Shown: positions 1-64,000 of the stretch, in pieces
Position numbering within the stretch: position 1 is the first letter of the stretch
Layout: every line of letters begins with the position of its first letter
Origin: a virus
Lineage: Duplodnaviria > Caudoviricetes
DNA: 64,000 bases
Virus record (IMG/VR): IMGVR_UViG_3300004481_000017
Span: 3,924 to 67,923 of that record
Direction: 5' to 3' (one strand)
Translations under genes and position numbers: made by a program
The notes under the pieces: generated by a model
Told to the model about the DNA's origin: nothing
The model's database searches: none
What the model saw: the letters and a program-made list of their open reading frames with translations, nothing else

Positions 1-195
1 TACGTGCTCAACTCGGGTGAGCTTGGTGGATTCGCCGGACTCGTGCCGGGGTCCTCCTACTACCTGTCCGAGGCGCCTGGTCAGATCACCAACGTGGCTC
101 CAACCGTCCAGGGAAGCATCGTCCAGGAGGTCGGCTGGGCGCGCAACTCAACCACGCTGGTCATCTGCATCGAACGAGATTTTGTGCTCCTGTGA
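1..195 (+). CDS. Virion structural protein, C-terminal fragment (gene starts before window)
   Basis: Frame is open from base 1. YYLSEAPGQIT..APT..GSIVQEVG resembles the C-terminus of 531..3125. Confidence 0.7.
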   Translation, partial: YVLNSGELGGFAGLVPGSSYYLSEAPGQITNVAPTVQGSIVQEVGWARNSTTLVICIERDFVLL

Positions 196-219
196 GAGCA
201 CCACCCTAGGAGCAAGTCC

Positions 220-438
220 ATGGCGCAGTTCAGGTACCTCGGTGAGCCTCACTTCCCGTTCGTGGAGACGATGGGCAAGAGCGAGAAGTTCAAGATCCCA
301 AAGAAGAATGGGACGGTAGAAGACTTCCCGGCGCCGAATCCAGAAACGGGATGGACCGTTGGCGAAATACTGACCGTGACCGACTCCCATCAGATCCTGG
401 TTCTATCGGTAGATCCCAGGTTCGAGCTAGTTCCCTGA
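220..438 (+). CDS. Hypothetical protein (72 aa)
   Basis: ATG preceded by AGGAG; normal composition; sits in the structural operon. Confidence 0.7.
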   Translation: MAQFRYLGEPHFPFVETMGKSEKFKIPKKNGTVEDFPAPNPETGWTVGEILTVTDSHQILVLSVDPRFELVP

Positions 439-530
439 CCGACCAACCACCACACCGCGCAAACCAAGTTTCGCGCCGATCCCCAAGGAGGTGGGGAGCA
501 AGCGCTCCAAAGACTCAGAGGTAGCAGACC

Positions 531-3125
531 ATGGCAGACTATCGATCACTCGTCATCGTTTCTGGCGTCACTCGGCAGATCGTCAACGGCGACCGCATCA
601 TCGCTCCGTCAGGCGTCGTGTCGGCTGGCGCCGATTTGACCCTGGAAGCGGCGGCCACGTACGCCATCAACGTCGGTACGGCGGTAGCTACTCAGGTCAA
701 CGTCGGAAGCGGAACGGCTCCCGTCAGCGTCGGCGGTCTCCTGTACGCCAACACGATGGACCGTGCGACGGCCGGTGCGCTCACGATCGGCGGCACGAAC
801 GCGACGAGCATTTCCGTCGGCAAGGCCGGCGTGGCCGTCACAGCCGCCGGTGGGATTCTCACGACGAGCGTCGGTCGTTCGAGTGCCGGCACGCTCGCCA
901 TCGGTACCGACGCCAACACGACGGCTATCACGGTCGGAGCCGTCGGTGTCACGACCACCATCGCTGGCGATCTGCAGGTCAACGGTGCCGAGACGATCAT
1001 CGGGCTCACGACCTTCACCGGCGACGCGCAGTTCAACGGGAACGTGGTCTTCGGCAACGCGGTGACGGACACGGTCGCCTTCCAGTCCGTCATCGGCAAC
1101 GGCACCTACAACGATCTCATCTTCCGGGTTGGGAATACCCACACCATCAAGGCAGCGGCTGCGGCAGCTGGAGCGGGCGGCATCGGAAACACGATGCGGT
1201 ATCTCGGCGGCGATGGCGCCGCCGCAGATGCGACGACGCCTGGCGGAGCTGGTGGCTACGCCGACTTCCGAGCTGGCACTGGCGGTGCGGGAAGTGCGGC
1301 ACAGATCGCCGGCATGGGGAACAGCGCTACTCTGAAGGGCGGCGATGCGGGTGTCAACGGCGGGGCTGGCGGAAACTCCGGAGGCAATGCCATTGTCAAC
1401 GGCGGTCTCGGCACCAATGGCACGAACGGTCAGGTCCAGATCGGCTATACGCAGACGTCGCAAATCTACCTCGGTCCGGTCAGCGGGACCGCGACGCCGA
1501 TCACTCAGCAGTCGACCTCGCAGGTCACCTTCAACGGCCAGATGTTCCTTGGTCTCGACGTGACCTTCCCCAATACGGTGGACCACGAAATCAAGGTCAA
1601 CGACACGGCTACGGTCGACACGGACGGCAAGGGGATCTGGATGTACGCGGGCGCCGCCGGTGCCGCGTCGACTGCCAACGCCCTCCCCGGTGGGGCCGTC
1701 GAGCTGACCGGTGGAACGGGTGGGGCCGGAAGCGCGACGTACACGTCTGGCCCCGGTGGCAACGTGAACATCGACGCTGGACCGGCCGGTGCAGCAGCAG
1801 CGGGCGGTGGAAACTACGGCGGGAACGTCATCGTTCGAGGTGGCAACGGAACCGGAACGGTCACTGGCGGCCACGTCTACATGGCCGGTGGCAACGGAAC
1901 GACGGACGGCGAAGTCTGGGTCGGCTACCAGAACACGAGTCTCATCCGCCTCGGCAACACGACGGACAACACTCCCATCTCGCAGCAGGGCACCGGCAAC
2001 GTCACCTTCGTTGGTCCGGTCCTGTGCAACAACAACGTGACCCTCGGTGACGGGACCGCGGACACGGTGACCGTCAACGGAGAGTTTTTCTACTTCTCCA
2101 ACCTAGTGGACCACACCGTGCAGGTCGTGGCCTCGGCTGCAACCGTGGCCGGCAAAGGGATCGGCATCACCGCAGGTAGAGGCGGGGCTGGCTCCGGAGC
2201 GACCCCTGGTGGGGCTGGTGGCGAGTGCAACCTCGGTGGTGCACAAGGAGGTGCCGGGACTGCAACGGGGTTGGCCGGTGCTGGCGGCGCGGCCTCTCTG
2301 GTCGGTGGATGGGCCGGTACTGCTCTTGCTGGAGGCGGCGCGGCCGGCGGCAACGTCACGATCGAGGCAGGAAACTCATCGGGCGCAGTCAAGGGCGCGA
2401 ACGCAATCATCCACGCCGGTTACTCTGGGACAGGCGACAACGGCGACATCGTGCTGGAGTACGCGCACGACGTCACGATCACGTGCAACAACAAGATCAG
2501 CCTCGTCCCGACGAGCCACATCGAGACCGCGGCTGAGTTCCGAACGACATCTCGGATCAGGATCGGTGAATCGTCGACCCCGTCGACCGTGTCCAACAAC
2601 GGCTTCCTCTACACCAAGGACGTTGCAGGCATCGCCGAGCTGTTCTGGAGAGACGACACCAACGTCGAGCTGCAGGTCACGACCAACGGCCAGCTCAACG
2701 TGACCGCCTCGACGAGTTCGCCCAAGGTGGTGTTCACGGGCACGGCCCGAGCGACCATCTCTGCGGGTGCGCCCGTGTGCCTCAACTACGACGGCGCGAA
2801 CAACGGCGTTTTCAACGCGGATGCGAACGGGACGGGCACAGGCACCCAGCGCTGCATCGGCCTCGCGGACGCCGCGACGACGGCAACCAATCCAGCCTAC
2901 GTCGTGACCAATGGTGCGAAGGCGACGGCGGATGCGATCTGGGATGCGGTGCCCGCGACCACGGACGTCGGCAAGCCAGCCTACCTTTCCGAGAACGTCG
3001 GCAAGCTCACGTTGACGGCGCCTTCGACCATCGGCAGCGTCGTTCAGGTGGTTGGCGTCATTTCGGCTGGTGGTACCGGGAACGTCGCGGTCCTCGTTCA
3101 GCCGCAGGCGCCGGTGCTCCTCTAG
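531..3125 (+). CDS. Gly/Ala/Thr-rich fibre/spike-like virion protein (864 aa)
   Basis: SD GAGGT; three Gly-rich repeat blocks; C-terminal module shared with 1..195. Confidence 0.8.
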   Translation: MADYRSLVIVSGVTRQIVNGDRIIAPSGVVSAGADLTLEAAATYAINVGTAVATQVNVGSGTAPVSVGGLLYANTMDRATAGALTIGGTNATSISVGKAGVAVTAAGGILTTSVGRSSAGTLAIGTDANTTAITVGAVGVTTTIAGDLQVNGAETIIGLTTFTGDAQFNGNVVFGNAVTDTVAFQSVIGNGTYNDLIFRVGNTHTIKAAAAAAGAGGIGNTMRYLGGDGAAADATTPGGAGGYADFRAGTGGAGSAAQIAGMGNSATLKGGDAGVNGGAGGNSGGNAIVNGGLGTNGTNGQVQIGYTQTSQIYLGPVSGTATPITQQSTSQVTFNGQMFLGLDVTFPNTVDHEIKVNDTATVDTDGKGIWMYAGAAGAASTANALPGGAVELTGGTGGAGSATYTSGPGGNVNIDAGPAGAAAAGGGNYGGNVIVRGGNGTGTVTGGHVYMAGGNGTTDGEVWVGYQNTSLIRLGNTTDNTPISQQGTGNVTFVGPVLCNNNVTLGDGTADTVTVNGEFFYFSNLVDHTVQVVASAATVAGKGIGITAGRGGAGSGATPGGAGGECNLGGAQGGAGTATGLAGAGGAASLVGGWAGTALAGGGAAGGNVTIEAGNSSGAVKGANAIIHAGYSGTGDNGDIVLEYAHDVTITCNNKISLVPTSHIETAAEFRTTSRIRIGESSTPSTVSNNGFLYTKDVAGIAELFWRDDTNVELQVTTNGQLNVTASTSSPKVVFTGTARATISAGAPVCLNYDGANNGVFNADANGTGTGTQRCIGLADAATTATNPAYVVTNGAKATADAIWDAVPATTDVGKPAYLSENVGKLTLTAPSTIGSVVQVVGVISAGGTGNVAVLVQPQAPVLL

Positions 3126-3146
3126 TAGGAGCGTGACAAGATGACC

Positions 3147-3218
3147 CACGGGGAGGCGCGTCGACCTCCTTCTTCGCGACTCCCCGTGCGGTCTCCTTCT
3201 GAAAGGAGGCAGGAGACC
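3147..3218 (+). promoter_or_regulatory. Two adjacent hairpins; the second pairs the SD of the 3219 gene
   Basis: CACGGGGAG 3147-3155 pairs with CTCCCCGTG 3180-3188; GGTCTCCT 3190-3197 pairs with AGGAGACC 3211-3218. Confidence 0.45.
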
Positions 3219-3584
3219 ATGAAAGCAAAGAAGAGCGGAAACGGAAACGGAGCAGGACGTCCAATCGGTGTCAGCTTGAGCAGTGCACCGGCAGAACATC
3301 CGGTCGGTACGGTCATCCAGATGAGCGAGGAGCAGCGGACGTCGCTCGCCAGCTTGCATGACGAAGTGACCAGGCTCAAGATGCAGCTCGGTGAGCTGAC
3401 CTTTGCGGCGGATGACATCGAGCGCAGACGGAAGGCGTCCGTCGAACAGCTGCGAGAGAAGTCCGGTCAGATGCGATCCACAGCTGATCAGGTCGTCCAG
3501 TCGTTCGGCATCCCAACGAACGATCCGACGGCTGGCATGTGGAACGTCGACTTCATCGGCGGCAAAATCGAGCGGGCATCCTAG
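3219..3584 (+). CDS. Coiled-coil protein, possible fibre assembly chaperone (121 aa)
   Basis: ATG 3219 after AGGAG; heptad-like LHDEVTRLKMQLGEL; follows the fibre gene. Confidence 0.65.
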   Translation: MKAKKSGNGNGAGRPIGVSLSSAPAEHPVGTVIQMSEEQRTSLASLHDEVTRLKMQLGELTFAADDIERRRKASVEQLREKSGQMRSTADQVVQSFGIPTNDPTAGMWNVDFIGGKIERAS

Positions 3585-3614
3585 CGGACGTCGTTCGGGC
3601 CCGAGGGGTAGAAC

Positions 3615-4457
3615 GTGGCTCAAGTACAGCTAATCAAGGTCGGAACGGCTGTCACGCTGACTGGCGCGGCGAGCACGGCTGACTCCGCGCGTCTCTACTC
3701 CATCGGGCTTGGCGTGAACGCTGATACGGCATCGCCCGGGTCGTTGCTACTTGCCGATGCGTCAACGAACAAGGCTCACATCGACCTAACCAACGGCGAT
3801 TCTGTCGCAGTTTCAGCATCGAACCACGGGAAAATTCGTTTTGACTCCGGAGCGAATCTCTTGGAGTTCAGCGAAGACACCGGCGCGTTCATGCCGGTGG
3901 GGACTGCGCGAGGTCCGGTTTCATCGACGGACAAGGGCATCGTCACGTTCAGTGGCACTACCGGTAAGAGCCTGCAGAGCCCCGGACAAAGGTACTACGG
4001 TGGTAGCGCCACCGACCCGTCGAGCCCGACCCCCGCCGACGGCGATATGTACTACAACACGTCGCTGCGCGAGCTGATGACCTACGACGGGGGCCGCTCG
4101 AAGTGGCTCAGCATCGCGCAGATGACGCTCGGTGGCGGGCGGAGTGGCATCACGGCGGCCGGATCGTTCTACCGCGGCTGGGACGGGCTCGCGTACGGAA
4201 CGAACATCGGTCAGCCGGTGCCCAAAGGCACGCTCACCGGTCTCGCCTGGACGAGGACCGACAGTGACTCGGCGACGCTGGAGGTGTTGGTCGGCGGATC
4301 CGTCATCGCCACGTTGCTGAGCACGGCTTCGGGTGGCACCTTCAACTGGGCGGTCAACGCAGACTTCAACGAAGGGCTGATGCAGTTCCGAAACTTGTCC
4401 ACGGGGAACGCGACCTCCGATGTCCAGATCACCGCGGTCATGAAGAGGAGGGTGTAG
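3615..4457 (+). CDS. Putative virion structural protein (280 aa)
   Basis: G/S/T-rich; ADGDMYYNTSLRELMTYDGGRSKW is a typical fibre-type motif. Confidence 0.7.
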   Translation: MAQVQLIKVGTAVTLTGAASTADSARLYSIGLGVNADTASPGSLLLADASTNKAHIDLTNGDSVAVSASNHGKIRFDSGANLLEFSEDTGAFMPVGTARGPVSSTDKGIVTFSGTTGKSLQSPGQRYYGGSATDPSSPTPADGDMYYNTSLRELMTYDGGRSKWLSIAQMTLGGGRSGITAAGSFYRGWDGLAYGTNIGQPVPKGTLTGLAWTRTDSDSATLEVLVGGSVIATLLSTASGGTFNWAVNADFNEGLMQFRNLSTGNATSDVQITAVMKRRV

Positions 4458-4458
4458 C

Positions 4459-6174
4459 ATGGCAACTCCAATCTTCATCGCGTACAACCAGACGGCGAGC
4501 CCTATCGAGCTGACGAAGCTCGCGCTGACCATCCCAGCTTCGAGCGTGGTCACGCTGAGCGACTACAACACGACGGAGGAAATCCAGTCCGATGAGCAGC
4601 TGAAAGCGCTCATCACGGCAGGCACCGTCCTCCTAGGCAATGGGGCCTTCACGCTGAACAAGGATCAGTCGCTCGCCTACTGCTCCTCGCCTGCCTCGAC
4701 CGTCGATGTCGGCGACTTCGTCGACACCTCGTCGTCGAGCGGTGTCATCACGGGTGGCGAGGTGACGGCGACCGGCGGGACGGGCATTAGCGTTGCTGCC
4801 GGAACGGGCCTGTGCGTTCGCGGGGACCCGTACTACGACGCCGTCAAGGTGTCGTGGAGCACGACGCCGTTCACGCTCGGCAGTAGCGGCTACTACTACG
4901 TGTACTACGACTTCTCGGCCGGCGCTCTGGTAGCCATCCCAGCGCCACGTATCGGGGAGGATATTCAGCTTGCGCAGGTGCGAACGGATGGGTCGGCCCT
5001 CAAATTCCTGCACAAGACGCGGACGCCGCTCTATCGCCCGAGCAAGGTGCTCGACGAGTACCTCATCGACACGCGCAAAATCGCCCACGTTTCTGGGACC
5101 CTGGCTAGCGCTGGAACGGCCGGAAGGAAGTTCCAGATCAGCGCTGGCTCCTACTACCGGTCGCTAGACAAAATCGACTATGCGGGCTCGGGCGGCGACG
5201 CCACCTTCAGCTACTGGTACGGGACGAACGGCGCGAGCGAGCAGGCTAGTCAGACCGAAGTCAACATCACGCAGTATGACGTCGCCGGTACGTTGACCTC
5301 GATGACGGCGAGCTACTGGCGAGCCGACAGCTTGCTTATCACGTCAGATGGACGCATCTCGGTCATCTACGGCACCGCCGAGTACGCGACCGAGGCGTTG
5401 GCAGAGGAAGCGCCGTTCGCATCTATCCCTGGGAAGATGAGTTCGACGGCGTGCACCGTAGCCTTGCTGCTCGTGCAGCAGGGGAATGGCATCACCAAGT
5501 TCGTGGACGCTCGTCCCATCGCAAGCGCGGCCGTGGCTGGTGGCACCGGAGTGACGGTACACGGCGCGCTCGATGGGCTCAGCGCCGATGACCACCTGCA
5601 GTACCTGCTCGCTGCTGGAGGGCGTGCCATGTCGGGGAACCTCGACATGGGCGGGCAGAACATCACGAACGTGAACCTCGTGGATGGCGTCGACATCCCG
5701 GCTCACGTCGGAGCTGGTGGGTCGGCTCACGCGGCCGTGACGACGAGCGTCAACGGCTTCATGACGGCCGCCGACAAGACCAAGATGGCCAAGTACCCCG
5801 CCGACATGTGCAACGGTGGGTACGCCTACGCGAACGCAGCGACGACGACGACGTCCACCACAGACGTTGCGATGCCGGACACGGTTGCGGTTCTCGGTGC
5901 TGGTCGGCACATCGTGTGGTTTTCTGGTGATTTGTCCCACAGTACGGCTAGCGCCACCATCGAGGTGTCGATCTATGGCACCGTGTCCGGTCGCCAGCTC
6001 AATAGCGTCAAGCTCTGGCAGCGAGGGGCTAGCCAGGGCAACGTCAAAACTTCGTTCATGTGCATGTCCGTCGTGCCCGGGAACCAGACCGTCCAGGGTT
6101 ACTGGAAGACTAGCGCCGCAACAGCGTCGTGTGAGAATCGCGCCATGCACTTCCTCAAGATCGCAGATCCGTGA
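4459..6174 (+). CDS. Putative tail fibre-like structural protein (571 aa)
   Basis: HGALDGLSADDHLQYL and MSGNLDMGGQNITNV fibre-type motifs; 1 nt after the previous stop. Confidence 0.7.
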   Translation: MATPIFIAYNQTASPIELTKLALTIPASSVVTLSDYNTTEEIQSDEQLKALITAGTVLLGNGAFTLNKDQSLAYCSSPASTVDVGDFVDTSSSSGVITGGEVTATGGTGISVAAGTGLCVRGDPYYDAVKVSWSTTPFTLGSSGYYYVYYDFSAGALVAIPAPRIGEDIQLAQVRTDGSALKFLHKTRTPLYRPSKVLDEYLIDTRKIAHVSGTLASAGTAGRKFQISAGSYYRSLDKIDYAGSGGDATFSYWYGTNGASEQASQTEVNITQYDVAGTLTSMTASYWRADSLLITSDGRISVIYGTAEYATEALAEEAPFASIPGKMSSTACTVALLLVQQGNGITKFVDARPIASAAVAGGTGVTVHGALDGLSADDHLQYLLAAGGRAMSGNLDMGGQNITNVNLVDGVDIPAHVGAGGSAHAAVTTSVNGFMTAADKTKMAKYPADMCNGGYAYANAATTTTSTTDVAMPDTVAVLGAGRHIVWFSGDLSHSTASATIEVSIYGTVSGRQLNSVKLWQRGASQGNVKTSFMCMSVVPGNQTVQGYWKTSAATASCENRAMHFLKIADP

Positions 6175-6204
6175 TGAGCGCTAGTACAAGGGACTTCAAC
6201 CAAC

Positions 6205-7185
6205 ATGGCATCAACGAAGTACACCTACTCGATCTCGACGGACTTCCCGAACCACGCGGTCGCCACGGACCGGCTCACGGTGGAGATCCAGCAGAGTGCC
6301 ATCGTGACGGCGCTCGACTACATCAACACGGTTGGTGACGACTGCGACATCTGGTTCAAGGCCGAGCTGTCGAGCGGCGACCAGACTGTGCTCGACGGCG
6401 TCGTTGCTGCGCACTCCGGGGAGCCCATGGCTCAGCCACCGAGTCCGACGGTCATCACGTCGTCGAACGGCACCCCGGTCGACATCAGCGCGAACCGGAT
6501 GCTGGTCGTCAACTTCCCGGCGGAGTTCGGGTCGAACGCTTGGATCACGGGCCGTGGTGACGACCTCGTCAACGGGCTGCGTGGTCGAGGACCGGCCCTG
6601 CGATTCAGTTTCGCCGATGTCGTGCGAAGCGGCGTACCCGAAGCGAAATACGTCGAGATCGAGTTCATGGAGCACTTCCAGCTCCACGACGGCCACTTCG
6701 ACTGCAAGGACCCACAGAACTGGGATCTCGAAGACGAGTGGGACTTCTGCGCCGTGATGCCTGCGACGACGGTGACGCCAAACCCCGGCAACACGGGCAA
6801 CTGCAACCTCGTCGACCTCGGGGGCTACAACGCCATCATCCCGGCGGCCGGCGATGGCACGCACGACGTGGACCTCGCTACGGCGACGCCCGTGCCGAAG
6901 GTGGGTGGCGGTTGGGACTACAACTACGGCACCGACGTGCTGTCGTTCCCGGCGGATCCGACGGACACCGAGTTTGCCATGCTCGACGTCACCATCATGC
7001 CGCACGTGCAGATCGCCGTGAACGTGCCCTACAGCCCGACGGGCATGTTCGACTTCGATGCGTACGACTGCGTCGACATCTCGAAGCGCTGGAAGCTGCG
7101 GTGCACGGTGCGGAAGTCGTCCGACGGACCGGGCAAGATGGCGGGCTGGATCGTCGGCTTCCGACACGAGAACACGGAGCAGTAG
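6205..7185 (+). CDS. Putative virion structural protein (326 aa)
   Basis: Long ORF, beta-rich acidic sequence, structural operon context. Confidence 0.6.
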   Translation: MASTKYTYSISTDFPNHAVATDRLTVEIQQSAIVTALDYINTVGDDCDIWFKAELSSGDQTVLDGVVAAHSGEPMAQPPSPTVITSSNGTPVDISANRMLVVNFPAEFGSNAWITGRGDDLVNGLRGRGPALRFSFADVVRSGVPEAKYVEIEFMEHFQLHDGHFDCKDPQNWDLEDEWDFCAVMPATTVTPNPGNTGNCNLVDLGGYNAIIPAAGDGTHDVDLATATPVPKVGGGWDYNYGTDVLSFPADPTDTEFAMLDVTIMPHVQIAVNVPYSPTGMFDFDAYDCVDISKRWKLRCTVRKSSDGPGKMAGWIVGFRHENTEQ

Positions 7186-7202
7186 CCAGGGGAGGGAGCA
7201 GC

Positions 7203-8036
7203 GTGCCGATCAACACTCCGACCACGAGCCCAAGGCTCAAGCTGCACTACGGGTGGATCCCCGATCTGGACGATCCGCGCGACATGGAGCTGTCGGCAAG
7301 CCGTATCGGATCGATGGATGGCGTTGTGCGCGATGAGATGGACAACTCGTCGCTCTTCCGGCCCATCTCGAACCAGTCTTCTCACCCATCGTGCCAGTCG
7401 AACGCGACGGCAGACGCATGGGAGTCGGCCGAGATCGTGCAGCGACTGGAGCAAGGCAAGAGCCTAGAAGAGGCGATTGCCGAGACGGCTGACCTGTCGC
7501 GCATGTTCATCTGGTTCAACGCGCGCCAGCTCATGGACCCGCCAGCCGGCTACGACGCGACGAGGGGGTGCTTCAACCGGCTCGCGATGGATGTCATCCA
7601 TCGACACGGCGTGTGCACCGAGAAGACCTGGCCCTACATCGCCGAGAACGCGGCGCGTCGACCGTCCATCAAGTCGTACCGCGAGGCAATCTACCACCGA
7701 AGCGCAGGCTTCTACGCGATCAGTGAGACGAGCGACGCTCGCCACGGTCTGATTCGCCTGGCGCTCGCCAACAAGCACTCGGTCGTATTCGGAACGCACC
7801 TCGGCGAGGAGTGGCGGAGCTACAAGTCGGGCGTGCTCGACATCCCTAGGACCAAGATCATCGCGGGACATGCGATGGTGATCTGCGGCTGGTCGAAGTC
7901 GCGAGGCGCCTACAAGGTGAGAAACTCGCACGGCACCGGCTTCGGTGAAAACGGGAACCTGTGGATGAGCCGCAGGTACATTTGCGACTACGAGAAGACC
8001 CGCTCGCTCTGGGTGCCGACCTACCTGCCGCTCTAG
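7203..8036 (+). CDS. Papain-like C1 cysteine peptidase
   Basis: GTG 7203 after GGAGG; YGWIPD..D.RD, NQSSHPSCQSNA (Gln/Cys), GHAMVICGW (His), VRNSHG.GFGENG (Asn). Confidence 0.9.
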   Translation: MPINTPTTSPRLKLHYGWIPDLDDPRDMELSASRIGSMDGVVRDEMDNSSLFRPISNQSSHPSCQSNATADAWESAEIVQRLEQGKSLEEAIAETADLSRMFIWFNARQLMDPPAGYDATRGCFNRLAMDVIHRHGVCTEKTWPYIAENAARRPSIKSYREAIYHRSAGFYAISETSDARHGLIRLALANKHSVVFGTHLGEEWRSYKSGVLDIPRTKIIAGHAMVICGWSKSRGAYKVRNSHGTGFGENGNLWMSRRYICDYEKTRSLWVPTYLPL

Positions 8037-8045
8037 GAGAACGCC

Positions 8046-8378
8046 ATGCGAACCTTCACCCTCGTTGCGGCGATCGTGTCCACGCTGGTCATCTCGGCGA
8101 CGTGTGGGCCCGACCACGAGGACCCGGCTCCCCACGTGACGCCGGTGCCAGGTGTCGAGCTGTGCGACGAAGCTTGCGCTCGCATGGCCGTCGTAGGGCC
8201 CGATGGCGGCTCTTGCGAGGAAGCAACGCCCGTGGAGCTGCCGGATGGCGGTTCGATGAGCTGCGCCGACTTCTGCGTGTACCAGCACTCGAACGGCGTC
8301 TACTGGAACACCGAGTGCCTGACTGCCATCAACGACTGCTCCGAGATCGAGTCGGTCTGCAACGTGCCGCCACCATGA
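8046..8378 (+). CDS. Cys-rich secreted protein or lipoprotein (110 aa)
   Basis: Hydrophobic signal ending ISATC, then eight further Cys; SD AGGAG. Confidence 0.75.
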   Translation: MRTFTLVAAIVSTLVISATCGPDHEDPAPHVTPVPGVELCDEACARMAVVGPDGGSCEEATPVELPDGGSMSCADFCVYQHSNGVYWNTECLTAINDCSEIESVCNVPPP

Positions 8379-9247
8379 GAGCCCTCGTCCTATCCGGTGG
8401 AGGCTCCCACGGGGCCTATCAGGTTGGGGTGCTCCGCGCCCTCGCCGAGGCCGGCGTCGAGGACTACAAGCTCATTTGCGGCGTCAGCGTCGGCGCCCTG
8501 AACGCCGGCTTCCTCGCGCAGTACCCGCTCGGGGAGTTCGAGCAGGCCGTCAACGACCTCGCGAAGTTCTGGCGAGGTTTGACGACCCGCTCGATCTACA
8601 AGACGCGCTCTTTCGGCATGCTGAGCGCGCTCTGGAGCCCGAGCGTGTTCGACAGCCGTCCGCTCCAGAAGCTCGTGCGAGCCATGTACGACGCGGATCG
8701 GATCGAGCAGAGCGGTAAGCTCCTGCGCATCGGGGCCGTGTGTTGGGAGACCGGCGAGTACCGAGCGGTGAACGAGCAGTCCCATCCGCTCGTCGAGTGG
8801 ATTTTGGCCTCGGCAAGCTACCCGGTGTTCTTCGAGCCCATTCGCATCGAAGGCTTGAACTGGTCGGACGGCGGGCTCCGGAACGTGACTCCCATCGCCG
8901 ACGCGCTGGAGTCTGGCGCCAACGAGGCTGACGTCATCGTTGCCGAAAACACCGAGCGTGTCGGCGCGTGGTCCGGCGACGGAAAGAACGCGATGCCGGC
9001 GTACTTCGAGCGCGGCTTCTCCATCGTGATGAAGGAGCTTGCGCACAACGACTTGCAGGTCGTTGGTCTCTCGAACGAGTACGTCAAGCGCGTGGCGCCC
9101 TACGATAGGTGCAAGGTAAGAGTCGTCGAGCCGAGCGTGGAGCTGGCCGGAGGTTCGCTGACGTTCGATCCGGATGACATCGCGACGAACATGGAGCTTG
9201 GCTACGAGGACGGTCTGCGCTTGGCCGCCACCGCCATGCTCGCGTAG
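8375..9247 (+). CDS. Patatin-like phospholipase
   Basis: ATGA overlap; LSGGGSHG, GVSVG (GxSxG), DGG. Confidence 0.92.
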   Translation: MRALVLSGGGSHGAYQVGVLRALAEAGVEDYKLICGVSVGALNAGFLAQYPLGEFEQAVNDLAKFWRGLTTRSIYKTRSFGMLSALWSPSVFDSRPLQKLVRAMYDADRIEQSGKLLRIGAVCWETGEYRAVNEQSHPLVEWILASASYPVFFEPIRIEGLNWSDGGLRNVTPIADALESGANEADVIVAENTERVGAWSGDGKNAMPAYFERGFSIVMKELAHNDLQVVGLSNEYVKRVAPYDRCKVRVVEPSVELAGGSLTFDPDDIATNMELGYEDGLRLAATAMLA

Positions 9248-9260
9248 ACTTGGTGACGAT

Positions 9261-10712
9261 ATGTCCACACGAGCAAACTGCAGCAACCGCTACAAGCCGT
9301 GGCTCCTTCCTGGCACAGGATCGGGCCCGGCTCCGAGCGGCGATGCGCTGCTCGCTGTGCCGAACATCGCCGCGCTCATGGCGCTCGACACGACGACCAT
9401 CGACGATGGCGGCGTTGTGGCCGTCAAGAGCGTCATGGACGAGTTCATGCTCGACAAGACGAGCACGCTCGTCGCCGACGGCATCACGGTGGTGCCGGCA
9501 TCGGGTGGTGGAAACTGGCTCCGGCTGGAGATCCCGAGCCAGAAGTGGCTCCTGCAGCCGACGTTCTACATCGACCCCATCATGGGCAACGACGAGAACA
9601 CGGGGCTGACGGCGGGCGTGCCCCTATCCACCTTCGCGGAGTGGAAGCGGCGGGTCGGCACGCGGCTCGAAATTCCACAGACGCTCTACATCCAGAACGA
9701 TCTGACCGAAGACCTGCTGTTCGACATGGACAACGAGCAGGTCTACGTGGTCGTTCAGGGCGTCCGCACGGTGCTTTACTCGGGCACGGTCACGGCAGCG
9801 CAGGTCTGGAGCCCGAGCGGCCCGACGACCGATGGTCAGGTAACGGACGCGGCGATCCCCGTGAGCTGGACGGCGAGCGGCCTCGTCGACAAGCTGCTCG
9901 TTCTCACGTCGGGTCCGTCTGCTGGGGCGGCCGGATGGGTGGCGAAGGATCTCGGTGCCAAGACGGCGCGCTACAGCCCCCTCATCGACGCGAACACCTA
10001 CGCCACATACGATTTGGCGATTGCTGATACCTTCGACGTAGTCGATCTGACGACCGTGAATGGTGACTTCGTGGTGGTTGGGGCGTGCCAGGTAATCCCG
10101 ATCGACCTGTCGTTCCGAAGCCCCCTTGGCAGTGATGTGTTCAAAGCGCGCGGTCCAAGTCAGGTGTTCCCGATCTACTGCGACATCGAGATGCCGTTCA
10201 TCGGCGTCGAACAGTCGTCCTACGTGGATTTTATCGGGTGTCGTCTGAAGGGGACCGTCAACCAGTTCATCTTCGTCGTCGAATCAGGCACATGCTACCT
10301 CGACGCCTGCCTGATGAAATCGTACCTGCGCTGCCAGCGTGCAGGGGTAGCCGTGTGCACGGTCAAGACGCTTGCCCAGGGCGATGTCGGCGGACCGTGG
10401 GTCGGCATCAGCATGCTCTCGAACGGCTACCTAGCCATTCAGGAGTGGTACGCCATCTACGACGAGCCGACGACGGGACCGGCGCTACGCAACGACGGTG
10501 GCATGGCCGGGCTCTACGACTACCTGTGGGGCAACGGGGGCGCTTCCAGCTTCGGCGTGCTCGTGTTCGGAGCGAGCAGCGTCGTCTACACCCAAGTGCC
10601 GACGTACGGACCGGCTGTAGTCCAAGACACGTCGATCGGTGGCCTTCAGCGTCCGTACGCAAGCTTGCCGGTCCATAACGCTTCCAAGATGTGCGGGATC
10701 GTACAGCGATGA
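9261..10712 (+). CDS. Tailspike/fibre-like protein with probable beta-helix (483 aa)
   Basis: N-terminal DDGG..V..DGITVV..SGGGNWLR tailspike-type motif; FYIDPIMGND.N.G...P..T beta-helix entry motif. Confidence 0.65.
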   Translation: MSTRANCSNRYKPWLLPGTGSGPAPSGDALLAVPNIAALMALDTTTIDDGGVVAVKSVMDEFMLDKTSTLVADGITVVPASGGGNWLRLEIPSQKWLLQPTFYIDPIMGNDENTGLTAGVPLSTFAEWKRRVGTRLEIPQTLYIQNDLTEDLLFDMDNEQVYVVVQGVRTVLYSGTVTAAQVWSPSGPTTDGQVTDAAIPVSWTASGLVDKLLVLTSGPSAGAAGWVAKDLGAKTARYSPLIDANTYATYDLAIADTFDVVDLTTVNGDFVVVGACQVIPIDLSFRSPLGSDVFKARGPSQVFPIYCDIEMPFIGVEQSSYVDFIGCRLKGTVNQFIFVVESGTCYLDACLMKSYLRCQRAGVAVCTVKTLAQGDVGGPWVGISMLSNGYLAIQEWYAIYDEPTTGPALRNDGGMAGLYDYLWGNGGASSFGVLVFGASSVVYTQVPTYGPAVVQDTSIGGLQRPYASLPVHNASKMCGIVQR

Positions 10713-10879
10713 TGATCGAAGCCGAATCCCACAGCCAGGTGGCGGCGCTCCGAGAGGAGCACCCGGACGCAACCATCGTCGTCATCGACCACAAGAAGCG
10801 GACGGTGTACCGTCCGCATGGTCGCCCATTCATGATGCCGAAGGATGGAGTGCCCAAGGCCCGCGTGAAGAAGAAGTAG
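10709..10879 (+). CDS. Small basic hypothetical protein (56 aa)
   Basis: ATGA overlap with the upstream stop; fills the gap. Confidence 0.55.
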   Translation: MMIEAESHSQVAALREEHPDATIVVIDHKKRTVYRPHGRPFMMPKDGVPKARVKKK

Positions 10880-10889
10880 GAGAAGCTCC

Positions 10890-11294
10890 ATGCCAGAGTG
10901 GCTCGCGAACATGTGGATCTGGGCACAGGCGAACCCGTGGACGACGCTTGCGATCGTCGTCTACCTCATCGTGAATTTCGCTCCTCGGCCACACCCGGCA
11001 GAGCACACGGGCTGGGCTCGGATGTTCTGGCTCATCGTGGACCGCCTTTCCGTGCTGACGGCTGGCAGCGTTCCAGGCAAGCTCAAGATGCTTTTCGCTG
11101 GCTCGCCGCCGGCCGCTCCTGCCCCGACTGCTGCCAAGCCGAAGAAGCCGAAGGCGCAGAAGAAGAAGGCCGAGGATCCGAAGGCGGAGCCCGAGAAGCC
11201 CGCCGACGAGCCGAAGAAGGATGACGAGCCCGACGTCGAAGTCGACGGTCCGGGCTCGGGCGACAACCAAGGGAAGGACGGGTCAGGAACATGA
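10890..11294 (+). CDS. Membrane protein, holin-like, with charged C-terminal tail
   Basis: Hydrophobic WTTLAIVVYLIVNF and MFWLIV segments; K/E/P-rich tail; SD AGGAG. Confidence 0.6.
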   Translation: MPEWLANMWIWAQANPWTTLAIVVYLIVNFAPRPHPAEHTGWARMFWLIVDRLSVLTAGSVPGKLKMLFAGSPPAAPAPTAAKPKKPKAQKKKAEDPKAEPEKPADEPKKDDEPDVEVDGPGSGDNQGKDGSGT

Positions 11295-11758
11295 GTGGTG
11301 GAATTGGAATGGGCATCTTCGAGAACAGCGCCCTCGGCGAGCACGACACGGTCGTGCACCGAGTGCGGAAGGACGGCGTGGCGCTGGAGTTTGCCTGCCG
11401 CGGATGTGCGGTGCCGAAAGAGGTCGTTCTCGAATGGCCCGAGGTCATCGCGCTGAAGTACGGCATCGATCCAGCACTCGCGTTCCGTTCACAACAGAAC
11501 ATCATCACGCGCCCGACGCATTTCGAGTTCAAGGCGGACGAGGGCGGGTGGGTCCCCGAGCTGCGGTGCCCGACTTGCGACTTCGCCCTCGCCGTCGTCG
11601 TCGGCCCCGACGAGCCCGAGCGCTGGCTCGCTTCGGCGCGTCGCTCGAACGCCGTCAGCCCGCAGCTGGAGCAGCAGCTCTCGAACTACGTTGCCCGGAT
11701 CGCAAACGCGGCGCGAGCCCAAATGCAGTCGGCTCGCCAACCACAACGGCTCGGCTAG
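11291..11758 (+). CDS. Zn-ribbon protein (155 aa)
   Basis: CRGC and CPTC pairs; ATGA overlap. Confidence 0.7.
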   Translation: MSGGIGMGIFENSALGEHDTVVHRVRKDGVALEFACRGCAVPKEVVLEWPEVIALKYGIDPALAFRSQQNIITRPTHFEFKADEGGWVPELRCPTCDFALAVVVGPDEPERWLASARRSNAVSPQLEQQLSNYVARIANAARAQMQSARQPQRLG

Positions 11759-11764
11759 CGTGCC

Positions 11765-12307
11765 GTGCGCAAGTACGAGGTCGAACGGCTGATCCTGGAG
11801 CCGCACTTCCACGCGGTTCGGGACACGTTCGCCTCGCACGTGCCGGACGGTAGCGGACCACCGCTCGCCGACCTATCGAAGACGGAGTTCTTTGTCGACC
11901 AGGCCGTGCGCACGAGCGACCGGCACTTCGCGGCATGTCGCGAGGACGGCCGGCTCATCGTGCTCGCCCCCCAGGCGGTGGATCTCGACCTCGACACGCT
12001 CGTCGCCATCCTGGCGCACGAGTTTGGCCACGCGGCCGACTTCGCGTACCCAGGCGACTGGATGCTGCTTCACCCCGGTGATGAGGAGCAGCACGTCATC
12101 TGGGTACGCGGGCTCGACGATCCGAGGGCAGACAAGTGGCGCTCGTCGCTTTGGCGAGAGCGCGGGCGTGACGAGATCGAGATGACGGCCGATGCCATCG
12201 CCGAGGCCGTGACGGGCCATCGCATCATGTACTGCGGCGGCTGCACGCTTCAGTGCTTCCACGGTCCCGAGGTCAAGCACACGCGGCGACCGGAGGGGCT
12301 GCGATGA
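11765..12307 (+). CDS. Zincin-like metallopeptidase domain protein
   Basis: AILAHEFGHAAD (HExxH) plus downstream EMTAD.IAE. Confidence 0.7.
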   Translation: MRKYEVERLILEPHFHAVRDTFASHVPDGSGPPLADLSKTEFFVDQAVRTSDRHFAACREDGRLIVLAPQAVDLDLDTLVAILAHEFGHAADFAYPGDWMLLHPGDEEQHVIWVRGLDDPRADKWRSSLWRERGRDEIEMTADAIAEAVTGHRIMYCGGCTLQCFHGPEVKHTRRPEGLR

Positions 12308-13221
12308 AGTACAGGCCGAACAAGTTTCGGGCGAAGCCAGAAGTGCACGCTGGCGAGACGATGGGAGGCGTCCACAGCCACCCCGGGTTCCACACGACAG
12401 GAACCATGGAAATTGCCGCCTGCTACGCGCAGGCAAAGACCGTGTCGCACCCGTGGACGCTGTTCCCGAAAGCGGACAAGCCTCTTGCCGACTATCCGGT
12501 CATCGTGACGCTCGACATGGATGGGCTTGTCCCACTATCCGACTACGACGCCGAGAGGCAGATTTGGCCGAAGGTGCGCGACGTGCTTCTGGAGTTCTTC
12601 CGCATGAACCCAGATGCCGACAGGCGAACCCTGGAAAACTGGCTTGAGGTCGACGTTTCCGAGGGGCGTGATCCGATGGGTCGCGGGTATCCTTCGGGGA
12701 GCGCGCTCTTCACGATCGCTTCATGGCGAGTCGAGAACCCGTATGGAGCGCTCCACGACTTCATCGACGGGTGCCCGTGCGAGGAAGTGATGGCGCTCCT
12801 GCGCTCGCTAGTCGAGTCGGATGGCAAGCCCACGGATGAGGTGCTCTGCGCCCTGGCGGACCAGTACCGCTACGTCGAGGACATCGCAGAAAGTCGCGTC
12901 GCAAGCGTTCACTACATGAAGCCGTTCTGGCCGGAGCTGCTCGACTACCAGGCGGATGAGTGGGACGAGGGTGAGCCTGCGCCGAAGGAGTCCGATGCCG
13001 AGCTTTCGGAGACGCTTGAAGCTCTCGGCTGGTCTGTTCTCGACGTCGAGGACGTCTACAACGAGACCGCCCGCGTGGTGACCACCGAGGTCTACTCGTC
13101 GCGCAAAAAGTCCAAGCGCCCCGAGTACCACGGCACGAGCTACCGAAACCTTCTTTCGGCGGCGCCGCGCCTCGGAAAGAAGCTCCCCGTCCCGCCGCCC
13201 CCATACCGAGGTGCCCCGTGA
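12304..13221 (+). CDS. Putative ADP-ribosyltransferase-fold protein, apparently circularly permuted
   Basis: PGFHTT...A..YA, PVIVTLD, QYRYVEDI..SRV, with EYHGTS..L at the C-terminus. Confidence 0.5.
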   Translation: MKYRPNKFRAKPEVHAGETMGGVHSHPGFHTTGTMEIAACYAQAKTVSHPWTLFPKADKPLADYPVIVTLDMDGLVPLSDYDAERQIWPKVRDVLLEFFRMNPDADRRTLENWLEVDVSEGRDPMGRGYPSGSALFTIASWRVENPYGALHDFIDGCPCEEVMALLRSLVESDGKPTDEVLCALADQYRYVEDIAESRVASVHYMKPFWPELLDYQADEWDEGEPAPKESDAELSETLEALGWSVLDVEDVYNETARVVTTEVYSSRKKSKRPEYHGTSYRNLLSAAPRLGKKLPVPPPPYRGAP

Positions 13222-13427
13222 AAGCTCTCGACTACGCCGCGTTCTCCGTCGTGCTCGTCGCCGGTGTCGGCGTCGGCCACTACGTCGCCAAGGCCGTGCA
13301 TGAGCAGTCGACGCCCGAGGATGCGAACACGCTTCTTTGGATGGGAGCGTTCACGCTGGGAGCTGCCGGCGCGGCCTACCTGCTCAACGTCAAGCAGAAG
13401 ACCGTCGCCGACGTGATCGCGAAGTAG
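13218..13427 (+). CDS. Small two-TM membrane protein (69 aa)
   Basis: Two hydrophobic Gly/Ala-rich segments; GTGA overlap. Confidence 0.75.
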   Translation: MKALDYAAFSVVLVAGVGVGHYVAKAVHEQSTPEDANTLLWMGAFTLGAAGAAYLLNVKQKTVADVIAK

Positions 13428-13439
13428 TGGGGGGCTGCC

Positions 13440-14414
13440 GTGAAACCGGATCTGGTCACGACGCTGCCCGATGAGCGGCTACTGCGCCCGAGGGATCTCG
13501 CCCCGAACCCCGACGTGCTCCCAAAACCGTTTGGGCGCTACGCGAAATTTCTCGTCCGAACCGGACTCATCGTGAATCAACGGCGAGGCGAACGATGGCA
13601 CGCTTTGACGCCTCGCAGCCTGTATCCGCTCGCTCTGTGGCTAAGCACCAAGCCTCCGGTGAGCGTCATGGCGATGACCGACGTGAACAAGCGGATCGTG
13701 GCCGTTCATCGTGCCGCCCCTGGTTTTTCGGAACCGGCCGGCAGAGCCATGGTCCTGTCCGCGATCACTGCTGCTAGCCATGCGTTTCTGGCAGAGTCGT
13801 CGACTGAGGACGAGCCTGGCGACCGTGTGATCGACTCGCTCAGAGACGCTGAGCGAGAAATCGACTGCTCCCCTGTCACCGTGATCGACTCGTTCGCCGT
13901 TGGACGAAAGCAATACCTCTCGGCGGTCGATAACTGGTCAAGCCACCCGTTGAGCCGTAGCATTTCGGACGAGGAGGAGTCGATGCTGGACCGTCTGGAA
14001 AACGAGTTTGACGCCAAGTGCGTGCTTGCTCGAAGCGCTCGTTGGTCCGGGGCTGCCGGCCCCATGTTTTCAGAGAGGCTGCTGTTGGAGGCTTGCCAGC
14101 ACATGACCTTCGACGACCAGGAAAGCATGGTCGGCTTGTCGTTCAGCGAAAAAGGACGGCTGGTTGCAATCAACGAGGCGGCCCGCGGCGCAGCGGAACA
14201 CGTGACCATAGGCCCGAGGGATTTGGTCAAAATCCCCTTGCTGACGGGCGCATCCGGACTCGCCGTCGTGCACAACCACCCGAGCGGTGTGGCTCTTGCG
14301 AGCGAGGAGGACGTGGAGATGAGTAAAAGGCTACGAACGCTCGCGAGCTGTGTCGGGGTCGAGTTCATCGGCTCCTATGTCGTCGGCCGGGATACGGGTC
14401 TCGTGAAGGTGTGA
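13440..14414 (+). CDS. RadC-like JAB/MPN domain protein with long unknown N-terminus
   Basis: C-terminal QESMV...VHNHPSG.ALASEED (E..HxH...S..D). Confidence 0.85.
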   Translation: MKPDLVTTLPDERLLRPRDLAPNPDVLPKPFGRYAKFLVRTGLIVNQRRGERWHALTPRSLYPLALWLSTKPPVSVMAMTDVNKRIVAVHRAAPGFSEPAGRAMVLSAITAASHAFLAESSTEDEPGDRVIDSLRDAEREIDCSPVTVIDSFAVGRKQYLSAVDNWSSHPLSRSISDEEESMLDRLENEFDAKCVLARSARWSGAAGPMFSERLLLEACQHMTFDDQESMVGLSFSEKGRLVAINEAARGAAEHVTIGPRDLVKIPLLTGASGLAVVHNHPSGVALASEEDVEMSKRLRTLASCVGVEFIGSYVVGRDTGLVKV

Positions 14415-14421
14415 GCGTCCA

Positions 14422-14601
14422 ATGACCTACGAGTACGAGTGCAAGTCCTGCGGCCACAAGTGGGAGGCCGAGCAGAAGATCACCGAGGAGCCCATCCGCG
14501 AGTGCCCCGAGTGCCACGAGCCCGAGGCTCAGCGCATCATCTGCGGCAGCGGCTCGTTCGTCCTGAACGGCCGAGGATGGTTCAGGGACTCGTACTCCTG
14601 A
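14422..14601 (+). CDS. FmdB-family zinc ribbon protein (59 aa; missing from ORF track)
   Basis: MTYEYECKSCGHKWE...CPECHEP..QRII..SFVLNGRGWFRDSYS, translated by hand. Confidence 0.9.
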   Translation: MTYEYECKSCGHKWEAEQKITEEPIRECPECHEPEAQRIICGSGSFVLNGRGWFRDSYS

Positions 14602-14607
14602 CGGGAG

Positions 14608-15090
14608 ATGAACATGGACAGAATCGCAAGTCTGGCTCGTGGCTACGTCGTCGTATCGTTCTCGGCGAAGGCGTTTCTTCTTTGCGCCATCGTGCTCGGT
14701 CAGGTGGGCTGCCCGGACTGGGTACGGCAGGCGCAGATCCAGACGGCCAACACGGTCGCCGTCGCCGCGAACGGCGCCTTGCCCATGCTCGTCGAGACCT
14801 ACCGCCAAGAAGGTTTGCGAGCCATCGACGACGTGAAGTCGAAGGGCGGCACAGCTCAGGACGCCGAGGCTGCGGTCGAGGCCGTGAAGACGAAGTGGAA
14901 GCCCATCTGGGAAGGATGGGCTGCGCTTCGCATCGCCGAGGATGCATGGGCAGACGCCCTCGAACAGGACAAGGACACGACTGCGGCGCTCGTCGGGCTC
15001 CGTAGCGCCTACTGCCAGTTCATGGCTCGTTGGCCTAGCACGGTGCCCGCGATCCCGCTCGCTCCCATCGTCTGCGGAGGGCTGCCGTGA
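14608..15090 (+). CDS. Putative lipoprotein (160 aa)
   Basis: Hydrophobic leader ending GQVGC (lipobox-like); helical body. Confidence 0.65.
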   Translation: MNMDRIASLARGYVVVSFSAKAFLLCAIVLGQVGCPDWVRQAQIQTANTVAVAANGALPMLVETYRQEGLRAIDDVKSKGGTAQDAEAAVEAVKTKWKPIWEGWAALRIAEDAWADALEQDKDTTAALVGLRSAYCQFMARWPSTVPAIPLAPIVCGGLP

Positions 15091-15365
15091 AACGCTACAG
15101 GTTCGTGACCAACTGCATTGCCGCTGACGGTCGAGACATCCAGGAGATGGTCGACTCCGGCGAGCAGGTCACGAGAGCCACGTTCGTTCGGTACACCAAC
15201 GACACCGAGCGTCGTGAGATGGAGGACGCGATGGGCTACGACGTCTTCCCCATCACGAAAGACTGGCATGTGGCCTACTTCAAGGGCTTCTACCGTGGCG
15301 TTCCTGCGTACTGGATGACGTGGAGCGCGATCGAGTACGTGTTCACGTTGGACGGCGAGGTGTGA
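15087..15365 (+). CDS. Hypothetical protein (92 aa)
   Basis: GTGA overlap; normal composition. Confidence 0.7.
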   Translation: MKRYRFVTNCIAADGRDIQEMVDSGEQVTRATFVRYTNDTERREMEDAMGYDVFPITKDWHVAYFKGFYRGVPAYWMTWSAIEYVFTLDGEV

Positions 15366-15387
15366 CAGTAGCTCGCGGAGGATTAGC

Positions 15388-15714
15388 ATGAGCGACACGG
15401 CAAAGACGCTGGACAACATCGCCGACAAGCTCGGCCAGGCTTCGGGAGCGCTATCGCTGACGGGCATCCCGGCCATGATCGCTGCCATCGGCGCCATCGT
15501 GCTCAAGAGCGCGGCGGCGTTCGTGCGCCTCGGCAAGGACCCCGTCGTCGAGATCCAGCGCATTCACGACGCGGACCCGATGCTCAAGGCGGTCCACGAC
15601 GAATGGGCGAAGACCATCGCCGAAAAGTTCCCGCCACCGAGCGAGCCGGCGAGGGCCAGAGATACCTTGCCAGCCGGGGCTCCGCTCAGCGAAGATCCAT
15701 ACGAGGACGGCTGA
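15388..15714 (+). CDS. Membrane protein (108 aa)
   Basis: SD GGAGG; hydrophobic IPAMIAAIGAIVL. Confidence 0.7.
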   Translation: MSDTAKTLDNIADKLGQASGALSLTGIPAMIAAIGAIVLKSAAAFVRLGKDPVVEIQRIHDADPMLKAVHDEWAKTIAEKFPPPSEPARARDTLPAGAPLSEDPYEDG

Positions 15715-15718
15715 CGCG

Positions 15719-15940
15719 ATGTTCACCGTGACCGTGACCAACCCCGATGGAGAGCGCCGGAGCACCGTCTGCCGTGACGTGGACGATTGCATGGAGGCCG
15801 TCCGGGTAGAAGCCGCAACGGCCCGACCATGGACGCTCATCCACCTGACCCGCGGAGGTCGCGAGGTCGCCACGTGGGGCGTTGGCCCGCACGGCAAGAT
15901 CGCCCGCAAGCCGCCGAGGATGCGGCGTCCGATGAGGTAG
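15719..15940 (+). CDS. Hypothetical protein (73 aa)
   Basis: Fills the operon gap; normal composition. Confidence 0.6.
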   Translation: MFTVTVTNPDGERRSTVCRDVDDCMEAVRVEAATARPWTLIHLTRGGREVATWGVGPHGKIARKPPRMRRPMR

Positions 15941-15948
15941 CCTAGACC

Positions 15949-16230
15949 ATGTACGCGCAGCAGCAAGTAATGCTTCAGCCAGTCCAGGGGCACCCGTGGG
16001 TGCAGTGCGCAGTCGTTGCCGATGTCTACGCGCCGGCTAGGATCATCTGCCGTTGCGCTGCGTGCGGAGACCAGTGGCGGCACGAGTGCCAGCACCCGGG
16101 GCGAGCCCAGAGCTGGATCTACAAGTACGCGGCCCAGCACAGTCACGGCAACGAACAGCTGCGCCGAGCGTTCTCGGACGCCTACGTCCGCGAGCACCAG
16201 CGGTTCATGATGCAGATGCGAGGATGGTAG
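15949..16230 (+). CDS. Hypothetical Zn-binding protein (93 aa)
   Basis: CRCAACG..HECQH...H; SD GAGGT. Confidence 0.65.
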   Translation: MYAQQQVMLQPVQGHPWVQCAVVADVYAPARIICRCAACGDQWRHECQHPGRAQSWIYKYAAQHSHGNEQLRRAFSDAYVREHQRFMMQMRGW

Positions 16231-16234
16231 GCCC

Positions 16235-17098
16235 GTGAGCGCAAAGAACGTCGTCGTCTGGGCCGGTCCGGTCTACCTCCAGCAGGTCGACGGAGCCTGG
16301 ATCCCAGGATCGGCGGTCTACAACTGGCAGTGCAAGGGCGATCAGACGCCACCTTGCCGGGTGCAGGCCGAGTCGCTGAAGACTTCGGACGGCCGGCATC
16401 TTCCGGCGTTGCTCTCGCATTTCCACGAGCCCGTCGAGCTTGGCACGCGGGTGTTCCTGGCTGCGTTCTCGGCGGGCGGGAGCTTCATCCGCACGATGGC
16501 GAAGCACCCGTCTGACCGCGCCATGATCCGGGCGATGCACTTCGCCGATGCGACCTACACGAGCTACGACGGTGCCGGCAACGTCAGGCCGAACCCCGAC
16601 ATGGTCGACTTGGTCAAGCACTTTGCCGAGTCGCCGAGCCAGCTGCTCGTCGCGACTTCGAGCAGTCGACCGGACCGCAACAACCCGAGCGCAACGCAGA
16701 CGCTCCAGGCCACGCGCGCCGCCGTCGAGCAAGCACTCGGCAAGACGTTTGAGAAGCTCGACCACTTCTACGGCGTCGAGCCGGCTCCGGTCGCCGTCTA
16801 CCGGCTCGGGAACGTCATCTTGGCCGAGTACGGCGACGATCCGCTCGGGCACGGCGGGCATGCGACCATGATCGGACGGCAGGTGTGGGACAAGATCATC
16901 TCGCCGTGGGACTTGGGCACGCTCACTCCCATCGGGCCGAAGCCAAAGCCGCTGCCGAAGCCGCTGCCGCTCCCAGGCCAGACGCCAGCCCCGGTTCCCG
17001 AGGAGCCGAACAGGACACTCCCAGTGCTCGTGTTTCTGGGCGCCGCCGTGGCGTCGGCCGTCGGAGCCTACGCGCTCCATCGCCGCTTCCGTGGGTAG
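16235..17098 (+). CDS. Alpha/beta hydrolase with Pro-rich linker and C-terminal TM anchor
   Basis: AAFSAGG nucleophile elbow, FADA, HGGH; PKPKPLPKPLP linker; TM LPVLVFLGAAVASAVGAYAL followed by HRRFRG. Confidence 0.75.
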   Translation: MSAKNVVVWAGPVYLQQVDGAWIPGSAVYNWQCKGDQTPPCRVQAESLKTSDGRHLPALLSHFHEPVELGTRVFLAAFSAGGSFIRTMAKHPSDRAMIRAMHFADATYTSYDGAGNVRPNPDMVDLVKHFAESPSQLLVATSSSRPDRNNPSATQTLQATRAAVEQALGKTFEKLDHFYGVEPAPVAVYRLGNVILAEYGDDPLGHGGHATMIGRQVWDKIISPWDLGTLTPIGPKPKPLPKPLPLPGQTPAPVPEEPNRTLPVLVFLGAAVASAVGAYALHRRFRG

Positions 17099-17152
17099 TG
17101 GTCTTGTGCTAGTACACGCTCCTCTTGCTAGCTTGGAGGCCAAGGGGGAGAC

Positions 17153-17512
17153 GTGGACGAAAGTAGCGCACTGCGAAACGTGATGGGCCGTATCGAGATG
17201 CTCAAGGTGGCTGACGACGACGGCGACCAGGAGTCCTCGAATCAGCACCTGCGCATGGCCATCGACGACTTGACCGAGTTGCTCGTCCTGTTGCTTCACT
17301 GCCCCGAGAGAAACGCCACAGCCTGCACCATAGGCGTGCGAGCCATCGGGCTCATCGGGGCGGCTGCCTGCGAGAGCAAGGGACGGGCGAGGTCCAAGTG
17401 CCTTCGCAACGCCGAGCACCAGCTCGCTGCCCTTAAGGTGTGGCTCGATCCAGCGCCCGATCCGCAGTGGAAAGGGCCAGCGAACGACATGGCGCTCTAC
17501 CTACCGGCATGA
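17153..17512 (+). CDS. Hypothetical helical protein (119 aa)
   Basis: GTG after GGGGGAG. Confidence 0.6.
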   Translation: MDESSALRNVMGRIEMLKVADDDGDQESSNQHLRMAIDDLTELLVLLLHCPERNATACTIGVRAIGLIGAAACESKGRARSKCLRNAEHQLAALKVWLDPAPDPQWKGPANDMALYLPA

Positions 17513-17544
17513 CGGCGGCTCGGGCCGCGTGGTAGCCTTGCCTC

Positions 17545-20500
17545 GTGGTTGCGGCTGTCGATGACCCGTACCAGAAGGGCGTCACTCGCTCCGAGCTGAC
17601 GCTTGGCAGGATTGGCCAAGCGTGGTCGATGCGTGGCAACGGCCGCAGGTTCGTGCGATCACTGAGCGGATTTCTGTCCTCGGGCGGGAGCCGCTACACC
17701 GAGCGGACGTACGCGTACGCCGTGCTCGGCTTCTGGGAATGGCTCGACTCGACGGGGCGCGGGCTCCCGACCCCAGACGAGCTGTCACGCCAAGACGCCG
17801 TGTCCTACGAGCGGTGGCTGCGCGAGTCCGGCGAGAACCTCATTCGCTACCGTTTGGCGGCCGACCCGGCCCGCGAGATGGATCTGGCGATCTACGATTT
17901 CGTCGTCGTGAACGATGGCACGCGGATCGACGACATCCGGGCAGCTCTTTTGTCGACCGGGCGGTTCTCGTACGCCGGTCGCCTGAACGTCGATGAGACG
18001 TGCAAGGGCGGCCTGCACCGCTATCTCGGCGCTATGGTCATCAACAAGGTCCTGCGCCGGGAGCCGACCATCACCGAGCTGCGGAGCATCCGAGAGTACC
18101 GAGACGTCATTCTGAGCGGCGACGTCACCAAGGTGTTTCGGTACTACCCCGAGAACGGTTTTCGCACCTCGGACGACCGCGTGTGCGGGAACGCGACCCG
18201 GATCGGCGTTCTCGGGGCGTTCTGGTCGTACATGGCTTCCCAGGGGGAAAACCTCCCAGGCTCGTCCGAGCCGCTCATCCGGTTCAACATCTGGGAGCCG
18301 GTGCTCAAGCGCGTCCGTGAGCAGGCGGCGAGTCACCAGGCCGAGCGCCGGATGTCGAAGACCCCGGAGGGGGATCTGTTTGCTCGGGTGCTCGCGACGA
18401 CCTACCGCTCATCGCACGGCGACCGAGCGCTCGAAGCGGCCGAGGCGGCCATCCGCGGCGAGGTGATCCCAAGCAGCCGGGGAAAGTTCGCGGACCTTCG
18501 GGACCGGGCCCTCTTGCTCGTCATGCTCCAGGCCGGCGGACCTCGGGCGAGCGAAGTGCAGCACATGCGCCGGGCTGACATCTCCGACGACTTGTCGACG
18601 CTAACCATCCGAGGCAAGCGGAACAAGATCCGCACGGTCCCGGTCCCGCCCGCGGCGGCTGACGCCATCGCCAGGATGACCGCCCGGATCGTGAGCGTCA
18701 TCGAGCGACGACGTGCCCAGGGCAAGAACGCGAGCCGCCTCGAAGAGCTGCTCTACGCCGAGGCGCCGCTCCTGCCGGCCATCCGGTACTGGGGCGCGAA
18801 CAGGGGCGCCGACTCGTCCTGCGGGCTTACCAGGGCCGGCATTGCCATGCGCCTGCGCCACTTGGCCCAGGAGGCCGGGCTCCAGCCAGGCAGCACCGAG
18901 TTTTCCCAGATGCACCCGCACGGCGTCCGTCGGCTATTCGCCCGCCAGCACATGGCCATGGGCACCCCCCTGAACGTCCTCCAGGCGCTCATGGGGCACG
19001 CCTCGGGCGCCACCACCTTGCGCTACGCCGAGGAGCGGAGCGTCGAGGCCCTGCGGACGGCCGCCTTCGGGGCGTCAAGGCCGACCGAGGAACGCCTAGG
19101 CTTGGTCCGGGGGCCAAGGGCGCCCGCTGCCGAGGTGGCCGCTCCTGAGCCTGCCAGGCGCCTCCCTGAGCCCACAGAGCCTTCCGTGGAGCGGGAGCGC
19201 CCCGTCAGGCAGCCCATGGCCGAGCCCCAGGTCGTGAAGGTCGTCCGTGAACAACCGAGACCGTCACGGCGAGCGGTGCCGAAGCTCGGACCACCGCCCG
19301 AGGCGTGCGTGGCCATATCACCTGTAGGTGCGTTGCGTACACTGTGCGAGGTGTACGAAACGGACTGGGGCGAGCGCGGCAACCGGACGAGGTTCAAGTA
19401 CGGCAAGGGGCTCGAAGAGCTGAAGGGCTCGTCCGAGACGGCTGTTGCGATCCAGATGGCGCCGGTCGAGCAGGTTGGCGCCGAGCTGGAGGTATTCGGG
19501 GAGTCGAAGCGTCTGGAGCACACCTACGCCGGCCGGGAGACGGGGCTCGTCTGGTGGTTGGGCACCATCGGCTACCTGCGGCCCGAGATGCCCGTCGCCT
19601 CGGTGCGGCAGATCGGGGAGCAGTGCGGACCCGAGACCCGGTCCGGGCTCTGCGATGCCCTGGTCGGCCTGTGGTCGGACTGGAATGACGACGACTCGAA
19701 GGGACCGACGGCAGCCGGCGCGCTCGGCATGTGGGTAGCGGAGTTCTTGGAGACGGCAGCGCAGATCGACCGGGAGATCACTTTGCGCGAGGGCTACTGG
19801 GTCGAGCACTCGTCGCCCATCGAGGAAACGGTGCTTGGCGGGACCAAGCGGGAGCCCGAGACCCGGATCGTGTTCCGCGAGCACGACGAAGCGCGCATCG
19901 TCGACTGGTTCAAAGAGGTCGGCTGGCAGTATCGGGTGAGCGTGGCTCGGCCGAAGGAAAGCGATCTGCAGATCAAATCATTCAGGACGACGAAGGTCAT
20001 CGACACGCCGCTGGAGGTGCCCGACTGGTACGGGCTCGAAGATCCGCTCGCAGCGATGAGCGCTTCGGAACGGGACGAGGCCATCGATCTGGTCTTGGCG
20101 CTCACACGTGGCGTGCTCGCCGACCGGACCCCGAGATGGGGTGCCATGAGCCGCAAGGCAGCAAGCGATCTCATCCAGGCCATGATGGCTTACGACCGAT
20201 CGCTCGATGATCTCGGCGAGCTGAAAAACAGAGTGCGCATGGCCGGTGCCACGGCCGACGACAAGCAGACGAAGGGCGTCGCCGATCAAAAGCGGATCGT
20301 GGCCGACCTTGGTGTCAGGGCGACGATGGCGTTCCGAGCGCTCGGGGCTCCGGCCGACTTCGACCTCGTCAAGCTCACGGTCCAGCGCGCTCGGGTGCAG
20401 CGAGCAGCCGTCAAGGGCCGGCAAAGGCGCTGGGCATTCCACCTCGACATGCTGCGGCAGGCATTTGGAGACGGGCCTGCCGACGACCCGTACGTCGCTC

Positions 20501-21108
20501 TCGCCGCCAGGCACTCGGACGATCCGCCGCTCGGGTCGACGACGTCAAGGGATCTGCTTGACCCGGATCCGGCCGCCGGGACCATCCGTCATCGGGCGGA
20601 GTTCAAGAAGCAGTGGGCCAAGGACCATGGAACGCACAGCGAGTGCGTGGCCAGGCGTCTCGCTCGACACATGTACGAGCTGTTCGTTGCGTCGAGCGGT
20701 CGGGGACCGTTTGCCCGACGTGACGTGCTCATCCGGTACGTGACGAGCATGTACTCCTACCGGGTGCCCTGCCCGGCTGCCATGGAGCGGGAGCTGCGTG
20801 CACTTTTGCGCTACGAGGACGTCAAGATCCCGATCTACGAAAAGTGGCGTGCGGCATTCGGGACCGCGGAGAAGCCGAAGCCAACGCCGAAGGAGCTTCC
20901 GGCCGGGGCGACGTACGAGCCAACGCTGGCCGAGCTGGAGGAAGAAGAAGAAGAAGAGTTGCGCTCCAAGGAGGTGAGGGAAATTTTCTCTGAATTGGAG
21001 GGTGTGTTCAACCAGAACCCCGGTTCCCTGCCTCGGAGCAAGGCGTCGAGCGCGCTACCTCACCCGTTGCTCACGCTCATGCTGCTCTTGCCGTTCATCC
21101 CGCCGTAG
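17545..21108 (+). CDS. Giant tyrosine recombinase/integrase fusion (1187 aa; start uncertain)
   Basis: RDRALL..GGPRASEV, RGKRNKIRTVP, HPHGVRR, LMGHAS..TTLRY (Tyr codon 19024-19026), then ~690 aa of unknown sequence. Confidence 0.9.
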   Translation: MVAAVDDPYQKGVTRSELTLGRIGQAWSMRGNGRRFVRSLSGFLSSGGSRYTERTYAYAVLGFWEWLDSTGRGLPTPDELSRQDAVSYERWLRESGENLIRYRLAADPAREMDLAIYDFVVVNDGTRIDDIRAALLSTGRFSYAGRLNVDETCKGGLHRYLGAMVINKVLRREPTITELRSIREYRDVILSGDVTKVFRYYPENGFRTSDDRVCGNATRIGVLGAFWSYMASQGENLPGSSEPLIRFNIWEPVLKRVREQAASHQAERRMSKTPEGDLFARVLATTYRSSHGDRALEAAEAAIRGEVIPSSRGKFADLRDRALLLVMLQAGGPRASEVQHMRRADISDDLSTLTIRGKRNKIRTVPVPPAAADAIARMTARIVSVIERRRAQGKNASRLEELLYAEAPLLPAIRYWGANRGADSSCGLTRAGIAMRLRHLAQEAGLQPGSTEFSQMHPHGVRRLFARQHMAMGTPLNVLQALMGHASGATTLRYAEERSVEALRTAAFGASRPTEERLGLVRGPRAPAAEVAAPEPARRLPEPTEPSVERERPVRQPMAEPQVVKVVREQPRPSRRAVPKLGPPPEACVAISPVGALRTLCEVYETDWGERGNRTRFKYGKGLEELKGSSETAVAIQMAPVEQVGAELEVFGESKRLEHTYAGRETGLVWWLGTIGYLRPEMPVASVRQIGEQCGPETRSGLCDALVGLWSDWNDDDSKGPTAAGALGMWVAEFLETAAQIDREITLREGYWVEHSSPIEETVLGGTKREPETRIVFREHDEARIVDWFKEVGWQYRVSVARPKESDLQIKSFRTTKVIDTPLEVPDWYGLEDPLAAMSASERDEAIDLVLALTRGVLADRTPRWGAMSRKAASDLIQAMMAYDRSLDDLGELKNRVRMAGATADDKQTKGVADQKRIVADLGVRATMAFRALGAPADFDLVKLTVQRARVQRAAVKGRQRRWAFHLDMLRQAFGDGPADDPYVALAARHSDDPPLGSTTSRDLLDPDPAAGTIRHRAEFKKQWAKDHGTHSECVARRLARHMYELFVASSGRGPFARRDVLIRYVTSMYSYRVPCPAAMERELRALLRYEDVKIPIYEKWRAAFGTAEKPKPTPKELPAGATYEPTLAELEEEEEEELRSKEVREIFSELEGVFNQNPGSLPRSKASSALPHPLLTLMLLLPFIPP

Positions 21109-21754
21109 GCTTCTGACGTTCGAGCGCGTAGTACGTTGCGAGACCGGCAGCGACGCACGCTCCGAGCCCCACGAGCAGTGGAACGGCAACGGAGGGCTCT
21201 TCCCTGGGCTCGGGGCCGGGGCCAGGCTGCGGCGTCGGCGGGAAGGAAGGCTCGTGCTTCATCCCGAGCCACTCGAAGAAGCTCGTCTCGCCGTCGGCTC
21301 CTGCCTTCAGGAAGGAAAAGTGGACGTGGTTGGTGTGAGGGTCATCGCCCGTGTACGGCTGCCAGTACGGGCGCCAAGCGTACCAGGACTGCCGGTTCCA
21401 AATCATGTAGGCGAGGCCGGCCCGCCGAAACATCGCGTACTCGTTCCCGTCCTGGTCTGGGGAGAGTAGCCACCCGATCAGCGAGTCGACTCGCTCGACG
21501 TCGTCTTGGTCGAATGCGCTGACCATCCAATCCCAAGCCCTTCCGGCGTGGTGCTGACTCGTTCCGCTATCTCCAGAGCAGGAACGTGTGATGCCTCCAA
21601 GCCCGCCGCCAAGAGCAGAAACGACCCAGTCGCGGAAAGATACAACACCTGGCTTTGGTGTCGGATCGCATGGGATCGGCTCGTTCCGCTGCGCCAGCGG
21701 CTCTGGCTCGCATCCCATCTCGGACGTCGATGGGATCACCGGGAGCGAAATCAT
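21095..21754 (-). CDS. Peptidoglycan metallopeptidase-like protein (M15/ARB-07466-like) with C-terminal TM anchor
   Basis: CDPTPKPG..F, SQHHAGRAWDW, YMIWNRQ.W, YTG.DPHTNHVHFS; Pro-rich linker and TM. Confidence 0.75.
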   Translation of the reverse strand: MISLPVIPSTSEMGCEPEPLAQRNEPIPCDPTPKPGVVSFRDWVVSALGGGLGGITRSCSGDSGTSQHHAGRAWDWMVSAFDQDDVERVDSLIGWLLSPDQDGNEYAMFRRAGLAYMIWNRQSWYAWRPYWQPYTGDDPHTNHVHFSFLKAGADGETSFFEWLGMKHEPSFPPTPQPGPGPEPREEPSVAVPLLVGLGACVAAGLATYYALERQKPTAG

Positions 21755-22005
21755 AGCTCGTCCTCTTCCGACCAGGGAGACATGACGTCGATGTCGAGGT
21801 CGTAGAAGGCATCCTGCAGGGCGATGTTCCGACGCTGCTCGTCGCGCAACCGCTCGACCTGTCGCTCCAGGAAGTCGTCGAGGGTCATCTGCCTGCTGAT
21901 CTCGTCCATCGTCGACTGCATTTCGACGACGGCGGGGTGCTTCGATGTGTCGCCGGTCGACTTGTGTCGGCCGTTGCCGTTGCCGTTGCCGTTACGAGGA
22001 GCCAT
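21751..22005 (-). CDS. Small coiled-coil protein with NGNGNG repeat (84 aa)
   Basis: ATGA-type overlaps on both sides; lies within the lysis cassette. Confidence 0.65.
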   Translation of the reverse strand: MAPRNGNGNGNGRHKSTGDTSKHPAVVEMQSTMDEISRQMTLDDFLERQVERLRDEQRRNIALQDAFYDLDIDVMSPWSEEDEL

Positions 22006-22315
22006 CGGAGCTTCCCTTCTTGGCGGGCAGCTTCGCGGCGATGCGTTCTAGCAGCATGTTCTGCTGCTGAAATGCGCCGATCTGGCTGCTCACCACGTCT
22101 ACAGCCTTGTGCACCTTCGCCTGAAGCTCAAGGGCCAGCGACGTGAATTTCTGAGCGTCTCTGACGCGCTGGGCCTGCTCGGTGCTCAGCTTGTCCTGCA
22201 GTGCCTTCCGCTCGACCGTGAATTGCTTGTCTTTCGCAACGATCCACACGACGAGCATCGCGCAAACTACGCCGAGTACGCCGTACTCCAGCAGTGCTTT
22301 TACGATGGGTTCCAC
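21992..22315 (-). CDS. BhlA/UviB-like holin
   Basis: LLEYGVLGVVCAMLVVWIV single TM followed by a coiled coil; upstream of a PG peptidase. Confidence 0.6.
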   Translation of the reverse strand: MEPIVKALLEYGVLGVVCAMLVVWIVAKDKQFTVERKALQDKLSTEQAQRVRDAQKFTSLALELQAKVHKAVDVVSSQIGAFQQQNMLLERIAAKLPAKKGSSDGSS

Positions 22316-22362
22316 ACTTCCATCGTAATCCGTCTAACCCGTGGGAAACAAGACGTTCCTGG

Positions 22363-22392
22363 TTGACGCTTCGTTGCGCAAGGTGCAACAAT
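22363..22392 (+). promoter_or_regulatory. Putative sigma70-type promoter with overlapping operator-like inverted repeat
   Basis: TTGACG (22363-68), N18, TGc-AACAAT (22387-92); GTTGC-N7-GCAAC at 22373-22389. Confidence 0.45.
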
Positions 22393-22594
22393 GCCGGCCG
22401 TGCACAAGACCGGACCAAAATGGCTTTCGAGCGAGATGACCAAGAGGGGGTGGTCGACTCGGAAAGCCGCCAAAGAGCTTGGTTGCTCGGCGGCGACCGT
22501 GTGCCGGTGGGTCAACGGGCTCGTCATGCCGAAGTCCGAGCACATCCGGGTCATGAGGGACAAGCTCAACATCCTGCCAGACGCCTGGTTCTAG
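22391..22594 (+). CDS. XRE/Cro-family HTH regulator
   Basis: WSTRKAAKELGCSAATVCRWVNG..MP; an alternative GTG start at 22400 is possible. Confidence 0.88.
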   Translation: MPAVHKTGPKWLSSEMTKRGWSTRKAAKELGCSAATVCRWVNGLVMPKSEHIRVMRDKLNILPDAWF

Positions 22595-22598
22595 CCGG

Positions 22599-24317
22599 AT
22601 GATCCAAGGAAGGGTCACCAAGGTCCGTCGCCGAGAAGACGGAAACTACGCCGTCACGATCGGGACGAACGGTCGCACCGTCGTCTGGATGCTGAGCGCC
22701 GAGCCACTACGCCTTGGCGAGCGGGTTCAGTTGACGCCGACGCACGTGAGCGAGATGCGCGTCGCGACCCAGAACACGCCTGGCAAGGTGCTCGTCGTGA
22801 GCGGTGGGGAGATCAAGGTGCTGGCCGAGCCGTTCGCTCGACGCATGGTCGCCCCCCGTTGGTACGAGGCGGTCGGCCAGGCTATGCGCCGGCCCCTGTT
22901 CGCCTACCAGCTCGAAGGGGCCGCCTGGCTGGCTTCCAGGCTCGCCCCTGGCGGGGGCGCCATCCTGGCCGATGAGCCTGGGCTCGGCAAGAGCGCTCAG
23001 GCTGTCGCAGCCGTCACGTCGATCGGAGCGTTCCCGTGCCTACTTGTTTGCCCGGCGACACTGAAGCAGGGCTGGGAAACGGAGCTTGCCTACTCGATCC
23101 GCGACTTGGTCGTGCGGCAGGTCGAGCACGAGCAGGGCGATCTTCCGCCGGCCCACGTGCTTGTCCTGAACTACGACTTGCTGCGTGCTCGGGAGAGCCA
23201 GCTTCTCTCGTACCGCTTCCGGTGCATGATCATGGACGAGGCACACGCGTTGAAGGAGCCCGTGCCAACGAAGAACCATCGGGCTGCCGTGGCCACGCGC
23301 CTTGCTGCGTCCATCCGGCGGGTCGCTCTCCTCACGGGCACGCCCATGCTCAACGTGCCAGAAGAGCTGTGGCGTCTGCTCCACATCGTAGATCCGGTGG
23401 AATGGCCGAGCTTCGCCGAGTTTCGCCAGCACTACTGCCTGGCGCCTCCTGGCGAGGAGGATACCACCGAGGAACAGCCGAAGGGTCCTGACGCACCACG
23501 CATCTACAACGTCGAGGATCTGCGGGTACGCCTCGATGTGGCCATGCTCCGACGTACGAAGTCCGAGCTGCTCAAGCAGCTGCCGCCCAAGCGACGCGTG
23601 TCGGTCGTCGTGGATCTCGAACCGGCCGACAAGGCTGAGTACCTGCTCGCCGAAAAGAGCGTGGTCGACTGGCTCGTCGGGCTCGGAGCTTCTAGCCTCG
23701 CCGAATCGGCGTCACGAGCCGAGGCCCTCGTGCGGCTCACGATGCTTCGGCACATCGCTGCGAGGGGCAAGCTTCGCAAGGCCGTGCCGACGTTCCTTGC
23801 CCAGTGGATCCGGCTACGCGGAAAGGAGCCCCTGCTCGTGTTCGCGTTCCACGTGGACGTCATCGCCGGCATCACGCGCATCTGCCGACGGCTCGGAGTC
23901 CAGACGAGCTGCCTGCACGGACAGCAGACCGCTGACAAGCGATCGGCCCAGGTTCTCGCGTTCCAGACAGGCCGATCGCAGGTGCTCGTGGCCCCACTAC
24001 GCTGCGGCGGGCTCGGGCTGAACCTTCAGCGCGCCTCGAACGTGCTCATCCTGGAACGGCTTTGGACGCCGTCGCTCATGGAGCAGGCCGAGGACCGCTG
24101 CCACCGGCTCGGGCAGACCCGAGAGGTCGTTGCGCACTACCTAGACGCTCGTCACACCGTGGACGAGCACGTCGCCGCCGTCAGCTCGCGCAAGCAAGAG
24201 CTGATTGATCGGATTGTGGACGACGTAGAGGAGTCTGCCGAAAACGAAGAGCAAATCGAGACGCTCCAGGCCGTCGCCGACCGCCTTCGGTCTTCTGGTT
24301 CGGCAAGCGCTGCGTGA
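22599..24317 (+). CDS. SNF2/SMARCAL1-like helicase
   Basis: LFAYQLEG, ILADEPGLGKS, DEAH, LTGTPMLN, LRRTK, GLGLNLQRA, QAEDRCHRLGQ. Confidence 0.93.
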   Translation: MIQGRVTKVRRREDGNYAVTIGTNGRTVVWMLSAEPLRLGERVQLTPTHVSEMRVATQNTPGKVLVVSGGEIKVLAEPFARRMVAPRWYEAVGQAMRRPLFAYQLEGAAWLASRLAPGGGAILADEPGLGKSAQAVAAVTSIGAFPCLLVCPATLKQGWETELAYSIRDLVVRQVEHEQGDLPPAHVLVLNYDLLRARESQLLSYRFRCMIMDEAHALKEPVPTKNHRAAVATRLAASIRRVALLTGTPMLNVPEELWRLLHIVDPVEWPSFAEFRQHYCLAPPGEEDTTEEQPKGPDAPRIYNVEDLRVRLDVAMLRRTKSELLKQLPPKRRVSVVVDLEPADKAEYLLAEKSVVDWLVGLGASSLAESASRAEALVRLTMLRHIAARGKLRKAVPTFLAQWIRLRGKEPLLVFAFHVDVIAGITRICRRLGVQTSCLHGQQTADKRSAQVLAFQTGRSQVLVAPLRCGGLGLNLQRASNVLILERLWTPSLMEQAEDRCHRLGQTREVVAHYLDARHTVDEHVAAVSSRKQELIDRIVDDVEESAENEEQIETLQAVADRLRSSGSASAA

Positions 24318-24498
24318 GCTTGTCGTTCGCACGCTGCGCAGCGGCCTGGTGCTGGGCCGTCCCACGAACGGCGTAGACGATGCCCGTCTCATCGACGACG
24401 CGCCACCCCCAGGGACGCCAGTGCGTCATGGCGGTTGCCGCCAGGATGTCGTCGGTTTCGTGTTTCAGCCGCCCCTTACCGTCGAGAACCTTGAACAT
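24181..24498 (-). CDS. Hypothetical protein; overlaps the SNF2 3' end convergently
   Basis: N-terminal ~65 aa look protein-like; C-terminus overlaps SNF2 by 137 nt. Confidence 0.4.
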   Translation of the reverse strand: MFKVLDGKGRLKHETDDILAATAMTHWRPWGWRVVDETGIVYAVRGTAQHQAAAQRANDKLTQRLPNQKTEGGRRRPGASRFALRFRQTPLRRPQSDQSALACAS

Positions 24499-24539
24499 TG
24501 CCCTGGGATGACATGCTACCCCGGGCTCTGGTCCGTTGG

Positions 24540-25274
24540 CTAGGACCCGCTCCCATGTTGCAGCTGGCGCGACTGTGACTCAAGACGCTGCCCCACGTTG
24601 ACCCGCCTGCCGCTCTGGCGTCCGTCGTTGTACGTGTCGAGGTAGACCATCGGCGTGCGCATCCGATGGTCCTTCGCGTCGCCGATGATCTTGTCCCGCA
24701 GAGCCGTCGACTCGTCGAGAAGGCTCGCAAGAACGATGGCGGCGCTCTGACCACGCGGATTCGGCTCGTGCTCTTCGGCAGCCTGTTTCTTGGCCTCTCG
24801 TAGCTGCTCGTGGACGCCAACCGCGAATCCGAGCAGCCAGTCGTTGCGGCGCTTCTGGACGTATCCCTTTGCTGCGCAAATCCGCTGGGACTCGACCAGG
24901 AGCCAGCTGTAGAGTGCTCGTGCTGCCTGCGTGTCGCCTTCGCGCCCGCACATGATGATGCTCACCTTGCGCTCGAAGAAGCCTGGACCGCGGGACGTGT
25001 TCGTGCGCAGCCAGAACGCCACCCCGAGATGCCCGCAAACGGCGCTGGCAAGCTCGGTGCGCCAGCGGCACATGCGGCCGAATGTTTCGAGCGGCTCGGC
25101 GTCGACCATGGCCGACGTCTGGGAGACGTCGTCCTCGATCGAGGCCAGGTCTAACTGGTGCTTGGTGAGAAGCTTGCCGAGTCCGAATGCTGCCGCCTTC
25201 GCTTCACCCTCAGTGGCGGCACGACGTTGCAACCGCAGCAGGTCACGGACCTTCTTGAGTACGGATTGGTCCAT
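24540..25274 (-). CDS. DUF2786-type protein
   Basis: VLKKVRDLLRL....TEGEAKAA....KLLTKHQL N-terminus; WLLGFAVGV near the C-terminus. Confidence 0.8.
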   Translation of the reverse strand: MDQSVLKKVRDLLRLQRRAATEGEAKAAAFGLGKLLTKHQLDLASIEDDVSQTSAMVDAEPLETFGRMCRWRTELASAVCGHLGVAFWLRTNTSRGPGFFERKVSIIMCGREGDTQAARALYSWLLVESQRICAAKGYVQKRRNDWLLGFAVGVHEQLREAKKQAAEEHEPNPRGQSAAIVLASLLDESTALRDKIIGDAKDHRMRTPMVYLDTYNDGRQSGRRVNVGQRLESQSRQLQHGSGS

Positions 25275-25281
25275 GGTGGAG

Positions 25282-25632
25282 CTAGTTCCAGGCGATGCGA
25301 CCGTAGATGAGCTTGCCGTCCTCGATGACTCGTGGGTTCACCACGATGGTAAGCCCGTGGCGCGCGGCAAACGAGATCATCATGTCGCCGCTCGCAACGG
25401 GCAGAAAAAGCATCCGGCCGACCTCGTGATCCGGGTGGACGAACCTGTAGATCACAACCATGTCCTCGCGGCGATGCCACGCTGGGAGAACGGTCCCAAG
25501 CGACGGGATGTTGAACACGAACAGCTCCCGTCGCCCGTCGACAAGCTCGTAGGAGCCTATGCCAAGGCTCGCGGGGTCCACGTCCATGACCATTCCGGTC
25601 AGTCGATCCGCTTCTTTCTTGTGCGTCTCCAT
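25282..25632 (-). CDS. Hypothetical protein
   Basis: ATG 25632 after GGTGAG; normal composition. Confidence 0.6.
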   Translation of the reverse strand: METHKKEADRLTGMVMDVDPASLGIGSYELVDGRRELFVFNIPSLGTVLPAWHRREDMVVIYRFVHPDHEVGRMLFLPVASGDMMISFAARHGLTIVVNPRVIEDGKLIYGRIAWN

Positions 25633-25853
25633 GCGCTCACCACCTGTTTCTGCGGCACACGTTTCGCTCGGCGAGCGATCCTTGTTGCCGTCGCCGTGAC
25701 TTCGGCCGTCACGAAGCAAGCTTGTCCACGGTACGTTTCTACGCGAGCCAGCTTACCGACCTGCCGGCCACACGAGTCGTTCCAGAAGAAGAAGTCGCCT
25801 GGTCTGGCTAGGCCGACTTCGATCTGCTCGTGCTCGACGCCACCGAACTTCAT
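25599..25853 (-). CDS. Hypothetical protein (84 aa)
   Basis: SH3-like beta pattern; operon context. Confidence 0.6.
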   Translation of the reverse strand: MKFGGVEHEQIEVGLARPGDFFFWNDSCGRQVGKLARVETYRGQACFVTAEVTATATRIARRAKRVPQKQVVSAWRRTRKKRID

Positions 25854-25875
25854 CGGGCTGCCTCTCGTCGTCGGA

Positions 25876-26364
25876 TCACAGAATGTCTTGGAAGTTGAAG
25901 TCGCGGGGGAGCGAGTCGTCGATGCCGACTTCAGGCCCGCCGCGCCCTACGCACTCGCTGTCGTAGACGTACGCGTAGCGCTGGACGGTTGCTTTGCGAC
26001 GCAGGAACGCGAGCCCAAGATCCGTCAAGCGAGCCTTGCCGCATCTGGTGCTACCGTCGCCACGGTCCTCGGCCCAGCGCTCGACAAGGCCCCAGTAGAC
26101 GAGCTTGCCCCAGTCGCCGCCCTGGCTCGCTGGGCCGCGGAGGTACGGCGTCAAGCGCAGGACGTTCGGCACGTCGCGCCACCCCGTTGGCTCCGCGCGA
26201 TTGGCGTCGTACATGGCGACCATCACGAGCGCCATGCTGCGGGTGATGCTGCGCCGGTAGACCTTCGCGAGCTGCCCGCAGCACGGGCAGGTGATGCCCT
26301 TCTTGCCCCAGCGACCGCTCTCGACGGCCGCTGCCGCGTCTCGGATCGTCGTGCTCTCGTCCAT
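25876..26364 (-). CDS. Zn-ribbon plus winged-helix phage protein
   Basis: CPCCGQLAKVYRRSI; DWGKLVYWGLVE; ARLTDLGLAFL. Confidence 0.8.
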   Translation of the reverse strand: MDESTTIRDAAAAVESGRWGKKGITCPCCGQLAKVYRRSITRSMALVMVAMYDANRAEPTGWRDVPNVLRLTPYLRGPASQGGDWGKLVYWGLVERWAEDRGDGSTRCGKARLTDLGLAFLRRKATVQRYAYVYDSECVGRGGPEVGIDDSLPRDFNFQDIL

Positions 26365-26367
26365 GGT

Positions 26368-26823
26368 CTAGCTCCAGTCGCAATAGTCTGCGACGTGCGA
26401 CATGATGGCGTTGTCGTTTGGGTTGCAGCTGCCTTGCAGGCAGCTCAGCCACTCCTGCGGCGGATTGCCGTAGCCCCATGTGCACCAGTAGAAGTCACAC
26501 GCAAGGTCCATCGACCCGAGCGTCGTCGCAAAAATGGCACCGTCGCCGCACGCGTCCTTGGCTTCTGGCGTCCACAGGGCAGACATCGCTTCGCAGCGCC
26601 CGAGCGCGCCGAACATGAACCAGCAGTCGAGGTCGGCCTCGCAGGCGTCCATCTCGGCGGCGCACTGGCCCCCGCCGATGGTCGCGATGCAGTCGAGGCA
26701 CGGCCAGCCGAGCGACAGCTCTCGGGCTGGAACCCAGTCGTCTTCTGGCGGCTCGTACGTTTCCTCGGTCGTGCAGGCCGCAACGGCCAGCAGCGCGGAG
26801 AGGGCGAGCGGGTATCGGGTCAT
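26368..26823 (-). CDS. Cys-rich lipoprotein (151 aa)
   Basis: MTRYPLALSALLAVAAC lipobox; CLDC..C..EMDAC..D.DC pattern; ATGA overlap with the SNF2 stop. Confidence 0.85.
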   Translation of the reverse strand: MTRYPLALSALLAVAACTTEETYEPPEDDWVPARELSLGWPCLDCIATIGGGQCAAEMDACEADLDCWFMFGALGRCEAMSALWTPEAKDACGDGAIFATTLGSMDLACDFYWCTWGYGNPPQEWLSCLQGSCNPNDNAIMSHVADYCDWS

Positions 26824-28511
26824 CGCGAAGCTCCTTGGTCCGATGGCTGCTCGATGGCAGCGTTGATGATGCTGATCTTGTGCCGCAGGATCTCGTGTAC
26901 GCGCCGTTCTAGCGCGTGGTCGCTCACCATGACGCTTACCAGGATGCTGTCGGCTGCCTGTCCGATGCGTCGCACGCGGTCGACCGCCTGTGCGTTCTCG
27001 GAGGGGACCCACGAGAGATCCACGAAGAGTACGTGGGAAGCACGTGTGAGCGTGAGCCCGTAACCGCCAGCCCGAATGGTCAGCCCTACGCCTCGCAGGT
27101 TTCCATCTTGGAACATGCGCACCGTTTCGTGCCGCGTTGCCGGCGACTCGTCGCCCGTGATGACGGCCCACCCATCGCGGCCTCGCAGGGCGTCGATGGG
27201 GGCGCGGTGCGCGCTGAACACGAGTAGTGGCGTCTCGGTTTGCTCGTACTGCTCGACAAGCGCGATGGTGTCGGCGACCCGCGACGCGGCAAGCGCGGCT
27301 CGTACTCTGGAAAGCGCCTCGAAGGGCGGCAGATCGTCGGCCTCGAACCGAGATCGCCAGCGCGACCATTCGTCGTCGAGCACTCGCGTCAGCTCGTCGT
27401 CGGGCCGACCCGTGGTGATACGAGCCCACCGAACAGCGGGCAGATCGGGCAGCACCTCCTCCTTCAGCCGCCTGAGCATCACGCGTCGAAGCTTTCCTGG
27501 CGTCTCGGGCGATGGTCTCCCAAACACGAGCCCACCCCACTTGTTCGTCGAGCCGTCGAACAGCTTGACGAAGGCAGGCCAGCCGCCAAAAGCTTCTTGG
27601 GCGAGCCCCGCCGCGTTGAGCAGCCCCCATAGGTCAAGGGGGCGGTTCATCATCGGCGTGCCCGACAGGAACCAGCACGCCGAGGCCGACCGCTGGAGCG
27701 CGATGATCGCTCTCGTGCGCGCCGCTTTGCGGTTCTGGGCCATCGTGGCCTCGTCGACCACGAGGTGCGCCCCGGTGAGCTGGTACTCGGGCGGCAGCTT
27801 GGCGAGTTGCTCCCCCTTCTTCGGTGCCGGGACCGATGGCAGTAGATCGTAGTTGGTGATGAGCAGCTCACCAAGCTTTGGTACGCGGAACGAGCCCTTG
27901 CCAGCGAGCACCTCTGGCTTGAGGTCAGGCCGCCATCTCGCACACTCGTCCGCCCAGTTGTACTTGAGGCTCGCTGGGCAGACGACCAGGCATGCGACCT
28001 GCTCGGGCAGCGCCACGAGCGCTTGAGGTGTCTTGCCAAGTCCCATCGAGTCCGCCAGCAGCGCCCTTGCACGGGAGCGCAGCCAAAGCACGCCGTCGGC
28101 CTGGTACGGGTAAAGCCCCAGCTCGACGAGCGCCTTGCGCCGTGGATCTTGGTCGGCCAGTAGCTCCGGGGCAATGGCGAGCCCGAGGCGCTTGGCGACT
28201 TCGAGCACCTTGCGCTTACTTGTGCCCATGACAGACACGCGCCAGCACTTCTCGGCGGCGTCCCACCGGGCGCCGGGTAGGGCTCGCAGCGTTGAGATCA
28301 GCTCCTTGTCGTAGGGCATGAAGATTTGCCCATCGGCGGTCAGCTCCTTGCGGGCAAAACGACTTTCGGTCTCGCGGACGAGCGCCAGGCACGGGGCGGT
28401 GTCGCACGAGAGCTGCCACTCCCAGCCCTTCGGTCGGAAGGCCCAGCCGTTGCCGACGCCGACGGGGGTCCCGCAGTAGGTGCAGATCCCTGGCTTCTTG
28501 TTGGGGAACAT
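26820..28511 (-). CDS. SNF2 helicase with N-terminal Zn finger and HARP-like domain (motif II reads DEAT)
   Basis: CTYC..C; MPYDKELI..L..LPGARWDAAEKCWRV; LYPYQ, LADSMGLGKT, VVDEAT, SGTPMMN, QAVDRVRRIGQ. Confidence 0.92.
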   Translation of the reverse strand: MFPNKKPGICTYCGTPVGVGNGWAFRPKGWEWQLSCDTAPCLALVRETESRFARKELTADGQIFMPYDKELISTLRALPGARWDAAEKCWRVSVMGTSKRKVLEVAKRLGLAIAPELLADQDPRRKALVELGLYPYQADGVLWLRSRARALLADSMGLGKTPQALVALPEQVACLVVCPASLKYNWADECARWRPDLKPEVLAGKGSFRVPKLGELLITNYDLLPSVPAPKKGEQLAKLPPEYQLTGAHLVVDEATMAQNRKAARTRAIIALQRSASACWFLSGTPMMNRPLDLWGLLNAAGLAQEAFGGWPAFVKLFDGSTNKWGGLVFGRPSPETPGKLRRVMLRRLKEEVLPDLPAVRWARITTGRPDDELTRVLDDEWSRWRSRFEADDLPPFEALSRVRAALAASRVADTIALVEQYEQTETPLLVFSAHRAPIDALRGRDGWAVITGDESPATRHETVRMFQDGNLRGVGLTIRAGGYGLTLTRASHVLFVDLSWVPSENAQAVDRVRRIGQAADSILVSVMVSDHALERRVHEILRHKISIINAAIEQPSDQGASR

Positions 28512-28816
28512 CAGCCTTTCGCTTCCAGCTCACGGATGGCCCAGAAGTAGCCGCAGCGCACCGAGCAGAAGTAGCCATTCCCACCGTGTCCCCACCGCCC
28601 GCACCAGTAGTCGAGCACGCGCTCGGCTTGCGAGTCGGTCCGAGCCGGCCGCAGCACCAGCACGATGCCGTGCTCAGATGCACAACCAACCACCGGGCGC
28701 GGGCCATCGGGCATGGCCGACCACCACCGGAGCATGTACTTGCGAAGTAACTTGCCGCACGTGCGGCACGTCGGCCCGCGGCTTCGCTCATTCATGTCGT
28801 TCATCGTCGGCTCCAT
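28511..28816 (-). CDS. Zn-binding hypothetical protein
   Basis: CRTCG and YFCSVRCG. Confidence 0.7.
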   Translation of the reverse strand: MEPTMNDMNERSRGPTCRTCGKLLRKYMLRWWSAMPDGPRPVVGCASEHGIVLVLRPARTDSQAERVLDYWCGRWGHGGNGYFCSVRCGYFWAIRELEAKG

Positions 28817-29150
28817 TCCGCTCCCGAGGCATCAAGAGCCCCGAGACGAACTTGTTGCAGGACGGGCACGGGTGCGTGAACCACATGCCGCCGCGCGTGA
28901 CGCTCGGGTAGAACAAGACCACCACCGGCCCTTCGATGTGCGCTCCGCACGAGCGGCAGTCGAAGTCCGTGAGCGGCCTGGCAAAGCTAACCCGCACCGG
29001 CTCGTGCGTCTCGGGGTCGCATACCCAGTCGGGATGGCCGGCGTAGAGCAGCACCGCAGGCTCGTCTCGGATCTTGGCGGCGTTGATCCCGTCGCGCAGC
29101 CCGATGAAGTCACGGGGGGAGGACTCGGACCAAAGGATGTCGTCAGCCAT
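28788..29150 (-). CDS. Zn-ribbon hypothetical protein
   Basis: ATG 29150 after AGGAGG-like AGGAGGT; CRSC and CPSC. Confidence 0.7.
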   Translation of the reverse strand: MADDILWSESSPRDFIGLRDGINAAKIRDEPAVLLYAGHPDWVCDPETHEPVRVSFARPLTDFDCRSCGAHIEGPVVVLFYPSVTRGGMWFTHPCPSCNKFVSGLLMPRERNGADDERHE

Positions 29151-29161
29151 ACTCGTACCTC

Positions 29162-29902
29162 CTAGAGCGGGCAGGCGCCGATTACTTCGTTCGCCTGCTC
29201 GCGGATTTCGTCGGCCCATGCCGACTTGCCTTCCTCTTGGGCTTCCTCCCACGCTTTGTGTTGCTCCTCCCAAGCGTCGTGCGCTTCTTCCCACGCGTCG
29301 TGAGCGGTCAGCCAGGCGGCGTATGCGTCGTTGTAGGCGATGACGGCTGCCGCGTAGGCCGCGCTGTCCTCGCCGGTCGCCTCGCCGGTCGCCTCGTCGG
29401 TCGCAGGCTCGCCAGGCTTGGCGGGCTCAAGAGGCTCGTCTGGCTCCTCGGGCTCTTCGTCCTCGGGCTCGTACTCCTCCAGCTCGCAGGCCGCGCTCTC
29501 GATGTCGTCCTTCCACGACTCCAGGCCGTCGGCCTTCTCCTCGCACTCGTCGGCCGTGGAACTTTCGGAGAAGTGCTCGCGGATGTTGTCGGCCGACGAG
29601 CGGTACTCGTCGGCGACCGATTCGATCGCGCTCGCCATGTCTTCGAGGGCGGTGCGGATCTCCTCGACGTCGTCGCCATCCCATCCCGAGACGGCGGCCT
29701 CGGCGTCCTCCTGGGCGGCGTAGACCTCGGCCATCTTCCCGCTGGTCAGATCCGACTGGCGGAAGTCGCATTTCTGACAGCGGACCATCCGCGGCGTGTG
29801 CCGTCCTTTGGCCCACTTGTAGGGCTCGCCGGCCTTGATCTCGTGCCCGCAGCGGCACTCGCCTTGGTCCTTCTGCGCCTTCGCGACTTGGTGGACTCTC
29901 AT
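29162..29902 (-). CDS. Zn-finger plus highly acidic helical protein (246 aa)
   Basis: CRCGHEIKAGEPY.W..CQKC followed by an E/D-rich region. Confidence 0.8.
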   Translation of the reverse strand: MRVHQVAKAQKDQGECRCGHEIKAGEPYKWAKGRHTPRMVRCQKCDFRQSDLTSGKMAEVYAAQEDAEAAVSGWDGDDVEEIRTALEDMASAIESVADEYRSSADNIREHFSESSTADECEEKADGLESWKDDIESAACELEEYEPEDEEPEEPDEPLEPAKPGEPATDEATGEATGEDSAAYAAAVIAYNDAYAAWLTAHDAWEEAHDAWEEQHKAWEEAQEEGKSAWADEIREQANEVIGACPL

Positions 29903-30357
29903 GATGGATGCTCCTCCTGGGAAGGCTTGCTACAGTAGCCGTAGACGCAGCGCGTGCCGCCGCGCGTGCTGTCGTGGTTGTCGTAGATGACGCCGTCGAC
30001 CACGGCGACGTAGTGCCGCGTCACGCTGACCACGAGGCGGCCGGTCGGCAGCTCGTCGGATCGCAAATGTACTTTGCAGCCCGAGCCGATGGTCATGGTC
30101 GGCGTCCATTGCCAGCCGAGACGCTCCATCACACGGTGCGCCGTTCCTTTGAACACGCCCGTGCGCGCGCTTGAGCGCTTCCCCTTGCGGCGACGTGCGC
30201 CGGGGTGCTCGTGCTGAGCCGCCTCGTTGATCATCGCGTAGACCTCGGCGTAGGGCACCTCGGCAGCAATGGCGACGGCGCGGCACAAGCAGTCGCCGGT
30301 CTGGCCCTTGAATCCGGCAGCCGCACGGCCGCCGTCGTGATCGACGAATGCGCTCAC
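29899..30357 (-). CDS. Phage protein with papain/C39-like C-H-D motifs
   Basis: GDCLCRAVAIA, VTRHYVAVVDGVIYDNHD, VYGY. Confidence 0.75.
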   Translation of the reverse strand: MSAFVDHDGGRAAAGFKGQTGDCLCRAVAIAAEVPYAEVYAMINEAAQHEHPGARRRKGKRSSARTGVFKGTAHRVMERLGWQWTPTMTIGSGCKVHLRSDELPTGRLVVSVTRHYVAVVDGVIYDNHDSTRGGTRCVYGYCSKPSQEEHPS

Positions 30358-30632
30358 GTGTCCTCCTGCGCCGGCTCCGCGTACACGCTGCTCTTGTACG
30401 CCCCGAGCCAGCGAAACTCGTCGACCGGGTACACGTCGAACACCTTGACGCTGGCCAGATCCGGCCGGCGCTTGGCGAACGCCCGGAACCACCGCGCGAA
30501 CCGCGACTTGTAGCAGTCCTCATAGATGCCGCCCCTCCAGGCGATGTGCGCCAGGGCTTGGGCGTAGGGCTCCTTGAGGTTCGCGGGGGCCTTGATCGAC
30601 CCCCAAAACGTGTGGTGCCAGATGTCTGCCAT
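30354..30632 (-). CDS. Hypothetical protein
   Basis: ATG 30632 after GGAGG; GTGA overlap. Confidence 0.65.
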   Translation of the reverse strand: MADIWHHTFWGSIKAPANLKEPYAQALAHIAWRGGIYEDCYKSRFARWFRAFAKRRPDLASVKVFDVYPVDEFRWLGAYKSSVYAEPAQEDT

Positions 30633-30646
30633 GGTGGTGTCCTCCA

Positions 30647-30964
30647 TCAGATGCTCGGGACCAGATCCGCCCACTGACCGGCCGACGCGCGTAGCTCGTC
30701 GAGCCGTTGCCGGTACGACCGGCGCGCCTCGATGACCTTCTCGGCGCACCGCTTGTCGATTTCGTCCAGGGCTTCCTGGCGGGCCGCCTGGTCCAGCTCG
30801 GTCGACCGGCGACCCGCCCAGCGCGCCCACTCAAAGCACGTGGCCACGTAGCGCTGGCGCTCGGCACGACGAAGCAACCTGTTGCGCACGCGCTTGGCCC
30901 GTTCGATCGCGGTGAGCACTTCGCTGTCAGTCACGATGCGGCCTCCCAGCTCCACTCTGTGCAT
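30647..30964 (-). CDS. Hypothetical helical protein
   Basis: Charged helical sequence; operon context. Confidence 0.55.
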   Translation of the reverse strand: MHRVELGGRIVTDSEVLTAIERAKRVRNRLLRRAERQRYVATCFEWARWAGRRSTELDQAARQEALDEIDKRCAEKVIEARRSYRQRLDELRASAGQWADLVPSI

Positions 30965-31326
30965 GGCTCCAGAGCCCCGGTGTTGAGGTTGCGACTCGGC
31001 CCGTGAATCCACCACGAGCGGCCGTCATGGTCCAACGGGTCGACCGGCTCGATGTTCCAGTACGGGTCGAGCCATTCGTCGTTCCAGTGGCACAAATCCT
31101 CGCGTGACGTACGCGTGACGCGGAAGCGTATGGGCGGATCAAAGCGCACGTCGCAGCTGTCCGAGCCGACCATGCACGAGGCGCCGCGCACGAGCATCAC
31201 TCGGCCGACCGCTTGCAGGTACTCGCCGAGGGCCAGCGCTTCCAGCTCCTCGGCCGACACTTGGATCGGCGGGGGTGCCAGCCACATGAGCCCGCGCATG
31301 ATGATGTCGTCGTCGCTCTCGACCAT
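30931..31326 (-). CDS. Hypothetical protein
   Basis: ATG 31326 after GAGGTGAG. Confidence 0.65.
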   Translation of the reverse strand: MVESDDDIIMRGLMWLAPPPIQVSAEELEALALGEYLQAVGRVMLVRGASCMVGSDSCDVRFDPPIRFRVTRTSREDLCHWNDEWLDPYWNIEPVDPLDHDGRSWWIHGPSRNLNTGALEPCTEWSWEAAS

Positions 31327-31331
31327 GTAGC

Positions 31332-31880
31332 TCACCTCGCGCATGCGGCGTGGAACGCGCGCCAGAACTGGATCGTGTACTCGCCCGTGGGCAACCGGAA
31401 TGCGAGCCCCGGCCCAGCTTGCACGACCGTGGTCGCGGCGGGCTCGGGCTCGGCTTGTTTCGGCGCCAGCTCGGGAGCCACCTTCGGCTCGCTCGGGGCC
31501 GGCGGCTCGGCCGTCACCTCGTGGCCCGCAACCGTGACGTCGAAGCTGGACGTGTCGCCGTAGGCCGGCACCAGCTCCGCGCGCAGGTCGAGCCCCCCGC
31601 GCCCGTTGTGCCAGCGCAGGTGTAGGCCCTTCGGGTCGAGCCAGGCAATCACTTGGCCCATGGGGCGCATCGCCGTGCGGACCTCTCGCAGGCGCGAGCG
31701 GCGCACCGTCCAGGTTTCGTCGCCAGAGACGAGGCGCACGTAGCGCACATCGGGGTGGTCGACGAGCGCTCGCAGGTGCTCCCACGCGAGCGCCACGACG
31801 TCGCCCGAGCGAGCGGCGCTCTCGGCGAGAGCGGCAGCGGCGAGAGCGGCCTTGGCCTTGAGCTTGGATTTGTCGCTCAC
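31332..31880 (-). CDS. Hypothetical protein (182 aa)
   Basis: GTG after GAGGAG. Confidence 0.65.
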   Translation of the reverse strand: MSDKSKLKAKAALAAAALAESAARSGDVVALAWEHLRALVDHPDVRYVRLVSGDETWTVRRSRLREVRTAMRPMGQVIAWLDPKGLHLRWHNGRGGLDLRAELVPAYGDTSSFDVTVAGHEVTAEPPAPSEPKVAPELAPKQAEPEPAATTVVQAGPGLAFRLPTGEYTIQFWRAFHAACAR

Positions 31881-31882
31881 GG

Positions 31883-32068
31883 TCAGTGCTCCTCGGTTGC
31901 GATGTGCAGCCCGTAGGTGTCGACGGTCGCCGGGCTGTCATCGGACGTCAGTAGGCCGTTTTCCGCAGCGTGCTTCACGACGTGCCGCAGGCACCCGTCC
32001 GGGTCGAAGTTTTCGTCGCCGCCGTCGTCGTAGACGACCACGAGCGTCATCGTGGCTCGGATCTTCAT
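31883..32068 (-). CDS. Hypothetical protein
   Basis: ATG after GGAGGAGG; ATGA overlap. Confidence 0.65.
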   Translation of the reverse strand: MKIRATMTLVVVYDDGGDENFDPDGCLRHVVKHAAENGLLTSDDSPATVDTYGLHIATEEH

Positions 32069-32367
32069 TCCTCCTCCTCGGGCTCGGGGTCCGGCTCGCA
32101 CCGGACGCTCGGCCAGTAGGCAACGATCTGCCGGCCCATCGAGTCGGTGTGGGTGCCGCGCACGAGGCGCGCCATCTCGCGCATCTCGTCGGCGTAGTTC
32201 TCCTCGGTCGCGTCGCCGGCCGCGACGTCGATCATCTCGGCCAGCACCTCGAAGGCGCTATCCACGTGGACCGACAGGCAATACTTGCCGCACATGCCGC
32301 GCCCCGAGTAGGACTGCGGCTCGTATCCGGCGCTGCGGAGCAGGACGGAAAGCTTCTTTGCGTCCAT
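32065..32367 (-). CDS. Conserved phage hypothetical protein
   Basis: YSGRGMCGKYC...DSMG..IVAYWP, a recurrent phage motif. Confidence 0.75.
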   Translation of the reverse strand: MDAKKLSVLLRSAGYEPQSYSGRGMCGKYCLSVHVDSAFEVLAEMIDVAAGDATEENYADEMREMARLVRGTHTDSMGRQIVAYWPSVRCEPDPEPEEEE

Positions 32368-32385
32368 GGTTCTCACCTCCATAAA

Positions 32386-33141
32386 TCAGGCACCCCAGCA
32401 CCAAGTCGCCTTGATGTGAGGGCAATTCCGGGCAAGACGACGGCACTCCCATGAGTTGCCGCCGTAACGCGGGAAGATGTCGACGAGCGCGATGTCGGCG
32501 GTAAGCAGCGGCATGACCTTGTAGGCATCGCCGACGATCACCTCGACGGGCATCCCAAGGTGCGGCGCGAGGCGTGGCACGAGCCACTCCACAAGCTCAG
32601 CGTCGCGCTCCACGAGCACGAGGCTCGTTACCTGCCGGCGGTGGCTGACCTCGACGAGCTGGTGCCCGAGCCCGAGCCCCGCAACCACCACGCGACCCTT
32701 GGCTTTGCGTGTGCCGGGTCGGAGCGTGAGCATTTCCATGGGCGTGATCGACATCCACGGCTCGGGCGACCACCGCTCGGCCCAATCGCTCCACTGGTGC
32801 AGCGCAGGGGCCAGTGCCGGCCCGTCAAACATCACGTTGCCGCGTCGCTTGCCGCTGGCGATTTCAAGCCGTTCGCCTCGGGGCACGACTTTCTCCACGT
32901 AGCACCACCGCCCGCTCGGGCTGACGGCCATGTGCTCGTCGGTTGCTAGGCCGATGTACCCGCCATGGAGCGGGGCCACCTCGAACAAGCGACGAGGCTC
33001 CCAGCTCGACGCGCGGAGCGTCAGCTCGCGATCGAACTTTGTGGTGGGCGTCCAGTCGACGGCTCCAGCCAGCCGCGCTGGGCGGTCCTCTCGCCGGGGC
33101 GTTGCAAACGTCGGTTGCAGCAGTGCCCTAAGTCCTAGCAT
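32386..33141 (-). CDS. Class I SAM-dependent methyltransferase, spermidine-synthase-like
   Basis: RVVVAGLGLG, VLVERD, VIVGDAY, DIALVDIFP. Confidence 0.8.
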   Translation of the reverse strand: MLGLRALLQPTFATPRREDRPARLAGAVDWTPTTKFDRELTLRASSWEPRRLFEVAPLHGGYIGLATDEHMAVSPSGRWCYVEKVVPRGERLEIASGKRRGNVMFDGPALAPALHQWSDWAERWSPEPWMSITPMEMLTLRPGTRKAKGRVVVAGLGLGHQLVEVSHRRQVTSLVLVERDAELVEWLVPRLAPHLGMPVEVIVGDAYKVMPLLTADIALVDIFPRYGGNSWECRRLARNCPHIKATWCWGA

Positions 33142-33150
33142 CGGGTCCTC

Positions 33151-33417
33151 CTAGGCTTGCAGTTCAGGCTTGATGGTTCCGCACTCCAGACAGCGGTAGC
33201 CGCGCACACCGTCGCTGCTCACGTGTCGGCCGTTCTGGTAGGAAAAGCCCCTGCAGCCGCAGACGGAGCAGCTCCCATCGGTCATGCGTTTGCCCGTAGC
33301 GCCCCAGGCCCCGCCCGCGAGCGGGCAGAGGTACGCTTCCCACGGCTTCGGCCCGACGATGGCCCGGTGGCCGGTCTTGCCGCAGGCCATGCACACGCAG
33401 GTGGTTTGCTTGGGCAT
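33151..33417 (-). CDS. Multi-Zn-finger small protein
   Basis: CMAC, CSVCGC, CLECG. Confidence 0.6.
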   Translation of the reverse strand: MPKQTTCVCMACGKTGHRAIVGPKPWEAYLCPLAGGAWGATGKRMTDGSCSVCGCRGFSYQNGRHVSSDGVRGYRCLECGTIKPELQA

Positions 33418-33418
33418 G

Positions 33419-33733
33419 TTACAGATCGCCCTTTCGTGCCAGGTCGAAGGCATTGCGCCAGTACGCAATGCCGTGGCGCTCGCACCAGCGCCACGGCGGC
33501 TCGTGAGAACCATTCGCGTGACGCTCCCGGTCCGTAACGAAGCCGTTGGCTTCGAGCCACGAGAAGGCCCGCCACTCATAGTGGTCGTCGTAGCCGTAGG
33601 CGGGGCCGGTCTGGCCGACCGCAACGCCGTTGACCAGCATGACCGCCGAGCAGTAGGTGTTGCCGTTCTTCCGGTCGAACCAGCGCCGGCCGATGATCGT
33701 GAGCGACCGAATCTTTCCACGCTTGGGCTTCAT
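33419..33733 (-). CDS. Conserved phage hypothetical protein
   Basis: GRRWFDRKNGNTY...YGY..HY motif; SD AAGGAG. Confidence 0.75.
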   Translation of the reverse strand: MKPKRGKIRSLTIIGRRWFDRKNGNTYCSAVMLVNGVAVGQTGPAYGYDDHYEWRAFSWLEANGFVTDRERHANGSHEPPWRWCERHGIAYWRNAFDLARKGDL

Positions 33734-33757
33734 GGCTTTCGCTCCTTCTGGTCGCTG

Positions 33758-34048
33758 CTAGCTTGTGGCAACCCGACTGCGCTTGCGAGCCGCTCGCACC
33801 GCGACGGTCGAGCCATTCCTGGTTGCGATGCGGTAGTCGGGAGCGCAAGCGCGCTCCGGTATGAACACGTCGTGCGTGCCTTCCTGGCACCCCCACGCGT
33901 TGTCGTCCTCGAACCCGTGGCCATCGTCAGCCCTCCAGACGGCGGCGGCGATGGCATCATCCGTTGCCGAGCAGTTGTCAGGAACGGCCACGATCACGGT
34001 CTTGGTCTGGCGGACCAACATCGCCAGCTCGACGACTACTTTACGCAT
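33758..34048 (-). CDS. Hypothetical protein (96 aa)
   Basis: Operon context. Confidence 0.65.
   Translation of the reverse strand: MRKVVVELAMLVRQTKTVIVAVPDNCSATDDAIAAAVWRADDGHGFEDDNAWGCQEGTHDVFIPERACAPDYRIATRNGSTVAVRAARKRSRVATS
33761..33780 (-). repeat. 20-bp junction motif, copy 1
   Basis: Minus strand GCAGTCGGGTTGCCACAAGC; 27 nt before ATG 33733. Confidence 0.8.
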
Positions 34049-34051
34049 GGA

Positions 34052-34423
34052 TCACTTCTCCTCAGTTAGGACAGTGACGACGCCGGCAGCCTTGAGCGTG
34101 CGAGCCGCCAGCTCGGCCGCCTCGACGGCAGCTCGTCGGCTGACGGACGACGGGTGGCGGCTAAGCACCTGGCCCCCCACCACCACCTCGGTCGTGCGTC
34201 CGCGGCGGTCCAGCTTGTCGCACAACTCGATCTTGACGGTGCGATACCCTACCCAGCTCGCTGGCAGGAAGCCGCCCCGACAGATCCACTCGGAGAGCGC
34301 CAGCACCAGCTCGGATAGGCGCCGGGCGTCGCCCATGTCGGGCGACTGGTCTGGCTCCGGGTCGTCGGCCAAGAACGCAGCCGCTAGGGCAAGCTGCTCG
34401 CGCAGGTTCGCGTTGGGGTCCAT
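34052..34423 (-). CDS. Phage hypothetical protein (MDPNANL-type N-terminus)
   Basis: MDPNANL..QL...L..W...GGFLP; SD GGAGG. Confidence 0.75.
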   Translation of the reverse strand: MDPNANLREQLALAAAFLADDPEPDQSPDMGDARRLSELVLALSEWICRGGFLPASWVGYRTVKIELCDKLDRRGRTTEVVVGGQVLSRHPSSVSRRAAVEAAELAARTLKAAGVVTVLTEEK

Positions 34424-34435
34424 GTCAGTCCTCCG

Positions 34436-35260
34436 TCATGCGAGGCGATACGTCCACGCAGCCAGCTCGGCCGCCTCGGCCTCGTGCTCGGCGGTTGGCT
34501 CGGGCGCGCCAGCCAGGCGCGCAATGGTCTGCGCAATGCGAGCGGCCGGCGTCGCGCCAGCGCTCGGCACCGCTCGGGCGGGCGCGACGCGCGCGGCCAC
34601 CTCGGCCGACGACTCACCAGCACGAGCGGTGCGCACGTCGTCTACCTTGAGCGGCTCCAGGTATACCACCATGTCGAACGGGAGCAGGCCCACAATGCGC
34701 CCCAGGCGATCCAGGTAGCTCGACTTGGCCTCTTTGCTGCACGAGCACTGGGCCGCAGAGCCGTGCCGCCCGCAGGGACAAGCGTTGGTGGCGCCGACGA
34801 GTAGCGGAGCGGCCGGGTAGACCACTCGCTCGTCCTTGCGGTACACCGACACGTGGCCCACGTTGAGCACGCCGGCCACGTCAGCCAGCACGCTGCGTCG
34901 AAACTCGGGCAGCTCATCTAGGAAGAGTACGCCTGCGTGTGCGAGGCTCACCTCGCCGGGTCGCACGGGCGAGCCGCCGCCAAGCATGCCAGCCGCGCTC
35001 ACGGTATGGTGCGGCGCTCGGAACGGCCGGTCGACCCGCGGCTCGGGTCCGAAGCCTGCGGCCGTGTAGACCGCGGCCAGCTCGTCGCGCTCGGCTGCGG
35101 TGAGCGGCGGCATGATGGTCGGCAGCCGCCGGGCGAGCATCGTCTTGCCCGCGCCGGGCGGGCCGACGAGCAGCAGGCTGTGGTTGCCGGCGGCGGCGAT
35201 CTCAAGGGCGCGCCTCGCACGCTCCTGCCCGCGCACGTCTGCCATGTCGATGTCAGGCAT
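34436..35260 (-). CDS. comM: Truncated ComM/YifB (Mg-chelatase-like) AAA+ domain lacking trans-acting arginines
   Basis: DVRGQ..RRALEIAAAG.H.LLLVGPPGAGKTMLARR, RPFRAPHH, GEVSLAH.GVLFLDELPEF; no N-terminal Lon-like domain. Confidence 0.9.
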   Translation of the reverse strand: MPDIDMADVRGQERARRALEIAAAGNHSLLLVGPPGAGKTMLARRLPTIMPPLTAAERDELAAVYTAAGFGPEPRVDRPFRAPHHTVSAAGMLGGGSPVRPGEVSLAHAGVLFLDELPEFRRSVLADVAGVLNVGHVSVYRKDERVVYPAAPLLVGATNACPCGRHGSAAQCSCSKEAKSSYLDRLGRIVGLLPFDMVVYLEPLKVDDVRTARAGESSAEVAARVAPARAVPSAGATPAARIAQTIARLAGAPEPTAEHEAEAAELAAWTYRLA

Positions 35261-35474
35261 GATGCTCTCCCTCGCGAGTGCAGTCCGGGCAGACGGTTCG
35301 ATGGTCCCCGGTCATCATTGCCCAGAAGTCCACCGTGAACGACCACCCGTCCTTTTCCGCCTGCTCGCAGACGGACAGCTCCGGTGCGGCAGGCGACGTG
35401 ATTGTGTACGGCGCGGACTCCGCGCCGCACCGGCAGCACGTGACCCGGAGTGTCTTGCCCTTACGTCTAGCCAT
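35253..35474 (-). CDS. Small Zn-finger protein
   Basis: CCRC...GW...CPDC; SD GGAGGAG. Confidence 0.7.
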   Translation of the reverse strand: MARRKGKTLRVTCCRCGAESAPYTITSPAAPELSVCEQAEKDGWSFTVDFWAMMTGDHRTVCPDCTREGEHHA

Positions 35475-35835
35475 GGTGCTCCTCCAGCCAGGCCAACGCG
35501 GCCCGCATGACGTCGGCGTCGTAGCCGCTCCAGCTCCACGACTTTCCGACGAATCCCCACACCGAGTCGACGGTGTGCCACTCGCCGCAGAACCCGCAGC
35601 GGGCCTGCCCGACGATGCCCCACGCGCCCTCACGTTCCAGCATCGCAGCGGCCTGACGCTTGCAACACGGATCGTAGTCCTCGACCGTGAAGTCGTCGTC
35701 AGGCTCGACCACGATGCGCACGAGCCCACGGGCCTCGGCAGCGCTCCAGCGCTCACGCACGAGCGCCATGCTCCACGCCTGCCGGGCGGGCCAGCCATCG
35801 GCTCGGGCGCGCCGGTAGTAGTCGCGTCGGTTCAC
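35467..35835 (-). CDS. Conserved phage hypothetical protein
   Basis: GTG after GGAGGT; DSVWGFVG..SGY motif. Confidence 0.7.
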   Translation of the reverse strand: MNRRDYYRRARADGWPARQAWSMALVRERWSAAEARGLVRIVVEPDDDFTVEDYDPCCKRQAAAMLEREGAWGIVGQARCGFCGEWHTVDSVWGFVGKSWSWSGYDADVMRAALAWLEEHHG

Positions 35836-36587
35836 TTGGCACCTCCTTCGATGTCCTCGGGCTTCACGAGCGGCTCGCTCGTGCGGAAGAACGCATCGCG
35901 CTCCTGGCGCTCCAGCTCCCTGGGCAGCGCCCTGAGCGCAGCGGCCACGGCTTCTGGCGCGATGGTCGACCCGTCGTGCATCTTGGGCACGTTTTGCGGT
36001 GCGTTCTGCACCTCGGCCGCGACCGTCTTGGCCTGCACGAAGCACTCCGTGTGATACTCGGCTTCGAGCGCTGCGAGCCGCTGCTTGTACCTGCACACCT
36101 TGTCGGCGCGCTCGCGCGCGTCCGCCGCCCAGTGGCCGGCGAGTTGGCACGCTACGTTAGCGGCCGACTCGGCCACCGTCCGCGAGCGCCAGGCAGCCAG
36201 GCCCATTTGGAAGGCGTGGACCAAGGCCGCCTCGATGTTCGCGGCTCCAGCCGCAGCCATGAACGCGTCTCGGTCGGTCACGACGTCGGCCGCCCGCTTG
36301 GCAGTCAGCCGCACCTCGAAGCTGGCGGCGAGCGTGTAGCGGCGCAGCTCTTCGCTCCAGCGCGACATGCCCGAGAACGCGGCGCGCTCGACCGACAGCG
36401 GGCCGGCGCAAAGCGCCTTGGCGGTCTTGTCGGTCGCGTCGGCCACGAACCCGGCGGCGCGCTGGGCGTTGTCCTCGCCGGGGTCGGCCTCGACCGACAC
36501 GTACAGCAGAGCGTGGTACGTGTCGCGCTTGAGCCGTCGCGTTTGCGTGCGCAGCTCGCTGGTCCACTTGGTCGTGATTTCGTTCAT
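35832..36587 (-). CDS. Hypothetical Ala-rich helical protein (251 aa)
   Basis: SD GGAGG. Confidence 0.7.
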   Translation of the reverse strand: MNEITTKWTSELRTQTRRLKRDTYHALLYVSVEADPGEDNAQRAAGFVADATDKTAKALCAGPLSVERAAFSGMSRWSEELRRYTLAASFEVRLTAKRAADVVTDRDAFMAAAGAANIEAALVHAFQMGLAAWRSRTVAESAANVACQLAGHWAADARERADKVCRYKQRLAALEAEYHTECFVQAKTVAAEVQNAPQNVPKMHDGSTIAPEAVAAALRALPRELERQERDAFFRTSEPLVKPEDIEGGAK

Positions 36588-36608
36588 GTCGTCCTCCGAT
36601 GGTTGCCA

Positions 36609-36628
36609 GCTTGTGGCAACCCGGCTGC
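36609..36628 (-). repeat. 20-bp junction motif, copy 2
   Basis: GCAGCCGGGTTGCCACAAGC directly after the TGA; 21 nt before ATG 36587. Confidence 0.8.
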
Positions 36629-36913
36629 TCAGTCGGCGCCGCTCAGGTTGGGCACGCAGTCGGAGTCGTCCGCGCAGTGCTCGGCCAACTCCTGCAACTC
36701 GTCGAGCACCGTGCGCAGGCGCGCTACGCGCGCCTCGTGCTCAGCCCTGGCTGCTCGCCACGCATCGTCTCCGAGCGGGTAGTAGTCCCGTTGGTTGGGC
36801 GCAGCCTCGCCGAGCTTGCGCAGGGCGTCCATCACGGCCCCGCCAGCGTTGCAGTACAGGTCGACGAGCCGCGAGCGGCCCGTGCCGTTGATGTGGACGA
36901 ATGGCGTTTGCAT
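36629..36913 (-). CDS. Conserved phage hypothetical protein
   Basis: P.VHINGT...PNQRDYYP motif; SD GAGGAG. Confidence 0.75.
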   Translation of the reverse strand: MQTPFVHINGTGRSRLVDLYCNAGGAVMDALRKLGEAAPNQRDYYPLGDDAWRAARAEHEARVARLRTVLDELQELAEHCADDSDCVPNLSGAD

Positions 36914-36914
36914 G

Positions 36915-37241
36915 TCACTCCTCGAACACGCCGCTGGCCCGCTGCCCGAGCGGCGTCGTGATGTGGAAGTCGCAGCCGTACCAAAGCCAGGGCTTCCGCA
37001 GCCGTTGCCGGAAGGCCGCGAGCGCCTTGCCCACGGCGTCCCCGGAGCCGTCGTAATAGGCGACCACGGTGCGAGTCCGCCGGTCGGGCATGGTCGCGCT
37101 CATGCGCGCGACGCAAGGCCACGGCTCGGCGGACACACGTGCGCACGACGCGCATGCGTCCGGTGCGTCGGGCTCGCCGTTGCCGTCCCGCCCGAGCGCG
37201 ACGACGCTGGCCGTCTTACGTCCGCAGATGTCGCAGTGCAT
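36915..37241 (-). CDS. Hypothetical Zn-binding protein
   Basis: CDIC..CASC; SD GGAGG. Confidence 0.55.
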   Translation of the reverse strand: MHCDICGRKTASVVALGRDGNGEPDAPDACASCARVSAEPWPCVARMSATMPDRRTRTVVAYYDGSGDAVGKALAAFRQRLRKPWLWYGCDFHITTPLGQRASGVFEE

Positions 37242-37367
37242 GGTCCCTCCAGAGCGCACCTCGGCGCCAGCGTGCGCCCACGAGCCGGGGGGAAGCTCCC
37301 AACCCGTGGGCGCACGGCGGCGTCGAGCACCACCGGCAACACGCAGGCGCGTGTTGCGTGCGTGTTG

Positions 37368-38276
37368 CTAGGCTGCCTCGTCGTCGAGCCGGAACTTGCG
37401 CCGGGGGGCGTCGGCCGTGACCAGCGTGGCGGCAGCTTCCTTGATCTGGCCGAGCTGGTTCGCGGCCCACTTGCGCAGGCTCGCATCCTCGCGCAGGTCG
37501 TCGGCGTTGGTGCCTTCGAGCAGGGTGCGCGCCTTGCCAACCAGATCGGCCAGCTCGTTGTCCTCCGAGATGTTCTTGGCGTCAAAGAGCGAGATCCACT
37601 CCTTGAGGCTTTCCACCCGTGAGTCTCGGAAAATCTTGGGCTTGCCGCCATCACGCTCGCCGTCGAGCCGCTCGCGGAGCGACTCAATCAACGCTGCGAA
37701 CGCCTGGCGCATGCTGGAACGCCACTCCGCGGCAGTGTCCTGCATTTCGGACTTGAAAACCTCGCGCTGCTTGTCGAGCAAGGCGGTGGAGATTGCGCCC
37801 AGCGCAGCGGGCTCCCCGATCTGCTCGAAGTTAGCGCGCACCTTCCAGGCTTCGACGAACTTCTCGCGCGAGGGATAGTCCGCTCGGTCGAACATCGGGC
37901 CGAGCCGCTTTGCGTCGTCGGCGATGATGTTGGGCAGATCGTCGGCCAGGTCGAGCACCATGCGCTCGCGCACGGGCTTCCACGACTCGATGATGTCGAT
38001 GGCCCGCTCCACGACGCCAAGGGGCATGAAGATGCACCCTTCCGCGTAGGCGAAACCCAGCGACTTGAGCCGAGCGCGGCACTTGCCGTCGCCCTTCACG
38101 ATGTCTTTGGCCGCCTTGGACTCCAAGAGCTTCTTGGTTACGCGCACCGCCTGCTCGGGCACGGCGGCGCCGTCCTTGCAAGCCGTGACCTGGACCTGTG
38201 CGCCGTCCACCTCGCGAGTCGTGCCGAAGCACGAAAATCCGAAGCGCAGAAACGCGCCCTTGTCGATTGCTGACAT
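37368..38276 (-). CDS. DUF3150-like protein (302 aa)
   Basis: VTKKLL, LG.MFDRADYPS, LRERL.G..KIFRDS..ESL pattern; last gene of the AAA module. Confidence 0.65.
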   Translation of the reverse strand: MSAIDKGAFLRFGFSCFGTTREVDGAQVQVTACKDGAAVPEQAVRVTKKLLESKAAKDIVKGDGKCRARLKSLGFAYAEGCIFMPLGVVERAIDIIESWKPVRERMVLDLADDLPNIIADDAKRLGPMFDRADYPSREKFVEAWKVRANFEQIGEPAALGAISTALLDKQREVFKSEMQDTAAEWRSSMRQAFAALIESLRERLDGERDGGKPKIFRDSRVESLKEWISLFDAKNISEDNELADLVGKARTLLEGTNADDLREDASLRKWAANQLGQIKEAAATLVTADAPRRKFRLDDEAA

Positions 38277-38324
38277 GATTGCTTCCCCTTCCCGCGGCCC
38301 GTCGTGGGCCGCTGAAACTTGTTC

Positions 38325-38344
38325 GCTCGTGGCGACCCGGCTGC
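38325..38344 (-). repeat. 20-bp junction motif, copy 3
   Basis: GCAGCCGGGTCGCCACGAGC; 9 nt after stop 38354 and 48 nt before ATG 38276. Confidence 0.75.
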
Positions 38345-38353
38345 GCCGGGCGC

Positions 38354-38584
38354 CTACTTCGCGCCCGCTTTCGCGTGGTCGTGCTCATGCGCGTGGGCGT
38401 GCGCATGCGCGTGCGTGTGCCCGACGTGCGAGCGCTCTTCGACGGCAACGCCCAGCTCGCCGAGCAGGGCAGCCATGAAGCCTTCCGCCGTGGCGTGCGT
38501 CGCGCCCGCGAAAGAGCCCGTTTCGATGCGGATTCTGCCGTCCGGCAGGATCACGATCTCCAGGGTGTTGACCGGCTGCGCCAT
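38354..38584 (-). CDS. DUF2997-like protein with His-rich tail
   Basis: LEIVILPDGRIRIETGSFAG..H..A..F...LG; GHTHAHAHAHAHEHDH. Confidence 0.7.
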   Translation of the reverse strand: MAQPVNTLEIVILPDGRIRIETGSFAGATHATAEGFMAALLGELGVAVEERSHVGHTHAHAHAHAHEHDHAKAGAK

Positions 38585-38586
38585 TG

Positions 38587-38946
38587 CTACCTCCCAAGGA
38601 CGATGCGACGAGCACCGCCCAGTAGTTGCTCCGCTCCCTTGACCTGGAAGCCGAAACGAGCCGACACGTCAGCCACGGTGCGCGCCGCATAAGCGCGCTT
38701 CACGCTGGCCAGCACCGACTCCGCAGTCTCGGTCCCGTAACCCGTGGTCACGCTGGCGCCTTGAGCGCTCACGCGGACAGACACGCCGTTGCGGCTCGCG
38801 GTAATGACGCGCGAGTCGAGCGTGGCCGTGGCCTCGCCCGTGATCGTCACAGTCCACCCGTCGTCGCGCATGGCCGCCGCGAGCCGGCCGCGGTTGACCG
38901 CTACCAGCTCGGGGGCCGTCGTGCGGATTCTCGTGTCGCAGGGCAT
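38587..38946 (-). CDS. DUF1257/Ycf35-like protein
   Basis: L..AM...GW..., VKRAYA..TV....RFGF.V...RIVL; lies between the AAA and DUF2997-like genes. Confidence 0.6.
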   Translation of the reverse strand: MPCDTRIRTTAPELVAVNRGRLAAAMRDDGWTVTITGEATATLDSRVITASRNGVSVRVSAQGASVTTGYGTETAESVLASVKRAYAARTVADVSARFGFQVKGAEQLLGGARRIVLGR

Positions 38947-38947
38947 G

Positions 38948-40501
38948 TTACTCTCCCGCTTTGATGCGTCGGCCGCCCGCCGCGACGACGGGCGCCGTCT
39001 CGGTGGACTCGTCCTGCGTGCCGCGGTAGAGCCCGGCGTAGCTCGTGGACAAGTACGCGCCGCGCGCTTGCGCCCGCAGATCCGCGAGCCGGCCCGCGAA
39101 CGATGCAGACGCCGGGGCATAGACCGCCATGACGGCAGCAACCGAGACGCCGTGTTGCTTCGCGCGTCGGCACACGTTGCGCACGTCCGCGCCCGCGTAC
39201 CCGCGATCCGCCTTGGGGTTGGGCACCGAGTCGCCGAGCCCGTACTTGCCAATGTAGAGCGCCCACAGCGCGGCGCGCTCGTCTGGCCCTGGGAGATCCG
39301 CGTACCAGATCCCGTCAGTGAAGCGCCGCAGCAGCTCACCAGGAACCTGCCCGAGCCCGTTCGACGTCGCGATCCAGTAGCAGCGCCCAGCGAGCGCGCG
39401 GATCGTCGACATGGCCGTCGCGGCGTTGCCTTCAGTCTCGCCCACAATGCCGCCCTTGAGATTCTGTGGCATGAATTGGATCACGGGGATAGAGCCCGCT
39501 CCACCGAGGGCACGTGCCATCAGCGACTTGCCCGTCCCCGGAGCGCCGACGAACACAAGCCCCTCGGATTCGGACGACTCCATTTCATCGAGCATGCCGG
39601 CCAGGATCGACTGGCTCGTGCCGCTGCTATCAGCAACGGCGCCAGACGAGCCCGCTAGCACCTTCTCGATTTCATCGATCCAGATGATCGCGTCGGGGCG
39701 GAAGTCGCCCGACATGACCAGGCGAATGTGATCTTTGGCGGAAGCGTGCCCGGCCACCGCGTCGAGCGGCGTACCGTCACCGCCGTCGCTTTCGACGCGC
39801 AGCCCCTTGACGCGGCCCACCGCGTCGCGCCAGGTCTTGCGCATGACGTCGAGCTGCAAACCGTCCTTGGCGGTTGCCAGGCTCGTGACCTGCTCGGCTG
39901 CGAACCGGGCGAGCCCGCGCGTGTACGTCGCGGCTCGCGCCAGGGTGGCGTCGTCCACCTTAAGATTCGCGCTTTCGGCGAGGGCGACGATAGTCGCTCG
40001 CCGCTCCTGCTCGTCGGGCAGCGGATCGTCAATCACGTGGACGTCATTGCCCAGCTCTGCGGCAGGCGCCCAGCTCGGCCCGAGCGCGACAAGCTGCCGG
40101 CCTGAGTCGGCAAAGACGTCCCGCAGCCACAAGGCAGCAAGCGCCGGCTTGGGCTCAGCGAGCGCCCGGTTGCCCGCGGCGAGCACCACAAGCGTGTCCG
40201 CAGGCACCGCTTGCGACCGCTGCAAGGCAGTAACCGGGTCGGTGCAGATGGACGGGTCCATCTGCTTACGCTGGGGGGGGCCGCCATACTGCTCGTCCGG
40301 TACTTCGACCGTGAGCATGGCCGCCACCGCTTCCTTGCCGGCCTTGTTCAGGGCCAGCGCGCCACGCACCGGGTCGAGCAGCACCGCAGGGCGGTCGACC
40401 GCCGCCAGCTTGCGGATTACCGCAGGCTGGTCAGGCGTGCGAACCGCTACCAGCGGCACGCCGCGCCGGTGGGCGTGGTCAAGCTCCTTGAGCAGGTCCA
40501 T
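38948..40501 (-). CDS. Ycf46-like AAA+ ATPase with Walker B block placed before Walker A
   Basis: Inactive N-terminal AAA-like domain; IIWIDEIEK (39690-39662) precedes GAPGTGKS (39547-39524); then IATSN, ELLRRF, DLP..ER. Confidence 0.88.
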   Translation of the reverse strand: MDLLKELDHAHRRGVPLVAVRTPDQPAVIRKLAAVDRPAVLLDPVRGALALNKAGKEAVAAMLTVEVPDEQYGGPPQRKQMDPSICTDPVTALQRSQAVPADTLVVLAAGNRALAEPKPALAALWLRDVFADSGRQLVALGPSWAPAAELGNDVHVIDDPLPDEQERRATIVALAESANLKVDDATLARAATYTRGLARFAAEQVTSLATAKDGLQLDVMRKTWRDAVGRVKGLRVESDGGDGTPLDAVAGHASAKDHIRLVMSGDFRPDAIIWIDEIEKVLAGSSGAVADSSGTSQSILAGMLDEMESSESEGLVFVGAPGTGKSLMARALGGAGSIPVIQFMPQNLKGGIVGETEGNAATAMSTIRALAGRCYWIATSNGLGQVPGELLRRFTDGIWYADLPGPDERAALWALYIGKYGLGDSVPNPKADRGYAGADVRNVCRRAKQHGVSVAAVMAVYAPASASFAGRLADLRAQARGAYLSTSYAGLYRGTQDESTETAPVVAAGGRRIKAGE

Positions 40502-40599
40502 GTGCGTTGCTCCCATGCGGCAACCCGATGTTGCCGCGGTCGTGGTGCCTCGCCAGCACGCGAGCGTTGCTCACGCGCTAGCGGCGCATCACGCGCCGG

Positions 40600-40935
40600 T
40601 CAGTCGTCGTCGCACGGCCAGAAGCCGAGCAGGGCGCCGTCCCCAGGGTGGGCGCCAAAGTACGTGCCAGCGGGCGCGTGCTCGCTCAGCAACTCGAAGA
40701 GCGACTCTGCTAGCTCGCACGCGTCGTCGCTTGCCCACCAGTCGCTGCTCTCGTCCTCGGCAGCGTAGCTTGGCAGGGCCGAGAACCCGGCACCGGGGCA
40801 GACACACTGCTGGTAGGCTTCCGGCGCCAGCTCGCGCAAGGCGTCGAGCATGGCCGGGATTGTGTCCTGCCGGCGCATGGTGCCCTCGCTGACCGTTGCC
40901 GCCCCATAGGCGGCTAGCTGGCTCGCGACGCTCAT
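40600..40935 (-). CDS. Conserved phage hypothetical protein
   Basis: GTMR..D.IP.ML..L...AP.GTYFGAHPGDG...GFW motif. Confidence 0.8.
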   Translation of the reverse strand: MSVASQLAAYGAATVSEGTMRRQDTIPAMLDALRELAPEAYQQCVCPGAGFSALPSYAAEDESSDWWASDDACELAESLFELLSEHAPAGTYFGAHPGDGALLGFWPCDDD

Positions 40936-41585
40936 GGCTCCACCATCAGGTCGACCGGCACGGGGCCGGCGCCGAGCGTCTGCCCCGCCTTCCGATACAT
41001 GCGCAGGACGATCTTCTGCTCTGCCGTGGCGTCGTCGCCTGCGTCGCGGATGCGGCGCAAGCTATCCCACAGGGCCGACGTGCCTTGCGCATACTCGCGA
41101 GCAGTCTGGCCCAGCTTGTTTACGATGCGCGAGTCCAGCTCACGGTCCCTCGTTTCCGGGTCGAGCAGCGTTTCGGCGTAGCGGCGCGCTTCAGCACGAA
41201 CGTGCATGAACGCCGGGTGACGTTCGCTCGGTCGGTCGTGCGGGTCACGCACAACGCCACCGCTTAGCTCGAAAAGCGGGGATTTGGCGCCATGGGAGAA
41301 GAGCATTTCGGCGAGGGCCAGCCGATCCCGCTCGACCGTCAGGTCAAGCGGCTCGTCATACCCGCACGAGGAGAGCGCGCTCGCCACCGTCTCGGGCGAA
41401 GCGCCCGCCAAGTCGACGGTCGCAACGCTCGCGACGAAGAGCGCATCCGCGTCGCGCCCACAGTACGCGGGCAGGTCAATTACCTCGACGAACACATACG
41501 TGCTCCCCGAGGCGCGCACGTAGAGCCACTGATCGGACCCGCCATCGGCGAGCACCGTCCAGTGGCGAGCGTACTTCCCTCGCAT
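40932..41585 (-). CDS. Hypothetical protein, first gene of the leftward cluster
   Basis: ATG 41585 after GGAGGGAAG. Confidence 0.75.
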   Translation of the reverse strand: MRGKYARHWTVLADGGSDQWLYVRASGSTYVFVEVIDLPAYCGRDADALFVASVATVDLAGASPETVASALSSCGYDEPLDLTVERDRLALAEMLFSHGAKSPLFELSGGVVRDPHDRPSERHPAFMHVRAEARRYAETLLDPETRDRELDSRIVNKLGQTAREYAQGTSALWDSLRRIRDAGDDATAEQKIVLRMYRKAGQTLGAGPVPVDLMVEP

Positions 41586-41740
41586 GTTGCTTCCCTCCGT
41601 TGCCCCGTCGTGGGGCGCAGCATGCCCGCGAGTCGTGCTCACGAGCATGCGGCGCGCCGCGCCGTTGCCGGAAAACCGACTCCCGCACCGCCGGCACGGC
41701 GTGGGCTCGGACCGTCTAGGGCCAATCCATCGGAACCTCC

Positions 41741-41823
41741 GGTCGCATCGCCAGGGATCGAACCTGTACGCCGGCCACCCGAGCGGGCGGGACTTCCGCG
41801 TCCCCTTTTCGCCAGCCGATGCG
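41741..41823 (-). ncRNA. tRNA-like element or pseudo-tRNA (class II scaffold, no canonical anticodon arm)
   Basis: 7-bp acceptor CGCATCG/CGATGCG; T-arm CAGG-TTCGATC-CCTG; D-arm TGGCG-AAAAGGGGA-CGC; ends ACC(G). Confidence 0.55.
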
Positions 41824-41968
41824 ATTCGCGGCTCGGTAGGGTGCCGGCCGCGCTGTACCTGTTAGCTCGCTCCGTTCTGCGCTTGCGCGCCGTTGTGCCC
41901 GTGGCGCTCTATGCTGCCGCGGTATTGCTGCCCGCCGACTTTCGTCGCCGTGCTTACGAACGCTGCTA

Positions 41969-41988
41969 TCCGGTGGCGACCCGGTTGC
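41969..41988 (-). repeat. 20-bp motif, degenerate copy (15/20)
   Basis: GCAACCGGGTCGCCACCGGA. Confidence 0.55.
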
Positions 41989-42022
41989 CCGAGCCCTCCG
42001 TTTGCGTTCACACCCGCTGCTG

Positions 42023-42042
42023 GCTTGTGGCAACCCGGATGC
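42023..42042 (-). repeat. 20-bp motif, copy 4
   Basis: GCATCCGGGTTGCCACAAGC. Confidence 0.8.
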
Positions 42043-42054
42043 GAACCGCGGTGC

Positions 42055-42116
42055 TCGTGACGATAACGTGTAGGACATGCCCCTACACGTGACGGTAAGT
42101 GCTCTTATCGTCACGA
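42055..42116. repeat. Nested perfect inverted repeats
   Basis: TCGTGACGATAA 42055-66 / TTATCGTCACGA 42105-16; ACGTGTAGG 42066-74 / CCTACACGT 42082-90. Confidence 0.8.
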
Positions 42117-42300
42117 CGTGCGGCTATGCCTGGTCCTGCTCATGGTCGAGCATGCCTGGCCACGGCTGGCCGTTCCTGCCCCCTGGCTGCCCCGTGGCGC
42201 GTCTTTGCCGTGCCATGGGGCAGAGCCGGCCGATCTGGACGCTGGCGCGGTGCCAGCGCTCGCGAGCGCGGTGCATTGCGCGCCGTGGTACGATGCGCGC

Positions 42301-43182
42301 ATGTCGGCACGATGCGCAGCGGTGCGCAACGCGGATCTCGCAGACGCGCTGGAGCACGCAAGCGATTACCACGACCGAGAGCTGCGGATAGAGGACTTCG
42401 ACGTCTCGCAGCCCGAGCAGATCGCCATCCGCTCGATCCCTGATGATCTCTCGTCGTGGACAGAATGGCGCCCAGGCGAGCTGCTCCGCGACTTCGACGA
42501 CGAAGAGCGCTTCGTCGAGCTGGATAGCTTCCGCGGTCGTCCGTGGGCCGAGCGAGCGTCGAGCTGGACGCCTTCGACCATGCCGCCCATCGTCTTGGTC
42601 GAGACGAGCGACTACGAAGGCGTCGCCGACGGGCGAGGCCGCGTCTCCTACGCCATCGGCATGGGCTGGCCGACCGTCCCAGCCGTGCGGATGGTCGAGC
42701 GCAAGCGAGCGGCCTACAACAGGAACGCTAGGGATCTGGTAGTCAGAGCGGCACGGAAGGCGAAGGTGTCCGCGACGAGCAAGCTCGTCGCCTTCGGGAT
42801 TGCGGACCGCTACACCGTCAAGGTCAGGCCGATCGGCGTGACGAACGCCATCGGACAGTACCGCTCGTTCTCGCAGTTCCAATCCGGACCCATCTTCTGG
42901 ATCAGCGATCGTCTCGACGAGCAACGCGTAGCCGAAGGGGTGAGAGCCCCACTCGAACAGATCATCGAGGACACCATCCTGCATGAGTACGGGCACGTCG
43001 TATGGGAGTTTGCTCGCATCCGAGCCGACCAGCTCATGCAGATGATCCTCGACATCGAGGACAACGAAGAAGAGTTCGCCGAGACGTTCGCTGTCGCAGT
43101 CCGCAGGGGAGCGGCGTCACCCGTTTACAGATTGATCGCTGCCGCCTACCAACGTGTCCTACTCGGCGACCAACACGCTTGA
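42301..43182 (+). CDS. ParB/Srx-like domain fused to a zincin (HExxH) domain
   Basis: MPPIVLV...VADGRGRV..A..MG...VPA; TILHEYGHVV...EEEFAETF. Confidence 0.7.
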   Translation: MSARCAAVRNADLADALEHASDYHDRELRIEDFDVSQPEQIAIRSIPDDLSSWTEWRPGELLRDFDDEERFVELDSFRGRPWAERASSWTPSTMPPIVLVETSDYEGVADGRGRVSYAIGMGWPTVPAVRMVERKRAAYNRNARDLVVRAARKAKVSATSKLVAFGIADRYTVKVRPIGVTNAIGQYRSFSQFQSGPIFWISDRLDEQRVAEGVRAPLEQIIEDTILHEYGHVVWEFARIRADQLMQMILDIEDNEEEFAETFAVAVRRGAASPVYRLIAAAYQRVLLGDQHA

Positions 43183-43191
43183 GACAAGACG

Positions 43192-44034
43192 ATGCAACCG
43201 AATCCAGCTTGGGTCGACGCACTCCTGCACAAACACGGCGCAGCGCTAGCCTCCTACGCTGGCGCGCCGATGCCGGAACCGACCGGGCGCAAGTACAAGG
43301 AGCTTGGCTGCGGTCACTACGGCTGCGTGCTCTCGCTCCCGACGCCCGGCACCGTGCTCAAGGTGACGAGCGACCCGAGCGAGGCAGCGTTCGTCGCGGC
43401 GTACCTGAAGATTGGCCACCACCACCCAGGCGTCGTGCGCTACGACCGCATCGTCGAGCTGCCCGAGACGTACCGCCGACGACGCACGTTCGCGATCTGG
43501 CGCCAGGAAGCCAACAACGTCGGCAAATTTACTGGCAGTCGCTACTACCAGAAGGAGCTGTACGAGCGGTACCTCAAGCACTACGGGGCCGGATCGATCC
43601 GAGAGTTTCTCAGCAACCTCGACTTGTTCCAAAAACACTCAGCGCGCATTCGCAAGGTGGTCAGTTCATCAACCAATCCAGTGCGATTGCTGTCGGATGT
43701 CGCTGGGCTCGAAGACTGGGCCTGGCAGTCGATTGCCGACGGGCGCATCTTGCCCGGCCAGGGAAGCTCGGCCCGCCTCGTGGCCTACAAGCGCCGCCAG
43801 CTCGAACTGCTCGCCGAGGAGATGGCGAACACGCACGCCGGCTATCTCATCGGCCAGGCTTTCGACTACTACTTGGACCAGGGCATGCTCCTCGCCGACG
43901 TGCACACGGGCAACATCGGCGAGGTCGTTCCGCCCGAGCACACGTCCTGGGAGATCGTGATCACCGACCCGGGCCACATGGTGCCGCTCGATCCAAAGTG
44001 GCTCCAGGTCGAGATACCCCAGCTGTACGGGTAG
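43192..44034 (+). CDS. Protein-kinase-like enzyme
   Basis: LGCGHYGCV Gly loop, VLKVT, SEA, LADVHTGNI catalytic loop, ITDPG. Confidence 0.85.
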   Translation: MQPNPAWVDALLHKHGAALASYAGAPMPEPTGRKYKELGCGHYGCVLSLPTPGTVLKVTSDPSEAAFVAAYLKIGHHHPGVVRYDRIVELPETYRRRRTFAIWRQEANNVGKFTGSRYYQKELYERYLKHYGAGSIREFLSNLDLFQKHSARIRKVVSSSTNPVRLLSDVAGLEDWAWQSIADGRILPGQGSSARLVAYKRRQLELLAEEMANTHAGYLIGQAFDYYLDQGMLLADVHTGNIGEVVPPEHTSWEIVITDPGHMVPLDPKWLQVEIPQLYG

Positions 44035-44059
44035 ACCGAGAGACGCCCCGTACTGACCC

Positions 44060-44296
44060 CTAGCCGTCCTGCCCCTCAACCTCGTACCAGTCGCTGGCAA
44101 GGATGTCGGTCTGGCTGGCGATCCACGGGACGAGGTCCCCCTGCGCCGTTCGCATGTAGATGTACGGCAGCGTCATCTTCGAGTGCTCGTCCGGCACTTG
44201 CATCTCCAACCACATGTCCTTGCCGTTCCAGCCTCGGCGCGCGGCACGTTTACCGCCCTTCAGCCATGCAAGTGCACACCCAAAATTCATCGTCAT
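44060..44296 (-). CDS. tad2: DUF2829 / Thoeris anti-defence Tad2-family protein
   Basis: MNFG.AL..LK.GK...R.GWNGK.MWL...PYIYM......VPW.ASQTDILA.DW. Confidence 0.85.
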   Translation of the reverse strand: MTMNFGCALAWLKGGKRAARRGWNGKDMWLEMQVPDEHSKMTLPYIYMRTAQGDLVPWIASQTDILASDWYEVEGQDG

Positions 44297-44302
44297 GTCG
44301 CC

Positions 44303-44830
44303 CTACTCCTTCTTCTCATTTCCAAACCTGAACCGACGCCGCGGTCGCACCTCGGGCTCAGCCTCTTCCTGCGGAGCCGCCGTCTGCTCGCGAGCTGGCG
44401 CGGGCGCTTCAAATGGCACCCACTCCCCACCAGCCCGGCTGAACTCGACTCTCCCAGCTTCCGCGTTGAATCGGATCCTGCCAGCCGTTGACTTGAATAC
44501 GTCGCTACCGTCACCCGTACCTGCCCGAAGCGTCATCATCCCGCCCGTAGCCACCGACGGCGGCTTCGCCGGCTCCTCGGGAACTGGCTTTGCGGCGAGC
44601 TTCGCGTAGTAGTTGACGTCCTCCTTGAGCATATCGGCAAGCAGCGCCTTGGTTTCTCTTTCCTTCCTAGCGGCCGACCATTTCGCAAGAAACGCGGCCT
44701 GCCTATCGGCCATGCTTCGGCCGCATTTGGGGCACGGTGGACTTGGGACGTCGCCGGTCTCCGGTGAGTAGAGCAGGATCTTGGTCCCGCAGAAGTCGCA
44801 CAGCTCGTACATGGTGCCCAGCTTAGCCAC
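44303..44830 (-). CDS. Zn-ribbon hypothetical protein
   Basis: CDFCG and CPKCG. Confidence 0.7.
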   Translation of the reverse strand: MAKLGTMYELCDFCGTKILLYSPETGDVPSPPCPKCGRSMADRQAAFLAKWSAARKERETKALLADMLKEDVNYYAKLAAKPVPEEPAKPPSVATGGMMTLRAGTGDGSDVFKSTAGRIRFNAEAGRVEFSRAGGEWVPFEAPAPAREQTAAPQEEAEPEVRPRRRFRFGNEKKE

Positions 44831-45356
44831 CGAACATCCTCCGCAGGAACCGCCGGACTCTACCCGTGTATGGCAGCGCCACCATCAGCGACTCTGGCTC
44901 GTCCCGAGGCACCTCTGCGCTGTCGAGCCATGGCTCCAGCTCTCGTTTCATGTCGTCGGCGTCAAAGTCCTTCCACGCGTGGATGCACCGCTCCCAAGTG
45001 TCGAGCGCTCTCGCGAGCTGCTTGCCGCGCAGCTTTCTGACAGCTGCCGCCATCCTACTGTGCAACTTCGACTTCTCGACCTCGGAGGCCATGAAGCTCC
45101 ACCGGTCCTCCCACTTCTTCGTATCGACGAGCTGGAAGGACATGGCTCGGTGGTCCGCGTAAACGTCGCCATGAAACGGGCACTCATCGCCGAAGCCTTC
45201 CGCGATGGCGTCATCGACGTCAGGGTCCGGCTCGAAGTCATCGTCAGGGTCGGGTGGCTCCGTCCCGCACTTCGGGCAGGCGTCGCTGGAGCGCACGTCG
45301 AAGACCGTGCTGCACGAGCCGCACTTGACGAACTCGCAGATCGCTTCGTCGATCAT
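44823..45356 (-). CDS. Zn-ribbon hypothetical protein
   Basis: CGSC..CPKCG and acidic linker; ATGA overlap. Confidence 0.7.
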   Translation of the reverse strand: MIDEAICEFVKCGSCSTVFDVRSSDACPKCGTEPPDPDDDFEPDPDVDDAIAEGFGDECPFHGDVYADHRAMSFQLVDTKKWEDRWSFMASEVEKSKLHSRMAAAVRKLRGKQLARALDTWERCIHAWKDFDADDMKRELEPWLDSAEVPRDEPESLMVALPYTGRVRRFLRRMFGG

Positions 45357-45730
45357 GCCTGCCCCATGGTCGGGTTCCACCCAATGACCTCGCCAGGCTT
45401 GTTGTGGAGCGCGAGCGCCGTGCGGTACCAGAGCCGGCCGCGGTAGTACAAGGTCAGATGGATCCATCGCTCGTTGTCGCGCGTCGGACTCGTGACGCGA
45501 CGAAACGTCTCTTCTGGTATGCCACCCACCTCGCGAAGCGAATCGACCGCCCCCGGCGTCATGATGACTGAGCACCCGTCCCCATCCTGCCACATCACGA
45601 CCAGTACGCTACCGTGGGGCCACTCGATGCCTGCTGCGGCTTGATCGCGCATTGCGCTGGTCACCGCATGCATCGACATCTTCTCCGTCTCGTCGTCTGC
45701 CTTCATGCTGATCAGCTGCGGATTGTCCAT
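45353..45730 (-). CDS. Hypothetical protein, likely paralog of 45736..46233
   Basis: Ends TMGQA. Confidence 0.65.
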   Translation of the reverse strand: MDNPQLISMKADDETEKMSMHAVTSAMRDQAAAGIEWPHGSVLVVMWQDGDGCSVIMTPGAVDSLREVGGIPEETFRRVTSPTRDNERWIHLTLYYRGRLWYRTALALHNKPGEVIGWNPTMGQA

Positions 45731-45735
45731 GATGC

Positions 45736-46233
45736 TCACGCCTGTCCCACGGTAACTCCACCGAACATGCCCGTGTGGTTGAGCGTGGCGATCACCGTCG
45801 ATTGCACGATGCAGCCATTGCCACGCACCAAAACGAAGGCCCAGCGCTGGTTCGGAGCGAGCGCCCGGCCGGTCATGTCGAATACGCCGAGCCCGTCTAC
45901 GCACGACGGCGCCTGTTCGAGCAAAGCCCGTAGCTCGGCTCGCTTCATGACGCACACGACGTCGCATCCGTAGTCATCGGCCGCTTCGTCGCACCGAAGA
46001 ATCATGAACATCACGTGGTCGCTGGGCCAGCCTCGTAGCTTCGGGCCCATCTCATCGAGCGCCGCTGCCACAGCCGCCTCGACGAAGGACTCGTAGAAGT
46101 CATCGTCCTCCGACGCATCAACACACTGCGCAAGTCCATGAGGCTCGCACCGATGCAGCCTGGCTCGCTCGACCAGCTCCCGCAAAAGAGCTTTGCGCGA
46201 GGACTGCTTTTTCTTGGCCTTCCTCCCCATCAC
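45736..46233 (-). CDS. Hypothetical protein, likely paralog of 45353..45730
   Basis: Ends TVGQA; SD AAGGAGG. Confidence 0.7.
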   Translation of the reverse strand: MMGRKAKKKQSSRKALLRELVERARLHRCEPHGLAQCVDASEDDDFYESFVEAAVAAALDEMGPKLRGWPSDHVMFMILRCDEAADDYGCDVVCVMKRAELRALLEQAPSCVDGLGVFDMTGRALAPNQRWAFVLVRGNGCIVQSTVIATLNHTGMFGGVTVGQA

Positions 46234-46568
46234 GCCTCCTTGCGCTCCTTCGCCGTGTACGTGATCACCGTCCGCACCTTGGCTTCCAGATCGAAAGCGT
46301 GCTCTTGGCCGCTCGGCCCGACCACGAGCACGTCACGGCAGCCGCCCATGCAGGCGATGTCGTAGTCGCCCTCGTCGTCGATCGCCTTGGCCCAGCTCTC
46401 CACCGCGTCCGCAGGAGACTTGGCCCACACCTCGTCGGTGCCCTCGGTGACGTCATAGCAGGACACTACGTACTTCTGGCAAGAGCATCCGTCTTCGCCC
46501 ACGGGCTCGTAGCAACGCGAGCAGGTTGCCCCCGGAACCGTAAAAGTCGCTTGGCACCGTCTGCACAT
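46230..46568 (-). CDS. Zn-binding hypothetical protein, probably leaderless
   Basis: CRRC, CSRC; no SD; ATG 7 nt after a -10-like hexamer. Confidence 0.65.
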   Translation of the reverse strand: MCRRCQATFTVPGATCSRCYEPVGEDGCSCQKYVVSCYDVTEGTDEVWAKSPADAVESWAKAIDDEGDYDIACMGGCRDVLVVGPSGQEHAFDLEAKVRTVITYTAKERKEA

Positions 46569-46633
46569 GACCCCACCCGTACCACCGCGTTCCGCCGCGC
46601 GCAACACCTATTTCGTGTTTTTCGTTTTTTGGT
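46569..46633 (-). promoter_or_regulatory. Putative promoter A (A-tract, TTGCGC, N17, TGn-TACGGG)
   Basis: 23/26 identity with 62381-62406; adjacent AT-rich tract. Confidence 0.6.
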
Positions 46634-46835
46634 AATCGGCGCGGCGCCAATCCTCGACGATCTGGCACGCCTCGTCCCACCGGACGACGCGCCGCGGGTC
46701 CGGCAGCCACGTGCAGTACCAGCCGCACAGGGTGACCCGGCCGTGGGCTGACGCAGCCCGGACCATCTCGCGAGCCAGCTCCTCGACGGAACGTACGGGC
46801 CACGGGTAGCGGGATGACGATTCGTTGACGCTCAT
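46608..46835 (-). CDS. Hypothetical protein (75 aa)
   Basis: ATGA overlap; its 3' end runs into promoter A. Confidence 0.55.
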   Translation of the reverse strand: MSVNESSSRYPWPVRSVEELAREMVRAASAHGRVTLCGWYCTWLPDPRRVVRWDEACQIVEDWRRADYQKTKNTK

Positions 46836-47101
46836 GGCTGCTTTCCCGTGTCGTCTTTGGCGACTCGCGGATCTGGCTCGTTGCAGGAGCGGTTTCGCTG
46901 CACGCTGAATCGCAGCGTCTCGATGACGTAGCCACGACGCTTCAGCTCTTCCACGAGCGCCACGTCGCCGATCTTGATGGAGCAGAGAGCCGCGCAGAGC
47001 AGGTGCCGGTCAGGGCCGCACGGTCCATCGAACATGATGTCGTGCTCACGCTTGGACCAGTACGCAACGAGGTGCTTGGTTGGATCTGGACGCGCGCTCA
47101 T
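46832..47101 (-). CDS. Conserved phage hypothetical protein
   Basis: LVEELKRRGY..ETLRFSV motif. Confidence 0.7.
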   Translation of the reverse strand: MSARPDPTKHLVAYWSKREHDIMFDGPCGPDRHLLCAALCSIKIGDVALVEELKRRGYVIETLRFSVQRNRSCNEPDPRVAKDDTGKQP

Positions 47102-47562
47102 GGGCGGCTCCCCTTCGCCATCATCCGCTCGCACCAGCGCTTCGCGTCGCAGCGGCGGGCGAACATCTGAATGTGGCCGCGCATGCCAAGCATCACTTCG
47201 GCCAGCCACGGGTGCGGCGAGTCGTCTGGCGCGAGCAGCACCCATGCACTGCCCTGCGCCGCGAAGCACTGTTGGCAGTGGTTCGGGTCCTGCCATCGAC
47301 TGCGACCCCACCTCCACCGCGGGAACCGGCCGCCGCGCCGCCGGCCCGAGTAGGGCCGATGGCGCCGGGGCACCTTGAGCCCGAATGCCTTGGCGGTCTT
47401 CAGGCTCATGTAGACGGTAGTCTGGTCGGTAGGCAACACGGCCGTCACCGGATATTCGGCATGCGCCATGACGGCTGCGTGAACGGTTGGGTCGAAGTAC
47501 GGGCTGCCGTAGTTGAACGGTTGGTGCGGACGCTCACGCAGGACGGGTAGTTTTGCGCTCAC
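47098..47562 (-). CDS. Hypothetical protein (154 aa)
   Basis: Overlaps on both sides. Confidence 0.6.
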   Translation of the reverse strand: MSAKLPVLRERPHQPFNYGSPYFDPTVHAAVMAHAEYPVTAVLPTDQTTVYMSLKTAKAFGLKVPRRHRPYSGRRRGGRFPRWRWGRSRWQDPNHCQQCFAAQGSAWVLLAPDDSPHPWLAEVMLGMRGHIQMFARRCDAKRWCERMMAKGSRP

Positions 47563-47858
47563 TTCTCCGTCTCCCGGCAGCAGTCCGTTACGAACTGCAC
47601 GGCAGCAGCGGCCACCTCGATGGCCTGCGACGCCATCTTGGCTCGCTCCGCGTTCGAGAACCCCGTCGAGGGGTGCTTCTTGATCAGAGCCCAGAGAAGC
47701 TCCAGCTCCATCAAGATGCGCGCGTAGCCGTCGTTCCGGTTCAGCACCGAATCGTGCACCGTGCGCCGCACGGACACGCAGTCGGCGACCTTTGCCGCAA
47801 GCATATTGTCGACGAGCGCAGCGTCGAACCTAGCCTGGGCATCTCGTGTGCGCTTCAT
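47559..47858 (-). CDS. Degenerate MazG-like helical protein
   Basis: NDGYARILMELELLWALI...EVAAAAVQFVTDCC. Confidence 0.5.
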   Translation of the reverse strand: MKRTRDAQARFDAALVDNMLAAKVADCVSVRRTVHDSVLNRNDGYARILMELELLWALIKKHPSTGFSNAERAKMASQAIEVAAAAVQFVTDCCRETEK

Positions 47859-48139
47859 GGTTTTGGCTCCCATTTTCCGCAGGTGTCCTTCTCGTCGACC
47901 TCGTCGGTGAAGTCGTCGCCCGTCACGAGGCCCACCGACCACGTGCCGATGGCGCAGTGCGGCTTGCCGCCCTTGGGCCTGAAGGCCCGACAGGTTTTGC
48001 ACACCCGCCGCCGCCTCTCGGCCAGCTCGGACAGCGCTACGACGACGAGCGCGTTTCGCTCGAAGCCGCACCACTCCTCGTGCCCCTCGCCGAACCAGTC
48101 CCGTAGCTCCTGAATGTCCTCATCCGTCATGATGGTCAT
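47855..48139 (-). CDS. Hypothetical Zn-binding protein
   Basis: CKTC..HC..C; overlaps on both sides. Confidence 0.6.
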   Translation of the reverse strand: MTIMTDEDIQELRDWFGEGHEEWCGFERNALVVVALSELAERRRRVCKTCRAFRPKGGKPHCAIGTWSVGLVTGDDFTDEVDEKDTCGKWEPKP

Positions 48140-48354
48140 GGTGCACCTCGCCACTTGCGTAGCCACTCGCGGCCCGCATCCGTGATGGTCCAGCGGCTAT
48201 CCCAGTAGGAGCCGATCCTCTTGATGAGCCCATTACGGAGGAGCGTGGCAAGCGGCCTGTAGGTCGGCCAGACATACCTTGACGGCACGTGCTCCAGCTC
48301 GATGAGCAGATTGCGCTGCGGTAGTGTGAGCTTGATGGGCTTGTCGTCAGGCAT
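48136..48354 (-). CDS. Small winged-helix protein
   Basis: LTLPQRNLL...LLRNGLI...ITDAGREWL. Confidence 0.7.
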   Translation of the reverse strand: MPDDKPIKLTLPQRNLLIELEHVPSRYVWPTYRPLATLLRNGLIKRIGSYWDSRWTITDAGREWLRKWRGAP

Positions 48355-48685
48355 CGCCTTCCTCATTCTGTCCAACAACTCGACCGCGCAGGAGCACGTG
48401 CTCCCAGCCGCAGCCCATCTGGTCGCAGTTGTGCCAGTCCTCGGACTCGCACACGTCGTGCGGGTGCGCCGTCACGACGATGCTCTCGCCGTCCGTGTAG
48501 ACGGTCGCTCGGAGCACGCGGAAGCCGGCCGGCATGCTCTGATCCGCCTGCGCCTTGAACCAGCCAGACGACCGCCGCTGGAACCGATCGGCCTGCATGG
48601 CAGACCGTTCTGCAGCCCGCTCGGCCAGGTCGGCCGACACGAAGCGGTTGTACGCCTTGACCTGCTCGCGGTTGGTCACGCACAT
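48347..48685 (-). CDS. Hypothetical protein
   Basis: SD GAGGAG; HNCDQMGC. Confidence 0.6.
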   Translation of the reverse strand: MCVTNREQVKAYNRFVSADLAERAAERSAMQADRFQRRSSGWFKAQADQSMPAGFRVLRATVYTDGESIVVTAHPHDVCESEDWHNCDQMGCGWEHVLLRGRVVGQNEEGDA

Positions 48686-49479
48686 TTCTCCTCGAAGATG
48701 TAGTAGGCGACACCTCCGTATTCGTCGAACGAGCATCCGAGCAACTCCATCGGGACATGCGGCAGCTCCTCGTTCGGCGCTGACGTGTAGAACACGCGTT
48801 CCTCTTCGGCGGACAAGCCGCTGACGACCATGAACGCGGCCTGCAGCCCCCTCGGGCTGTCGGGGCACATCTCGGAGCGCACGAGATGCATGAACCTCGA
48901 TCCGAGAGGTAGGTGTAGCGTCGTACGTCCCTTGAGCATGTACACGCGAACGTGAGTACGGGCCGTGGATCGGAGCGGCCCGTGCCAAGGTTCCATCCCG
49001 AGCTTCTGCCGCGCTTTCTTGGCTAGCAAATCGAGCAGCGCATCCTCGACCCTCTCGTGCTCCATCGTCGGCTGCTGCCTCGCCACGACTGGAGTACCCC
49101 CCGGAGCCCGCTCGAACGCCGCGCAGCAACTACCGAGCGCAGACTCCGTTTCGTGCTTCGACGGCGCCTCGCTGGTCGGCCTCGTACCTTCACGCGGCGT
49201 CCGTTCGTCACCTAGGTCGTGGAGCAACACGAGGACCGCTCTGTTCATGATGTCGCGCCAGTGGGCGAAGCGTCCTCGTCGTTCGTGGTCTGACTCGAAC
49301 GCGGGGCGTAAGTCGCCTGCCGTACGCTCGTACAGGTCGTGAAGCTCGTTTACCGCCTCCGACGCGTTGTTCAGGAAACAGATGCCTATGTAGTCGAGCA
49401 CCATCCGCCGGCTCGGAAGCCACGGATTGCCGTCATGCCCATTCATGTCGCATCGCTTCATGACCCTAATCTGTGCCAT
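48676..49479 (-). CDS. Hypothetical protein (267 aa)
   Basis: SD AAGGAGGAG. Confidence 0.65.
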   Translation of the reverse strand: MAQIRVMKRCDMNGHDGNPWLPSRRMVLDYIGICFLNNASEAVNELHDLYERTAGDLRPAFESDHERRGRFAHWRDIMNRAVLVLLHDLGDERTPREGTRPTSEAPSKHETESALGSCCAAFERAPGGTPVVARQQPTMEHERVEDALLDLLAKKARQKLGMEPWHGPLRSTARTHVRVYMLKGRTTLHLPLGSRFMHLVRSEMCPDSPRGLQAAFMVVSGLSAEEERVFYTSAPNEELPHVPMELLGCSFDEYGGVAYYIFEEKCA

Positions 49480-49754
49480 CTTAACTCCTCCTTCACCGAC
49501 ATCCGTCTCCTAGCCTGCTCCTGCGCCGACACGAACCTGGCCCCGAGCTTCACCGCAAGCTCGCGCTTGGACGAGCTGAGATCGTAGTGGGGGTGCGTCG
49601 GGTGTGGCTGGAACCAATCTCTCTTGAGACCGAGCCTCGCCGCGAAAGAATGCAGCCCGTCGAGTGCGCCATCCGTCGTCAGATGGCAGCAGCCCGCGTC
49701 AAATGCTCGGGCAGCTCGACCCGGTGGGCGGCGCAGCTCGTCGACCATGATCAT
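49458..49754 (-). CDS. DUF4031-type protein
   Basis: MVD...CHL.TD..LD.LH.FA.RLGLKR.WFQ....PHYDL...RE.A...GA. Confidence 0.8.
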   Translation of the reverse strand: MIMVDELRRPPGRAARAFDAGCCHLTTDGALDGLHSFAARLGLKRDWFQPHPTHPHYDLSSSKRELAVKLGARFVSAQEQARRRMSVKEELRWHRLGS

Positions 49755-50272
49755 GACCCCGACAGCTCCTCGAACACGTGGAACACCATCCACCCTTCGA
49801 CGCCATGCACCGTTCCAACGTGTGTCCGGACTCCATCTGGCAGCTCTTTCCCGGTCGGAACGACGTGGAACACCCTTGGTTCCATGGGGCCACCAGGCTC
49901 CACGAGCGCCCAAACGTACAGCCGGTCCTGTGCGTACTCGCTGCTCGACCTTCCAACCGAAAGCAGCTTCGCTCCGCGTGGCATCTGGACGCTCGTCCTA
50001 CCCGGGGGCAACTCGTACTTGTTGACGACCCTCTTAGTAGGAACATCCTCGGTAGCTTTGACCGTCTCGGTTCGTCCGAGAAACGTCTCGCATAGGCACC
50101 CGGCTTCACGCAGCGCCGCGATGGCCTGCTTGGCGCGCTCCGGGTTGAACGTGAAGTAAATGAGATGCCCCTCATCGTCGCTCGTGGCCCACACGGTTTT
50201 GTGCCCATGCTCGAAGGCCGTGTCGAGCATGCTACGCACCGTTCCGACCAGCTCATCCGTCGCGCGCTTCAT
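49751..50272 (-). CDS. Phage protein with a conserved C-terminal domain (DUF7352-like)
   Basis: KYEL..MP.GAKLLSV...VWALV...F.VV.TG...HVGTV...VFHVFE. Confidence 0.7.
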   Translation of the reverse strand: MKRATDELVGTVRSMLDTAFEHGHKTVWATSDDEGHLIYFTFNPERAKQAIAALREAGCLCETFLGRTETVKATEDVPTKRVVNKYELPPGRTSVQMPRGAKLLSVGRSSSEYAQDRLYVWALVEPGGPMEPRVFHVVPTGKELPDGVRTHVGTVHGVEGWMVFHVFEELSGS

Positions 50273-50514
50273 GGGCTAGGCACCTCCGCTAACGCGTTTG
50301 CCAAAAGAAGCTTTCTCGTCCTGACGCCATAGGCCGTCAGCCGGTAGGACCAACGGGACACCGACTGCGGATCTTCTTGCTCTACGAGGCCGAGGCGCAG
50401 CAGACGTTCGATGGTCTGCGCCGTCGTGCGGCGCGGGTCGCAGAGCCGGTCGTACGTCCGGCCCGGACGCATGGCGATGAGCAGCAGGCGTTGCTGGACG
50501 GACAGGTCAACCAT
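50269..50514 (-). CDS. Small winged-helix protein
   Basis: LSVQQRLLL...TIERLLRLGLVE...YRLTAYG. Confidence 0.65.
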   Translation of the reverse strand: MVDLSVQQRLLLIAMRPGRTYDRLCDPRRTTAQTIERLLRLGLVEQEDPQSVSRWSYRLTAYGVRTRKLLLANALAEVPSP

Positions 50515-51082
50515 CTTTCCTCCCACGCTGTGCTCGGCTTTCCTCGATGGCCTCTTCGTTGGTCGGCCCAAGCGATATGCTCAGCGAGCCCTCGAACAGG
50601 TTGACGATCCGGGCGGCAGCCACCCGCACGGCGTCGGCCTTCGCAGCCTCGGCTTGCTCTGCGCGGCAGAACGGGCAGCCCACACCGTGGGCGTGGCCTC
50701 GATGCTTCGAGCAGACGAGCGCGAAGAAAGCAGTCTTCGACGCCTCGGCCAGCTCACGTTCGGCGCGCTCGGCCCTGACAAGCAAAGCGTCGCGCTCAGC
50801 CGCCGCGAACTCCGCAAAGTCCCGCCACTCGTTTCGATCGCGCTCTGCCTTCTCTGCGTGCGCTCGCCACTCGTCGCGCTGCACTGCCGCCTTGTGGCTA
50901 GCCGTGGCACCGACGAACGCAGCTTCGGTCAGCTCTCGCTCGGCGCGTTCGGCTCGGGACACGGCATCGCGCTCGTTTCTTTGCAGCGCCCACACTCGCT
51001 CGCGGTAGTAGTCGTGCATGCGCTCCGCGTGCTCCATGCGGATGCGCAGAAGCTCGGGGTCCACGTCGTTACTAGCCATCAT
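50507..51082 (-). CDS. Coiled-coil protein with internal repeat
   Basis: RAERAEREL occurs twice; C.KH..C..C. Confidence 0.65.
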   Translation of the reverse strand: MMASNDVDPELLRIRMEHAERMHDYYRERVWALQRNERDAVSRAERAERELTEAAFVGATASHKAAVQRDEWRAHAEKAERDRNEWRDFAEFAAAERDALLVRAERAERELAEASKTAFFALVCSKHRGHAHGVGCPFCRAEQAEAAKADAVRVAAARIVNLFEGSLSISLGPTNEEAIEESRAQRGRKDG

Positions 51083-51719
51083 CGCCTCCGCGGTGTTTTC
51101 GCGCATCCGTGCGGTTCTTTGCCAATACCACGCGGTCCGTCGTGAGCCACAGCCACCGCTCGCGTAGCCCACAGCAGCAGTCGTCGTCACCCGAGCAAGC
51201 GTCGTCGTGCTCGACTCCGTGCTCGGACACCATTTCGGCGAGCAGCACGGTGGCCACGTCTGCTTCGGCCTCGGCCTGCTCTGCACGGGTGCGCAACTTT
51301 CCAACCTCGTCCACAGTGGCCATGAATCTGTTAGCCGTTGTGATCGCTCGTGGGAACGTCTCACCTGCATAGTAGCCGTTGACCTGAGCAACAGTTGCGA
51401 GCACCTCCATCGCGTCGCGGTGCTCTGCCCTCAGAACGGACAGCGCGTCCTCGGCGGCGACCAGCTTCTTCTTCAGCTCAACAGCGGTCTGGTGCCACGC
51501 TCGCGACTCGGCTGCGTCGGATTCGGAGCGACGGGCGCGCTTGGTCGCATCGCCGAGCAGCCCCTCCGCAGCGTTTCGCTCACGAACGGCGCACTCCATC
51601 TCATCGCATAGCCGATGGACGGTCTCCCCCTCGGCACCGTCGTTCCGCCAGGTCTCGCGGGCAAACCGGAGTAGGTTCTCGCGGATCTCGTCCGGCATCG
51701 GCCTGTAGTCAGGATTCAT
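51072..51719 (-). CDS. Coiled-coil hypothetical protein
   Basis: Charged helical sequence; ATGA overlap. Confidence 0.65.
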   Translation of the reverse strand: MNPDYRPMPDEIRENLLRFARETWRNDGAEGETVHRLCDEMECAVRERNAAEGLLGDATKRARRSESDAAESRAWHQTAVELKKKLVAAEDALSVLRAEHRDAMEVLATVAQVNGYYAGETFPRAITTANRFMATVDEVGKLRTRAEQAEAEADVATVLLAEMVSEHGVEHDDACSGDDDCCCGLRERWLWLTTDRVVLAKNRTDARKHRGGDDG

Positions 51720-52201
51720 CGCTTCTGCCTTTTGCGCATGGCCTCGACTTCCGCTCGCTTCGATCCGTCCCCGCGCCATTCGTCCGGCGTTCGAGCACTA
51801 TCATCGTCCCCGTAGAGCCCCAGCAGCTCGACGCAAAGCCCCTCAGCGGTATCCCGGTCCCGCTCGATGCAGTGCAAGCACTTGCCGCGCGTGCTCTCGT
51901 AGAAGGCGTCGAAGCTCATCGCCCGAACGAGCGCCTGGTACTCATCGCAGCCAGGGCCGAGCAACTTGACGGCGGTGTCGACAACTCGTTCCTTGTCGGC
52001 CTGCGCAGCCGCTAGCTGCCGTTGCAGATCCGCTTTCTCCTGTCGGTAGCAGTCGACGAGCCGAGCCTGTGCGTCCCGTTCTTCGCGCATGGCGACCAGC
52101 CGCCTATCGGCCTCTTCGAGATGGACCTGCAGCTCGCAATCGCCGTACCCACGGCCAGAGCTGCGCCAAAGCTCCATGATCCGCTCGTACAGCGGGCTCA
52201 C
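51716..52201 (-). CDS. Coiled-coil hypothetical protein
   Basis: CLHC; ATGA overlap. Confidence 0.65.
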   Translation of the reverse strand: MSPLYERIMELWRSSGRGYGDCELQVHLEEADRRLVAMREERDAQARLVDCYRQEKADLQRQLAAAQADKERVVDTAVKLLGPGCDEYQALVRAMSFDAFYESTRGKCLHCIERDRDTAEGLCVELLGLYGDDDSARTPDEWRGDGSKRAEVEAMRKRQKR

Positions 52202-52617
52202 GGCTCCTCCTTTTCACGCTTCCACTGCGCGGCCTCCTCGGTCGTGACGACCAGCATCGACGGCACGCCGCCCCCGCCGGACTCCTGACGCAGCACGTCG
52301 ATGTCGACCTCCACGAACTTGTAGCTCGCATACTCCTTGCGCATGGCTTCCTCGGGGCCCCACCAACACTCGCAGCCCCAAACGTACTTTCCGTTGTCGA
52401 GCTTGATGCGAGGGTTGTGCATGGATCCTCCGTGGTCGACCACGGCCATGTCGTGCTTCATCATGGCCTCGGGCGACATCGGTTCGGTCGACGTCGTGTC
52501 GAGGTACGGGAAGTCGCCTTCGTAGACGCCTGCTCCGTAGACTTCGAGCACGCCGTCCTTGCCGCTCGCGACGGCGAACACGCGCTCGCCGGGTTTGTGT
52601 AGGAATGTCTTCTTCAT
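52198..52617 (-). CDS. Conserved phage hypothetical protein
   Basis: NPRIKLDNG..VWGCECWWG motif. Confidence 0.8.
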   Translation of the reverse strand: MKKTFLHKPGERVFAVASGKDGVLEVYGAGVYEGDFPYLDTTSTEPMSPEAMMKHDMAVVDHGGSMHNPRIKLDNGKYVWGCECWWGPEEAMRKEYASYKFVEVDIDVLRQESGGGGVPSMLVVTTEEAAQWKREKEEP

Positions 52618-52656
52618 TCTGCTTTTGCCTCTCTGCCCACGGGTCTATGGCCAGGC

Positions 52657-53508
52657 TCATCGAGGCTGCCAGCCATGTGGCGGGCACCATCCAGCACTTC
52701 GAGCCTGCACGGCCCATTTTGGCCATCCGTCAAATTTTTGCTTGAGACCTTCGGTGGCCTCGTCCATGGCGACCTTTGGCACCCAATCTCCGAACGGAGA
52801 CTCCGCCCACTCAGTCAGTCCGGTCGCCTGACGCGCCCACTCCACTGCCCAAGACATGGATGCGGCGTGGTGCACCGTCTCCCACAGTCGATCACCGGCA
52901 TGCCGCACGACAGCTCGGTATGCTGGCGTTTCTTTGCCGCCCTTCGGCGCGCAGGAGAACTGAAATTGATCTGCCATGAACCTTGTCACCAGCGCTCGCG
53001 AGGTGAGGATTTTCTGCGCCCGAAGCTCGCCAAGCAGCTTTCTTCTTGTTGGCAGAGGCATTGGTCTGGAGAACGGATCCTCCGGCAACTTGAGGACTCC
53101 ACCTAGCCATCGCTCGGCATCAACCAGCACCTGTTCTGGCACGTACCCACCGAATGGACTTTCGTCCATGGGCGCCCCGCCAGACCACGACATAGCCCTC
53201 TCCACAGCTAGCTGAAGCCATTCACGGTGCGTCCTGATCTTCCTGTCCTTGCTGTAGACGAACTCCACGCCATGGGCGATGTCCATATTCGCGTGCCAGT
53301 GCCCGCGCACGCCTCGCATCCTGGTCTCTCCCGGTCTCGCTTTGGAAGGTGACCAGCACACGACGAATCCCCTGCGCGGGTTGGACTCGCAGACAACGTC
53401 AGCAGGTGGAGTGCCGAACATCGCAATGAGATCGCAGTTGTAGTGTACACCTCGCTGCCGGAGTCGACCGGCCAGCTCGACTAGATTCCGTCCGCGATTG
53501 TCCGTCAT
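52657..53508 (-). CDS. Hypothetical protein (283 aa)
   Basis: Long ORF; internal repeat ESPFGGYVP / ESPFGDWVP. Confidence 0.7.
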   Translation of the reverse strand: MTDNRGRNLVELAGRLRQRGVHYNCDLIAMFGTPPADVVCESNPRRGFVVCWSPSKARPGETRMRGVRGHWHANMDIAHGVEFVYSKDRKIRTHREWLQLAVERAMSWSGGAPMDESPFGGYVPEQVLVDAERWLGGVLKLPEDPFSRPMPLPTRRKLLGELRAQKILTSRALVTRFMADQFQFSCAPKGGKETPAYRAVVRHAGDRLWETVHHAASMSWAVEWARQATGLTEWAESPFGDWVPKVAMDEATEGLKQKFDGWPKWAVQARSAGWCPPHGWQPR

Positions 53509-53984
53509 GGCGCCGGGAACACCCTTTCAATCATGAACCCGCCCGTCCGTCCGACGAGCAGCACCACCCACTGCCCGTGGCCAAGCTTCCAGGGCTCGCT
53601 CCGGGTGTCCGTGATCGTGACCGAGAAGTCGTCCTCGACGACCCACACGCGCGTCCCGCTCGGCGCCGTCGTCGACAGGTGCATAGCCTTGCTGGGGACT
53701 TGGCTCGGCGGACGCAGGTGCTTGAACAGCCAGTCGCTGAAGCCGTAGAACGCCTCGTCGTCGTGTTTTACAACCTTGCCGTGCACCTTGAACGAACCAT
53801 CGGGCTCGATGCTCATGGCCTCGTCGCCGTCGCCGGTCTTGAACACGATGCGCCCGTGCTCGGGCTTGTGGTCCGGGTTACGGCTCCAGCCCTGGCCAGC
53901 CTGAATGAAGATGAAGTCGCCGCCCTTGGCATGGTCCGCCTCCGGGTCGGCAGCCTTGATAAAGAAGTCGTCTGCCATGGCCAT
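53505..53984 (-). CDS. Hypothetical protein (159 aa)
   Basis: SD GAAAGGGG. Confidence 0.65.
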   Translation of the reverse strand: MAMADDFFIKAADPEADHAKGGDFIFIQAGQGWSRNPDHKPEHGRIVFKTGDGDEAMSIEPDGSFKVHGKVVKHDDEAFYGFSDWLFKHLRPPSQVPSKAMHLSTTAPSGTRVWVVEDDFSVTITDTRSEPWKLGHGQWVVLLVGRTGGFMIERVFPAP

Positions 53985-53994
53985 TGCCCCTTTC

Positions 53995-54306
53995 TCACGG
54001 TCGAACGATCGTAGCCGTCATCAGGCGCTTGAATGCTAGCCTGGAGTCCCAGGCCCATCGACGCTCCAGGCACGCCACGATAGCCAGGATGGCGATCAAT
54101 CCCACGTGCCAGACACTGAGCGCACCGATGGCCACGACAAGCGGCATGGGTACTAGCATCCCGCCTGCGACTCCCAGCGTCGTCTGCCACTTCTCCCGAA
54201 ACGACAACCGCACGACCACCACGGTGTCCCGCCATGGTTGGTGCACGCGCTCGCGGATCGTTGTCACCTTCGGCATCAGCTCACCCTGCAACCTTTCTTC
54301 GCACAC
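53995..54306 (-). CDS. Putative membrane protein
   Basis: Long hydrophobic central stretch. Confidence 0.5.
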   Translation of the reverse strand: MCEERLQGELMPKVTTIRERVHQPWRDTVVVVRLSFREKWQTTLGVAGGMLVPMPLVVAIGALSVWHVGLIAILAIVACLERRWAWDSRLAFKRLMTATIVRP

Positions 54307-54327
54307 AGCACGCCCACGAAGCGGCCG

Positions 54328-54891
54328 TCACTGTTCCGCGGACACGGTCGCCATCATCCTCTCGGCCTCTTCGCTGCTTGTTCGTCGGCCGGATGGCTTC
54401 ATGGCCCGCAGCTCGAAGAACCCCGCATAGTCAGGCTCCTTGTAGATGAGCAGCCTGGCGTAGAGAGCGATGTAGTCGTTGTTGATCTTGAAGACGTCCC
54501 CCACGGACGAGATGTCTCGGTCCCACCGAATGCGCTGGACGATGACCCAGGCTCCGTACTTCTGCCGACCTGTCTTCCGCATCTCCCCAGCGAGCCGCCT
54601 GAAGTCATCGAAGATGTGAGGGTTCGCCTGGTGGTACCGGTGGAACTTCTTCACGAGGTCTGGGTCTGCCGCGGACAGGACAGCCTGCATCTCCTCCAGC
54701 GTCATCACCAGTGGCGACGGCGGGCTCGGCCTCGGCGGTACTTCCCTCGACGTCGGCGCCGAGGCAGCCGGCTGTCCTCGGCTGGCGTCATGACGGCGTG
54801 ACGGAGCTACCCGCCGTAAGAGCAGCCAGCCCGCCAGACGGGCGACCGCCATCTTCGTGCTGGAAAGCCATTTGCGGACCGAGCGGTTCAC
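54328..54891 (-). CDS. Conserved phage protein
   Basis: F..YH..NP..F..F...A...RW...FKINN...ALYAR...GFFELR. Confidence 0.75.
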   Translation of the reverse strand: MNRSVRKWLSSTKMAVARLAGWLLLRRVAPSRRHDASRGQPAASAPTSREVPPRPSPPSPLVMTLEEMQAVLSAADPDLVKKFHRYHQANPHIFDDFRRLAGEMRKTGRQKYGAWVIVQRIRWDRDISSVGDVFKINNDYIALYARLLIYKEPDYAGFFELRAMKPSGRRTSSEEAERMMATVSAEQ

Positions 54892-55253
54892 CCCGCCACC
54901 CTCTTTGCGCACGCCGCGCACATGAAGTGCCCGTCACCGCCGCAGTCTCCCGACGGAGTGCCGGCCTTGTAGTAGACGCAGTCGGTTTGTCCCTCCTGGT
55001 CCGCCATGATTCCAGCCGGCTCCCGTCCGCTTGCCTTGATGGCAGCCACGTGCTCACGCCAGCGCTTGGCGTCCTGACGCGCCTCGTGGGTCTGCTGCCG
55101 GCTACGTCGCAAGACGCGCCGGAGCTGCTCATGGTCGACGATGGTGAGCCCGCGACGTTCCAGGTGCTCGACAATTTCTCGGCCGTACGGGTAGCCGCCC
55201 CCGACGCCGCGACTGTTGATCAGCTGAGACGCTTTGGTCTTCGCGTTCGTCAT
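54888..55253 (-). CDS. Hypothetical protein
   Basis: C-terminal C..C..C..C; GTGA overlap. Confidence 0.6.
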   Translation of the reverse strand: MTNAKTKASQLINSRGVGGGYPYGREIVEHLERRGLTIVDHEQLRRVLRRSRQQTHEARQDAKRWREHVAAIKASGREPAGIMADQEGQTDCVYYKAGTPSGDCGGDGHFMCAACAKRVAG

Positions 55254-55273
55254 TCGCCATGCCCCCCGGTTTG

Positions 55274-56080
55274 CTAGGCGTCGATCCCTCGGTCTTCACG
55301 CCTCAGAGGCTTCCGGTTCCTCGTGTTGTAAATCTTGAGGAGCACTGCAATCGCGCAGGTCTTGGCGCTCTCGGTCTTCCAGGTTTCGTGTTCGTGCAAC
55401 ATCTCCGCAATGACGTTGGCTGGCGCTCCGTACGCGATGAGCTTCTTGGTTAGCACTTCCGTGTCGGCCTGCTTGAACATCGCCAAGAACGTGCCGACGT
55501 AAAGGATCAGCCTCTTGTCGTACGCCATGTAGTCTCCGTTCTTGGCGTTGGACCAACACTTGAGCACGGTGAGCGTTGGCACGAGGTTGTCGAATCGCTG
55601 GTGCACAGATTCTAGCGCGGTGACCCCTGACACGCCGTTCTTGCAAGCGGATGGCACAGCGCGCAGTCGCAGGTCCGTGAGTATGCCAACGATCGTCGTC
55701 GCGATCGGCTCACGACCGACCACCCGAGCCTTGAACTGGTCGAACGCGCGCACGTTGCCGCGCCCCATGTTCAGCTCGTAGAACATCATGGCTTCTTCGG
55801 ACTGCGTCAGCCCTCGGTGCACCTGGACGGCGATCTCCATGTCCTGGTGACCGCTCATAACCAGGCCCGCTACGCGATGCTGACCGTCAATCACGTAGTA
55901 CACACCGTCGTTCCGCTGGGCCACCACGACGACGCCAAACAGCGCCGGCACGTATTGCTCACCGATCTTTTGGGCGCGCTTTTCGTCGAGCGTTCGCTGG
56001 TATTCGTGGTCAATCTGCAGCTCCGCCAATCTCACCCTGGCGTACTCCTGACCAACCATCTTCAACGGCCTGTTACTCAT
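55274..56080 (-). CDS. ParB-like (DGQHR / DUF6551-type) protein
   Basis: LQID..YQR.L...YVIDGQHR. Confidence 0.85.
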   Translation of the reverse strand: MSNRPLKMVGQEYARVRLAELQIDHEYQRTLDEKRAQKIGEQYVPALFGVVVVAQRNDGVYYVIDGQHRVAGLVMSGHQDMEIAVQVHRGLTQSEEAMMFYELNMGRGNVRAFDQFKARVVGREPIATTIVGILTDLRLRAVPSACKNGVSGVTALESVHQRFDNLVPTLTVLKCWSNAKNGDYMAYDKRLILYVGTFLAMFKQADTEVLTKKLIAYGAPANVIAEMLHEHETWKTESAKTCAIAVLLKIYNTRNRKPLRREDRGIDA

Positions 56081-57080
56081 GTTCCTCTCCTTCTTTTATT
56101 TCCCCATCCGCTAGATGGACCATTCTGGTGGCCGCCGTCCGCACAGCTCGGAATGCGGCGGCCAGTTCGGCCAGCTGCTCGGGCGTAGCCGAACGCCGGA
56201 CATCACTCCATCGCTCCCGAAGACCGTCCCAAGTCGCAGCGGCAGCCGCAACGCTACAGGTGATGCCGATGATCGGAGCCTTCGTTCCCCTGGTCATGCG
56301 CATCCGAGCACGAGACTGGAACACCCTTGCTTTCTCACACCCAAGCTCCTCGGCGATCTCGCCAGCCGTCCGGCCGCGGTCGCATGCATCACGGACTCGT
56401 TCGTCGAATGCCCTCACCTCCGCAAACCACTTTGCCCTTTTCGACATTGGCTGCGCGTCAGACGACGATGGGACTAGCCTCTTCGGTTCAGCGGACTCCT
56501 GGCGGATCCCGGCGCTCAACTCAGCTGCCTTGAGCGTTTGTTCGCCCCTGGCCACGCGCTCGAATGCCTCTGGGTCGGCAGCCATCAGTTTCTTTGCTCT
56601 CCTGGCTTTCCCACGAGCTGCGCCGGTCGCGATGGCGGCCTGCACGATGGACTCGCTCGCCTCTCGCTCGCCTCGCGATAGGTTGCCATCAGATTGATGG
56701 CAACCTATACCACCGCGCTTTCTTGAGGTTTCCAGACCAGCCACTTGCCTTTCCTTGGCCTCTTTGGCAAACAACTCCCGGGCTCGCGCAGCAGCTGCAG
56801 CTCTCTGGTCTGGTGTCGCGTGCCTGCGCTGGCCGTTCGCGTCGAGCACGTACCTTGCTGGCGATGAGCAGTTGCGCAGAATGGTGAAGCGCGGCTCGAC
56901 CCCAGCCATTTTGCACGCCGCGTACCTATTCCGTCCGTCTAGGATCTTGTCGTCGAGAAGTACGATAGCCGACAGGAGACCGTTTTCCTTGATGCTCTGG
57001 GCAAGCTCTTTGAGCTGCTCGACGCTGAGCATTCCCCAAATGCTAGCCGCATCGTGTGGTTCGTACTCCCGAGCGCTCAC
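56073..57080 (-). CDS. ParB N-terminal domain protein
   Basis: H.AA.I...L..EL..SIKENGL..AIVL..ILDGRNRY.AC...GV.P; N..RRH.T..QRA. Confidence 0.85.
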   Translation of the reverse strand: MSAREYEPHDAASIWGMLSVEQLKELAQSIKENGLLSAIVLLDDKILDGRNRYAACKMAGVEPRFTILRNCSSPARYVLDANGQRRHATPDQRAAAAARARELFAKEAKERQVAGLETSRKRGGIGCHQSDGNLSRGEREASESIVQAAIATGAARGKARRAKKLMAADPEAFERVARGEQTLKAAELSAGIRQESAEPKRLVPSSSDAQPMSKRAKWFAEVRAFDERVRDACDRGRTAGEIAEELGCEKARVFQSRARMRMTRGTKAPIIGITCSVAAAAATWDGLRERWSDVRRSATPEQLAELAAAFRAVRTAATRMVHLADGEIKEGEEHE

Positions 57081-57778
57081 TCGCTCATCTCCTTCTTGAA
57101 CTGCTCCATCTCGGCCCGGATCTCGCCCCAGAAGTCATCGCCCATGACGACGATGGTCCCGTAGTCGACCTCCCAGCTCGTGATGTCGACGTCGGAACAC
57201 CACTTGTCGAGCATGCGCTGGAGACGCTTGAGAGCCTTGTCAGACACCTCCTCGATGGCCTCCTCGTGGTGGTCCTCCAGCTCCGAGGACACGATGTGGT
57301 AGGCGTCCATCGTGAGCCTGTTGGGCGCGCACGCCCAGATGACGGGCGGCTCGTCCATGTCGACCTTGCACTGGGTCCACAGCTCGACGATGCCGTCCTG
57401 CAGCTCCCCCATGTCGTCGTAGAACTCGTCGGTCGATTCGCAGAACACCCCATTGCCGTGGTACTCGGCCCATGGGATCCGCTTAGCCTTGGCAATGCGC
57501 TCTGCCGACCGCTTCTCGTCGCGCTTTGCCCGGCACACGTTGCAGCACGTCCAGCTCTGGGAGTTGCCCATGTCGACGCCGCAGTCTGGGCAGATGCGGT
57601 GGCAGCACTGGACCGCCGAGCGCTTCGCCTCGGCCTCGGCGTCCTCGGACCTGCAAGCGTAGATGGTCGACGCATGGAAGAGCTTGCACTCGGGGCAGGC
57701 CCACCCGAGGATCTGCTTCTCCTCGCCGCCTTCGAGCTTGACGTACACGGGCAAAGGTTCCTTGGGAGTCGTCGTCAT
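57077..57778 (-). CDS. Multi-Zn-finger phage protein
   Basis: CPEC, CPDC, CNVC; acidic C-terminus. Confidence 0.7.
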   Translation of the reverse strand: MTTTPKEPLPVYVKLEGGEEKQILGWACPECKLFHASTIYACRSEDAEAEAKRSAVQCCHRICPDCGVDMGNSQSWTCCNVCRAKRDEKRSAERIAKAKRIPWAEYHGNGVFCESTDEFYDDMGELQDGIVELWTQCKVDMDEPPVIWACAPNRLTMDAYHIVSSELEDHHEEAIEEVSDKALKRLQRMLDKWCSDVDITSWEVDYGTIVVMGDDFWGEIRAEMEQFKKEMSE

Positions 57779-57969
57779 GCCTTCTTCTCCGTCGCGTTCA
57801 GGTTCTTGCAATGGTGGCAGACCCAGCCGTTCTCGCGCGTCTGCTTCCAACCCTGTCTTCGGCAGCGCTTGACCGCGTCTCGCTTGAGGTGCTCGTCGAC
57901 CTGCCACCAGCACCCGCACACCCCGCACCACACCGTGTGCTGCCTGGAAATGTACCCCTTGAAGGTCAT
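57775..57969 (-). CDS. Small Zn-finger protein
   Basis: CGVC...GW....GWVCHHC. Confidence 0.7.
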   Translation of the reverse strand: MTFKGYISRQHTVWCGVCGCWWQVDEHLKRDAVKRCRRQGWKQTRENGWVCHHCKNLNATEKKA

Positions 57970-58211
57970 CGCTTGCGTGCGACCTTCTTCGCCGCCGGCT
58001 TCTTGCGGGAAGGCTTGTCGGTCAGCACCTCCCAGTCGGGGTGTTCGCGGCGGATCCAAGAGTCGGCCATGTCGTAGACGAGCTGGCCGACGCTCTTCTG
58101 CTCGTGGCGCGCCACCTGCCGCACGAGCCCGGCGGTTGCCACGTCCACGTACAGAGTCACCTTCCGGGGCTTTTCGTCCTCGGGGGTTCGGATACTGAGG
58201 ATGGTCGTCAT
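57966..58211 (-). CDS. Ribbon-helix-helix DNA-binding protein
   Basis: KVTLYV.....LVRQVA.HE.KSVGQLV. Confidence 0.65.
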   Translation of the reverse strand: MTTILSIRTPEDEKPRKVTLYVDVATAGLVRQVARHEQKSVGQLVYDMADSWIRREHPDWEVLTDKPSRKKPAAKKVARKR

Positions 58212-59080
58212 GCCTTCACCTTCTTGGCCGGCTTCTTCTTCTCGCTCTCGATCTCGCGGAGCAGAGTCGAAAGCCCGGAGACGCGCTCGGCGGCCACGAG
58301 ACCCATGGCGTACTTGATGCCGAGGAGCACGTAGTTGTCGAGATGGCGTCCGGCCTGTTTGGCCGTCACGATTTTGTTCAGGGTGCGCTTCGATGGCGGC
58401 GCGGGACGGTCGTCACCACGCTGCTTCTGGACGGCGCGCTGCGTAGGCTTCTCGCCCGTGCCCAAAAGCTTCTTCAGCGTTCCTTCCTGGGCCTCGAACG
58501 GCATCCCGTGGAGGGCGACGGCGGCGGATGCCCGGATCTGGCCGGCGCTCACGGCCTCCATCACGGCCGGCGCCAGCTCCAGAAGCTTGAGCCAGTTCGA
58601 GATGGACTGCGTCGTCACCCCGAACTCGACTGCCGCCTCATCCTCGCTGTGGCCCATGTCGAGGTAGCGCTGCGCCTTGCGTGCCTTGGCCATGAGCTGG
58701 TCTCCCTGGCGCAGCTCGTTGGCGCTGACGGCAATGCCGAACACAGCCTTGTCCTCATCCCGGCGCACGACGCCGGGCACCCGCATGGTCTGAATGCCCT
58801 GCTCAACGAATCGGCGGTTGGCTTCCCGAGCAGCCCGCACGCGCTGGCGGCCATCGATCACTTCGGGCCTGCCACTCGGACCCTTGCGCACGAGCACAGG
58901 CTTGAGCACGCCGTGCAGCATGATGTTGAGCACGAGCATCTCGGAGAGCGGCAGCTTGATCCGCTCGTCGTAGAGCGGATGCGTCGGCTCAGCCGCGCTG
59001 TCGAGCCCCACGATGTGTAGCTCCGCGGGGTCGAACAGGAACATGTTGCCCCGAGGGCCGTTGAACGTCTGACCTCCCAT
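58208..59080 (-). CDS. ParB/RepB/Spo0J-family protein with HTH
   Basis: GVLKPVLVR, VIDGRQRVRAA, EAAVEFGVTTQSISNWLKLL. Confidence 0.9.
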   Translation of the reverse strand: MGGQTFNGPRGNMFLFDPAELHIVGLDSAAEPTHPLYDERIKLPLSEMLVLNIMLHGVLKPVLVRKGPSGRPEVIDGRQRVRAAREANRRFVEQGIQTMRVPGVVRRDEDKAVFGIAVSANELRQGDQLMAKARKAQRYLDMGHSEDEAAVEFGVTTQSISNWLKLLELAPAVMEAVSAGQIRASAAVALHGMPFEAQEGTLKKLLGTGEKPTQRAVQKQRGDDRPAPPSKRTLNKIVTAKQAGRHLDNYVLLGIKYAMGLVAAERVSGLSTLLREIESEKKKPAKKVKA

Positions 59081-59096
59081 CGCATACCTCCTTCAG

Positions 59097-59618
59097 CTAC
59101 CGAATCTTGAGATCCTTGGCGACAGCCAGGAACGTCGCTTTCGCGTGATCCTGCGTCCACCGCTCGATGCGCTCGGGCCAAGGGTGCACACCACGAATGG
59201 ACTCCCACTCGCGCTCGCCGGGACCGAGAAGATCCCGATACTCGGTCGCCAGCTCTTCAAGGTCGGCCAGGTGAACTTCCTTTGGCATCGGCCATGGAAG
59301 CCCGAACCTTTCGGCAACAGCCAGCTGCAGGCGCGCTTCGGCCTCCTGATAGTCCAGCATGACGGACTTGACTGGCCGCGGCAGGTCGACGAGGTACGCT
59401 TCCGTTGCGTCGTGCAGGAGCCCCCAGGCGGCGTTCTCGGGGCGCACGTGCTTCGAGACGAGCACGGCATGCTGCGCCACCGAAAAGTGCCATTTCACGT
59501 GGCCCGCGAACCGGCACTGCATCGAGAGCGCGTGGGCGATGTCGTCCAGGTCGATGAGCTTCGGGTCGGGCTCCATCGGGTAGAACACCTTGCCGCTGAA
59601 CGTCTGCATCCAAGTCAT
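59097..59618 (-). CDS. HD-domain (YfbR-like) 5'-deoxynucleotidase
   Basis: IAHALS.QCRFAGH...SVAQH, LLHDATEAYL.D...PVK. Confidence 0.9.
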   Translation of the reverse strand: MTWMQTFSGKVFYPMEPDPKLIDLDDIAHALSMQCRFAGHVKWHFSVAQHAVLVSKHVRPENAAWGLLHDATEAYLVDLPRPVKSVMLDYQEAEARLQLAVAERFGLPWPMPKEVHLADLEELATEYRDLLGPGEREWESIRGVHPWPERIERWTQDHAKATFLAVAKDLKIR

Positions 59619-59992
59619 GGGCTCACCTTCTTCGCCTTGCTCTTTGGCTTGGTCGCGGCGTCGATCGTGGCCGCGAGGTCGCCAAGCATCTGCTCTGCCT
59701 CGGCGATAGCATCCTCTTCGGACCACTCGTGAGCGTGTTTGCCCGCGTCGAATTTCACGCAGCGCCACAGGTCGATCCGGCGGATACCGCTCATCTCCGA
59801 AAGCACCATCGAGATGAAGGCTCCAAGAACGTGCTCGACACCGTCGTCATCGCGGCCATGCTGAATGTCCAGGCAAACGCCCGTGACGACCGCCGGTCGG
59901 ATCCGCCACATAGAGGAGCGCGTCGAGATTTCCAGCCAGGAGCCGACGCACGTCACGTCGGCTGTCTCTTCGATTCCGTAGGTCATGGGCAT
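59615..59992 (-). CDS. Hypothetical protein (125 aa)
   Basis: ATGA overlap; normal composition. Confidence 0.6.
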   Translation of the reverse strand: MPMTYGIEETADVTCVGSWLEISTRSSMWRIRPAVVTGVCLDIQHGRDDDGVEHVLGAFISMVLSEMSGIRRIDLWRCVKFDAGKHAHEWSEEDAIAEAEQMLGDLAATIDAATKPKSKAKKVSP

Positions 59993-59993
59993 A

Positions 59994-60194
59994 TCACGTT
60001 CTCCTACTCGTCTTCGTTGCAGCCGCCTGCTTCAGAATCACGATGGCGTCGTGGAAGAAGTTGGCAACTAGCACCTCGTCGCCGCCGAACTTCGAGCCAC
60101 AGTCTCGCCAAAGCCTCTCTTCGTAGCGCAGCTTATTGAGCACCATGTTCCGGTGCGCCGGCTTACGCCTTCGCCATCGTTCACTGGCTTTCAT
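59994..60194 (-). CDS. Small hypothetical protein
   Basis: SD AGGAGGT. Confidence 0.55.
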   Translation of the reverse strand: MKASERWRRRKPAHRNMVLNKLRYEERLWRDCGSKFGGDEVLVANFFHDAIVILKQAAATKTSRRT

Positions 60195-60203
60195 CTCGAC
60201 CTC

Positions 60204-60473
60204 CTACTCGTCGTACCAGTCGTCCGGCCTGTTCTTGTCCTCGGGCCACTGATCGGGCGGCGTAGCGATCTGACACTCGGCTACGTCGACCTCGCACCGG
60301 CAGTTGCAGTCGCACGTGGGCAGCACGCGGAACTGCTCGGTCATCTCGGTGATGCGATGCTCGTCGATCCTTCGGCGCACCTCGTCGCCGACGAGATAGC
60401 CGACCGCCGTGGCCAAGACGCCAACGCCGAACAGCACCAACTTCATGCCCGACACCATCTGACCTTCGCTCAT
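60204..60473 (-). CDS. Single-TM protein with Cys motif
   Basis: LVLFGVGVLATAVGYLV; CDCNCRC. Confidence 0.7.
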   Translation of the reverse strand: MSEGQMVSGMKLVLFGVGVLATAVGYLVGDEVRRRIDEHRITEMTEQFRVLPTCDCNCRCEVDVAECQIATPPDQWPEDKNRPDDWYDE

Positions 60474-60476
60474 CGT

Positions 60477-60626
60477 TCAACCTCGTGCGATGCAGTAACC
60501 AGCGACGATCGCGCTTTCGCCGTTCTCGTTCACGTAGGCGTTTCGGTAGCCGCCATCGACGTAGTGCTTCATGCCGCAGCGCTCGCAGGTGCGCAGGAGG
60601 TAGCGAGGGCACTCGGGCTCAGGCAC
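60477..60626 (-). CDS. Very small Zn-ribbon protein
   Basis: GTG 60626; C.RY...CERCG. Confidence 0.45.
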   Translation of the reverse strand: MPEPECPRYLLRTCERCGMKHYVDGGYRNAYVNENGESAIVAGYCIARG

Positions 60627-61149
60627 GAGAACCGTCCTTGTGTGCTGGCAGGTCCACGTGTGCTCTCTCGCAGCCCGTGACGAACTCCTGGCACTCGCGG
60701 AGGATCCGTTTGCGAGCCCTGGCGGCTTTCTTGGGCGCGGTGCCCTTGGCGTCCTCGACGGCATGGATCAGCTCCGATCTGTACATGTTGGCCGACCGCA
60801 TCAGCTGCTGGTGGGCCTTCTTCTGCGCCTCGATCCCATTCTGGATCTCGGCCTCCAGCTCAGCGATGCGGGCCAGTCGCTTCTGGTACGTCTCGCGGCC
60901 ACGCACGAGCTTGCGCGTTTCCTCGTACTGTTCGCGGGCCTCCCTGATGGGCGCGATGCCCACGAGCGACCGACGCGAGTAGCCGGCGCAGGACCAGCGT
61001 CGCAAGCGTTCTTCCGAGACGCCGAGGAGCCCAGCCGCTTCCTCGATCGACAGCGCTCGAACGTACGCGGCAGCGATGGCCACGTCCGTAGGACACTGCC
61101 CACTTTCGACTCGCTTCGCGAACTGCCTATCCAAGCTCTCTCGTGCCAT
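60619..61149 (-). CDS. HTH plus coiled-coil protein
   Basis: SIEEAAGLLGVSEERLRRW. Confidence 0.7.
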   Translation of the reverse strand: MARESLDRQFAKRVESGQCPTDVAIAAAYVRALSIEEAAGLLGVSEERLRRWSCAGYSRRSLVGIAPIREAREQYEETRKLVRGRETYQKRLARIAELEAEIQNGIEAQKKAHQQLMRSANMYRSELIHAVEDAKGTAPKKAARARKRILRECQEFVTGCERAHVDLPAHKDGSRA

Positions 61150-61152
61150 CCC

Positions 61153-61713
61153 TCACCTCATGTAGGAGCGCAGCATCTTCATCGGCTCGCCCGCCTCGGC
61201 GGCCACTACAGCGCCGAGCGCATCGATCCCGTGCTCGGCTATGTCGTCAGGCAGGTTGAGCCACTTGTTCGCGTCGAACTTGGCGAGCAGCGCGTTGCGA
61301 ACGTCGTACTTGGTCGCGGTTCCGACCTTGCAGACCGCCAGCTTGATCTCTTGCGGCGTCGACTGCAGGATTGGACTCTCGTCGTATGCGAACGAGAGCG
61401 CGCAAAGAACGCCCCAAGCTCGGGCGATTTCAACAGCGTCGCCATCCGCCATGGGCGAAATGAACGCCCTCGCGCAAATGAGCTTTGGCTCGCGCACGAT
61501 CAGCAGTTGGGACAGCTCCTTGGCGATCTCGCGAGCCCGGCGCGAATCATCGTCTATCTCCCTCACGCGGAGCTTCTTTGCCGAGCGCTCTGTGCGAATG
61601 GCGCCAAGGTCGACAAGCCGGTCGTTCTCGGGATGCGCCCCAATGGCCACGACGGCGTAGCCGAAGTGAGCGAGCGATGGAGAGACGCCGAGCACCATCA
61701 TCGGATTGTTCAT
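61153..61713 (-). CDS. ruvC: RuvC-like Holliday junction resolvase fold, two catalytic acidic residues substituted
   Basis: VLGVSPS..FGYAV, ICARAF, AR.WGV, TPQEIK.AV..G.ATK..V, HGIDALG. Confidence 0.8.
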   Translation of the reverse strand: MNNPMMVLGVSPSLAHFGYAVVAIGAHPENDRLVDLGAIRTERSAKKLRVREIDDDSRRAREIAKELSQLLIVREPKLICARAFISPMADGDAVEIARAWGVLCALSFAYDESPILQSTPQEIKLAVCKVGTATKYDVRNALLAKFDANKWLNLPDDIAEHGIDALGAVVAAEAGEPMKMLRSYMR

Positions 61714-62009
61714 GGGAGCTTCACTGCCCGGGTCACAAGCCACCAAAAGCGGTCTACCCACTTTCCAGGCGGTCCGGGCCAGTCCCGCATTAGCAGTAGC
61801 TCCTCGCCGTCCTCGATGGGGCGCGTCCCGATGCAATTCGGCTCAGGCAGCCCCATGATGATGGCCCGAGCCTCGAACACGCTTGAGCACGCAAAACCCT
61901 CGCGGAGCAGGTCTCTGGCCTCCACCGCGTCGAGCCGACGGATGTGGAGCGGGTACACCTCGGGCGGGCACCAGTTGTCGATCTCATGGAAGTAGCCGGC
62001 GATTTTCAC
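61710..62009 (-). CDS. Hypothetical protein
   Basis: GTG after GCAGGT; ATGA overlap. Confidence 0.6.
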   Translation of the reverse strand: MKIAGYFHEIDNWCPPEVYPLHIRRLDAVEARDLLREGFACSSVFEARAIIMGLPEPNCIGTRPIEDGEELLLMRDWPGPPGKWVDRFWWLVTRAVKLP

Positions 62010-62359
62010 TTGGCCACCTGCACGAGCAGCCAGAAATAGCGGTTGACCTCCTGGCTCGTGCCGGCGTCCTCTATCCAGTGGTGCGCAAGCAGCAGCTCGT
62101 CGCCCGGCTTCAACCCGAACGCGTTTTCGTCGATCGGCCCCTCGATGATCGTCGCCGCATACTCCGGCCCACAGAACCGCTTCACAGCGATGTCGAACGC
62201 CCCACTTCCATAGGCTGTCCACAAAACGCCGTACGGCTCGTGTAGCCATCCCGACGCTTCCACGTGCGACAGCTCCCTAACCGACACATCGACATCCGCA
62301 CTCGCCGACACGAGGCGCCACCACTTGAACCTATCGAGCCTGTCCAAGAACCTTCCCAT
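62006..62359 (-). CDS. Hypothetical protein, probably leaderless
   Basis: No SD; ATG 7 nt after a -10-like hexamer. Confidence 0.65.
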   Translation of the reverse strand: MGRFLDRLDRFKWWRLVSASADVDVSVRELSHVEASGWLHEPYGVLWTAYGSGAFDIAVKRFCGPEYAATIIEGPIDENAFGLKPGDELLLAHHWIEDAGTSQEVNRYFWLLVQVAK

Positions 62360-62425
62360 GGACCGATTCGTAGCACGGCCGTTCCGCGCGGCGCAACACC
62401 TATTTCACGAAAAAACGAAACGGTG
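62360..62425 (-). promoter_or_regulatory. Putative promoter B (A/T tract, TTGCGC, N18, TGn-TACGAA)
   Basis: 23/26 identity with 46589-46614; intergenic. Confidence 0.6.
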
Positions 62426-62448
62426 TTTTCTTGCCAGGCTTGCCGGCC

Positions 62449-63999
62449 CTACACGGCCTTGCGGATCCAGTCGAGGTACTGGTCCATCGGGAAGCCCTTG
62501 CCCGGATCGACGTGCGTGCCGCCCATCGCGAGCGTGACCGCGTGATGCGTCGTCACGCCCCGAAACTCGTCGGGCAGCGGTCGGTTCTTGTCGAGGTACT
62601 CGCGCTTGGCTTCCTTCAGCATGTCGGCCGTGATGTGCTGCACGGGCAGGTTCCAACGAGGCACGGTGACCTTCGCGGCGACCTTCGCGCTGATCCAAAG
62701 CATGTTGGCGCTGTAGTCGTCGAGCCATTCCTCGCGCGTCTGCCGGGCCCAGCCTGCGTGCTCGTAGCCCACGCCGAAGCGGTTGGCGGCCTTCGCGTGC
62801 CAGGCGATGTGCTCCTCGGGCACGCAGATGACGGCGCTGTCGCAGTCGAACGCCCAGTGCCAGCTCGCCTTCGGCGCGGGGCCTCGTCGGCCGGCGCCCC
62901 ACGCAGCGACCGACTCCGCCGTGCTCGGCTTCTCGGCGGCTTCCATCGAATGGATCACGATCCAGTGCACGAGCGATCGGTTCGCGATCGTGTAGTTCGC
63001 AGCCAAGATCGTCTCGGCCTGGTCGACCTCGAAATCGCCGAGCAGGAGCCCCGGGCCGACGACGACGGTGTTCGGCAGGATCTCGTTCATCGCGGCCTTG
63101 CGCGTCAACGGTCCGACGACGCCGTCCGCCTTCAGCCCGTGAGCTGCCTGCCACGACTTGGTCGCCGTCTCGGTCTTGAACCCGAAGACGCCGTCCGGCT
63201 TGGCGCCCACGACCGTCTGCCACGCGGCGACGTCCTCGCCGATGGAGCCAACGCGCAGCGTTCGGTCGAACACGGGTTTGCCCGACGGCGTCGTAACAGG
63301 CGTGTCCTCGCTCGTTGGTTCGTGATCTCCAGGGGCCGACACGCCGGGGTGACGCATCGCCCAGAGCACCCCCTCGGCCGAGACGAGCGCCGAGAGCACG
63401 GGGTCTTTCGCCACGTCCTCGATGTCCATGAAGACGCCGTCGATCCACACCTCCCGCTTCCAGAGCACGACGACCTGGATGTAGTCGTGGTGTTTGTCGT
63501 TGTGCTTGAGCCCCGGCTCGGGCTGCCAGAGCCGTCCGCCCTCTTTCGTCGCCGCCTGGCTCGGCGCCTTCGGATCGTAGAGGCCGTAGTTCGAGCTGAG
63601 CGCGGGCTTGCCGCGAAGCTTGTTCGTGCAGCGCCAGTTCTTGCCGACGGGCTCCGAGATCCCTTTGCGGCCGGCAATGGCTTTCTCGACGTCGTCGTGG
63701 TGGCGGATGACGGCGCCGTTGTCCTTCATGTTCGGGCTGTAGCCCCGGGTCGCCCGCTCGGCCGGATCGGCGGGCTGCGTACAGGGCGGCAGCTTGTTCG
63801 CGGCAGCCGCCCAACGCAGATCGCTCATCTTCGCCGTCGGCAGTACGAAGCCGAGCTTGTCGGCGATGCGCTGGGCCGTTGGGTGCGTGCAGGTGATGCG
63901 GACGGGGTCCTCGGTCCCGATCATGAACGCATCGGTCGCCACCTTGAGGATCGCCGCCCGACCGCCGACGCGGGAGTAGACGTCCGCCCACTCGATGGG
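62449..63999 (-). CDS. Modular endolysin (5' partial): unknown domain, PG-binding domain, Amidase_2
   Basis: Frame open to the window edge; LRVGS.GEDV..WQ..V...DG.FG..T...WQ...GL.ADG.VG..T; IVIHSMEA, ASWH, AWHA, THH, HVDPG. Confidence 0.9.
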   Translation of the reverse strand, partial: PIEWADVYSRVGGRAAILKVATDAFMIGTEDPVRITCTHPTAQRIADKLGFVLPTAKMSDLRWAAAANKLPPCTQPADPAERATRGYSPNMKDNGAVIRHHDDVEKAIAGRKGISEPVGKNWRCTNKLRGKPALSSNYGLYDPKAPSQAATKEGGRLWQPEPGLKHNDKHHDYIQVVVLWKREVWIDGVFMDIEDVAKDPVLSALVSAEGVLWAMRHPGVSAPGDHEPTSEDTPVTTPSGKPVFDRTLRVGSIGEDVAAWQTVVGAKPDGVFGFKTETATKSWQAAHGLKADGVVGPLTRKAAMNEILPNTVVVGPGLLLGDFEVDQAETILAANYTIANRSLVHWIVIHSMEAAEKPSTAESVAAWGAGRRGPAPKASWHWAFDCDSAVICVPEEHIAWHAKAANRFGVGYEHAGWARQTREEWLDDYSANMLWISAKVAAKVTVPRWNLPVQHITADMLKEAKREYLDKNRPLPDEFRGVTTHHAVTLAMGGTHVDPGKGFPMDQYLDWIRKAV

Positions 64000-64000
64000 C

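Follow-up and report, generated by a model that had tools for sequence, protein, structure and literature searches.

A giant tyrosine recombinase with a conserved C-terminal module and a candidate dif-like site in a lineage of large tailed phages

The recombinase gene and its catalytic core

The window analysed is a stretch of 64,000 nucleotides of tailed-phage DNA, in which one gene encodes a tyrosine recombinase of 1187 residues. The features of this gene and a candidate site located further along the window are listed below.

17545..21108, + strand: giant tyrosine recombinase gene, 1187 aa, GTG start, stop included
17635..17835, + strand: first two helices of the core-binding (SAM-like) domain, residues 31-97, from the secondary structure of the model
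17860..18162, + strand: winged-helix domain within the core-binding domain, residues ~106-206
18169..18459, + strand: later helices of the core-binding domain and link to the catalytic domain, residues 209-305
18460..19059, + strand: catalytic domain with R334, K358, H459, R462, H485 and Y494, from PF00589 and the XerD profile
19060..19308, + strand: proline-rich linker, residues 506-588, 17 Pro in 83 aa
19309..20859, + strand: conserved C-terminal module, residues 589-1105, from the AF2 model and conservation
20560..20859, + strand: basic helical sub-domain with a candidate His2Cys2 metal site, motifs TIxH, HSECVARR and VPC
20860..21105, + strand: variable acidic stretch (poly-Glu 20938-20958) and conserved C-terminal peptide (21010-21105)
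42056..42115, no strand assigned: candidate recombination site, a dif-like 11-6-11 inverted repeat (42088-42115) with a third, direct 11-nt copy (42056-42066)

The open reading frame was single and uninterrupted with 0 internal stops, and the same architecture was found in relatives, so the one long gene described by the first-pass annotation is real. Full-length homologs span 94-31% identity, and giant-recombinase loci numbered 12 viral and 40 metagenome. The C-terminal module was matched by about 96 sequence clusters using phmmer, nearly all of 1100-1400 aa, and every complete copy of it is fused to a recombinase, so the length is not a frameshift artefact. The reading of the long frame as an assembly or frameshift error that fuses an integrase gene with an unrelated gene downstream has the unusual length as the sole point in its favour and is almost certainly wrong. 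It is refuted by the identical architecture of the 96 clusters, by the complete homolog ORFs, which are all single (1175-1431 aa, each shorter ORF beginning at a contig edge), and by independent strain contigs with in-frame indels (net 18 nt removed, one +GAA). The first-pass annotation had considered a stop or frameshift after ~19100, or homologs split in two genes; neither was seen. The strain contigs run gap-free over 19072-19654 without frame-breaking indels.

The catalytic domain was matched by Pfam PF00589 (Phage_integrase) over residues 316-497 (cut-off 27.1 bits, score 66.1 bits, E 4.2e-18), and by the XerD profile with E 8.6e-26. PF00589 was also matched in 40/40 homologs in a Pfam scan. 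The alignment to XerD paired R334 with R148 (codon 18544-46), K358 with K172 (18616-18), H459 and R462 of the H459-x-x-R462 motif with H244 and R247 (18919-30), H485 with H270 (18997-99) and Y494 with Y279 (19024-26). A full catalytic set with its tyrosine near residue 494 had been claimed at first reading; the residues lie at the positions proposed and are invariant in 58 aligned homologs, down to ~25-30% identity, as well as in the set of 40. Profile searches of the PDB sequences with the protein gave recombinase matches only, and the helical core-binding domain with the catalytic fold makes up the two-domain clamp of the tyrosine recombinase superfamily. No Pfam family of arm-binding domains, the N-terminal hallmark of heterobivalent (lambda-type) integrases, was matched; the clamp starts near residue 30, and the preceding 30 residues could hide a divergent small domain. 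The core is that of a 'simple' Xer/Cre-type tyrosine recombinase, and its intact catalytic set suggests that the gene encodes an active site-specific enzyme. The core-binding and catalytic domains would clamp the DNA, and Y494 would form the covalent 3'-phosphotyrosine link.

The NCBIfam Xer equivalogs TIGR02224, TIGR02225 and NF040815 gave 59-62 bits versus cut-offs of 220-335, which is far below the equivalog threshold. XerC, XerD and XerA are marked by a chromosomal gene whose product acts at a dif site of the replication terminus, whereas the gene analysed here is phage-encoded. Compared with the Xer systems (XerA-dif, XerH-difH and XerD; PDB 5hxy, 5jjv and 1a0p), the giant protein scores 62 bits against cut-offs of 279-335 and is four times longer; its core-binding domain contains a winged-helix insert, and it has a C-terminal module of ~600 aa. 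No link to FtsK is known for the giant recombinase. Cre of phage P1, at 343 aa, has neither insert nor extension.

A tblastn search with the 1187-aa protein gave 0 matches at E 1e-5 in 50,697 phage and 72,556 plasmid records, and a pattern search of 185,579 species genomes found no true relative, using patterns that fit 55% of the family members. The full-text literature search found no paper on a tyrosine recombinase family whose members are four times as large as usual and share a conserved module with an unknown fold; the literature on large or giant tyrosine recombinases concerned unrelated elements only.

The winged-helix insert and the C-terminal module

The core-binding domains of 3nrw, 2kd1 and 2oxo align with the protein starting at residue ~31-36, and Phage_int_SAM was weakly matched by 14-18 of the 40 homologs. 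When core-binding domains from other integrases are aligned in isolation, they span residues 31-~260 of the model with only ~90-105 residues aligned; this bears out the wHTH-like insert which was earlier noticed as interrupting the N-terminal binding region. Residues 106-206 alone match winged-helix domains. The topology of the insert is helix-strand-helix-helix-strand-wing-strand, and solved winged-helix domains were matched across the whole domain. Placed between the core-binding helices, the insert would probably add DNA contacts. The Pfam scan of 40 family members gave no family for the insert or for the C-terminal module.

The proline-rich linker shows the lowest conservation and occupancy of the whole protein, and its length is highly variable across homologs; it would form a flexible tether for the module. 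The conservation of the module that follows is equal to that of the catalytic domain. The AF2 model of the C-terminal part is a confident one (pLDDT 88.2, pTM 0.81). In it, residues 656-868 are acidic, Trp-rich and alpha/beta, residues 869-933 form a coiled-coil hairpin, and basic helical parts make up residues 934-1105. The first reading had found no recognisable motif in the C-terminal extension, in accordance with which the 693 residues past Y494 gave 0 matches in Pfam, NCBIfam and PHROGs. Foldseek with the whole 603-residue C-terminal model as query gave nothing below E 0.09 in PDB and BFVD, and against VIA it matched the helical hairpin only. The best score of an ESM Atlas feature search with residues 585-1187 was 0.84, which is the noise level. 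By whole-model fold search, a query that could miss a sub-domain with a known fold, the ~600-residue module belongs to no known family.

The candidate metal ligands of the basic helical sub-domain are H1016 (20590), H1031 (20635), C1034 (20644) and C1076 (20770). Among 71 aligned sequences H1016 was present in 70, H1031 in 67 (Asp in 3), and C1034 and C1076 in 71 each. This near-invariant His-His-Cys-Cys set forms a candidate zinc site, in which binding of a metal is probable from the conservation. Further downstream, the poly-Glu run occupies residues 1132-1138 and the hydrophobic tip residues 1171-1187, so that both were located along with the proline-rich linker as first described. The C-terminal peptide has the consensus NP...LPxP[LVI]xLL, and indels between the strain contigs in 20860..21105 were in-frame only.

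The gene neighbourhood and the candidate recombination site

The recombinase gene closes a block of ~24 genes on the + strand and shares 14 nt with a convergent gene; with a 32-nt gap upstream and the overlap downstream, no non-coding DNA adjoins it in the window. The first-pass annotation had placed it at the end of a structural/enzyme operon. Its position at the block end and the enzymes (papain-like peptidase, patatin and RadC) were confirmed, and nothing shows a structural nature of the block. The neighbourhood holds DNA-metabolism genes with SNF2 and UvrD helicases, and RadC, ParB-like, peptidase and ART-like genes, so the gene sits among DNA-metabolism and conflict-type genes, not recognisable structural genes. 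In the window SNF2 is encoded at 22599-24317 and a 219-aa product at 21095-21754. Packaging of the enzyme in the virion, also suggested in the first-pass annotation, is neither favoured nor disfavoured by the evidence. The intergenic palindromes beside it are terminator-like and not conserved, and were rejected as a recombination site. A small downstream partner gene was restricted to another sub-clade and absent from G000 and G001, and no invertible segment between long inverted repeats was found.

The lineage consists of tailed phages with large genomes (~125-250 kb) and is known solely from metagenomes. In each of seven records (G000, G001, G002, G004, G006, G012 and G016) the giant recombinase is the sole PF00589 gene; among these records G001, G012 and G016 are rated complete; two complete related records are of ~140 kb. 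No HK97 capsid family was found in five relatives with a narrow family model. No ParA-type (AAA_31) protein was found, which leaves a P1-like plasmid prophage unsupported and differs from the Cre-loxP system of P1 in the partition ATPase.

The candidate site lies within the divergent intergenic gap 41649-42117. Its 11-nt word CGTGACGrTAA is expected 0.12 times per window and was observed 3 times within 60 nt as the exact word. Six further phage records with the giant recombinase each carry a single element of this architecture, which has Xer-type 11-6-11 geometry, so the element proposed earlier at 42055-42116 proved to be conserved, with one per genome in seven giant-recombinase genomes. Six of the seven genomes retain the inner TA(A/G)-N6-TTA, and G004 has TTT-N6-AAA; the outer arm bases vary among genomes, the extra copies change in step with the arms of the core, and there are at least four distinct arm sequences. 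Between G000 and G001 the genes flanking the site are not conserved and the 11-nt word is identical. An IMG/VR-wide scan with the site pattern returned 10 contigs, 5 of them giant-recombinase carriers. A perfect palindrome at 56678-56708 was rejected as a site, being inside an ORF and not common to relatives.

The distance from site to gene is 12-52 kb for this 11-6-11 site, whereas the 13-8-13 loxP adjoins cre. Inverted-repeat core and direct accessory motif copies on one side also make up the resolution site of the tyrosine recombinase TnpI in the TnpI-IRS system of Tn4430, TnpI being a small transposon resolvase without extension. The phage element shares only the site layout with that system, and its pairing with the giant enzyme is one that we infer. 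The link between recombinase and site is suggested by their occurrence in the same genomes; as both are traits of one lineage, the co-occurrence may be only shared descent.

Proposed role and the alternatives weighed

The reading preferred here, to which about an even chance is given, is that the recombinase works on the genome of the phage itself, at its one dif-like site, with the tethered module controlling the core. It would act at the 11-6-11 repeat with its accessory arm copies, and recombination there would resolve replication multimers or circularise the phage genome. The module may govern the timing of the core's reaction and the choice of partner, by docking partners, controlling the synapse or binding further DNA. 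The first-pass annotation had proposed a multifunctional role, of which resolution or circularisation fits best, owing to the 'simple' core, the sole tyrosine recombinase per record, the one dif-like site and the lack of a copy in the species genomes searched.

A phage integrase for lysogeny, which would recombine an attP, perhaps the dif-like element, with an attB of the host, is rather unlikely; in such an enzyme the C-terminal module would replace arm-binding and Xis-type direction control. The enzyme is the sole tyrosine recombinase in each genome examined, and one site per genome suits attP as well as a resolution site. 'Simple' recombinases can serve as phage integrases, for which Brujita Int is a precedent (PMC8138268), and one relative, G008, is classed as 'provirus' by IMG/VR. 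However, the site in G008 is intact and internal, and the species genomes held no true relative at a pattern sensitivity of about 55%. Among 20 loci scanned no tRNA gene adjoined the recombinase, the only ones being phage tRNAs 2.6 kb or more away; no attachment-type tRNA gene was beside it, and none of 52 loci showed a recognisable host-type flank. In the window the gene has no non-coding DNA next to it, and the related genomes carry their own primase and helicases, one with a tRNA array.

It is distinctly improbable that the recombinase is real and the element at 42 kb is the origin or operator array of another protein, the enzyme acting elsewhere in DNA processing of a replication/recombination module, in topoisomerase-like relaxation or in early counter-defence. 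The site occupies the middle of a larger imperfect palindrome in a divergent promoter region, and in G004 an A-rich tract adjoins it; these features also fit an origin or operator array. The SNF2, UvrD, RadC, ParB-like, peptidase and ART-like neighbours resemble 'polyvalent protein' repertoires (PMC5512222). GC skew, tried as a means of telling origin from terminus at the site, was inconsistent between genomes.

The word array at divergent promoters could also be bound by a recombinase-fold regulator without recombination, like MrpR, YopR and SroF of SPbeta-type phages (PDB 8a0a, 9rd5). Such repressors are marked by loss of catalytic residues, whereas the giant family keeps every one, the tyrosine nucleophile included, and adds a module; this argues for retained chemistry and makes a regulator very improbable. 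A telomere resolvase (a protelomerase such as TelK, TelN, TelA or ResT) making hairpin ends on a linear genome was suggested earlier and is favoured by the large size for a tyrosine recombinase and the palindromic site, but this part of the multifunctional proposal is hardly credible.

A broader proposal is tentative, being possible and not probable. Known tyrosine recombinases consist of two or three small domains. The 'large tyrosine recombinases' may be a new design class, in which a module of ~600 residues on a tether, containing a coiled coil and a helical domain that binds zinc, would enable one Xer-type protein to govern synapsis and direction unaided at a core-plus-accessory site; the module may also couple to the phage SNF2 translocase or allow delivery with the DNA. 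In large serine recombinases such as the phiC31 and Bxb1 integrases, a C-terminal part with a zinc-binding domain and a coiled coil controls synapsis and direction (PMC8138268). The likeness is an analogy only, in that both add a large C-terminal part to a standard catalytic core; the catalytic fold and chemistry are unrelated (serine versus tyrosine), similarity was detected neither in sequence nor in fold, and the zinc site here is a predicted one.

New here are the dif-like site conserved in seven phage genomes and the His-His-Cys-Cys set in the module. The candidate site makes the recombinase question directly testable at the bench. If the class is true, it would comprise ~100 natural clusters, each with a predictable 28-bp site, and would form a parallel to the C-terminal domains of large serine recombinases. 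If the proposed role holds, the natural enzyme-site pairs, with at least four arm sequences, would be testable as genome-engineering tools, a heavily studied enzyme class would gain a new way of being regulated, and it would be explained how a large uncultured phage lineage keeps its genome as monomers or circles.

Catalytic front half and its winged-helix insert

The following gene, carried by a 67.9-kb virus record of IMG/VR that is 54% complete by CheckV, was analysed together with its full-length homologs, termed here giant recombinases.

17545-21108, (+) strand: giant tyrosine recombinase, GTG start, 1187 open codons

The Phage_integrase domain of Pfam was located at residues 316-497 (E 4.2e-18). 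The same stretch was matched by the integrase families of PHROGs and by the Xer models of NCBIfam, with Xer scores far under the equivalog cut-offs. Alignment with XerD fixed the catalytic residues as R334, K358, H459, R462, H485 and Y494, in accordance with the coordinates that the first-pass annotation had given for the catalytic set. The family protein is almost certainly an active recombinase of the Xer/Cre type.

The front half, containing the core-binding and catalytic domains, was modelled with AlphaFold2 as residues 1-520 using 58 homologs, giving a mean pLDDT of 90.9 and a pTM of 0.87. The model was compared with 48,161 PDB chains using VIA-align, and the Foldseek ranking of the matches was consistent with the VIA-align ranking. 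The isolated core-binding domains 3nrw, 2kd1 and 2oxo spanned residues 31 to about 260 of the model, yet no more than about 90-105 residues aligned; therefore about 110 residues are inserted there. The winged-helix-like insert read earlier from the sequence is borne out at the fold level, as about 110 residues within the core-binding domain.

The recombinase-module fusion is real

A short, conserved segment just after Y494 is followed by the linker of 83 residues (17 prolines), which varies in length and showed the lowest conservation in the protein. The part beyond the linker was modelled as residues 585-1187 with 71 sequences (mean pLDDT 88.2, pTM 0.81).

Parts of the C-terminal module in the model of residues 585-1187
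589-640: small helical head
656-868: acidic, tryptophan-rich alpha/beta part, pI 4.2-4.7
869-933: long helical hairpin
934-1105: basic helical bundles, pI about 9.7
After the basic bundles: acidic stretch with the poly-Glu run
C-terminal peptide: conserved as NP...LPxP[LVI]xLL

The per-column information of the conserved module cores equalled that of the catalytic domain. The back half gave no known match in Pfam (40 members), NCBIfam, PHROGs and PDB sequence profiles, and no known fold by Foldseek (PDB, BFVD), VIA-align and ESM Atlas, in agreement with the extension of no recognisable motif described previously. The sole structural matches were generic coiled coils, to the hairpin; a known fold may lie within one sub-domain, the searches having taken the whole 603-residue model. 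Among the 71 aligned sequences, H1016 was conserved in 70, H1031 in 67 (Asp in 3), and C1034 and C1076 in all. From these four residues, each of which opens a helix of the modelled basic bundle, we infer a candidate His2Cys2 metal site; it is the one feature of the back half that hints at chemistry. The length and flexibility of the tether point to a module that serves for docking or control and is not part of the DNA clamp.

A word-indexed search revealed nine full-length relatives (1136-1371 aa, 94-31% identity) aligned end to end. An exhaustive phmmer search using residues 521-1187 only, against 1.84 billion cluster representatives, matched 96 clusters, nearly all 1100-1400 aa long and matched over residues of about 500-1170; the short members resembled fragments. 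Among 12 viral and 40 metagenome loci, the ORFs lying fully within a contig were all 1175-1431 aa long, and the shorter ones all began at a contig edge. Related-strain contigs obtained in other studies covered most of the gene with no frame-breaking indel, spanning 19072-19654 without a gap; the indels that they do carry were confined to the variable acidic stretch and comprised one GAA insertion and, in a single contig, gaps totalling 18 nt. The ORF lengths and the strain contigs therefore speak against both a missed stop or frameshift after about 19100 and homologs always split into two genes, which the first-pass annotation had named as refuting its reading; every complete ORF is single. 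The fusion is real, and an artefact is unlikely.

Distribution and gene neighbourhood

The relatives were all metagenomic. Cultured phage and plasmid records gave no match to the giant recombinase. A pattern search found no true relative in 185,579 species genomes, with patterns satisfied by 55% of the known family members; prophage copies are therefore rare at best.

Sizes of giant-recombinase phage records
G001: 144 kb, 123-nt terminal repeat, rated complete
G002: 182 kb, 73% complete
G012: 140 kb
G016: 136 kb

The primase, helicases and tail proteins of G001 are all encoded by the phage itself. G000, G001, G002, G004, G006, G012 and G016 each have the giant gene as their sole Phage_integrase-family gene.

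The conserved neighbours of the recombinase gene were SNF2 helicases (15 loci; in 15 of 31 loci the distance to an SNF2 gene is at most 10 kb), a UvrD helicase (12 loci) and two other proteins, one of 219 aa in 13 loci and one of 287 aa in 8 loci. The gene block that it closes in the window includes a papain-like peptidase, a patatin and RadC. It had been proposed to end a structural/enzyme operon; the closing position and the enzymes hold, but the surroundings are DNA-metabolism and conflict genes with no recognisable structural operon. Scanning of 20 loci gave no tRNA gene abutting the recombinase gene, the only tRNAs being phage ones at least 2.6 kb off; no host-type flanks were recognised around the loci, and in the window no non-coding DNA adjoins the gene. 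The following features were also observed.

6738-14414: stand-alone papain-like peptidase, patatin phospholipase and RadC genes, beside an ART-like gene
22599-24317 (+) and 26820-28511 (-): two SNF2-family helicase paralogs, at most 7.5 kb downstream of the recombinase gene
24540-25274 (-): conserved neighbour with DUF2786 and DUF7168 domains, with homologs near the recombinase in G001 and at locus L009
Locus L011, 15078-18200 (-), in the 182-kb relative: UvrD helicase near the recombinase, with an N-terminal Hint and LAGLIDADG intein
Locus L010, 16913-22198, in one relative: tRNA array of 12 genes, 2.6-8 kb downstream of the giant gene

The peptidase, patatin, RadC and ART-like genes with the SNF2 and ParB-like genes mirror the 'polyvalent protein' repertoire of phages and conjugative elements (PMC5512222). 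One sub-clade has, after the giant gene and on the same strand, a 121-247-aa gene without a Pfam family (L013:3199-3636, L014:11701-12177, L035:2629-3105, L052:3451-3933 and others), with a spacing of -3 to +5 nt in seven loci indicating apparent translational coupling. This gene, which is absent from G000 and the complete G001, may encode an accessory or directionality factor.

Candidate dif-like site and role of the enzyme

Short-spacer inverted repeats were listed per genome and their arms were compared for sharing between genomes. The top match was as follows.

42088-42115: 11-6-11 inverted repeat of CGTGACGrTAA
42056-42066: extra copy of the word
G001, 88416-88443: partner with the same word

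The exact word was expected 0.12 times in the window and observed three times, all within 42056-42115, which is the location (42055-42116) earlier proposed for recombination sites. The layout, one 11-6-11 core with one to four additional copies of its word, also occurred once per genome in G002, G004, G008, G012 and G016, making seven genomes. Most additional copies were one-sided and within about 50 nt, G004 having another about 90 nt off on the opposite side. The word varied from genome to genome (CGTGACGnTAA, CGTTAYGsTAA, CGTTACCATAA, CGGGCTCATAr and GGGGATCATTT), and the extra copies in each genome match the word of their own core. The inner edge was TA(A/G)-N6-TTA in six genomes, like bacterial dif, and TTT-N6-AAA in G004. 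A larger imperfect palindrome is centred on the element, which in most of the genomes sits at a divergent strand-switch point. Two further repeats were seen in the window.

42067-42091: small inverted repeat, ACGTGTAGG, 7-nt spacer, CCTACACGT, nested between the extra word copy and the core; not seen at the corresponding place in G001
56678-56708: perfect 14-nt inverted repeat with 3-nt spacer (ATAGGTTGCCATCA / TGATGGCAACCTAT), inside ORF 56073-57080 (-) between ParB-like genes 55274-56080 and 58208-59080, having GGTTGCCA in common with a 20-nt gene-junction motif at 33761, 36609 and 42023

The candidate site occurs once per genome and its arm centres are 17 bp apart, a geometry typical of tyrosine-recombinase core sites; its accessory copies recall the TnpI resolution site of Tn4430. 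A degenerate-site scan of 2.9 million viral contigs matched 10 contigs, five of them with the giant recombinase; the remaining five had AT-rich arms, and the three tested were all without a recombinase. The genes around the site are not shared between G000 and G001, and no known sequence-specific DNA-binding domain was found among the other shared proteins scanned. Against a link with the enzyme stands the distance of 12-52 kb between site and gene. The link between enzyme and site is tentative, and we hold it slightly more doubtful than probable: their co-occurrence may be common descent alone, and the position could equally be that of an origin or operator array.

The favoured role is recombination of the phage's own genome, in which the enzyme would act at the single dif-like site for multimer resolution or circularisation. 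Integration ranks second. Its main support is G008 (locus L005, IMGVR_UViG_3300033388_008586, 41.7 kb), which is a 'provirus' in IMG/VR; however, the dif-like site of this record (15391-15418) is intact and internal, and host flanks are not part of it. A purely regulatory role is unlikely, and so is telomere resolution. Of the roles in the first-pass proposal, resolution and circularisation are favoured.

The current classification (PMC8138268) contains core-binding and catalytic domains only, to which an arm-binding or DUF3701 domain may be added at the N-terminus. The enzyme class is already known, and the giant architecture is not described in the literature searched. New for the family are the winged-helix insert as confirmed at the fold level, the set of His-His-Cys-Cys residues, the finding that complete copies are never split, and the conserved core-plus-accessory site in seven genomes.

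What the first reader, a model, noticed from the sequence alone, without database searches (positions are those of the whole stretch)
37368..40501. AAA+ ATPase with internally permuted core (Walker B before Walker A) in an intact four-gene module
Seen: in the translation, IIWIDEIEK...DSSGTSQSILAGMLDEME comes first, then GLVFVGAPGTGKS...VGETEGN...IRALAG, then CYWIATSN...ELLRRF...DLP..ER. Established: classical AAA/Ycf46 proteins run Walker A block, Walker B block, sensor 1, Arg finger. Here the first two blocks are swapped, yet every catalytic motif is intact. Seen: it is followed by DUF1257-like, DUF2997-like and DUF3150-like genes, echoing the ycf46-ycf35-DUF2997 arrangement. Inference: the swap could be tolerated because strands 1, 4 and 3 are neighbours in the AAA+ sheet. 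This would be a topologically rewired but active ATPase in a viral machine of unknown function.
Basis: partly seen in the sequence, partly recalled or inferred. Interest (0 to 1): 0.88.

Follow-up and report, generated by a model that had tools for sequence, protein, structure and literature searches.

The report
AAA+ ATPase with swapped Walker blocks
A phage-borne protein-remodelling ATPase has the piece carrying its Walker B motif moved in front of the piece carrying Walker A; hundreds of relatives share this order with all catalytic residues kept, so a fold thought to have a fixed order has been rewired once and still appears to work.

Summary
Gene 38948-40501 (-) encodes a 517-aa Ycf46-type AAA+ protein. 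Its 42-residue Walker B unit (strand 3, helix 3) lies directly before its 60-residue Walker A unit (strand 1 to helix 2).

A profile of normal-order relatives matches the native protein in four out-of-order pieces. After an in-silico swap of the two blocks it matches as one piece.

It is not a misassembly. 359 of 405 related proteins share the order, including a cultured Acidobacteria phage and the Nitrospira moscoviensis chromosome.

On a tree the swapped proteins are one side of a single branch (support 100). Catalytic residues are near invariant. My residue-coupling analysis recovers the normal 5-1-4-3-2 sheet.

The three downstream genes are DUF1257-, DUF2997- and DUF3150-like. They accompany the ATPase in 81-85 of 89 viral loci. 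Normal-order relatives carry the same partners, so the module is older than the swap.

ATPase activity, ring formation and the function of the module are inferred, not shown.

This scan noted the same swap twice before on other DNA (e1-3284692, e1-4093944). I found no paper that describes it.

The parts
38948..40501 (-). Permuted Ycf46-type AAA+ ATPase gene (517 aa plus stop); an alternative upstream ATG lies at 40516
   Evidence: ORF; SD GGGAG 8 nt before ATG 40501; PF00004 41.3 bits in two stretches; AF2 pLDDT 93, pTM 0.87
39806..40501 (-). N-terminal domain (about residues 1-232): alpha/beta fold without a P-loop that superposes on the D1 tier of p97/Cdc48; homologous to the N-domain of normal-order Ycf46-like proteins
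   Evidence: VIA-align: whole model against p97 210-763, Z 18.0, 392 aligned, rmsd 4.9; profile 1-197 matches residues 1-215
39695..39805 (-). Entry of the AAA module (about residues 233-269): short strand and helix 0, equivalent to the 'DIGGL..K' region of classical AAA proteins
   Evidence: Alignment with normal-order relatives; DSSP E234-238, H253-264
39569..39694 (-). Block B (residues 270-311): strand 3 with Walker B (IIWIDE, D276 E277), the DSSG.SQ loop and helix 3; moved in front of block A
   Evidence: D276 in 209 and E277 in 213 of 213 proteins
39389..39568 (-). Block A (residues 312-371): strand 1, P-loop GAPGTGKS (319-326), helix 1, strand 2, pore loop 1 (K349..I352 V353 G354), helix 2
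   Evidence: K325 in 212 and G354 in 213 of 213
38951..39388 (-). Residues 372-517: strand 4 with sensor 1 (N381), arginines R392 and R393, strand 5, helical lid with the G.(S/T)GA(D/E) motif, disordered tail
   Evidence: N381 212, R393 213, R392 198 of 213
38587..38946 (-). DUF1257-like gene (119 aa); its start lies 1 nt after the ATPase stop; N-terminus MPC is nearly invariant in the family
   Evidence: present in 82 of 89 viral loci
38354..38584 (-). DUF2997-like gene (76 aa) with a His-rich C-terminal tail
   Evidence: present in 81 of 89 viral loci
37368..38276 (-). DUF3150-like gene (302 aa): small N-terminal sheet plus a long helical bundle
   Evidence: present in 85 of 89 viral loci; a relative on a plasmid is annotated DUF3150

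Best explanation
This is a real, anciently fixed, non-circular permutation of a classical-clade (Ycf46-type) AAA+ ATPase. The strand-3/helix-3 unit carrying Walker B (42 aa) has changed places with the adjacent strand-1-to-helix-2 unit carrying the P-loop and pore loop 1 (60 aa).

Shown here: the swap is clean at the residue level. It is shared by a large clade that forms one side of a single tree branch. All catalytic residues stay under strong constraint. Residue couplings recover the normal 5-1-4-3-2 sheet, so the relocated strand still sits between strands 4 and 2.

Inferred: only three loops are re-routed. Helix 0 now leads to strand 3, helix 3 to strand 1, and helix 2 to strand 4, each reaching a strand one or two places away from its original target. 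All crossovers stay right-handed and every helix keeps its face of the sheet.

Inferred: the protein forms a Cdc48/Vps4-like hexamer. ATP binds at subunit interfaces through K325/S326, D276/E277 and N381, with R392/R393 supplied by the neighbouring subunit. An aliphatic pore loop (L/I-V-G) lines the channel. A nucleotide-free D1-like N-terminal tier stacks on top.

Inferred: it acts as a protein remodeller together with its DUF1257-, DUF2997- and DUF3150-like partners, as adaptors or substrates, on phages and integrated elements.

Inferred origin: an internal tandem duplication A-B-A-B followed by loss of the outer A and B copies. This happened inside a lineage that already had the four-gene module.
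For: The block order is shown by local alignment to Cdc48 and by the profile test, four pieces native against one piece after the swap. The de-permuted sequence aligns column by column with normal-order relatives.

Conservation of the order:
- 88 of 89 viral loci and 64 of 80 genome loci are collinear with the window protein across the junctions.
- 359 proteins are BA, 46 are AB, and none is intermediate.
- The 150 best 50%-identity cluster representatives are all single collinear matches at E <= 1e-167, and the list is cut there.
- The cultured phage Tunturi_3 gp103 has the order. So do two loci in the complete Nitrospira moscoviensis chromosome.

Single origin: the permuted rows form one side of a branch with SH-aLRT 100 in two trees.

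Constraint in 213 distinct proteins: D276 209, E277 213, K325 212, S/T326 212, N381 212, R393 213, G354 213. Inteins sit in the P-loop or in sensor 1 of five members.

Fold:
- AF2 gives pLDDT 93.
- The C-domain matches Vps4, spastin and p97 D2 at Z about 15, 213 residues, rmsd 3.0. The whole chain matches p97 D1-D2 at Z 18.
- Mean-field DCA (Meff 259) ranks strand pairs 5-1, 4-3, 1-4 and 3-2 at 10, 18, 119 and 138. All six non-neighbour pairs rank 183 to 1267.
- Residues 271 and 371, the former covalent helix-2/strand-3 junction, form the third strongest coupling.

Module: partners are present in 81-85 of 89 viral loci, always on the same strand, in several gene orders. Normal-order relatives in Planctomycetota and on a Manganitrophus plasmid have the same partners.
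Against: No biochemical data exist for any member, so ATP hydrolysis, ring formation and threading are inferred.

The tools do not return model coordinates, so I could not read the sheet order or the distance between the P-loop and Walker B from the AF2 model. The DCA signal for strand pairs 1-4 and 3-2 is modest, and the non-neighbour pair 1-2 follows closely at rank 183.

Pore loop 1 lacks the usual aromatic residue. Half of the family has Ala instead of Gly before the P-loop lysine. The spacing of the two arginines differs from normal-order relatives: RR against R..R.

The trees are unrooted. The polarity from normal to swapped rests on parsimony and on the shared DUF3150 partner. The permuted rows entered the trees after an in-silico de-permutation.

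The window's contig is only about 54% complete by CheckV.
Confidence: 0.8

Rival explanations
1. Assembly or gene-calling artefact: the B-A order is produced by a local misjoin or inversion in this metagenomic contig.
For: The contig is a metagenome assembly.
Against: The same order, with the same junctions, is found in 359 proteins from independent assemblies. These include a cultured phage genome and a complete bacterial chromosome. The reading frame is uninterrupted.
Confidence: 0.01
2. Pseudo-enzyme: the rewired domain still binds nucleotide or partners but no longer hydrolyses ATP. It would serve as a scaffold or switch rather than a motor.
For: Three features are atypical: an aliphatic pore loop, a P-loop with Ala before Lys in 105 of 213 members, and altered spacing of the arginines. 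No activity data exist.
Against: The Walker B Glu, sensor 1 Asn and the trans-acting Arg are needed for hydrolysis rather than for binding. They are kept in 213, 212 and 213 of 213 proteins down to 27% identity. Inteins persist in the P-loop and sensor 1. The window protein has the canonical GAPGTGKS.
Confidence: 0.1
3. A different fold outcome: the upstream DE block is not strand 3 of the C-terminal domain. It would belong to the N-terminal tier, act across subunits by domain swapping, or give a new sheet order, so that this is more than a re-routing of loops.
For: Sheet pairing could not be read from the model with these tools. The N-terminal domain is itself AAA-like.
Against: The helix-0 entry motif of the C-terminal module precedes the block. 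28 of the top 100 couplings link block B to C-domain elements: strand 4, strand 2, helix 2, pore loop 1 and helix 4. pLDDT is 95 or more over the strand. The C-domain superposes on Vps4 and p97 D2 with 213 residues at rmsd 3.0. Covariation cannot tell contacts within a chain from contacts between chains, so a domain-swapped arrangement is not excluded.
Confidence: 0.07
4. The module works on DNA or nucleoprotein complexes (replication, partition or recombination of the mobile element) rather than on protein substrates threaded through a pore.
For: In the window it lies in a block with ParB-like genes, two helicases, a mini ComM/YifB ATPase, RadC and a large tyrosine recombinase. Carriers are phages, integrated elements and a plasmid.
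Against: The ATPase belongs to the classical AAA clade (Cdc48, Vps4, spastin, FtsH-like). These are protein remodellers, with a second region of homology and pore loop 1. None of the partners shows a recognisable DNA-binding fold.
Confidence: 0.2

Closest known systems
Normal-order Ycf46-type AAA+ proteins with DUF1257, DUF2997 and DUF3150 partners (for example Candidatus Manganitrophus plasmid CP114559.1, WDT77853.1 to WDT77850.1; Planctomycetota loci L158-L169)
   Same: About 500 aa with the same N-terminal domain. The catalytic motifs, the three partner families and often the gene order are the same. This is the nearest group on the tree.
   Different: Walker A (position 249) comes before Walker B (304) and sensor 1 (347), as usual. 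The two arginines are spaced R..R. The linker from helix 0 to strand 1 is 6-10 residues longer.
Cyanobacterial and plastid Ycf46 (AAA) with Ycf35 (DUF1257) and DUF2997
   Same: Homologous over the whole length apart from block order. It is accompanied by DUF1257 and DUF2997 genes. Its function is also unknown.
   Different: It has the normal order. I know of no DUF3150 partner, but this was not tested here. It is a cellular or plastid housekeeping gene rather than one carried by a mobile element.
Cdc48/p97, Vps4, spastin, katanin (classical AAA clade unfoldases and severing enzymes)
   Same: These are the best sequence and structure matches. The C-domain scores Z about 15 and the whole chain superposes on p97 D1-D2 at Z 18. 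They share the second region of homology, the position of pore loop 1 and the lid motif.
   Different: They are canonical in sequence order, have an aromatic pore loop, and have different N-domains and cofactors.
Circularly permuted GTPases (YRG/YlqF/YjeQ family with order G4-G5-G1-G2-G3; cpRAS with G3-G4-G5-G1-G2; PMC2430557)
   Same: These are natural P-loop NTPases in which the conserved motifs occur in a changed order along the chain while the fold and the activity are kept.
   Different: Those are circular permutations with new termini, and they belong to the GTPase (TRAFAC) class. Here two internal neighbouring segments are exchanged, the termini are unchanged, and the fold is an AAA+ (ASCE) fold.

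Membership tests
AAA+ / classical AAA (PF00004) | Walker A P-loop G-x4-G-K-[ST] | tested here: met
   GAPGTGKS at residues 319-326. K325 and S/T326 are each kept in 212 of 213 relatives.
AAA+ / classical AAA (PF00004) | Walker B hhhhDE | tested here: met
   IIWIDE at 272-277. D is kept in 209 and E in 213 of 213. It aligns to the Cdc48 D2 Walker B.
AAA+ / classical AAA (PF00004) | Canonical order along the chain: strand 1 / Walker A, then strand 3 / Walker B, then strand 4 / sensor 1 | tested here: not met
   The order is Walker B, Walker A, sensor 1. PF00004 matches in two stretches only.
AAA+ / classical AAA (PF00004) | Parallel sheet in the order 5-1-4-3-2 (PMC5039278) | tested here: met
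   DCA strand-pair ranks are 10, 119, 18 and 138 for the four neighbour pairs and 183-1267 for the six others.
AAA+ / classical AAA (PF00004) | Second region of homology: sensor 1 Asn and trans-acting Arg finger(s) | tested here: met
   N381 is kept in 212, R393 in 213 and R392 in 198 of 213. The region aligns to the Cdc48 and Vps4 second region of homology.
AAA+ / classical AAA (PF00004) | ATP hydrolysis and hexameric ring | not testable with these tools
Ycf46-like subfamily | An N-terminal domain of about 250 aa homologous to that of Ycf46-like proteins, with a single C-terminal AAA module | tested here: met
   Profile of 37 normal-order proteins: positions 1-197 match residues 1-215. After de-permutation there is one hit over 1-491 at 227.5 bits.
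Ycf46-like subfamily | Neighbouring DUF1257 (Ycf35-type) and DUF2997 genes | tested here: met
   Window proteins: E 0.005 and 0.01, both below the Pfam cut-offs. Family members reach 2.7e-7 and 1.1e-17. The genes co-occur in 82 and 81 of 89 loci.
DUF3150 (PF11348), for the 302-aa protein | Match to the Pfam model or to members of the family | tested here: met
   The window protein itself has no Pfam hit. 12 of 41 aligned relatives hit PF11348, best 1.5e-11. The AF2 model matches a BFVD 'DUF3150 domain-containing protein' at E 3.8e-14 and TM 0.73. A plasmid relative is annotated DUF3150.
Known anti-phage defence systems (PADLOC) | Profile match beyond the P-loop region | tested here: inconclusive
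   The only hit is a 39-residue P-loop match to IetA, at 21 bits. The partners have no hits.

The most novel reading that the evidence does not exclude
This would be the first natural non-circular permutation of the AAA+ catalytic core, and it would be more than a neutral re-routing. Helix 3, which follows the pore-loop-2 region, now feeds directly into strand 1 and the P-loop. Helix 2, which follows pore loop 1, now feeds into strand 4 and sensor 1. That changes how nucleotide state is coupled to the pore loops and gives a motor with altered mechanochemistry. The altered arginine spacing and the aliphatic pore loop would be co-adaptations. Normal-order sister proteins with identical partners would serve as a ready-made natural control.
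Probability: 0.3. Interest if true: 0.85.

Novelty: new variant of a known kind. Interest (0 to 1): 0.74.

Why it matters
The order of secondary-structure elements in the AAA+ core is treated as invariant, and profile models, classification and mechanistic schemes all depend on it. A large, old, constrained clade that breaks this order shows that the fold tolerates exchange of its two nucleotide-binding halves.

Nature has supplied matched pairs: swapped and normal-order proteins with the same three partner proteins. These pairs allow a test of how covalent connectivity shapes allostery in ring ATPases.

The swap also explains why standard domain models see only fragments of these proteins. 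A cultured phage (Tunturi_3 on Tunturiibacter psychrotolerans) and a cultured bacterium (Nitrospira moscoviensis) carry it. This makes it experimentally reachable, along with the unexplained Ycf46/Ycf35/DUF2997/DUF3150 module.

Tried and rejected

Searches that gave nothing useful:
- Alignment A1 was too diverse for the search for related loci. Sub-alignments A2 and A3 worked.
- PADLOC and NCBIfam gave only P-loop-level hits for the ATPase and nothing for the partners.
- The DUF3150-like model has no PDB match by Foldseek (best E 0.2). By VIA-align wide it gives only generic helical-bundle matches (best Z 9.2, 112 aligned, rmsd 3.4).
- Profile searches of the three partner families against PDB sequences found nothing below E 0.18.
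- A sigma-70 promoter and intrinsic terminator scan of 36500-41000 found none.
- The window's flanking genes (111, 238, 114, 94 and 251 aa, and the mini ComM) are not conserved next to the module elsewhere, occurring in only 1-2 loci each.
- The optional fifth gene ('RASHVEP' protein, in 55 loci) is absent from the whole window.
- A search for evolutionary intermediates (ABA, BAB, ABAB) among 405 proteins found none.

Literature: searches on swapped or permuted Walker motifs, Ycf46 with the DUFs, and DUF3150 found no description. The Tunturi phage paper does not discuss the ATPase.

Limits: model coordinates are not exposed by the tools, so the sheet order could not be read directly from the AF2 model and I used covariation instead.
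Full report
**Observation**

The minus-strand ORF 38948..40516 most likely starts at ATG 40501, which is preceded by GGGAG at 8 nt. This gives the 517-aa protein P0001; all residue numbers below refer to it.

- query 315-375 to Cdc48 519-579 (Walker A)
- query 276-325 to Cdc48 582-632 (Walker B)
- query 385-458 to Cdc48 633-710 (sensor 1 to lid)

I built a profile from 37 normal-order Ycf46-like proteins (P0074-P0110). It matches the native protein in four pieces: profile 1-197, 321-363, 257-325 and 364-491. Exchanging residues 270-311 with 312-371 in silico gives one collinear match over profile 1-491, at 227.5 bits against 179.

After this de-permutation the sequence aligns column by column with normal-order relatives. 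The only length difference is a shorter linker before strand 1.

In window coordinates, block B (Walker B strand, DSSG.SQ loop, helix 3) is 39569-39694. Block A (strand 1, P-loop, helix 1, strand 2, pore loop 1, helix 2) is 39389-39568.

**Not an artefact, and a clade**

A word-indexed search gave 110 relatives. P0001-P0073 are full-length matches with Walker B about 45 residues before Walker A. P0074-P0110 have the normal order.

- The window's record is an IMG/VR virus contig of 67,923 bp, about 54% complete.
- Pattern scans of IMG/VR found 170 contigs, of which 80 were kept, plus a few more loci. 88 of 89 loci encode an ATPase collinear with P0001 across residues 268-382.
- A scan of one genome per prokaryotic species found at least 115 loci. 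They are mostly Acidobacteriota/Terriglobia, with Nitrospirota, Armatimonadota, Planctomycetota, Gemmatimonadota and others. Two loci lie in the complete chromosome of Nitrospira moscoviensis NSP M-1.
- Of the 80 genome loci kept, 64 are collinear, 6 are cut or broken, and 10 have the normal order.
- The cultured phage Tunturi_3 (PP885686.1) encodes a permuted member, gp103, annotated 'ATPase'. Its paper does not discuss the gene (PMC11924767).
- An exhaustive profile search of 1.84 billion cluster representatives returned 150 best hits. All are single collinear matches at E <= 1e-167, and the list is cut at that point.
- Scanning 405 collected proteins with separate block profiles gave 359 BA, 46 AB and no intermediate arrangement.
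- The ESM Atlas lists many clusters of 50 or more members, mostly viral.

**Single origin inside an existing module**

In two maximum-likelihood trees the permuted proteins form one side of a branch with SH-aLRT 100. The settings were IQ-TREE quick search and LG+G4, and the permuted rows were de-permuted in silico before alignment.

A second group, also with support 100, holds normal-order proteins from Planctomycetota and relatives (L158-L169, P0076, P0077, P0081). These loci carry the same three partner genes.

A Candidatus Manganitrophus plasmid shows the normal-order ATPase (Walker A at 249, Walker B at 304, sensor 1 at 347). It is followed by genes that NCBI annotates as DUF1257, DUF2997 and DUF3150, and then by a small 'RASKVEP' protein.

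So the module predates the swap. The trees are unrooted, and the direction from normal to swapped is by parsimony.

**Constraint**

Among 213 distinct permuted proteins, down to about 27% identity, key residues are kept as follows:

| Residue | Kept in (of 213) |
|---|---|
| D276 | 209 |
| E277 | 213 |
| K280 | 213 |
| G319 | 212 |
| G322 | 212 |
| K325 | 212 |
| S/T326 | 212 |
| V353 | 209 |
| G354 | 213 |
| N381 | 212 |
| R392 | 198 |
| R393 | 213 |

Five members carry inteins in the P-loop (P0194, P0223, P0196) or in sensor 1 (P0132, P0252). From general knowledge, inteins favour sites where imprecise loss destroys function.

Three features are atypical. The pore loop is aliphatic (L/I-V-G). 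Ala replaces the Gly before the P-loop Lys in 105 of 213 proteins, although the window protein is canonical. The two arginines are adjacent, whereas they are spaced R..R in normal-order relatives.

**Fold**

AlphaFold2 with a 47-sequence alignment gives pLDDT 93 and pTM 0.87. The element order in the C-terminal domain is helix 0, strand (Walker B), helix, strand (P-loop), helix, strand, helix, strand (sensor 1), strand, lid.

The C-domain superposes on Vps4, spastin and p97 D2 at Z about 15 (for example 6bmf_B: Z 15.6, 213 aligned, rmsd 3.0). The whole chain superposes on p97 or Cdc48 D1-D2 (7lmz_C: Z 18.0, 392 aligned, rmsd 4.9). The N-terminal 230 residues are therefore a nucleotide-free D1-like tier.

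Coordinates are not returned by the tools, so I tested the topology by covariation. I ran mean-field DCA on 350 sequences (Meff 259, 252 columns).

- The four strand pairs that are neighbours in the canonical 5-1-4-3-2 sheet (PMC5039278) are the four best strand pairs: 5-1 at rank 10, 4-3 at rank 18, 1-4 at rank 119 and 3-2 at rank 138, out of 30,417 residue pairs.
- The six non-neighbour pairs rank 183 to 1267.
- Residues 271 and 371 form the third strongest coupling. They are 100 apart in this chain but adjacent to the helix-2/strand-3 junction in normal relatives.
- Helix 3 couples to helix 2, helix 4, strand 4 and pore loop 1.

The relocated unit therefore sits where strand 3 and helix 3 normally sit. 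Only three loops are re-routed, each to a strand one or two positions away.

**Partners**

Iterated profile searches over the 89 viral loci find the DUF1257-like gene in 82, the DUF2997-like gene in 81 and the 302-aa gene in 85. They are always on the ATPase strand. The gene orders vary: ATPase-1257-2997-302 occurs 41 times, ATPase-302-1257-2997 occurs 24 times, and other orders also occur.

The window proteins themselves score below the Pfam cut-offs or not at all. Their aligned relatives reach the three Pfam families:

| Family | Relatives that hit | Best E |
|---|---|---|
| DUF3150 | 12 of 41 | 1.5e-11 |
| DUF1257 | 4 of 31 | 2.7e-7 |
| DUF2997 | 7 of 34 | 1.1e-17 |

The 302-aa protein models well (pLDDT 89.8; a small sheet plus a long helical bundle). 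It matches a BFVD 'DUF3150 domain-containing protein' at E 3.8e-14 and TM 0.73. It has no informative PDB match.

A fifth small gene with a RASHVEP motif occurs in 55 loci but not in this window.

In the window the ATPase stop and the DUF1257-like start are 1 nt apart. The DUF1257-like and DUF2997-like genes are 2 nt apart. The DUF3150-like gene follows after 77 nt.

**Mechanism**

Shown: the rewiring, its conservation, the canonical sheet by covariation, and the conserved four-gene set.

Inferred:
- a Cdc48/Vps4-like hexamer that hydrolyses ATP at subunit interfaces
- a central channel lined by the L/I-V-G loop
- a D1-like tier as a platform for the three partners, which act as adaptors or substrates
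- protein remodelling that serves the mobile element

A DNA-directed role is a weaker alternative. It is suggested only by the neighbouring genes: ParB-like, helicases, mini ComM, RadC and a recombinase.

The most economical origin is an internal tandem duplication of the A-B segment followed by loss of the outer copies. No intermediate survives in my sample.

**Comparison and novelty**

The closest relatives are the normal-order Ycf46-type ATPases with the same partners. The closest precedent in kind is the circularly permuted GTPases (PMC2430557). Those are circular permutations in a different P-loop class.

Text searches of about 8.4 million papers and preprints found no description of the swap, of this module or of DUF3150 function.

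This scan had already noted the swap twice on other DNA (e1-3284692, e1-4093944). It had also noted the five-gene module with a RASHVEP protein (e1-5340472). I re-derived these points independently.

New here are four things: the normal-order sister group with identical partners, the covariation test of the sheet, the inteins, and the D1-like N-terminal tier.

**Verdict**

The finding is real and conserved and, as far as I can tell, unpublished. It is a new variant of a known kind. Its biochemical activity and biological role remain to be shown.

Noticed in passing
P0194, P0223, P0196, P0132, P0252 (relatives): Five permuted-family members of 653-896 aa carry inteins (C...HN followed by C or S). 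Three are inside the P-loop (GPPG|intein|C[AG]KS; GTGK|intein|S) and two are inside sensor 1 (IAT|intein|CN). Two of them contain homing-endonuclease-sized inserts.
   Followed up: partly
window 40505-40533, 38317-38345, 36601-36629, 33753-33781, 41961-41989, 42015-42043: A repeat of about 29 nt, containing an imperfect hairpin (GGTTGCCA..TGGCAACC on the minus strand), sits just upstream of the start codons of the ATPase, the DUF3150-like gene and other leftward genes. At the ATPase it overlaps the Shine-Dalgarno region. It is probably a regulatory RNA or DNA element of this phage, and it is the same feature as another first-reader note (e1-5962688).
   Followed up: partly
window 38375-38431 (-): The DUF2997-like protein ends in a His-rich run (alternating H-x) that recurs in the family consensus (HxHxHxH). 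This suggests metal binding.
   Followed up: no
window 38938-38946 (-) and alignment A5: The DUF1257-like partners of this lineage start with a nearly invariant Met-Pro-Cys, and one Tyr is invariant (Y84). A conserved N-terminal Pro-Cys might be catalytic or metal-binding.
   Followed up: no
L001:9705-10664 (Tunturi_3 gp96, XOB77277.1): The gene annotated 'HNH endonuclease' in phage Tunturi_3 is the DUF3150-like partner (30% identity to the window protein over 98%, E 1e-25). The annotation looks wrong.
   Followed up: partly
alignment column of P0001 residue 324: About half of the permuted family (105 of 213) has Ala instead of the canonical Gly before the P-loop lysine (GxxGxAKS). Tunturi_3 gp103 has GVPGVSKS.
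   Followed up: no
L100, L103, L104, L110, L145, L150 (one Acidobacteriota MAG, CAWHRX01) and L111, L119 (Nitrospira moscoviensis): Single genomes hold several copies of the permuted ATPase locus: six loci in one MAG and two in a complete chromosome. This suggests multi-copy prophages or integrating elements.
   Followed up: no
55 related loci, e.g. L043:8350-8589, L166:2861-3112, L170:5873-6127: An optional fifth module gene of about 90 aa has a conserved K/R-R-A-S-H/K-V-E-P motif. It occurs with both swapped and normal-order ATPases and is absent from this window.
   Followed up: yes
window 62449-63942 (-): This is an endolysin (several PHROG endolysin families, best E 9e-24). It supports a phage origin for the contig, although none of the large rightward ORFs I tested in 1-16 kb matched any PHROG or Pfam structural family.
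   Followed up: partly

What the first reader, a model, noticed from the sequence alone, without database searches (positions are those of the whole stretch)
41741..41823. tRNA-like element with acceptor, D and T arms but no canonical anticodon arm
Seen (minus strand): perfect acceptor CGCATCG (41823-17) / CGATGCG (41750-44), A73 then CC; T-arm CAGG-TTCGATC-CCTG; Leu-like D-arm TGGCG-AAAAGGGGA-CGCG. Deviations: two extra nt before U8, an A.G pair at 49-65, CCG rather than CCA, and the anticodon region replaced by a 6-bp hairpin CCGCCC-GCTC-GGGTGG. It sits just upstream of the leftward gene cluster. Inference: a tRNA mimic (for example a decoy for anticodon nucleases or an RNase P/Z processing signal), a decaying tRNA, or part of an att site for the integrase.
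Basis: partly seen in the sequence, partly recalled or inferred. Interest (0 to 1): 0.8.

Follow-up and report, generated by a model that had tools for sequence, protein, structure and literature searches.

The report
Degenerate tRNA-like relic in phage leader
An 83-base stretch in a non-coding gap of an uncultured phage keeps the top half of a tRNA (acceptor stem and T arm) but has no anticodon loop; it is most likely a worn-down phage tRNA gene, and it is only modestly unusual.

Summary
On the minus strand at 41823-41741 there is a perfect 7-bp acceptor stem, a T arm (CAGG/TTCGATC/CCTG) directly abutting it, a D-like loop with GGGG, A73-CC, and a 6-bp/GCUC hairpin where the anticodon arm should be.

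It is not a canonical tRNA. ARAGORN at default finds nothing, Rfam tRNA finds nothing, and the best Rfam match is tRNA-Sec at 12.3 bits against a cut-off of 47. ARAGORN calls it only at -ps85, which is noise level. The acceptor plus T-arm combination occurs in 5 of 300 shuffled windows.

It lies in a roughly 715-nt non-coding gap, 156 nt upstream of a 217-aa gene of unknown function. Homologues of that gene in other phages sit next to real tRNA genes or inside tRNA arrays.

A roughly 90%-identical metagenomic contig keeps the 3' acceptor strand and the T loop. Its T stem changes compensatorily (A-U to U-A, A.G to C-G), and the central 53 nt are about 40% different. My partial reconstruction of that allele passes ARAGORN at default as an odd tRNA-Pro(AGG).

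Best reading (about 0.5): a tRNA-derived, non-decoding relic. Its intact top half may still act as an RNase P or CCA-enzyme substrate in the leftward leader.

No attP evidence was found, and no RNA data were available.

The parts
41741..41823 (-). The whole tRNA-like element, 83 nt
   Evidence: Sequence read. ARAGORN calls it only from -ps85 down, as 'tRNA-Arg(CCG)' with a 3/5 anticodon stem. It is the only 7/7 acceptor plus T-arm motif in the window.
41817..41823 (-). 5' acceptor strand CGCATCG
   Evidence: Two short contigs of run X1 keep this strand and the upstream flank, then diverge at 41817 or 41804 (tables 5, 7 and 8).
41798..41812 (-). D-like arm: 3-bp stem GCG/CGC with loop AAAAGGGGA, which holds the GG that would pair with the T loop
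   Evidence: Only 3 bp pair. The match to a canonical D arm is inconclusive.
41775..41790 (-). 6-bp hairpin with GCUC tetraloop in place of the anticodon arm
   Evidence: In the X6 allele the inner GCCC/GGG core persists, with an AUA loop and G.U changed to G-C. An alternative 4-5 bp stem with a 7-nt loop AUAGGGC also becomes possible there.
41751..41767 (-). T arm: ACAGG / TTCGATC / CCTGG
   Evidence: The X6 allele reads CCTGG / TTCGACT / CCAGG: pair 51-63 goes from A-U to U-A, and 49-65 goes from A.G to C-G.
41741..41750 (-). 3' acceptor strand CGATGCG, then A73 and CC
   Evidence: No difference from the window is listed here for X6, X4 or X3.
41586..42300 (.). Non-coding gap between the divergent genes, holding the element
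   Evidence: Codon-position GC profile and translations.
40932..41585 (-). Gene A: 217 aa, unknown function, first gene of the leftward cluster, 156 nt downstream of the element
   Evidence: 66 homologues. No Pfam or PHROG hit. The AF2 model has pLDDT 93 and no Foldseek match in the PDB.
41961..42043 (-). Two tandem copies of a 29-nt motif that recurs before genes of the leftward cluster; possible promoter or processing site upstream of the element
   Evidence: the repeat finder family D1: 6 copies, at 33753, 36601, 38317, 40505, 41961 and 42015.

Best explanation
The element is the degenerate descendant of a phage-borne tRNA gene. It has lost a usable anticodon arm, so it cannot decode. It still has the 'top half' of a tRNA: a 7-bp acceptor stem stacked on a T arm with a UUCGA loop, a GG-containing D-like loop, and A73-CC.

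Inferred, not shown: it is transcribed leftward as part of the long leader of the 40932-41585 gene cluster, perhaps from the repeated 29-nt motifs at 41961-42043. In that case the intact top half would still be recognised by the host enzymes that read only that half. RNase P would cut 5' of C1, and 3' trimming and CCA addition would follow. The relic would then act, at most, as a leader-processing site.
For: 1. The anatomy is real and uncommon: one strict acceptor plus T-arm motif in the window, against 5 of 300 shuffles with one.

2. It fails as a tRNA.
- ARAGORN at default finds 0.
- Rfam at gathering thresholds finds 0.
- RF00005 on the whole 67.9-kb record finds 0.
- The best sub-threshold family is tRNA-Sec of the tRNA clan, at 12.3 bits against a cut-off of 47, aligning only the acceptor and T arm.
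- ARAGORN reaches it only at -ps85. At that setting the real window gives 39 calls. Shuffled windows give 3.5 calls each at -ps90 and 97 each at -ps80.

3. A related contig (X6, 999 nt, about 90% identical over 41300-41932) behaves as follows.
- The 3' acceptor strand plus ACC is unchanged.
- The T-loop UUCGA is kept.
- The T stem changes compensatorily.
- It gains a C that pairs with G8.
- 22 of the 53 central positions differ.

4. My reconstruction of the X6 allele is called a tRNA by ARAGORN at default. That threshold gave 0 calls in 3.84 Mb of shuffles.

5. The window-type allele recurs. It is identical in X3. X4 agrees with the window at every position where X6 differs.

6. Gene A has tRNA neighbours elsewhere.
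- A canonical tRNA lies directly upstream, in the same orientation, in 2 of 29 relatives: L013 tRNA-Met and L029 tRNA-Leu, which ends 14 nt before the ORF.
- In the 191-kb phage G002 the gene sits at the edge of a 29-tRNA array that also holds sub-threshold tRNA-like members.
- In the 435-kb phage G003 it lies close to tRNAs.
Against: - The X6 allele is a reconstruction from a difference table. 18 of X6's differences were not displayed and probably lie in 41800-41932, which includes the 5' acceptor strand and the D arm. When I randomised that part at 13.5%, ARAGORN kept the call in only about 25% of trials.
- A central block that is about 40% diverged inside flanks that are about 9% diverged is not simple neutral decay. 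It looks like replacement, or like selection on a variable body.
- 27 of 29 relatives of gene A have no tRNA immediately upstream. The nearest metagenomic relative, L006, loses homology about 85 nt upstream of the ATG and its contig ends there.
- Transcription, processing and orientation of expression are all inferred. No RNA data were obtainable.
Confidence: 0.5

Rival explanations
1. It is a maintained, functional top-half tRNA mimic. The acceptor/T-arm minihelix plus elbow is kept under selection as an RNase P/RNase Z processing signal for the leftward operon leader, or as bait for another host or defence factor that reads the acceptor/T domain. The body is free, or driven, to vary.
For: - The T-loop UUCGA, G53-C61 and the 3' acceptor strand plus ACC are all unchanged in X6, while 22 of 53 neighbouring positions differ. 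The T-stem changes are compensatory.
- The window-type allele is present in at least two further samples.
- U at -1, A73 and C74-C75 are the features bacterial RNase P favours (established knowledge).
- M. smegmatis YrlA shows that a tRNA-like module with a 7-bp acceptor stem is cut by RNase P and receives CCA in vivo (PMC4201824).
- The element lies downstream of two copies of a gene-proximal repeated motif and upstream of the first gene of the cluster.
Against: - There is only one diverged allele, and it is incompletely known.
- One compensatory pair could equally come from a swap with another real tRNA gene.
- No homologue was found in IMG/VR, nor in the 34 related loci searched with a covariance model.
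- There is no thermodynamic signal.
- There is no expression evidence.
Confidence: 0.22
2. It is a chance resemblance in GC-rich non-coding DNA.
For: - 5 of 300 shuffled windows contain an equally strict acceptor plus T-arm motif.
- The ARAGORN score lies in the noise range.
- Fold energy equals that of shuffles.
- The scan covers very many windows.
Against: The X6 allele becomes more tRNA-like, not less: a perfect 5-bp T stem, an 8-bp acceptor and a 7-nt loop option. The T loop is conserved within a highly diverged block. Homologues of the adjacent gene associate with tRNA genes.
Confidence: 0.08
3. It is an attP-type recombination site, or a tRNA fragment captured or duplicated by integration into a host tRNA gene.
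For: - Integrative elements commonly carry the 3' part of a tRNA gene.
- A protein with a Phage_integrase domain exists in the window.
- GC content steps from 0.69 to 0.64 at about 42 kb.
Against: - The element carries both acceptor strands, not just a 3' part.
- The 21-mer GGTTCGATCCCTGGCGATGCG is absent from the genome-contig collection (one genome for each of 185,579 bacterial and archaeal species) and from IMG/VR.
- The best second copy in the window is a 13-mer in inverted orientation inside coding sequence, with E = 0.12.
- The integrase gene (17536-21108) is more than 20 kb away.
Confidence: 0.05
4. It is a genuine but structurally aberrant decoding tRNA, of the 8/4, 9/4 or allo-tRNA-like kind, that standard finders miss.
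For: - The best Rfam alignment is to tRNA-Sec, using a 9/4-type acceptor/T geometry with U-1:A73.
- Two extra nucleotides lie between the acceptor and the D stem, as described for irregular 8/4 allo-tRNA-like sequences from soil and sediment (PMC7609411).
- The X6 allele offers U33 and a purine at 37 around AGG.
Against: - In the window allele no 7-nt loop can be drawn on a stem of more than 3 bp. The region is locked in a 6-bp stem with a tetraloop.
- There is no long variable arm in the right place.
- The score is far below every threshold.
Confidence: 0.05

Closest known systems
Phage-encoded tRNA genes and their pseudogenes or fragments (tRNA arrays of large phages; tRNA gene fragments discussed in PMC9897764, title and abstract only)
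   Same: 7-bp acceptor stem, T arm with UUCGA, GG in a D-like loop, and A73. It sits in a phage beside a gene that neighbours tRNA arrays in other phages. A relative's allele passes a tRNA finder.
   Different: No anticodon loop, two extra nucleotides after the acceptor stem, an A.G pair at 49-65, and scores below all detection thresholds. It is the only such element in the 68-kb record.
tRNA-like domain of tmRNA
   Same: Acceptor stem plus T arm without an anticodon arm.
   Different: In tmRNA the two halves are separated by about 300 nt holding a tag ORF and pseudoknots, and the stem carries G3.U70. Here the element is 83 contiguous nt with C3-G70. ARAGORN and Rfam tmRNA models find nothing. 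The -ps80 'permuted tmRNA' call is noise.
YrlA-type bacterial and mycobacteriophage Y RNAs (PMC4201824)
   Same: A tRNA-like module with acceptor, D-like and T arms but no decoding function. The M. smegmatis example is cut by RNase P and gains CCA.
   Different: YrlA is defined by a Ro60-binding helix and an adjacent Ro60 (TROVE) gene. No TROVE gene exists in this record and there is no Rfam hit. In YrlA the RNA ends lie at the 'anticodon' side, not at the acceptor.
tRNA-Sec, allo-tRNA and irregular 8/4 tRNA-like sequences (PMC7609411)
   Same: A longer acceptor/T geometry is possible (U-1:A73; 8-bp acceptor in X6), there are extra nucleotides between the acceptor and D stems, and the origin is sediment or wastewater metagenomes.
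   Different: No 6-bp anticodon stem with a 7-nt loop, and no correctly placed long variable arm. The score is 12.3 bits against a cut-off of 47.
tRNA-like processing signals (plant mitochondrial t-elements, MALAT1 mascRNA; from my own knowledge)
   Same: A tRNA-shaped module inside a longer transcript, used only as an RNase P/Z cleavage signal. This is what the element would work like if it is functional.
   Different: Those are eukaryotic or organellar and experimentally shown. Nothing is shown here.

Membership tests
Canonical tRNA (Rfam RF00005 / ARAGORN) | Score at or above the detection threshold (29 bits for Rfam; ARAGORN default) | tested here: not met
   ARAGORN calls it only at -ps85 or lower, which is noise level.
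Canonical tRNA (Rfam RF00005 / ARAGORN) | 7-bp acceptor stem directly stacked on a T arm with a T-loop UUCRA | tested here: met
   The T stem has 4 Watson-Crick pairs plus A.G.
Canonical tRNA (Rfam RF00005 / ARAGORN) | 5-bp anticodon stem with a 7-nt loop (U33, purine 37) | tested here: not met
   Only a 3/5 stem with no U33 can be drawn. The region forms a 6-bp stem with a GCUC loop.
Canonical tRNA (Rfam RF00005 / ARAGORN) | D arm with a 3-4 bp stem, G18G19, and two nucleotides (8 and 9) after the acceptor stem | tested here: inconclusive
   A 3-bp GCG/CGC stem and a GGGG loop are present, but four nucleotides, not two, precede the stem.
tmRNA | Tag reading frame and pseudoknots between the halves of the tRNA-like domain; G3.U70 | tested here: not met
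   The sequence shows C3-G70.
YrlA / Y RNA | Ro60 (TROVE) gene in the genome and a Ro-binding helix; Rfam model match | tested here: not met
   PF05731 is absent from the record. There is no Rfam match. The record is only about 54% complete.
attP or tRNA-gene fragment of an integrative element | Identity of the core with the 3' end of a host tRNA gene | tested here: not met
   The 21-mer is absent from the genome-contig collection of 185,579 species genomes. The host is unknown, so shorter cores remain untested.
attP or tRNA-gene fragment of an integrative element | Adjacent integrase, or a direct repeat at the other end | tested here: not met
   The integrase domain lies at 17536-21108. No significant second copy exists in the window.
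Functional structured RNA in general | Covariation across several homologues | tested here: inconclusive
   Only one diverged allele is available, and it is partly reconstructed. It shows one double compensatory pair and one repaired pair in the T stem. No further homologues were found.
Functional structured RNA in general | A discrete transcript with defined ends | not testable with these tools
   No listed holder run is on record as RNA.

The most novel reading that the evidence does not exclude
A small group of environmental phages maintains, in the leader of an operon, a tRNA 'top-half' module: acceptor stem, T arm, elbow and ACC tail. Its body is swapped or rapidly diversified between close relatives. 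At least two alleles are seen, and possibly four. The module would serve as an RNase P/CCA-enzyme-dependent processing or decoy RNA rather than as an adaptor.
Probability: 0.15. Interest if true: 0.65.

Novelty: new member of a known kind. Interest (0 to 1): 0.3.

Why it matters
If it is only a relic, it shows how phage tRNA genes erode, with the top half outlasting the anticodon arm, and it warns that tRNA finders at relaxed thresholds return mostly noise in GC-rich DNA.

If the top half is maintained, it would be a bacterial-virus counterpart of the tRNA-like processing signals known from organelles and mammals, and an unusual case of a conserved tRNA scaffold with a hypervariable body.

Either way, it marks the 217-aa neighbour family as worth a look. 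That family has 66 members and a confident fold with no Foldseek match in the PDB, and in several relatives it lies next to phage tRNA genes.

Tried and rejected
The 46.5-kb contig of the 95%-identical protein P0003 and other long contigs could therefore not be fetched.
- **Phage-database and IMG/VR DNA searches found nothing useful.**
  - Megablast and blastn of the region against 50,697 phage records gave no match.
  - Four IMG/VR patterns were tried. Three gave no match. The degenerate T-loop plus acceptor pattern gave 23 hits, none with a 5' acceptor strand or an ARAGORN call. These are chance matches.
- **Protein-guided loci.** Single-protein scans of IMG/VR found none. Scans with the 51-sequence alignment of gene A gave 34 loci. 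None carries a homologue of the element by blastn, by motif scan or by a covariance model built from the two alleles. The best non-self hits are a real tRNA-Arg in L003 and a terminator-like hairpin in L017.
- **No RNA holder listed**.
- **A 13-mer repeat at 25291-25303** lies inside coding sequence in inverted orientation and was rejected as an att duplicate.
- **The ARAGORN 'permuted tmRNA' call at -ps80** has a tag that does not look like a tmRNA tag and was rejected as noise.
- **Gene A function.** No Pfam, PHROG or PDB sequence match and no Foldseek match in the PDB.

Full report
**Setting**

- The window is bases 3924-67923 of a 67.9-kb linear IMG/VR virus record, rated about 54% complete. 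GC content is 62-70%.
- A codon-position GC profile and translations place two genes around the finding.
  - A leftward gene runs 40932-41585. Its ATG follows GGAGGG.
  - A rightward gene most probably starts near 42301.
- The finding therefore lies in a roughly 715-nt divergent non-coding gap, 156 nt upstream of the leftward gene and on the same strand.
- The one frame that stays open through the element has no start codon before 41648 and translates to Arg-rich junk.

**The observation**

- a perfect 7-bp acceptor stem (41823-41817 with 41750-41744);
- A73, then CC, then G;
- a T arm CAGG/TTCGATC/CCTG that abuts the acceptor strand, with A.G at 49-65;
- a GG-rich D-like loop;
- a 6-bp hairpin with a GCUC loop where the anticodon arm should be.

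One correction: the 'D stem' pairs only as GCG/CGC (3 bp).

**How far from chance**

- A strict acceptor plus T-arm motif occurs once in the window and in 5 of 300 dinucleotide-preserving shuffles.
- Folding energy is indistinguishable from shuffles.

**Is it a tRNA? No, not by any normal criterion**

- ARAGORN at default finds no tRNA or tmRNA in the window.
- Rfam finds nothing at gathering thresholds. It finds nothing relevant at E up to 10 over 801 nt.
- RF00005 finds nothing in the whole record.
- When only 106 nt are searched, the best family is tRNA-Sec of the tRNA clan, at 12.3 bits against a cut-off of 47. Only the acceptor and T arm align.
- ARAGORN calls the element 'tRNA-Arg(CCG)' only from -ps85 down, with a 3/5 anticodon stem and no U33.
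- That setting is noise. The real window gives 39 calls at -ps85. Shuffled windows give 3.5 calls each at -ps90 and 97 each at -ps80, against 0 in 3.84 Mb at default.

**Relatives of the element itself**

No phage record and no IMG/VR contig holds it. Public runs hold near-identical pieces, and I laid the contigs of four runs on 41300-42400.

- **X3:** a contig is identical over 41714-41864.
- **X4:** a contig covers 41688-41834 with 6 substitutions and 1 gap. It agrees with the window at every position where X6 differs.
- **X6:** a 999-nt contig is about 90% identical over 41300-41932, but the element's interior is very different.
  - Within 41751-41803 there are 14 substitutions and 8 single-base indels.
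  - 41741-41750 shows none.
  - The 140-nt leader below the element shows 12.
- **X1:** two short contigs keep the upstream flank and the 5' acceptor strand. They diverge at 41817 or 41804 and rejoin a ribosome-site hairpin motif after 68-77 other letters. This is about the room an 83-nt element needs, so further alleles may exist. I could not see those letters.

Applying the listed X6 changes gives these results:
- The T arm becomes CCTGG/TTCGACT/CCAGG.
- Pair 51-63 switches from A-U to U-A.
- The A.G at 49-65 becomes C-G.
- An inserted C pairs with G8.
- A stem CGCC(C)/(U)GGCG with the loop AUAGGGC becomes possible.
- ARAGORN at default calls this reconstruction tRNA-Pro(AGG), an odd one with an 8-bp acceptor and a weak D arm.

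Caveats on the reconstruction:
- 18 of X6's differences were not displayed. They probably lie in 41800-41932, which includes the 5' acceptor strand and the D arm.
- When I randomised that part at 13.5%, ARAGORN kept the call in about a quarter of trials.
- The inner GCCC/GGG hairpin is shared by both alleles, so the 7-nt loop in X6 may itself be an alternative fold.
- MFE folding of either allele is uninformative in this GC-rich sequence.

**Context from more distant relatives**

- The downstream gene has 66 homologues at 33-95% identity. I fetched 34 loci carrying it.
- In two loci a canonical tRNA lies directly upstream on the same strand.
  - L013 has tRNA-Met about 200-240 nt before the gene.
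  - L029 has tRNA-Leu ending 14 nt before the ORF.
- In the 191-kb phage G002 the gene sits at the edge of a 29-tRNA array. That array also holds tRNA-like members that ARAGORN calls only at -ps90.
- In the 435-kb phage G003 tRNAs lie nearby.
- Most loci (27 of 29 with upstream sequence) have no tRNA there, so this is an association, not a rule.
- The closest metagenomic contig (L006, 91% protein identity) loses homology about 85 nt upstream of the ATG and ends at 180 nt. It says nothing about the element beyond showing that the gap is mosaic.

**Reading**

The simplest account is a phage tRNA gene that has lost its anticodon arm in this lineage. The evidence fits as follows:
- the top half and the ACC tail are intact;
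- a relative has a more tRNA-like allele;
- the neighbouring gene keeps company with tRNA genes elsewhere.

What does not fit plain neutral decay is the contrast between the flanks (about 9% diverged) and the body (about 40% diverged, with indels). That looks like replacement by recombination with another tRNA-like sequence, or like a scaffold under selection with a free body. I therefore keep a maintained top-half mimic as the main rival.

If the element is transcribed from the repeated 29-nt motifs at 41961-42043, RNase P should cut 5' of C1. U-1, A73 and C74C75 are favourable by established knowledge of bacterial RNase P. A tRNA-like module with a 7-bp acceptor stem is cut and CCA-tailed in M. 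smegmatis YrlA (PMC4201824).

Other readings:
- The anticodon-nuclease decoy idea fails for want of an anticodon loop.
- The att-site idea found no support.
- YrlA membership fails: there is no TROVE gene and no Rfam hit.
- tmRNA membership fails.

**Verdict**

This is a real, tRNA-derived, non-decoding element. It is most likely a pseudo-tRNA, possibly still a processing site. It is a new member of a known kind, of modest interest unless further alleles show that the top half is maintained.

Noticed in passing
window 33753-33781, 36601-36629, 38317-38345, 40505-40533, 41961-41989, 42015-42043: A 29-nt motif occurs six times on the minus strand (69-100% identical to the reference copy; core GGGTTGCCAC). 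Four copies lie just before start codons of the leftward cluster and two lie in tandem upstream of the tRNA-like element. It may be a phage-specific promoter or processing site. It is absent from the relatives' loci.
   Followed up: partly
window 41716-41740 (minus strand): Directly after the element's ACC tail comes GGAGG, 5 nt, then ATG GAT TGG CCC TAG. This is a 4-codon mini-ORF (MDWP) with a strong ribosome site. Its 15 nt are unchanged in the X6 contig, while the spacer before it changes.
   Followed up: no
window 40932-41585 (minus strand): The 217-aa protein belongs to a family of at least 66 members from phage and metagenome contigs, with no Pfam, PHROG or PDB sequence match. The AF2 model is confident (pLDDT 93.2) yet has no Foldseek match in the PDB. 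In several phages it neighbours tRNA genes.
   Followed up: partly
L003 943-1017, 1020-1102, 1106-1189, 4039-4111 (minus strand); record G002: A 191-kb phage with 29 Rfam-level tRNAs in one array also carries several tRNA-like genes with good acceptor and T arms that ARAGORN calls only at -ps90. They may be non-canonical tRNAs.
   Followed up: no
window 41932-42013: In the X6 contig this 80-nt block is replaced by 83 unrelated letters, while both flanks align. The gap is mosaic between close relatives.
   Followed up: no
window 41593-41649 and 38287-38413: A ribosome-site hairpin (41593-41618, similar to 38287-38312) and a GC-rich palindrome (41632-41649, similar to 37093, 38378 and 38396) recur in front of two genes of the cluster. 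The 85 nt before the ATG at 41585 are about 96% conserved in L006.
   Followed up: no
window 26000-42000: The leftward cluster has GC of 0.66-0.70, against 0.62-0.65 on both sides. This is a compositional island whose right edge coincides with the gap that holds the element.
   Followed up: no
L017 30-41, 3655-3666, 5323-5334, 6298-6309: A repeated intergenic hairpin (GGGGCA, loop CGGCGTACAGG, TGCCCC) lies 35-40 nt before start codons in a related GC-rich contig. Its loop shares a 12-mer with the element, probably by coincidence.
   Followed up: partly
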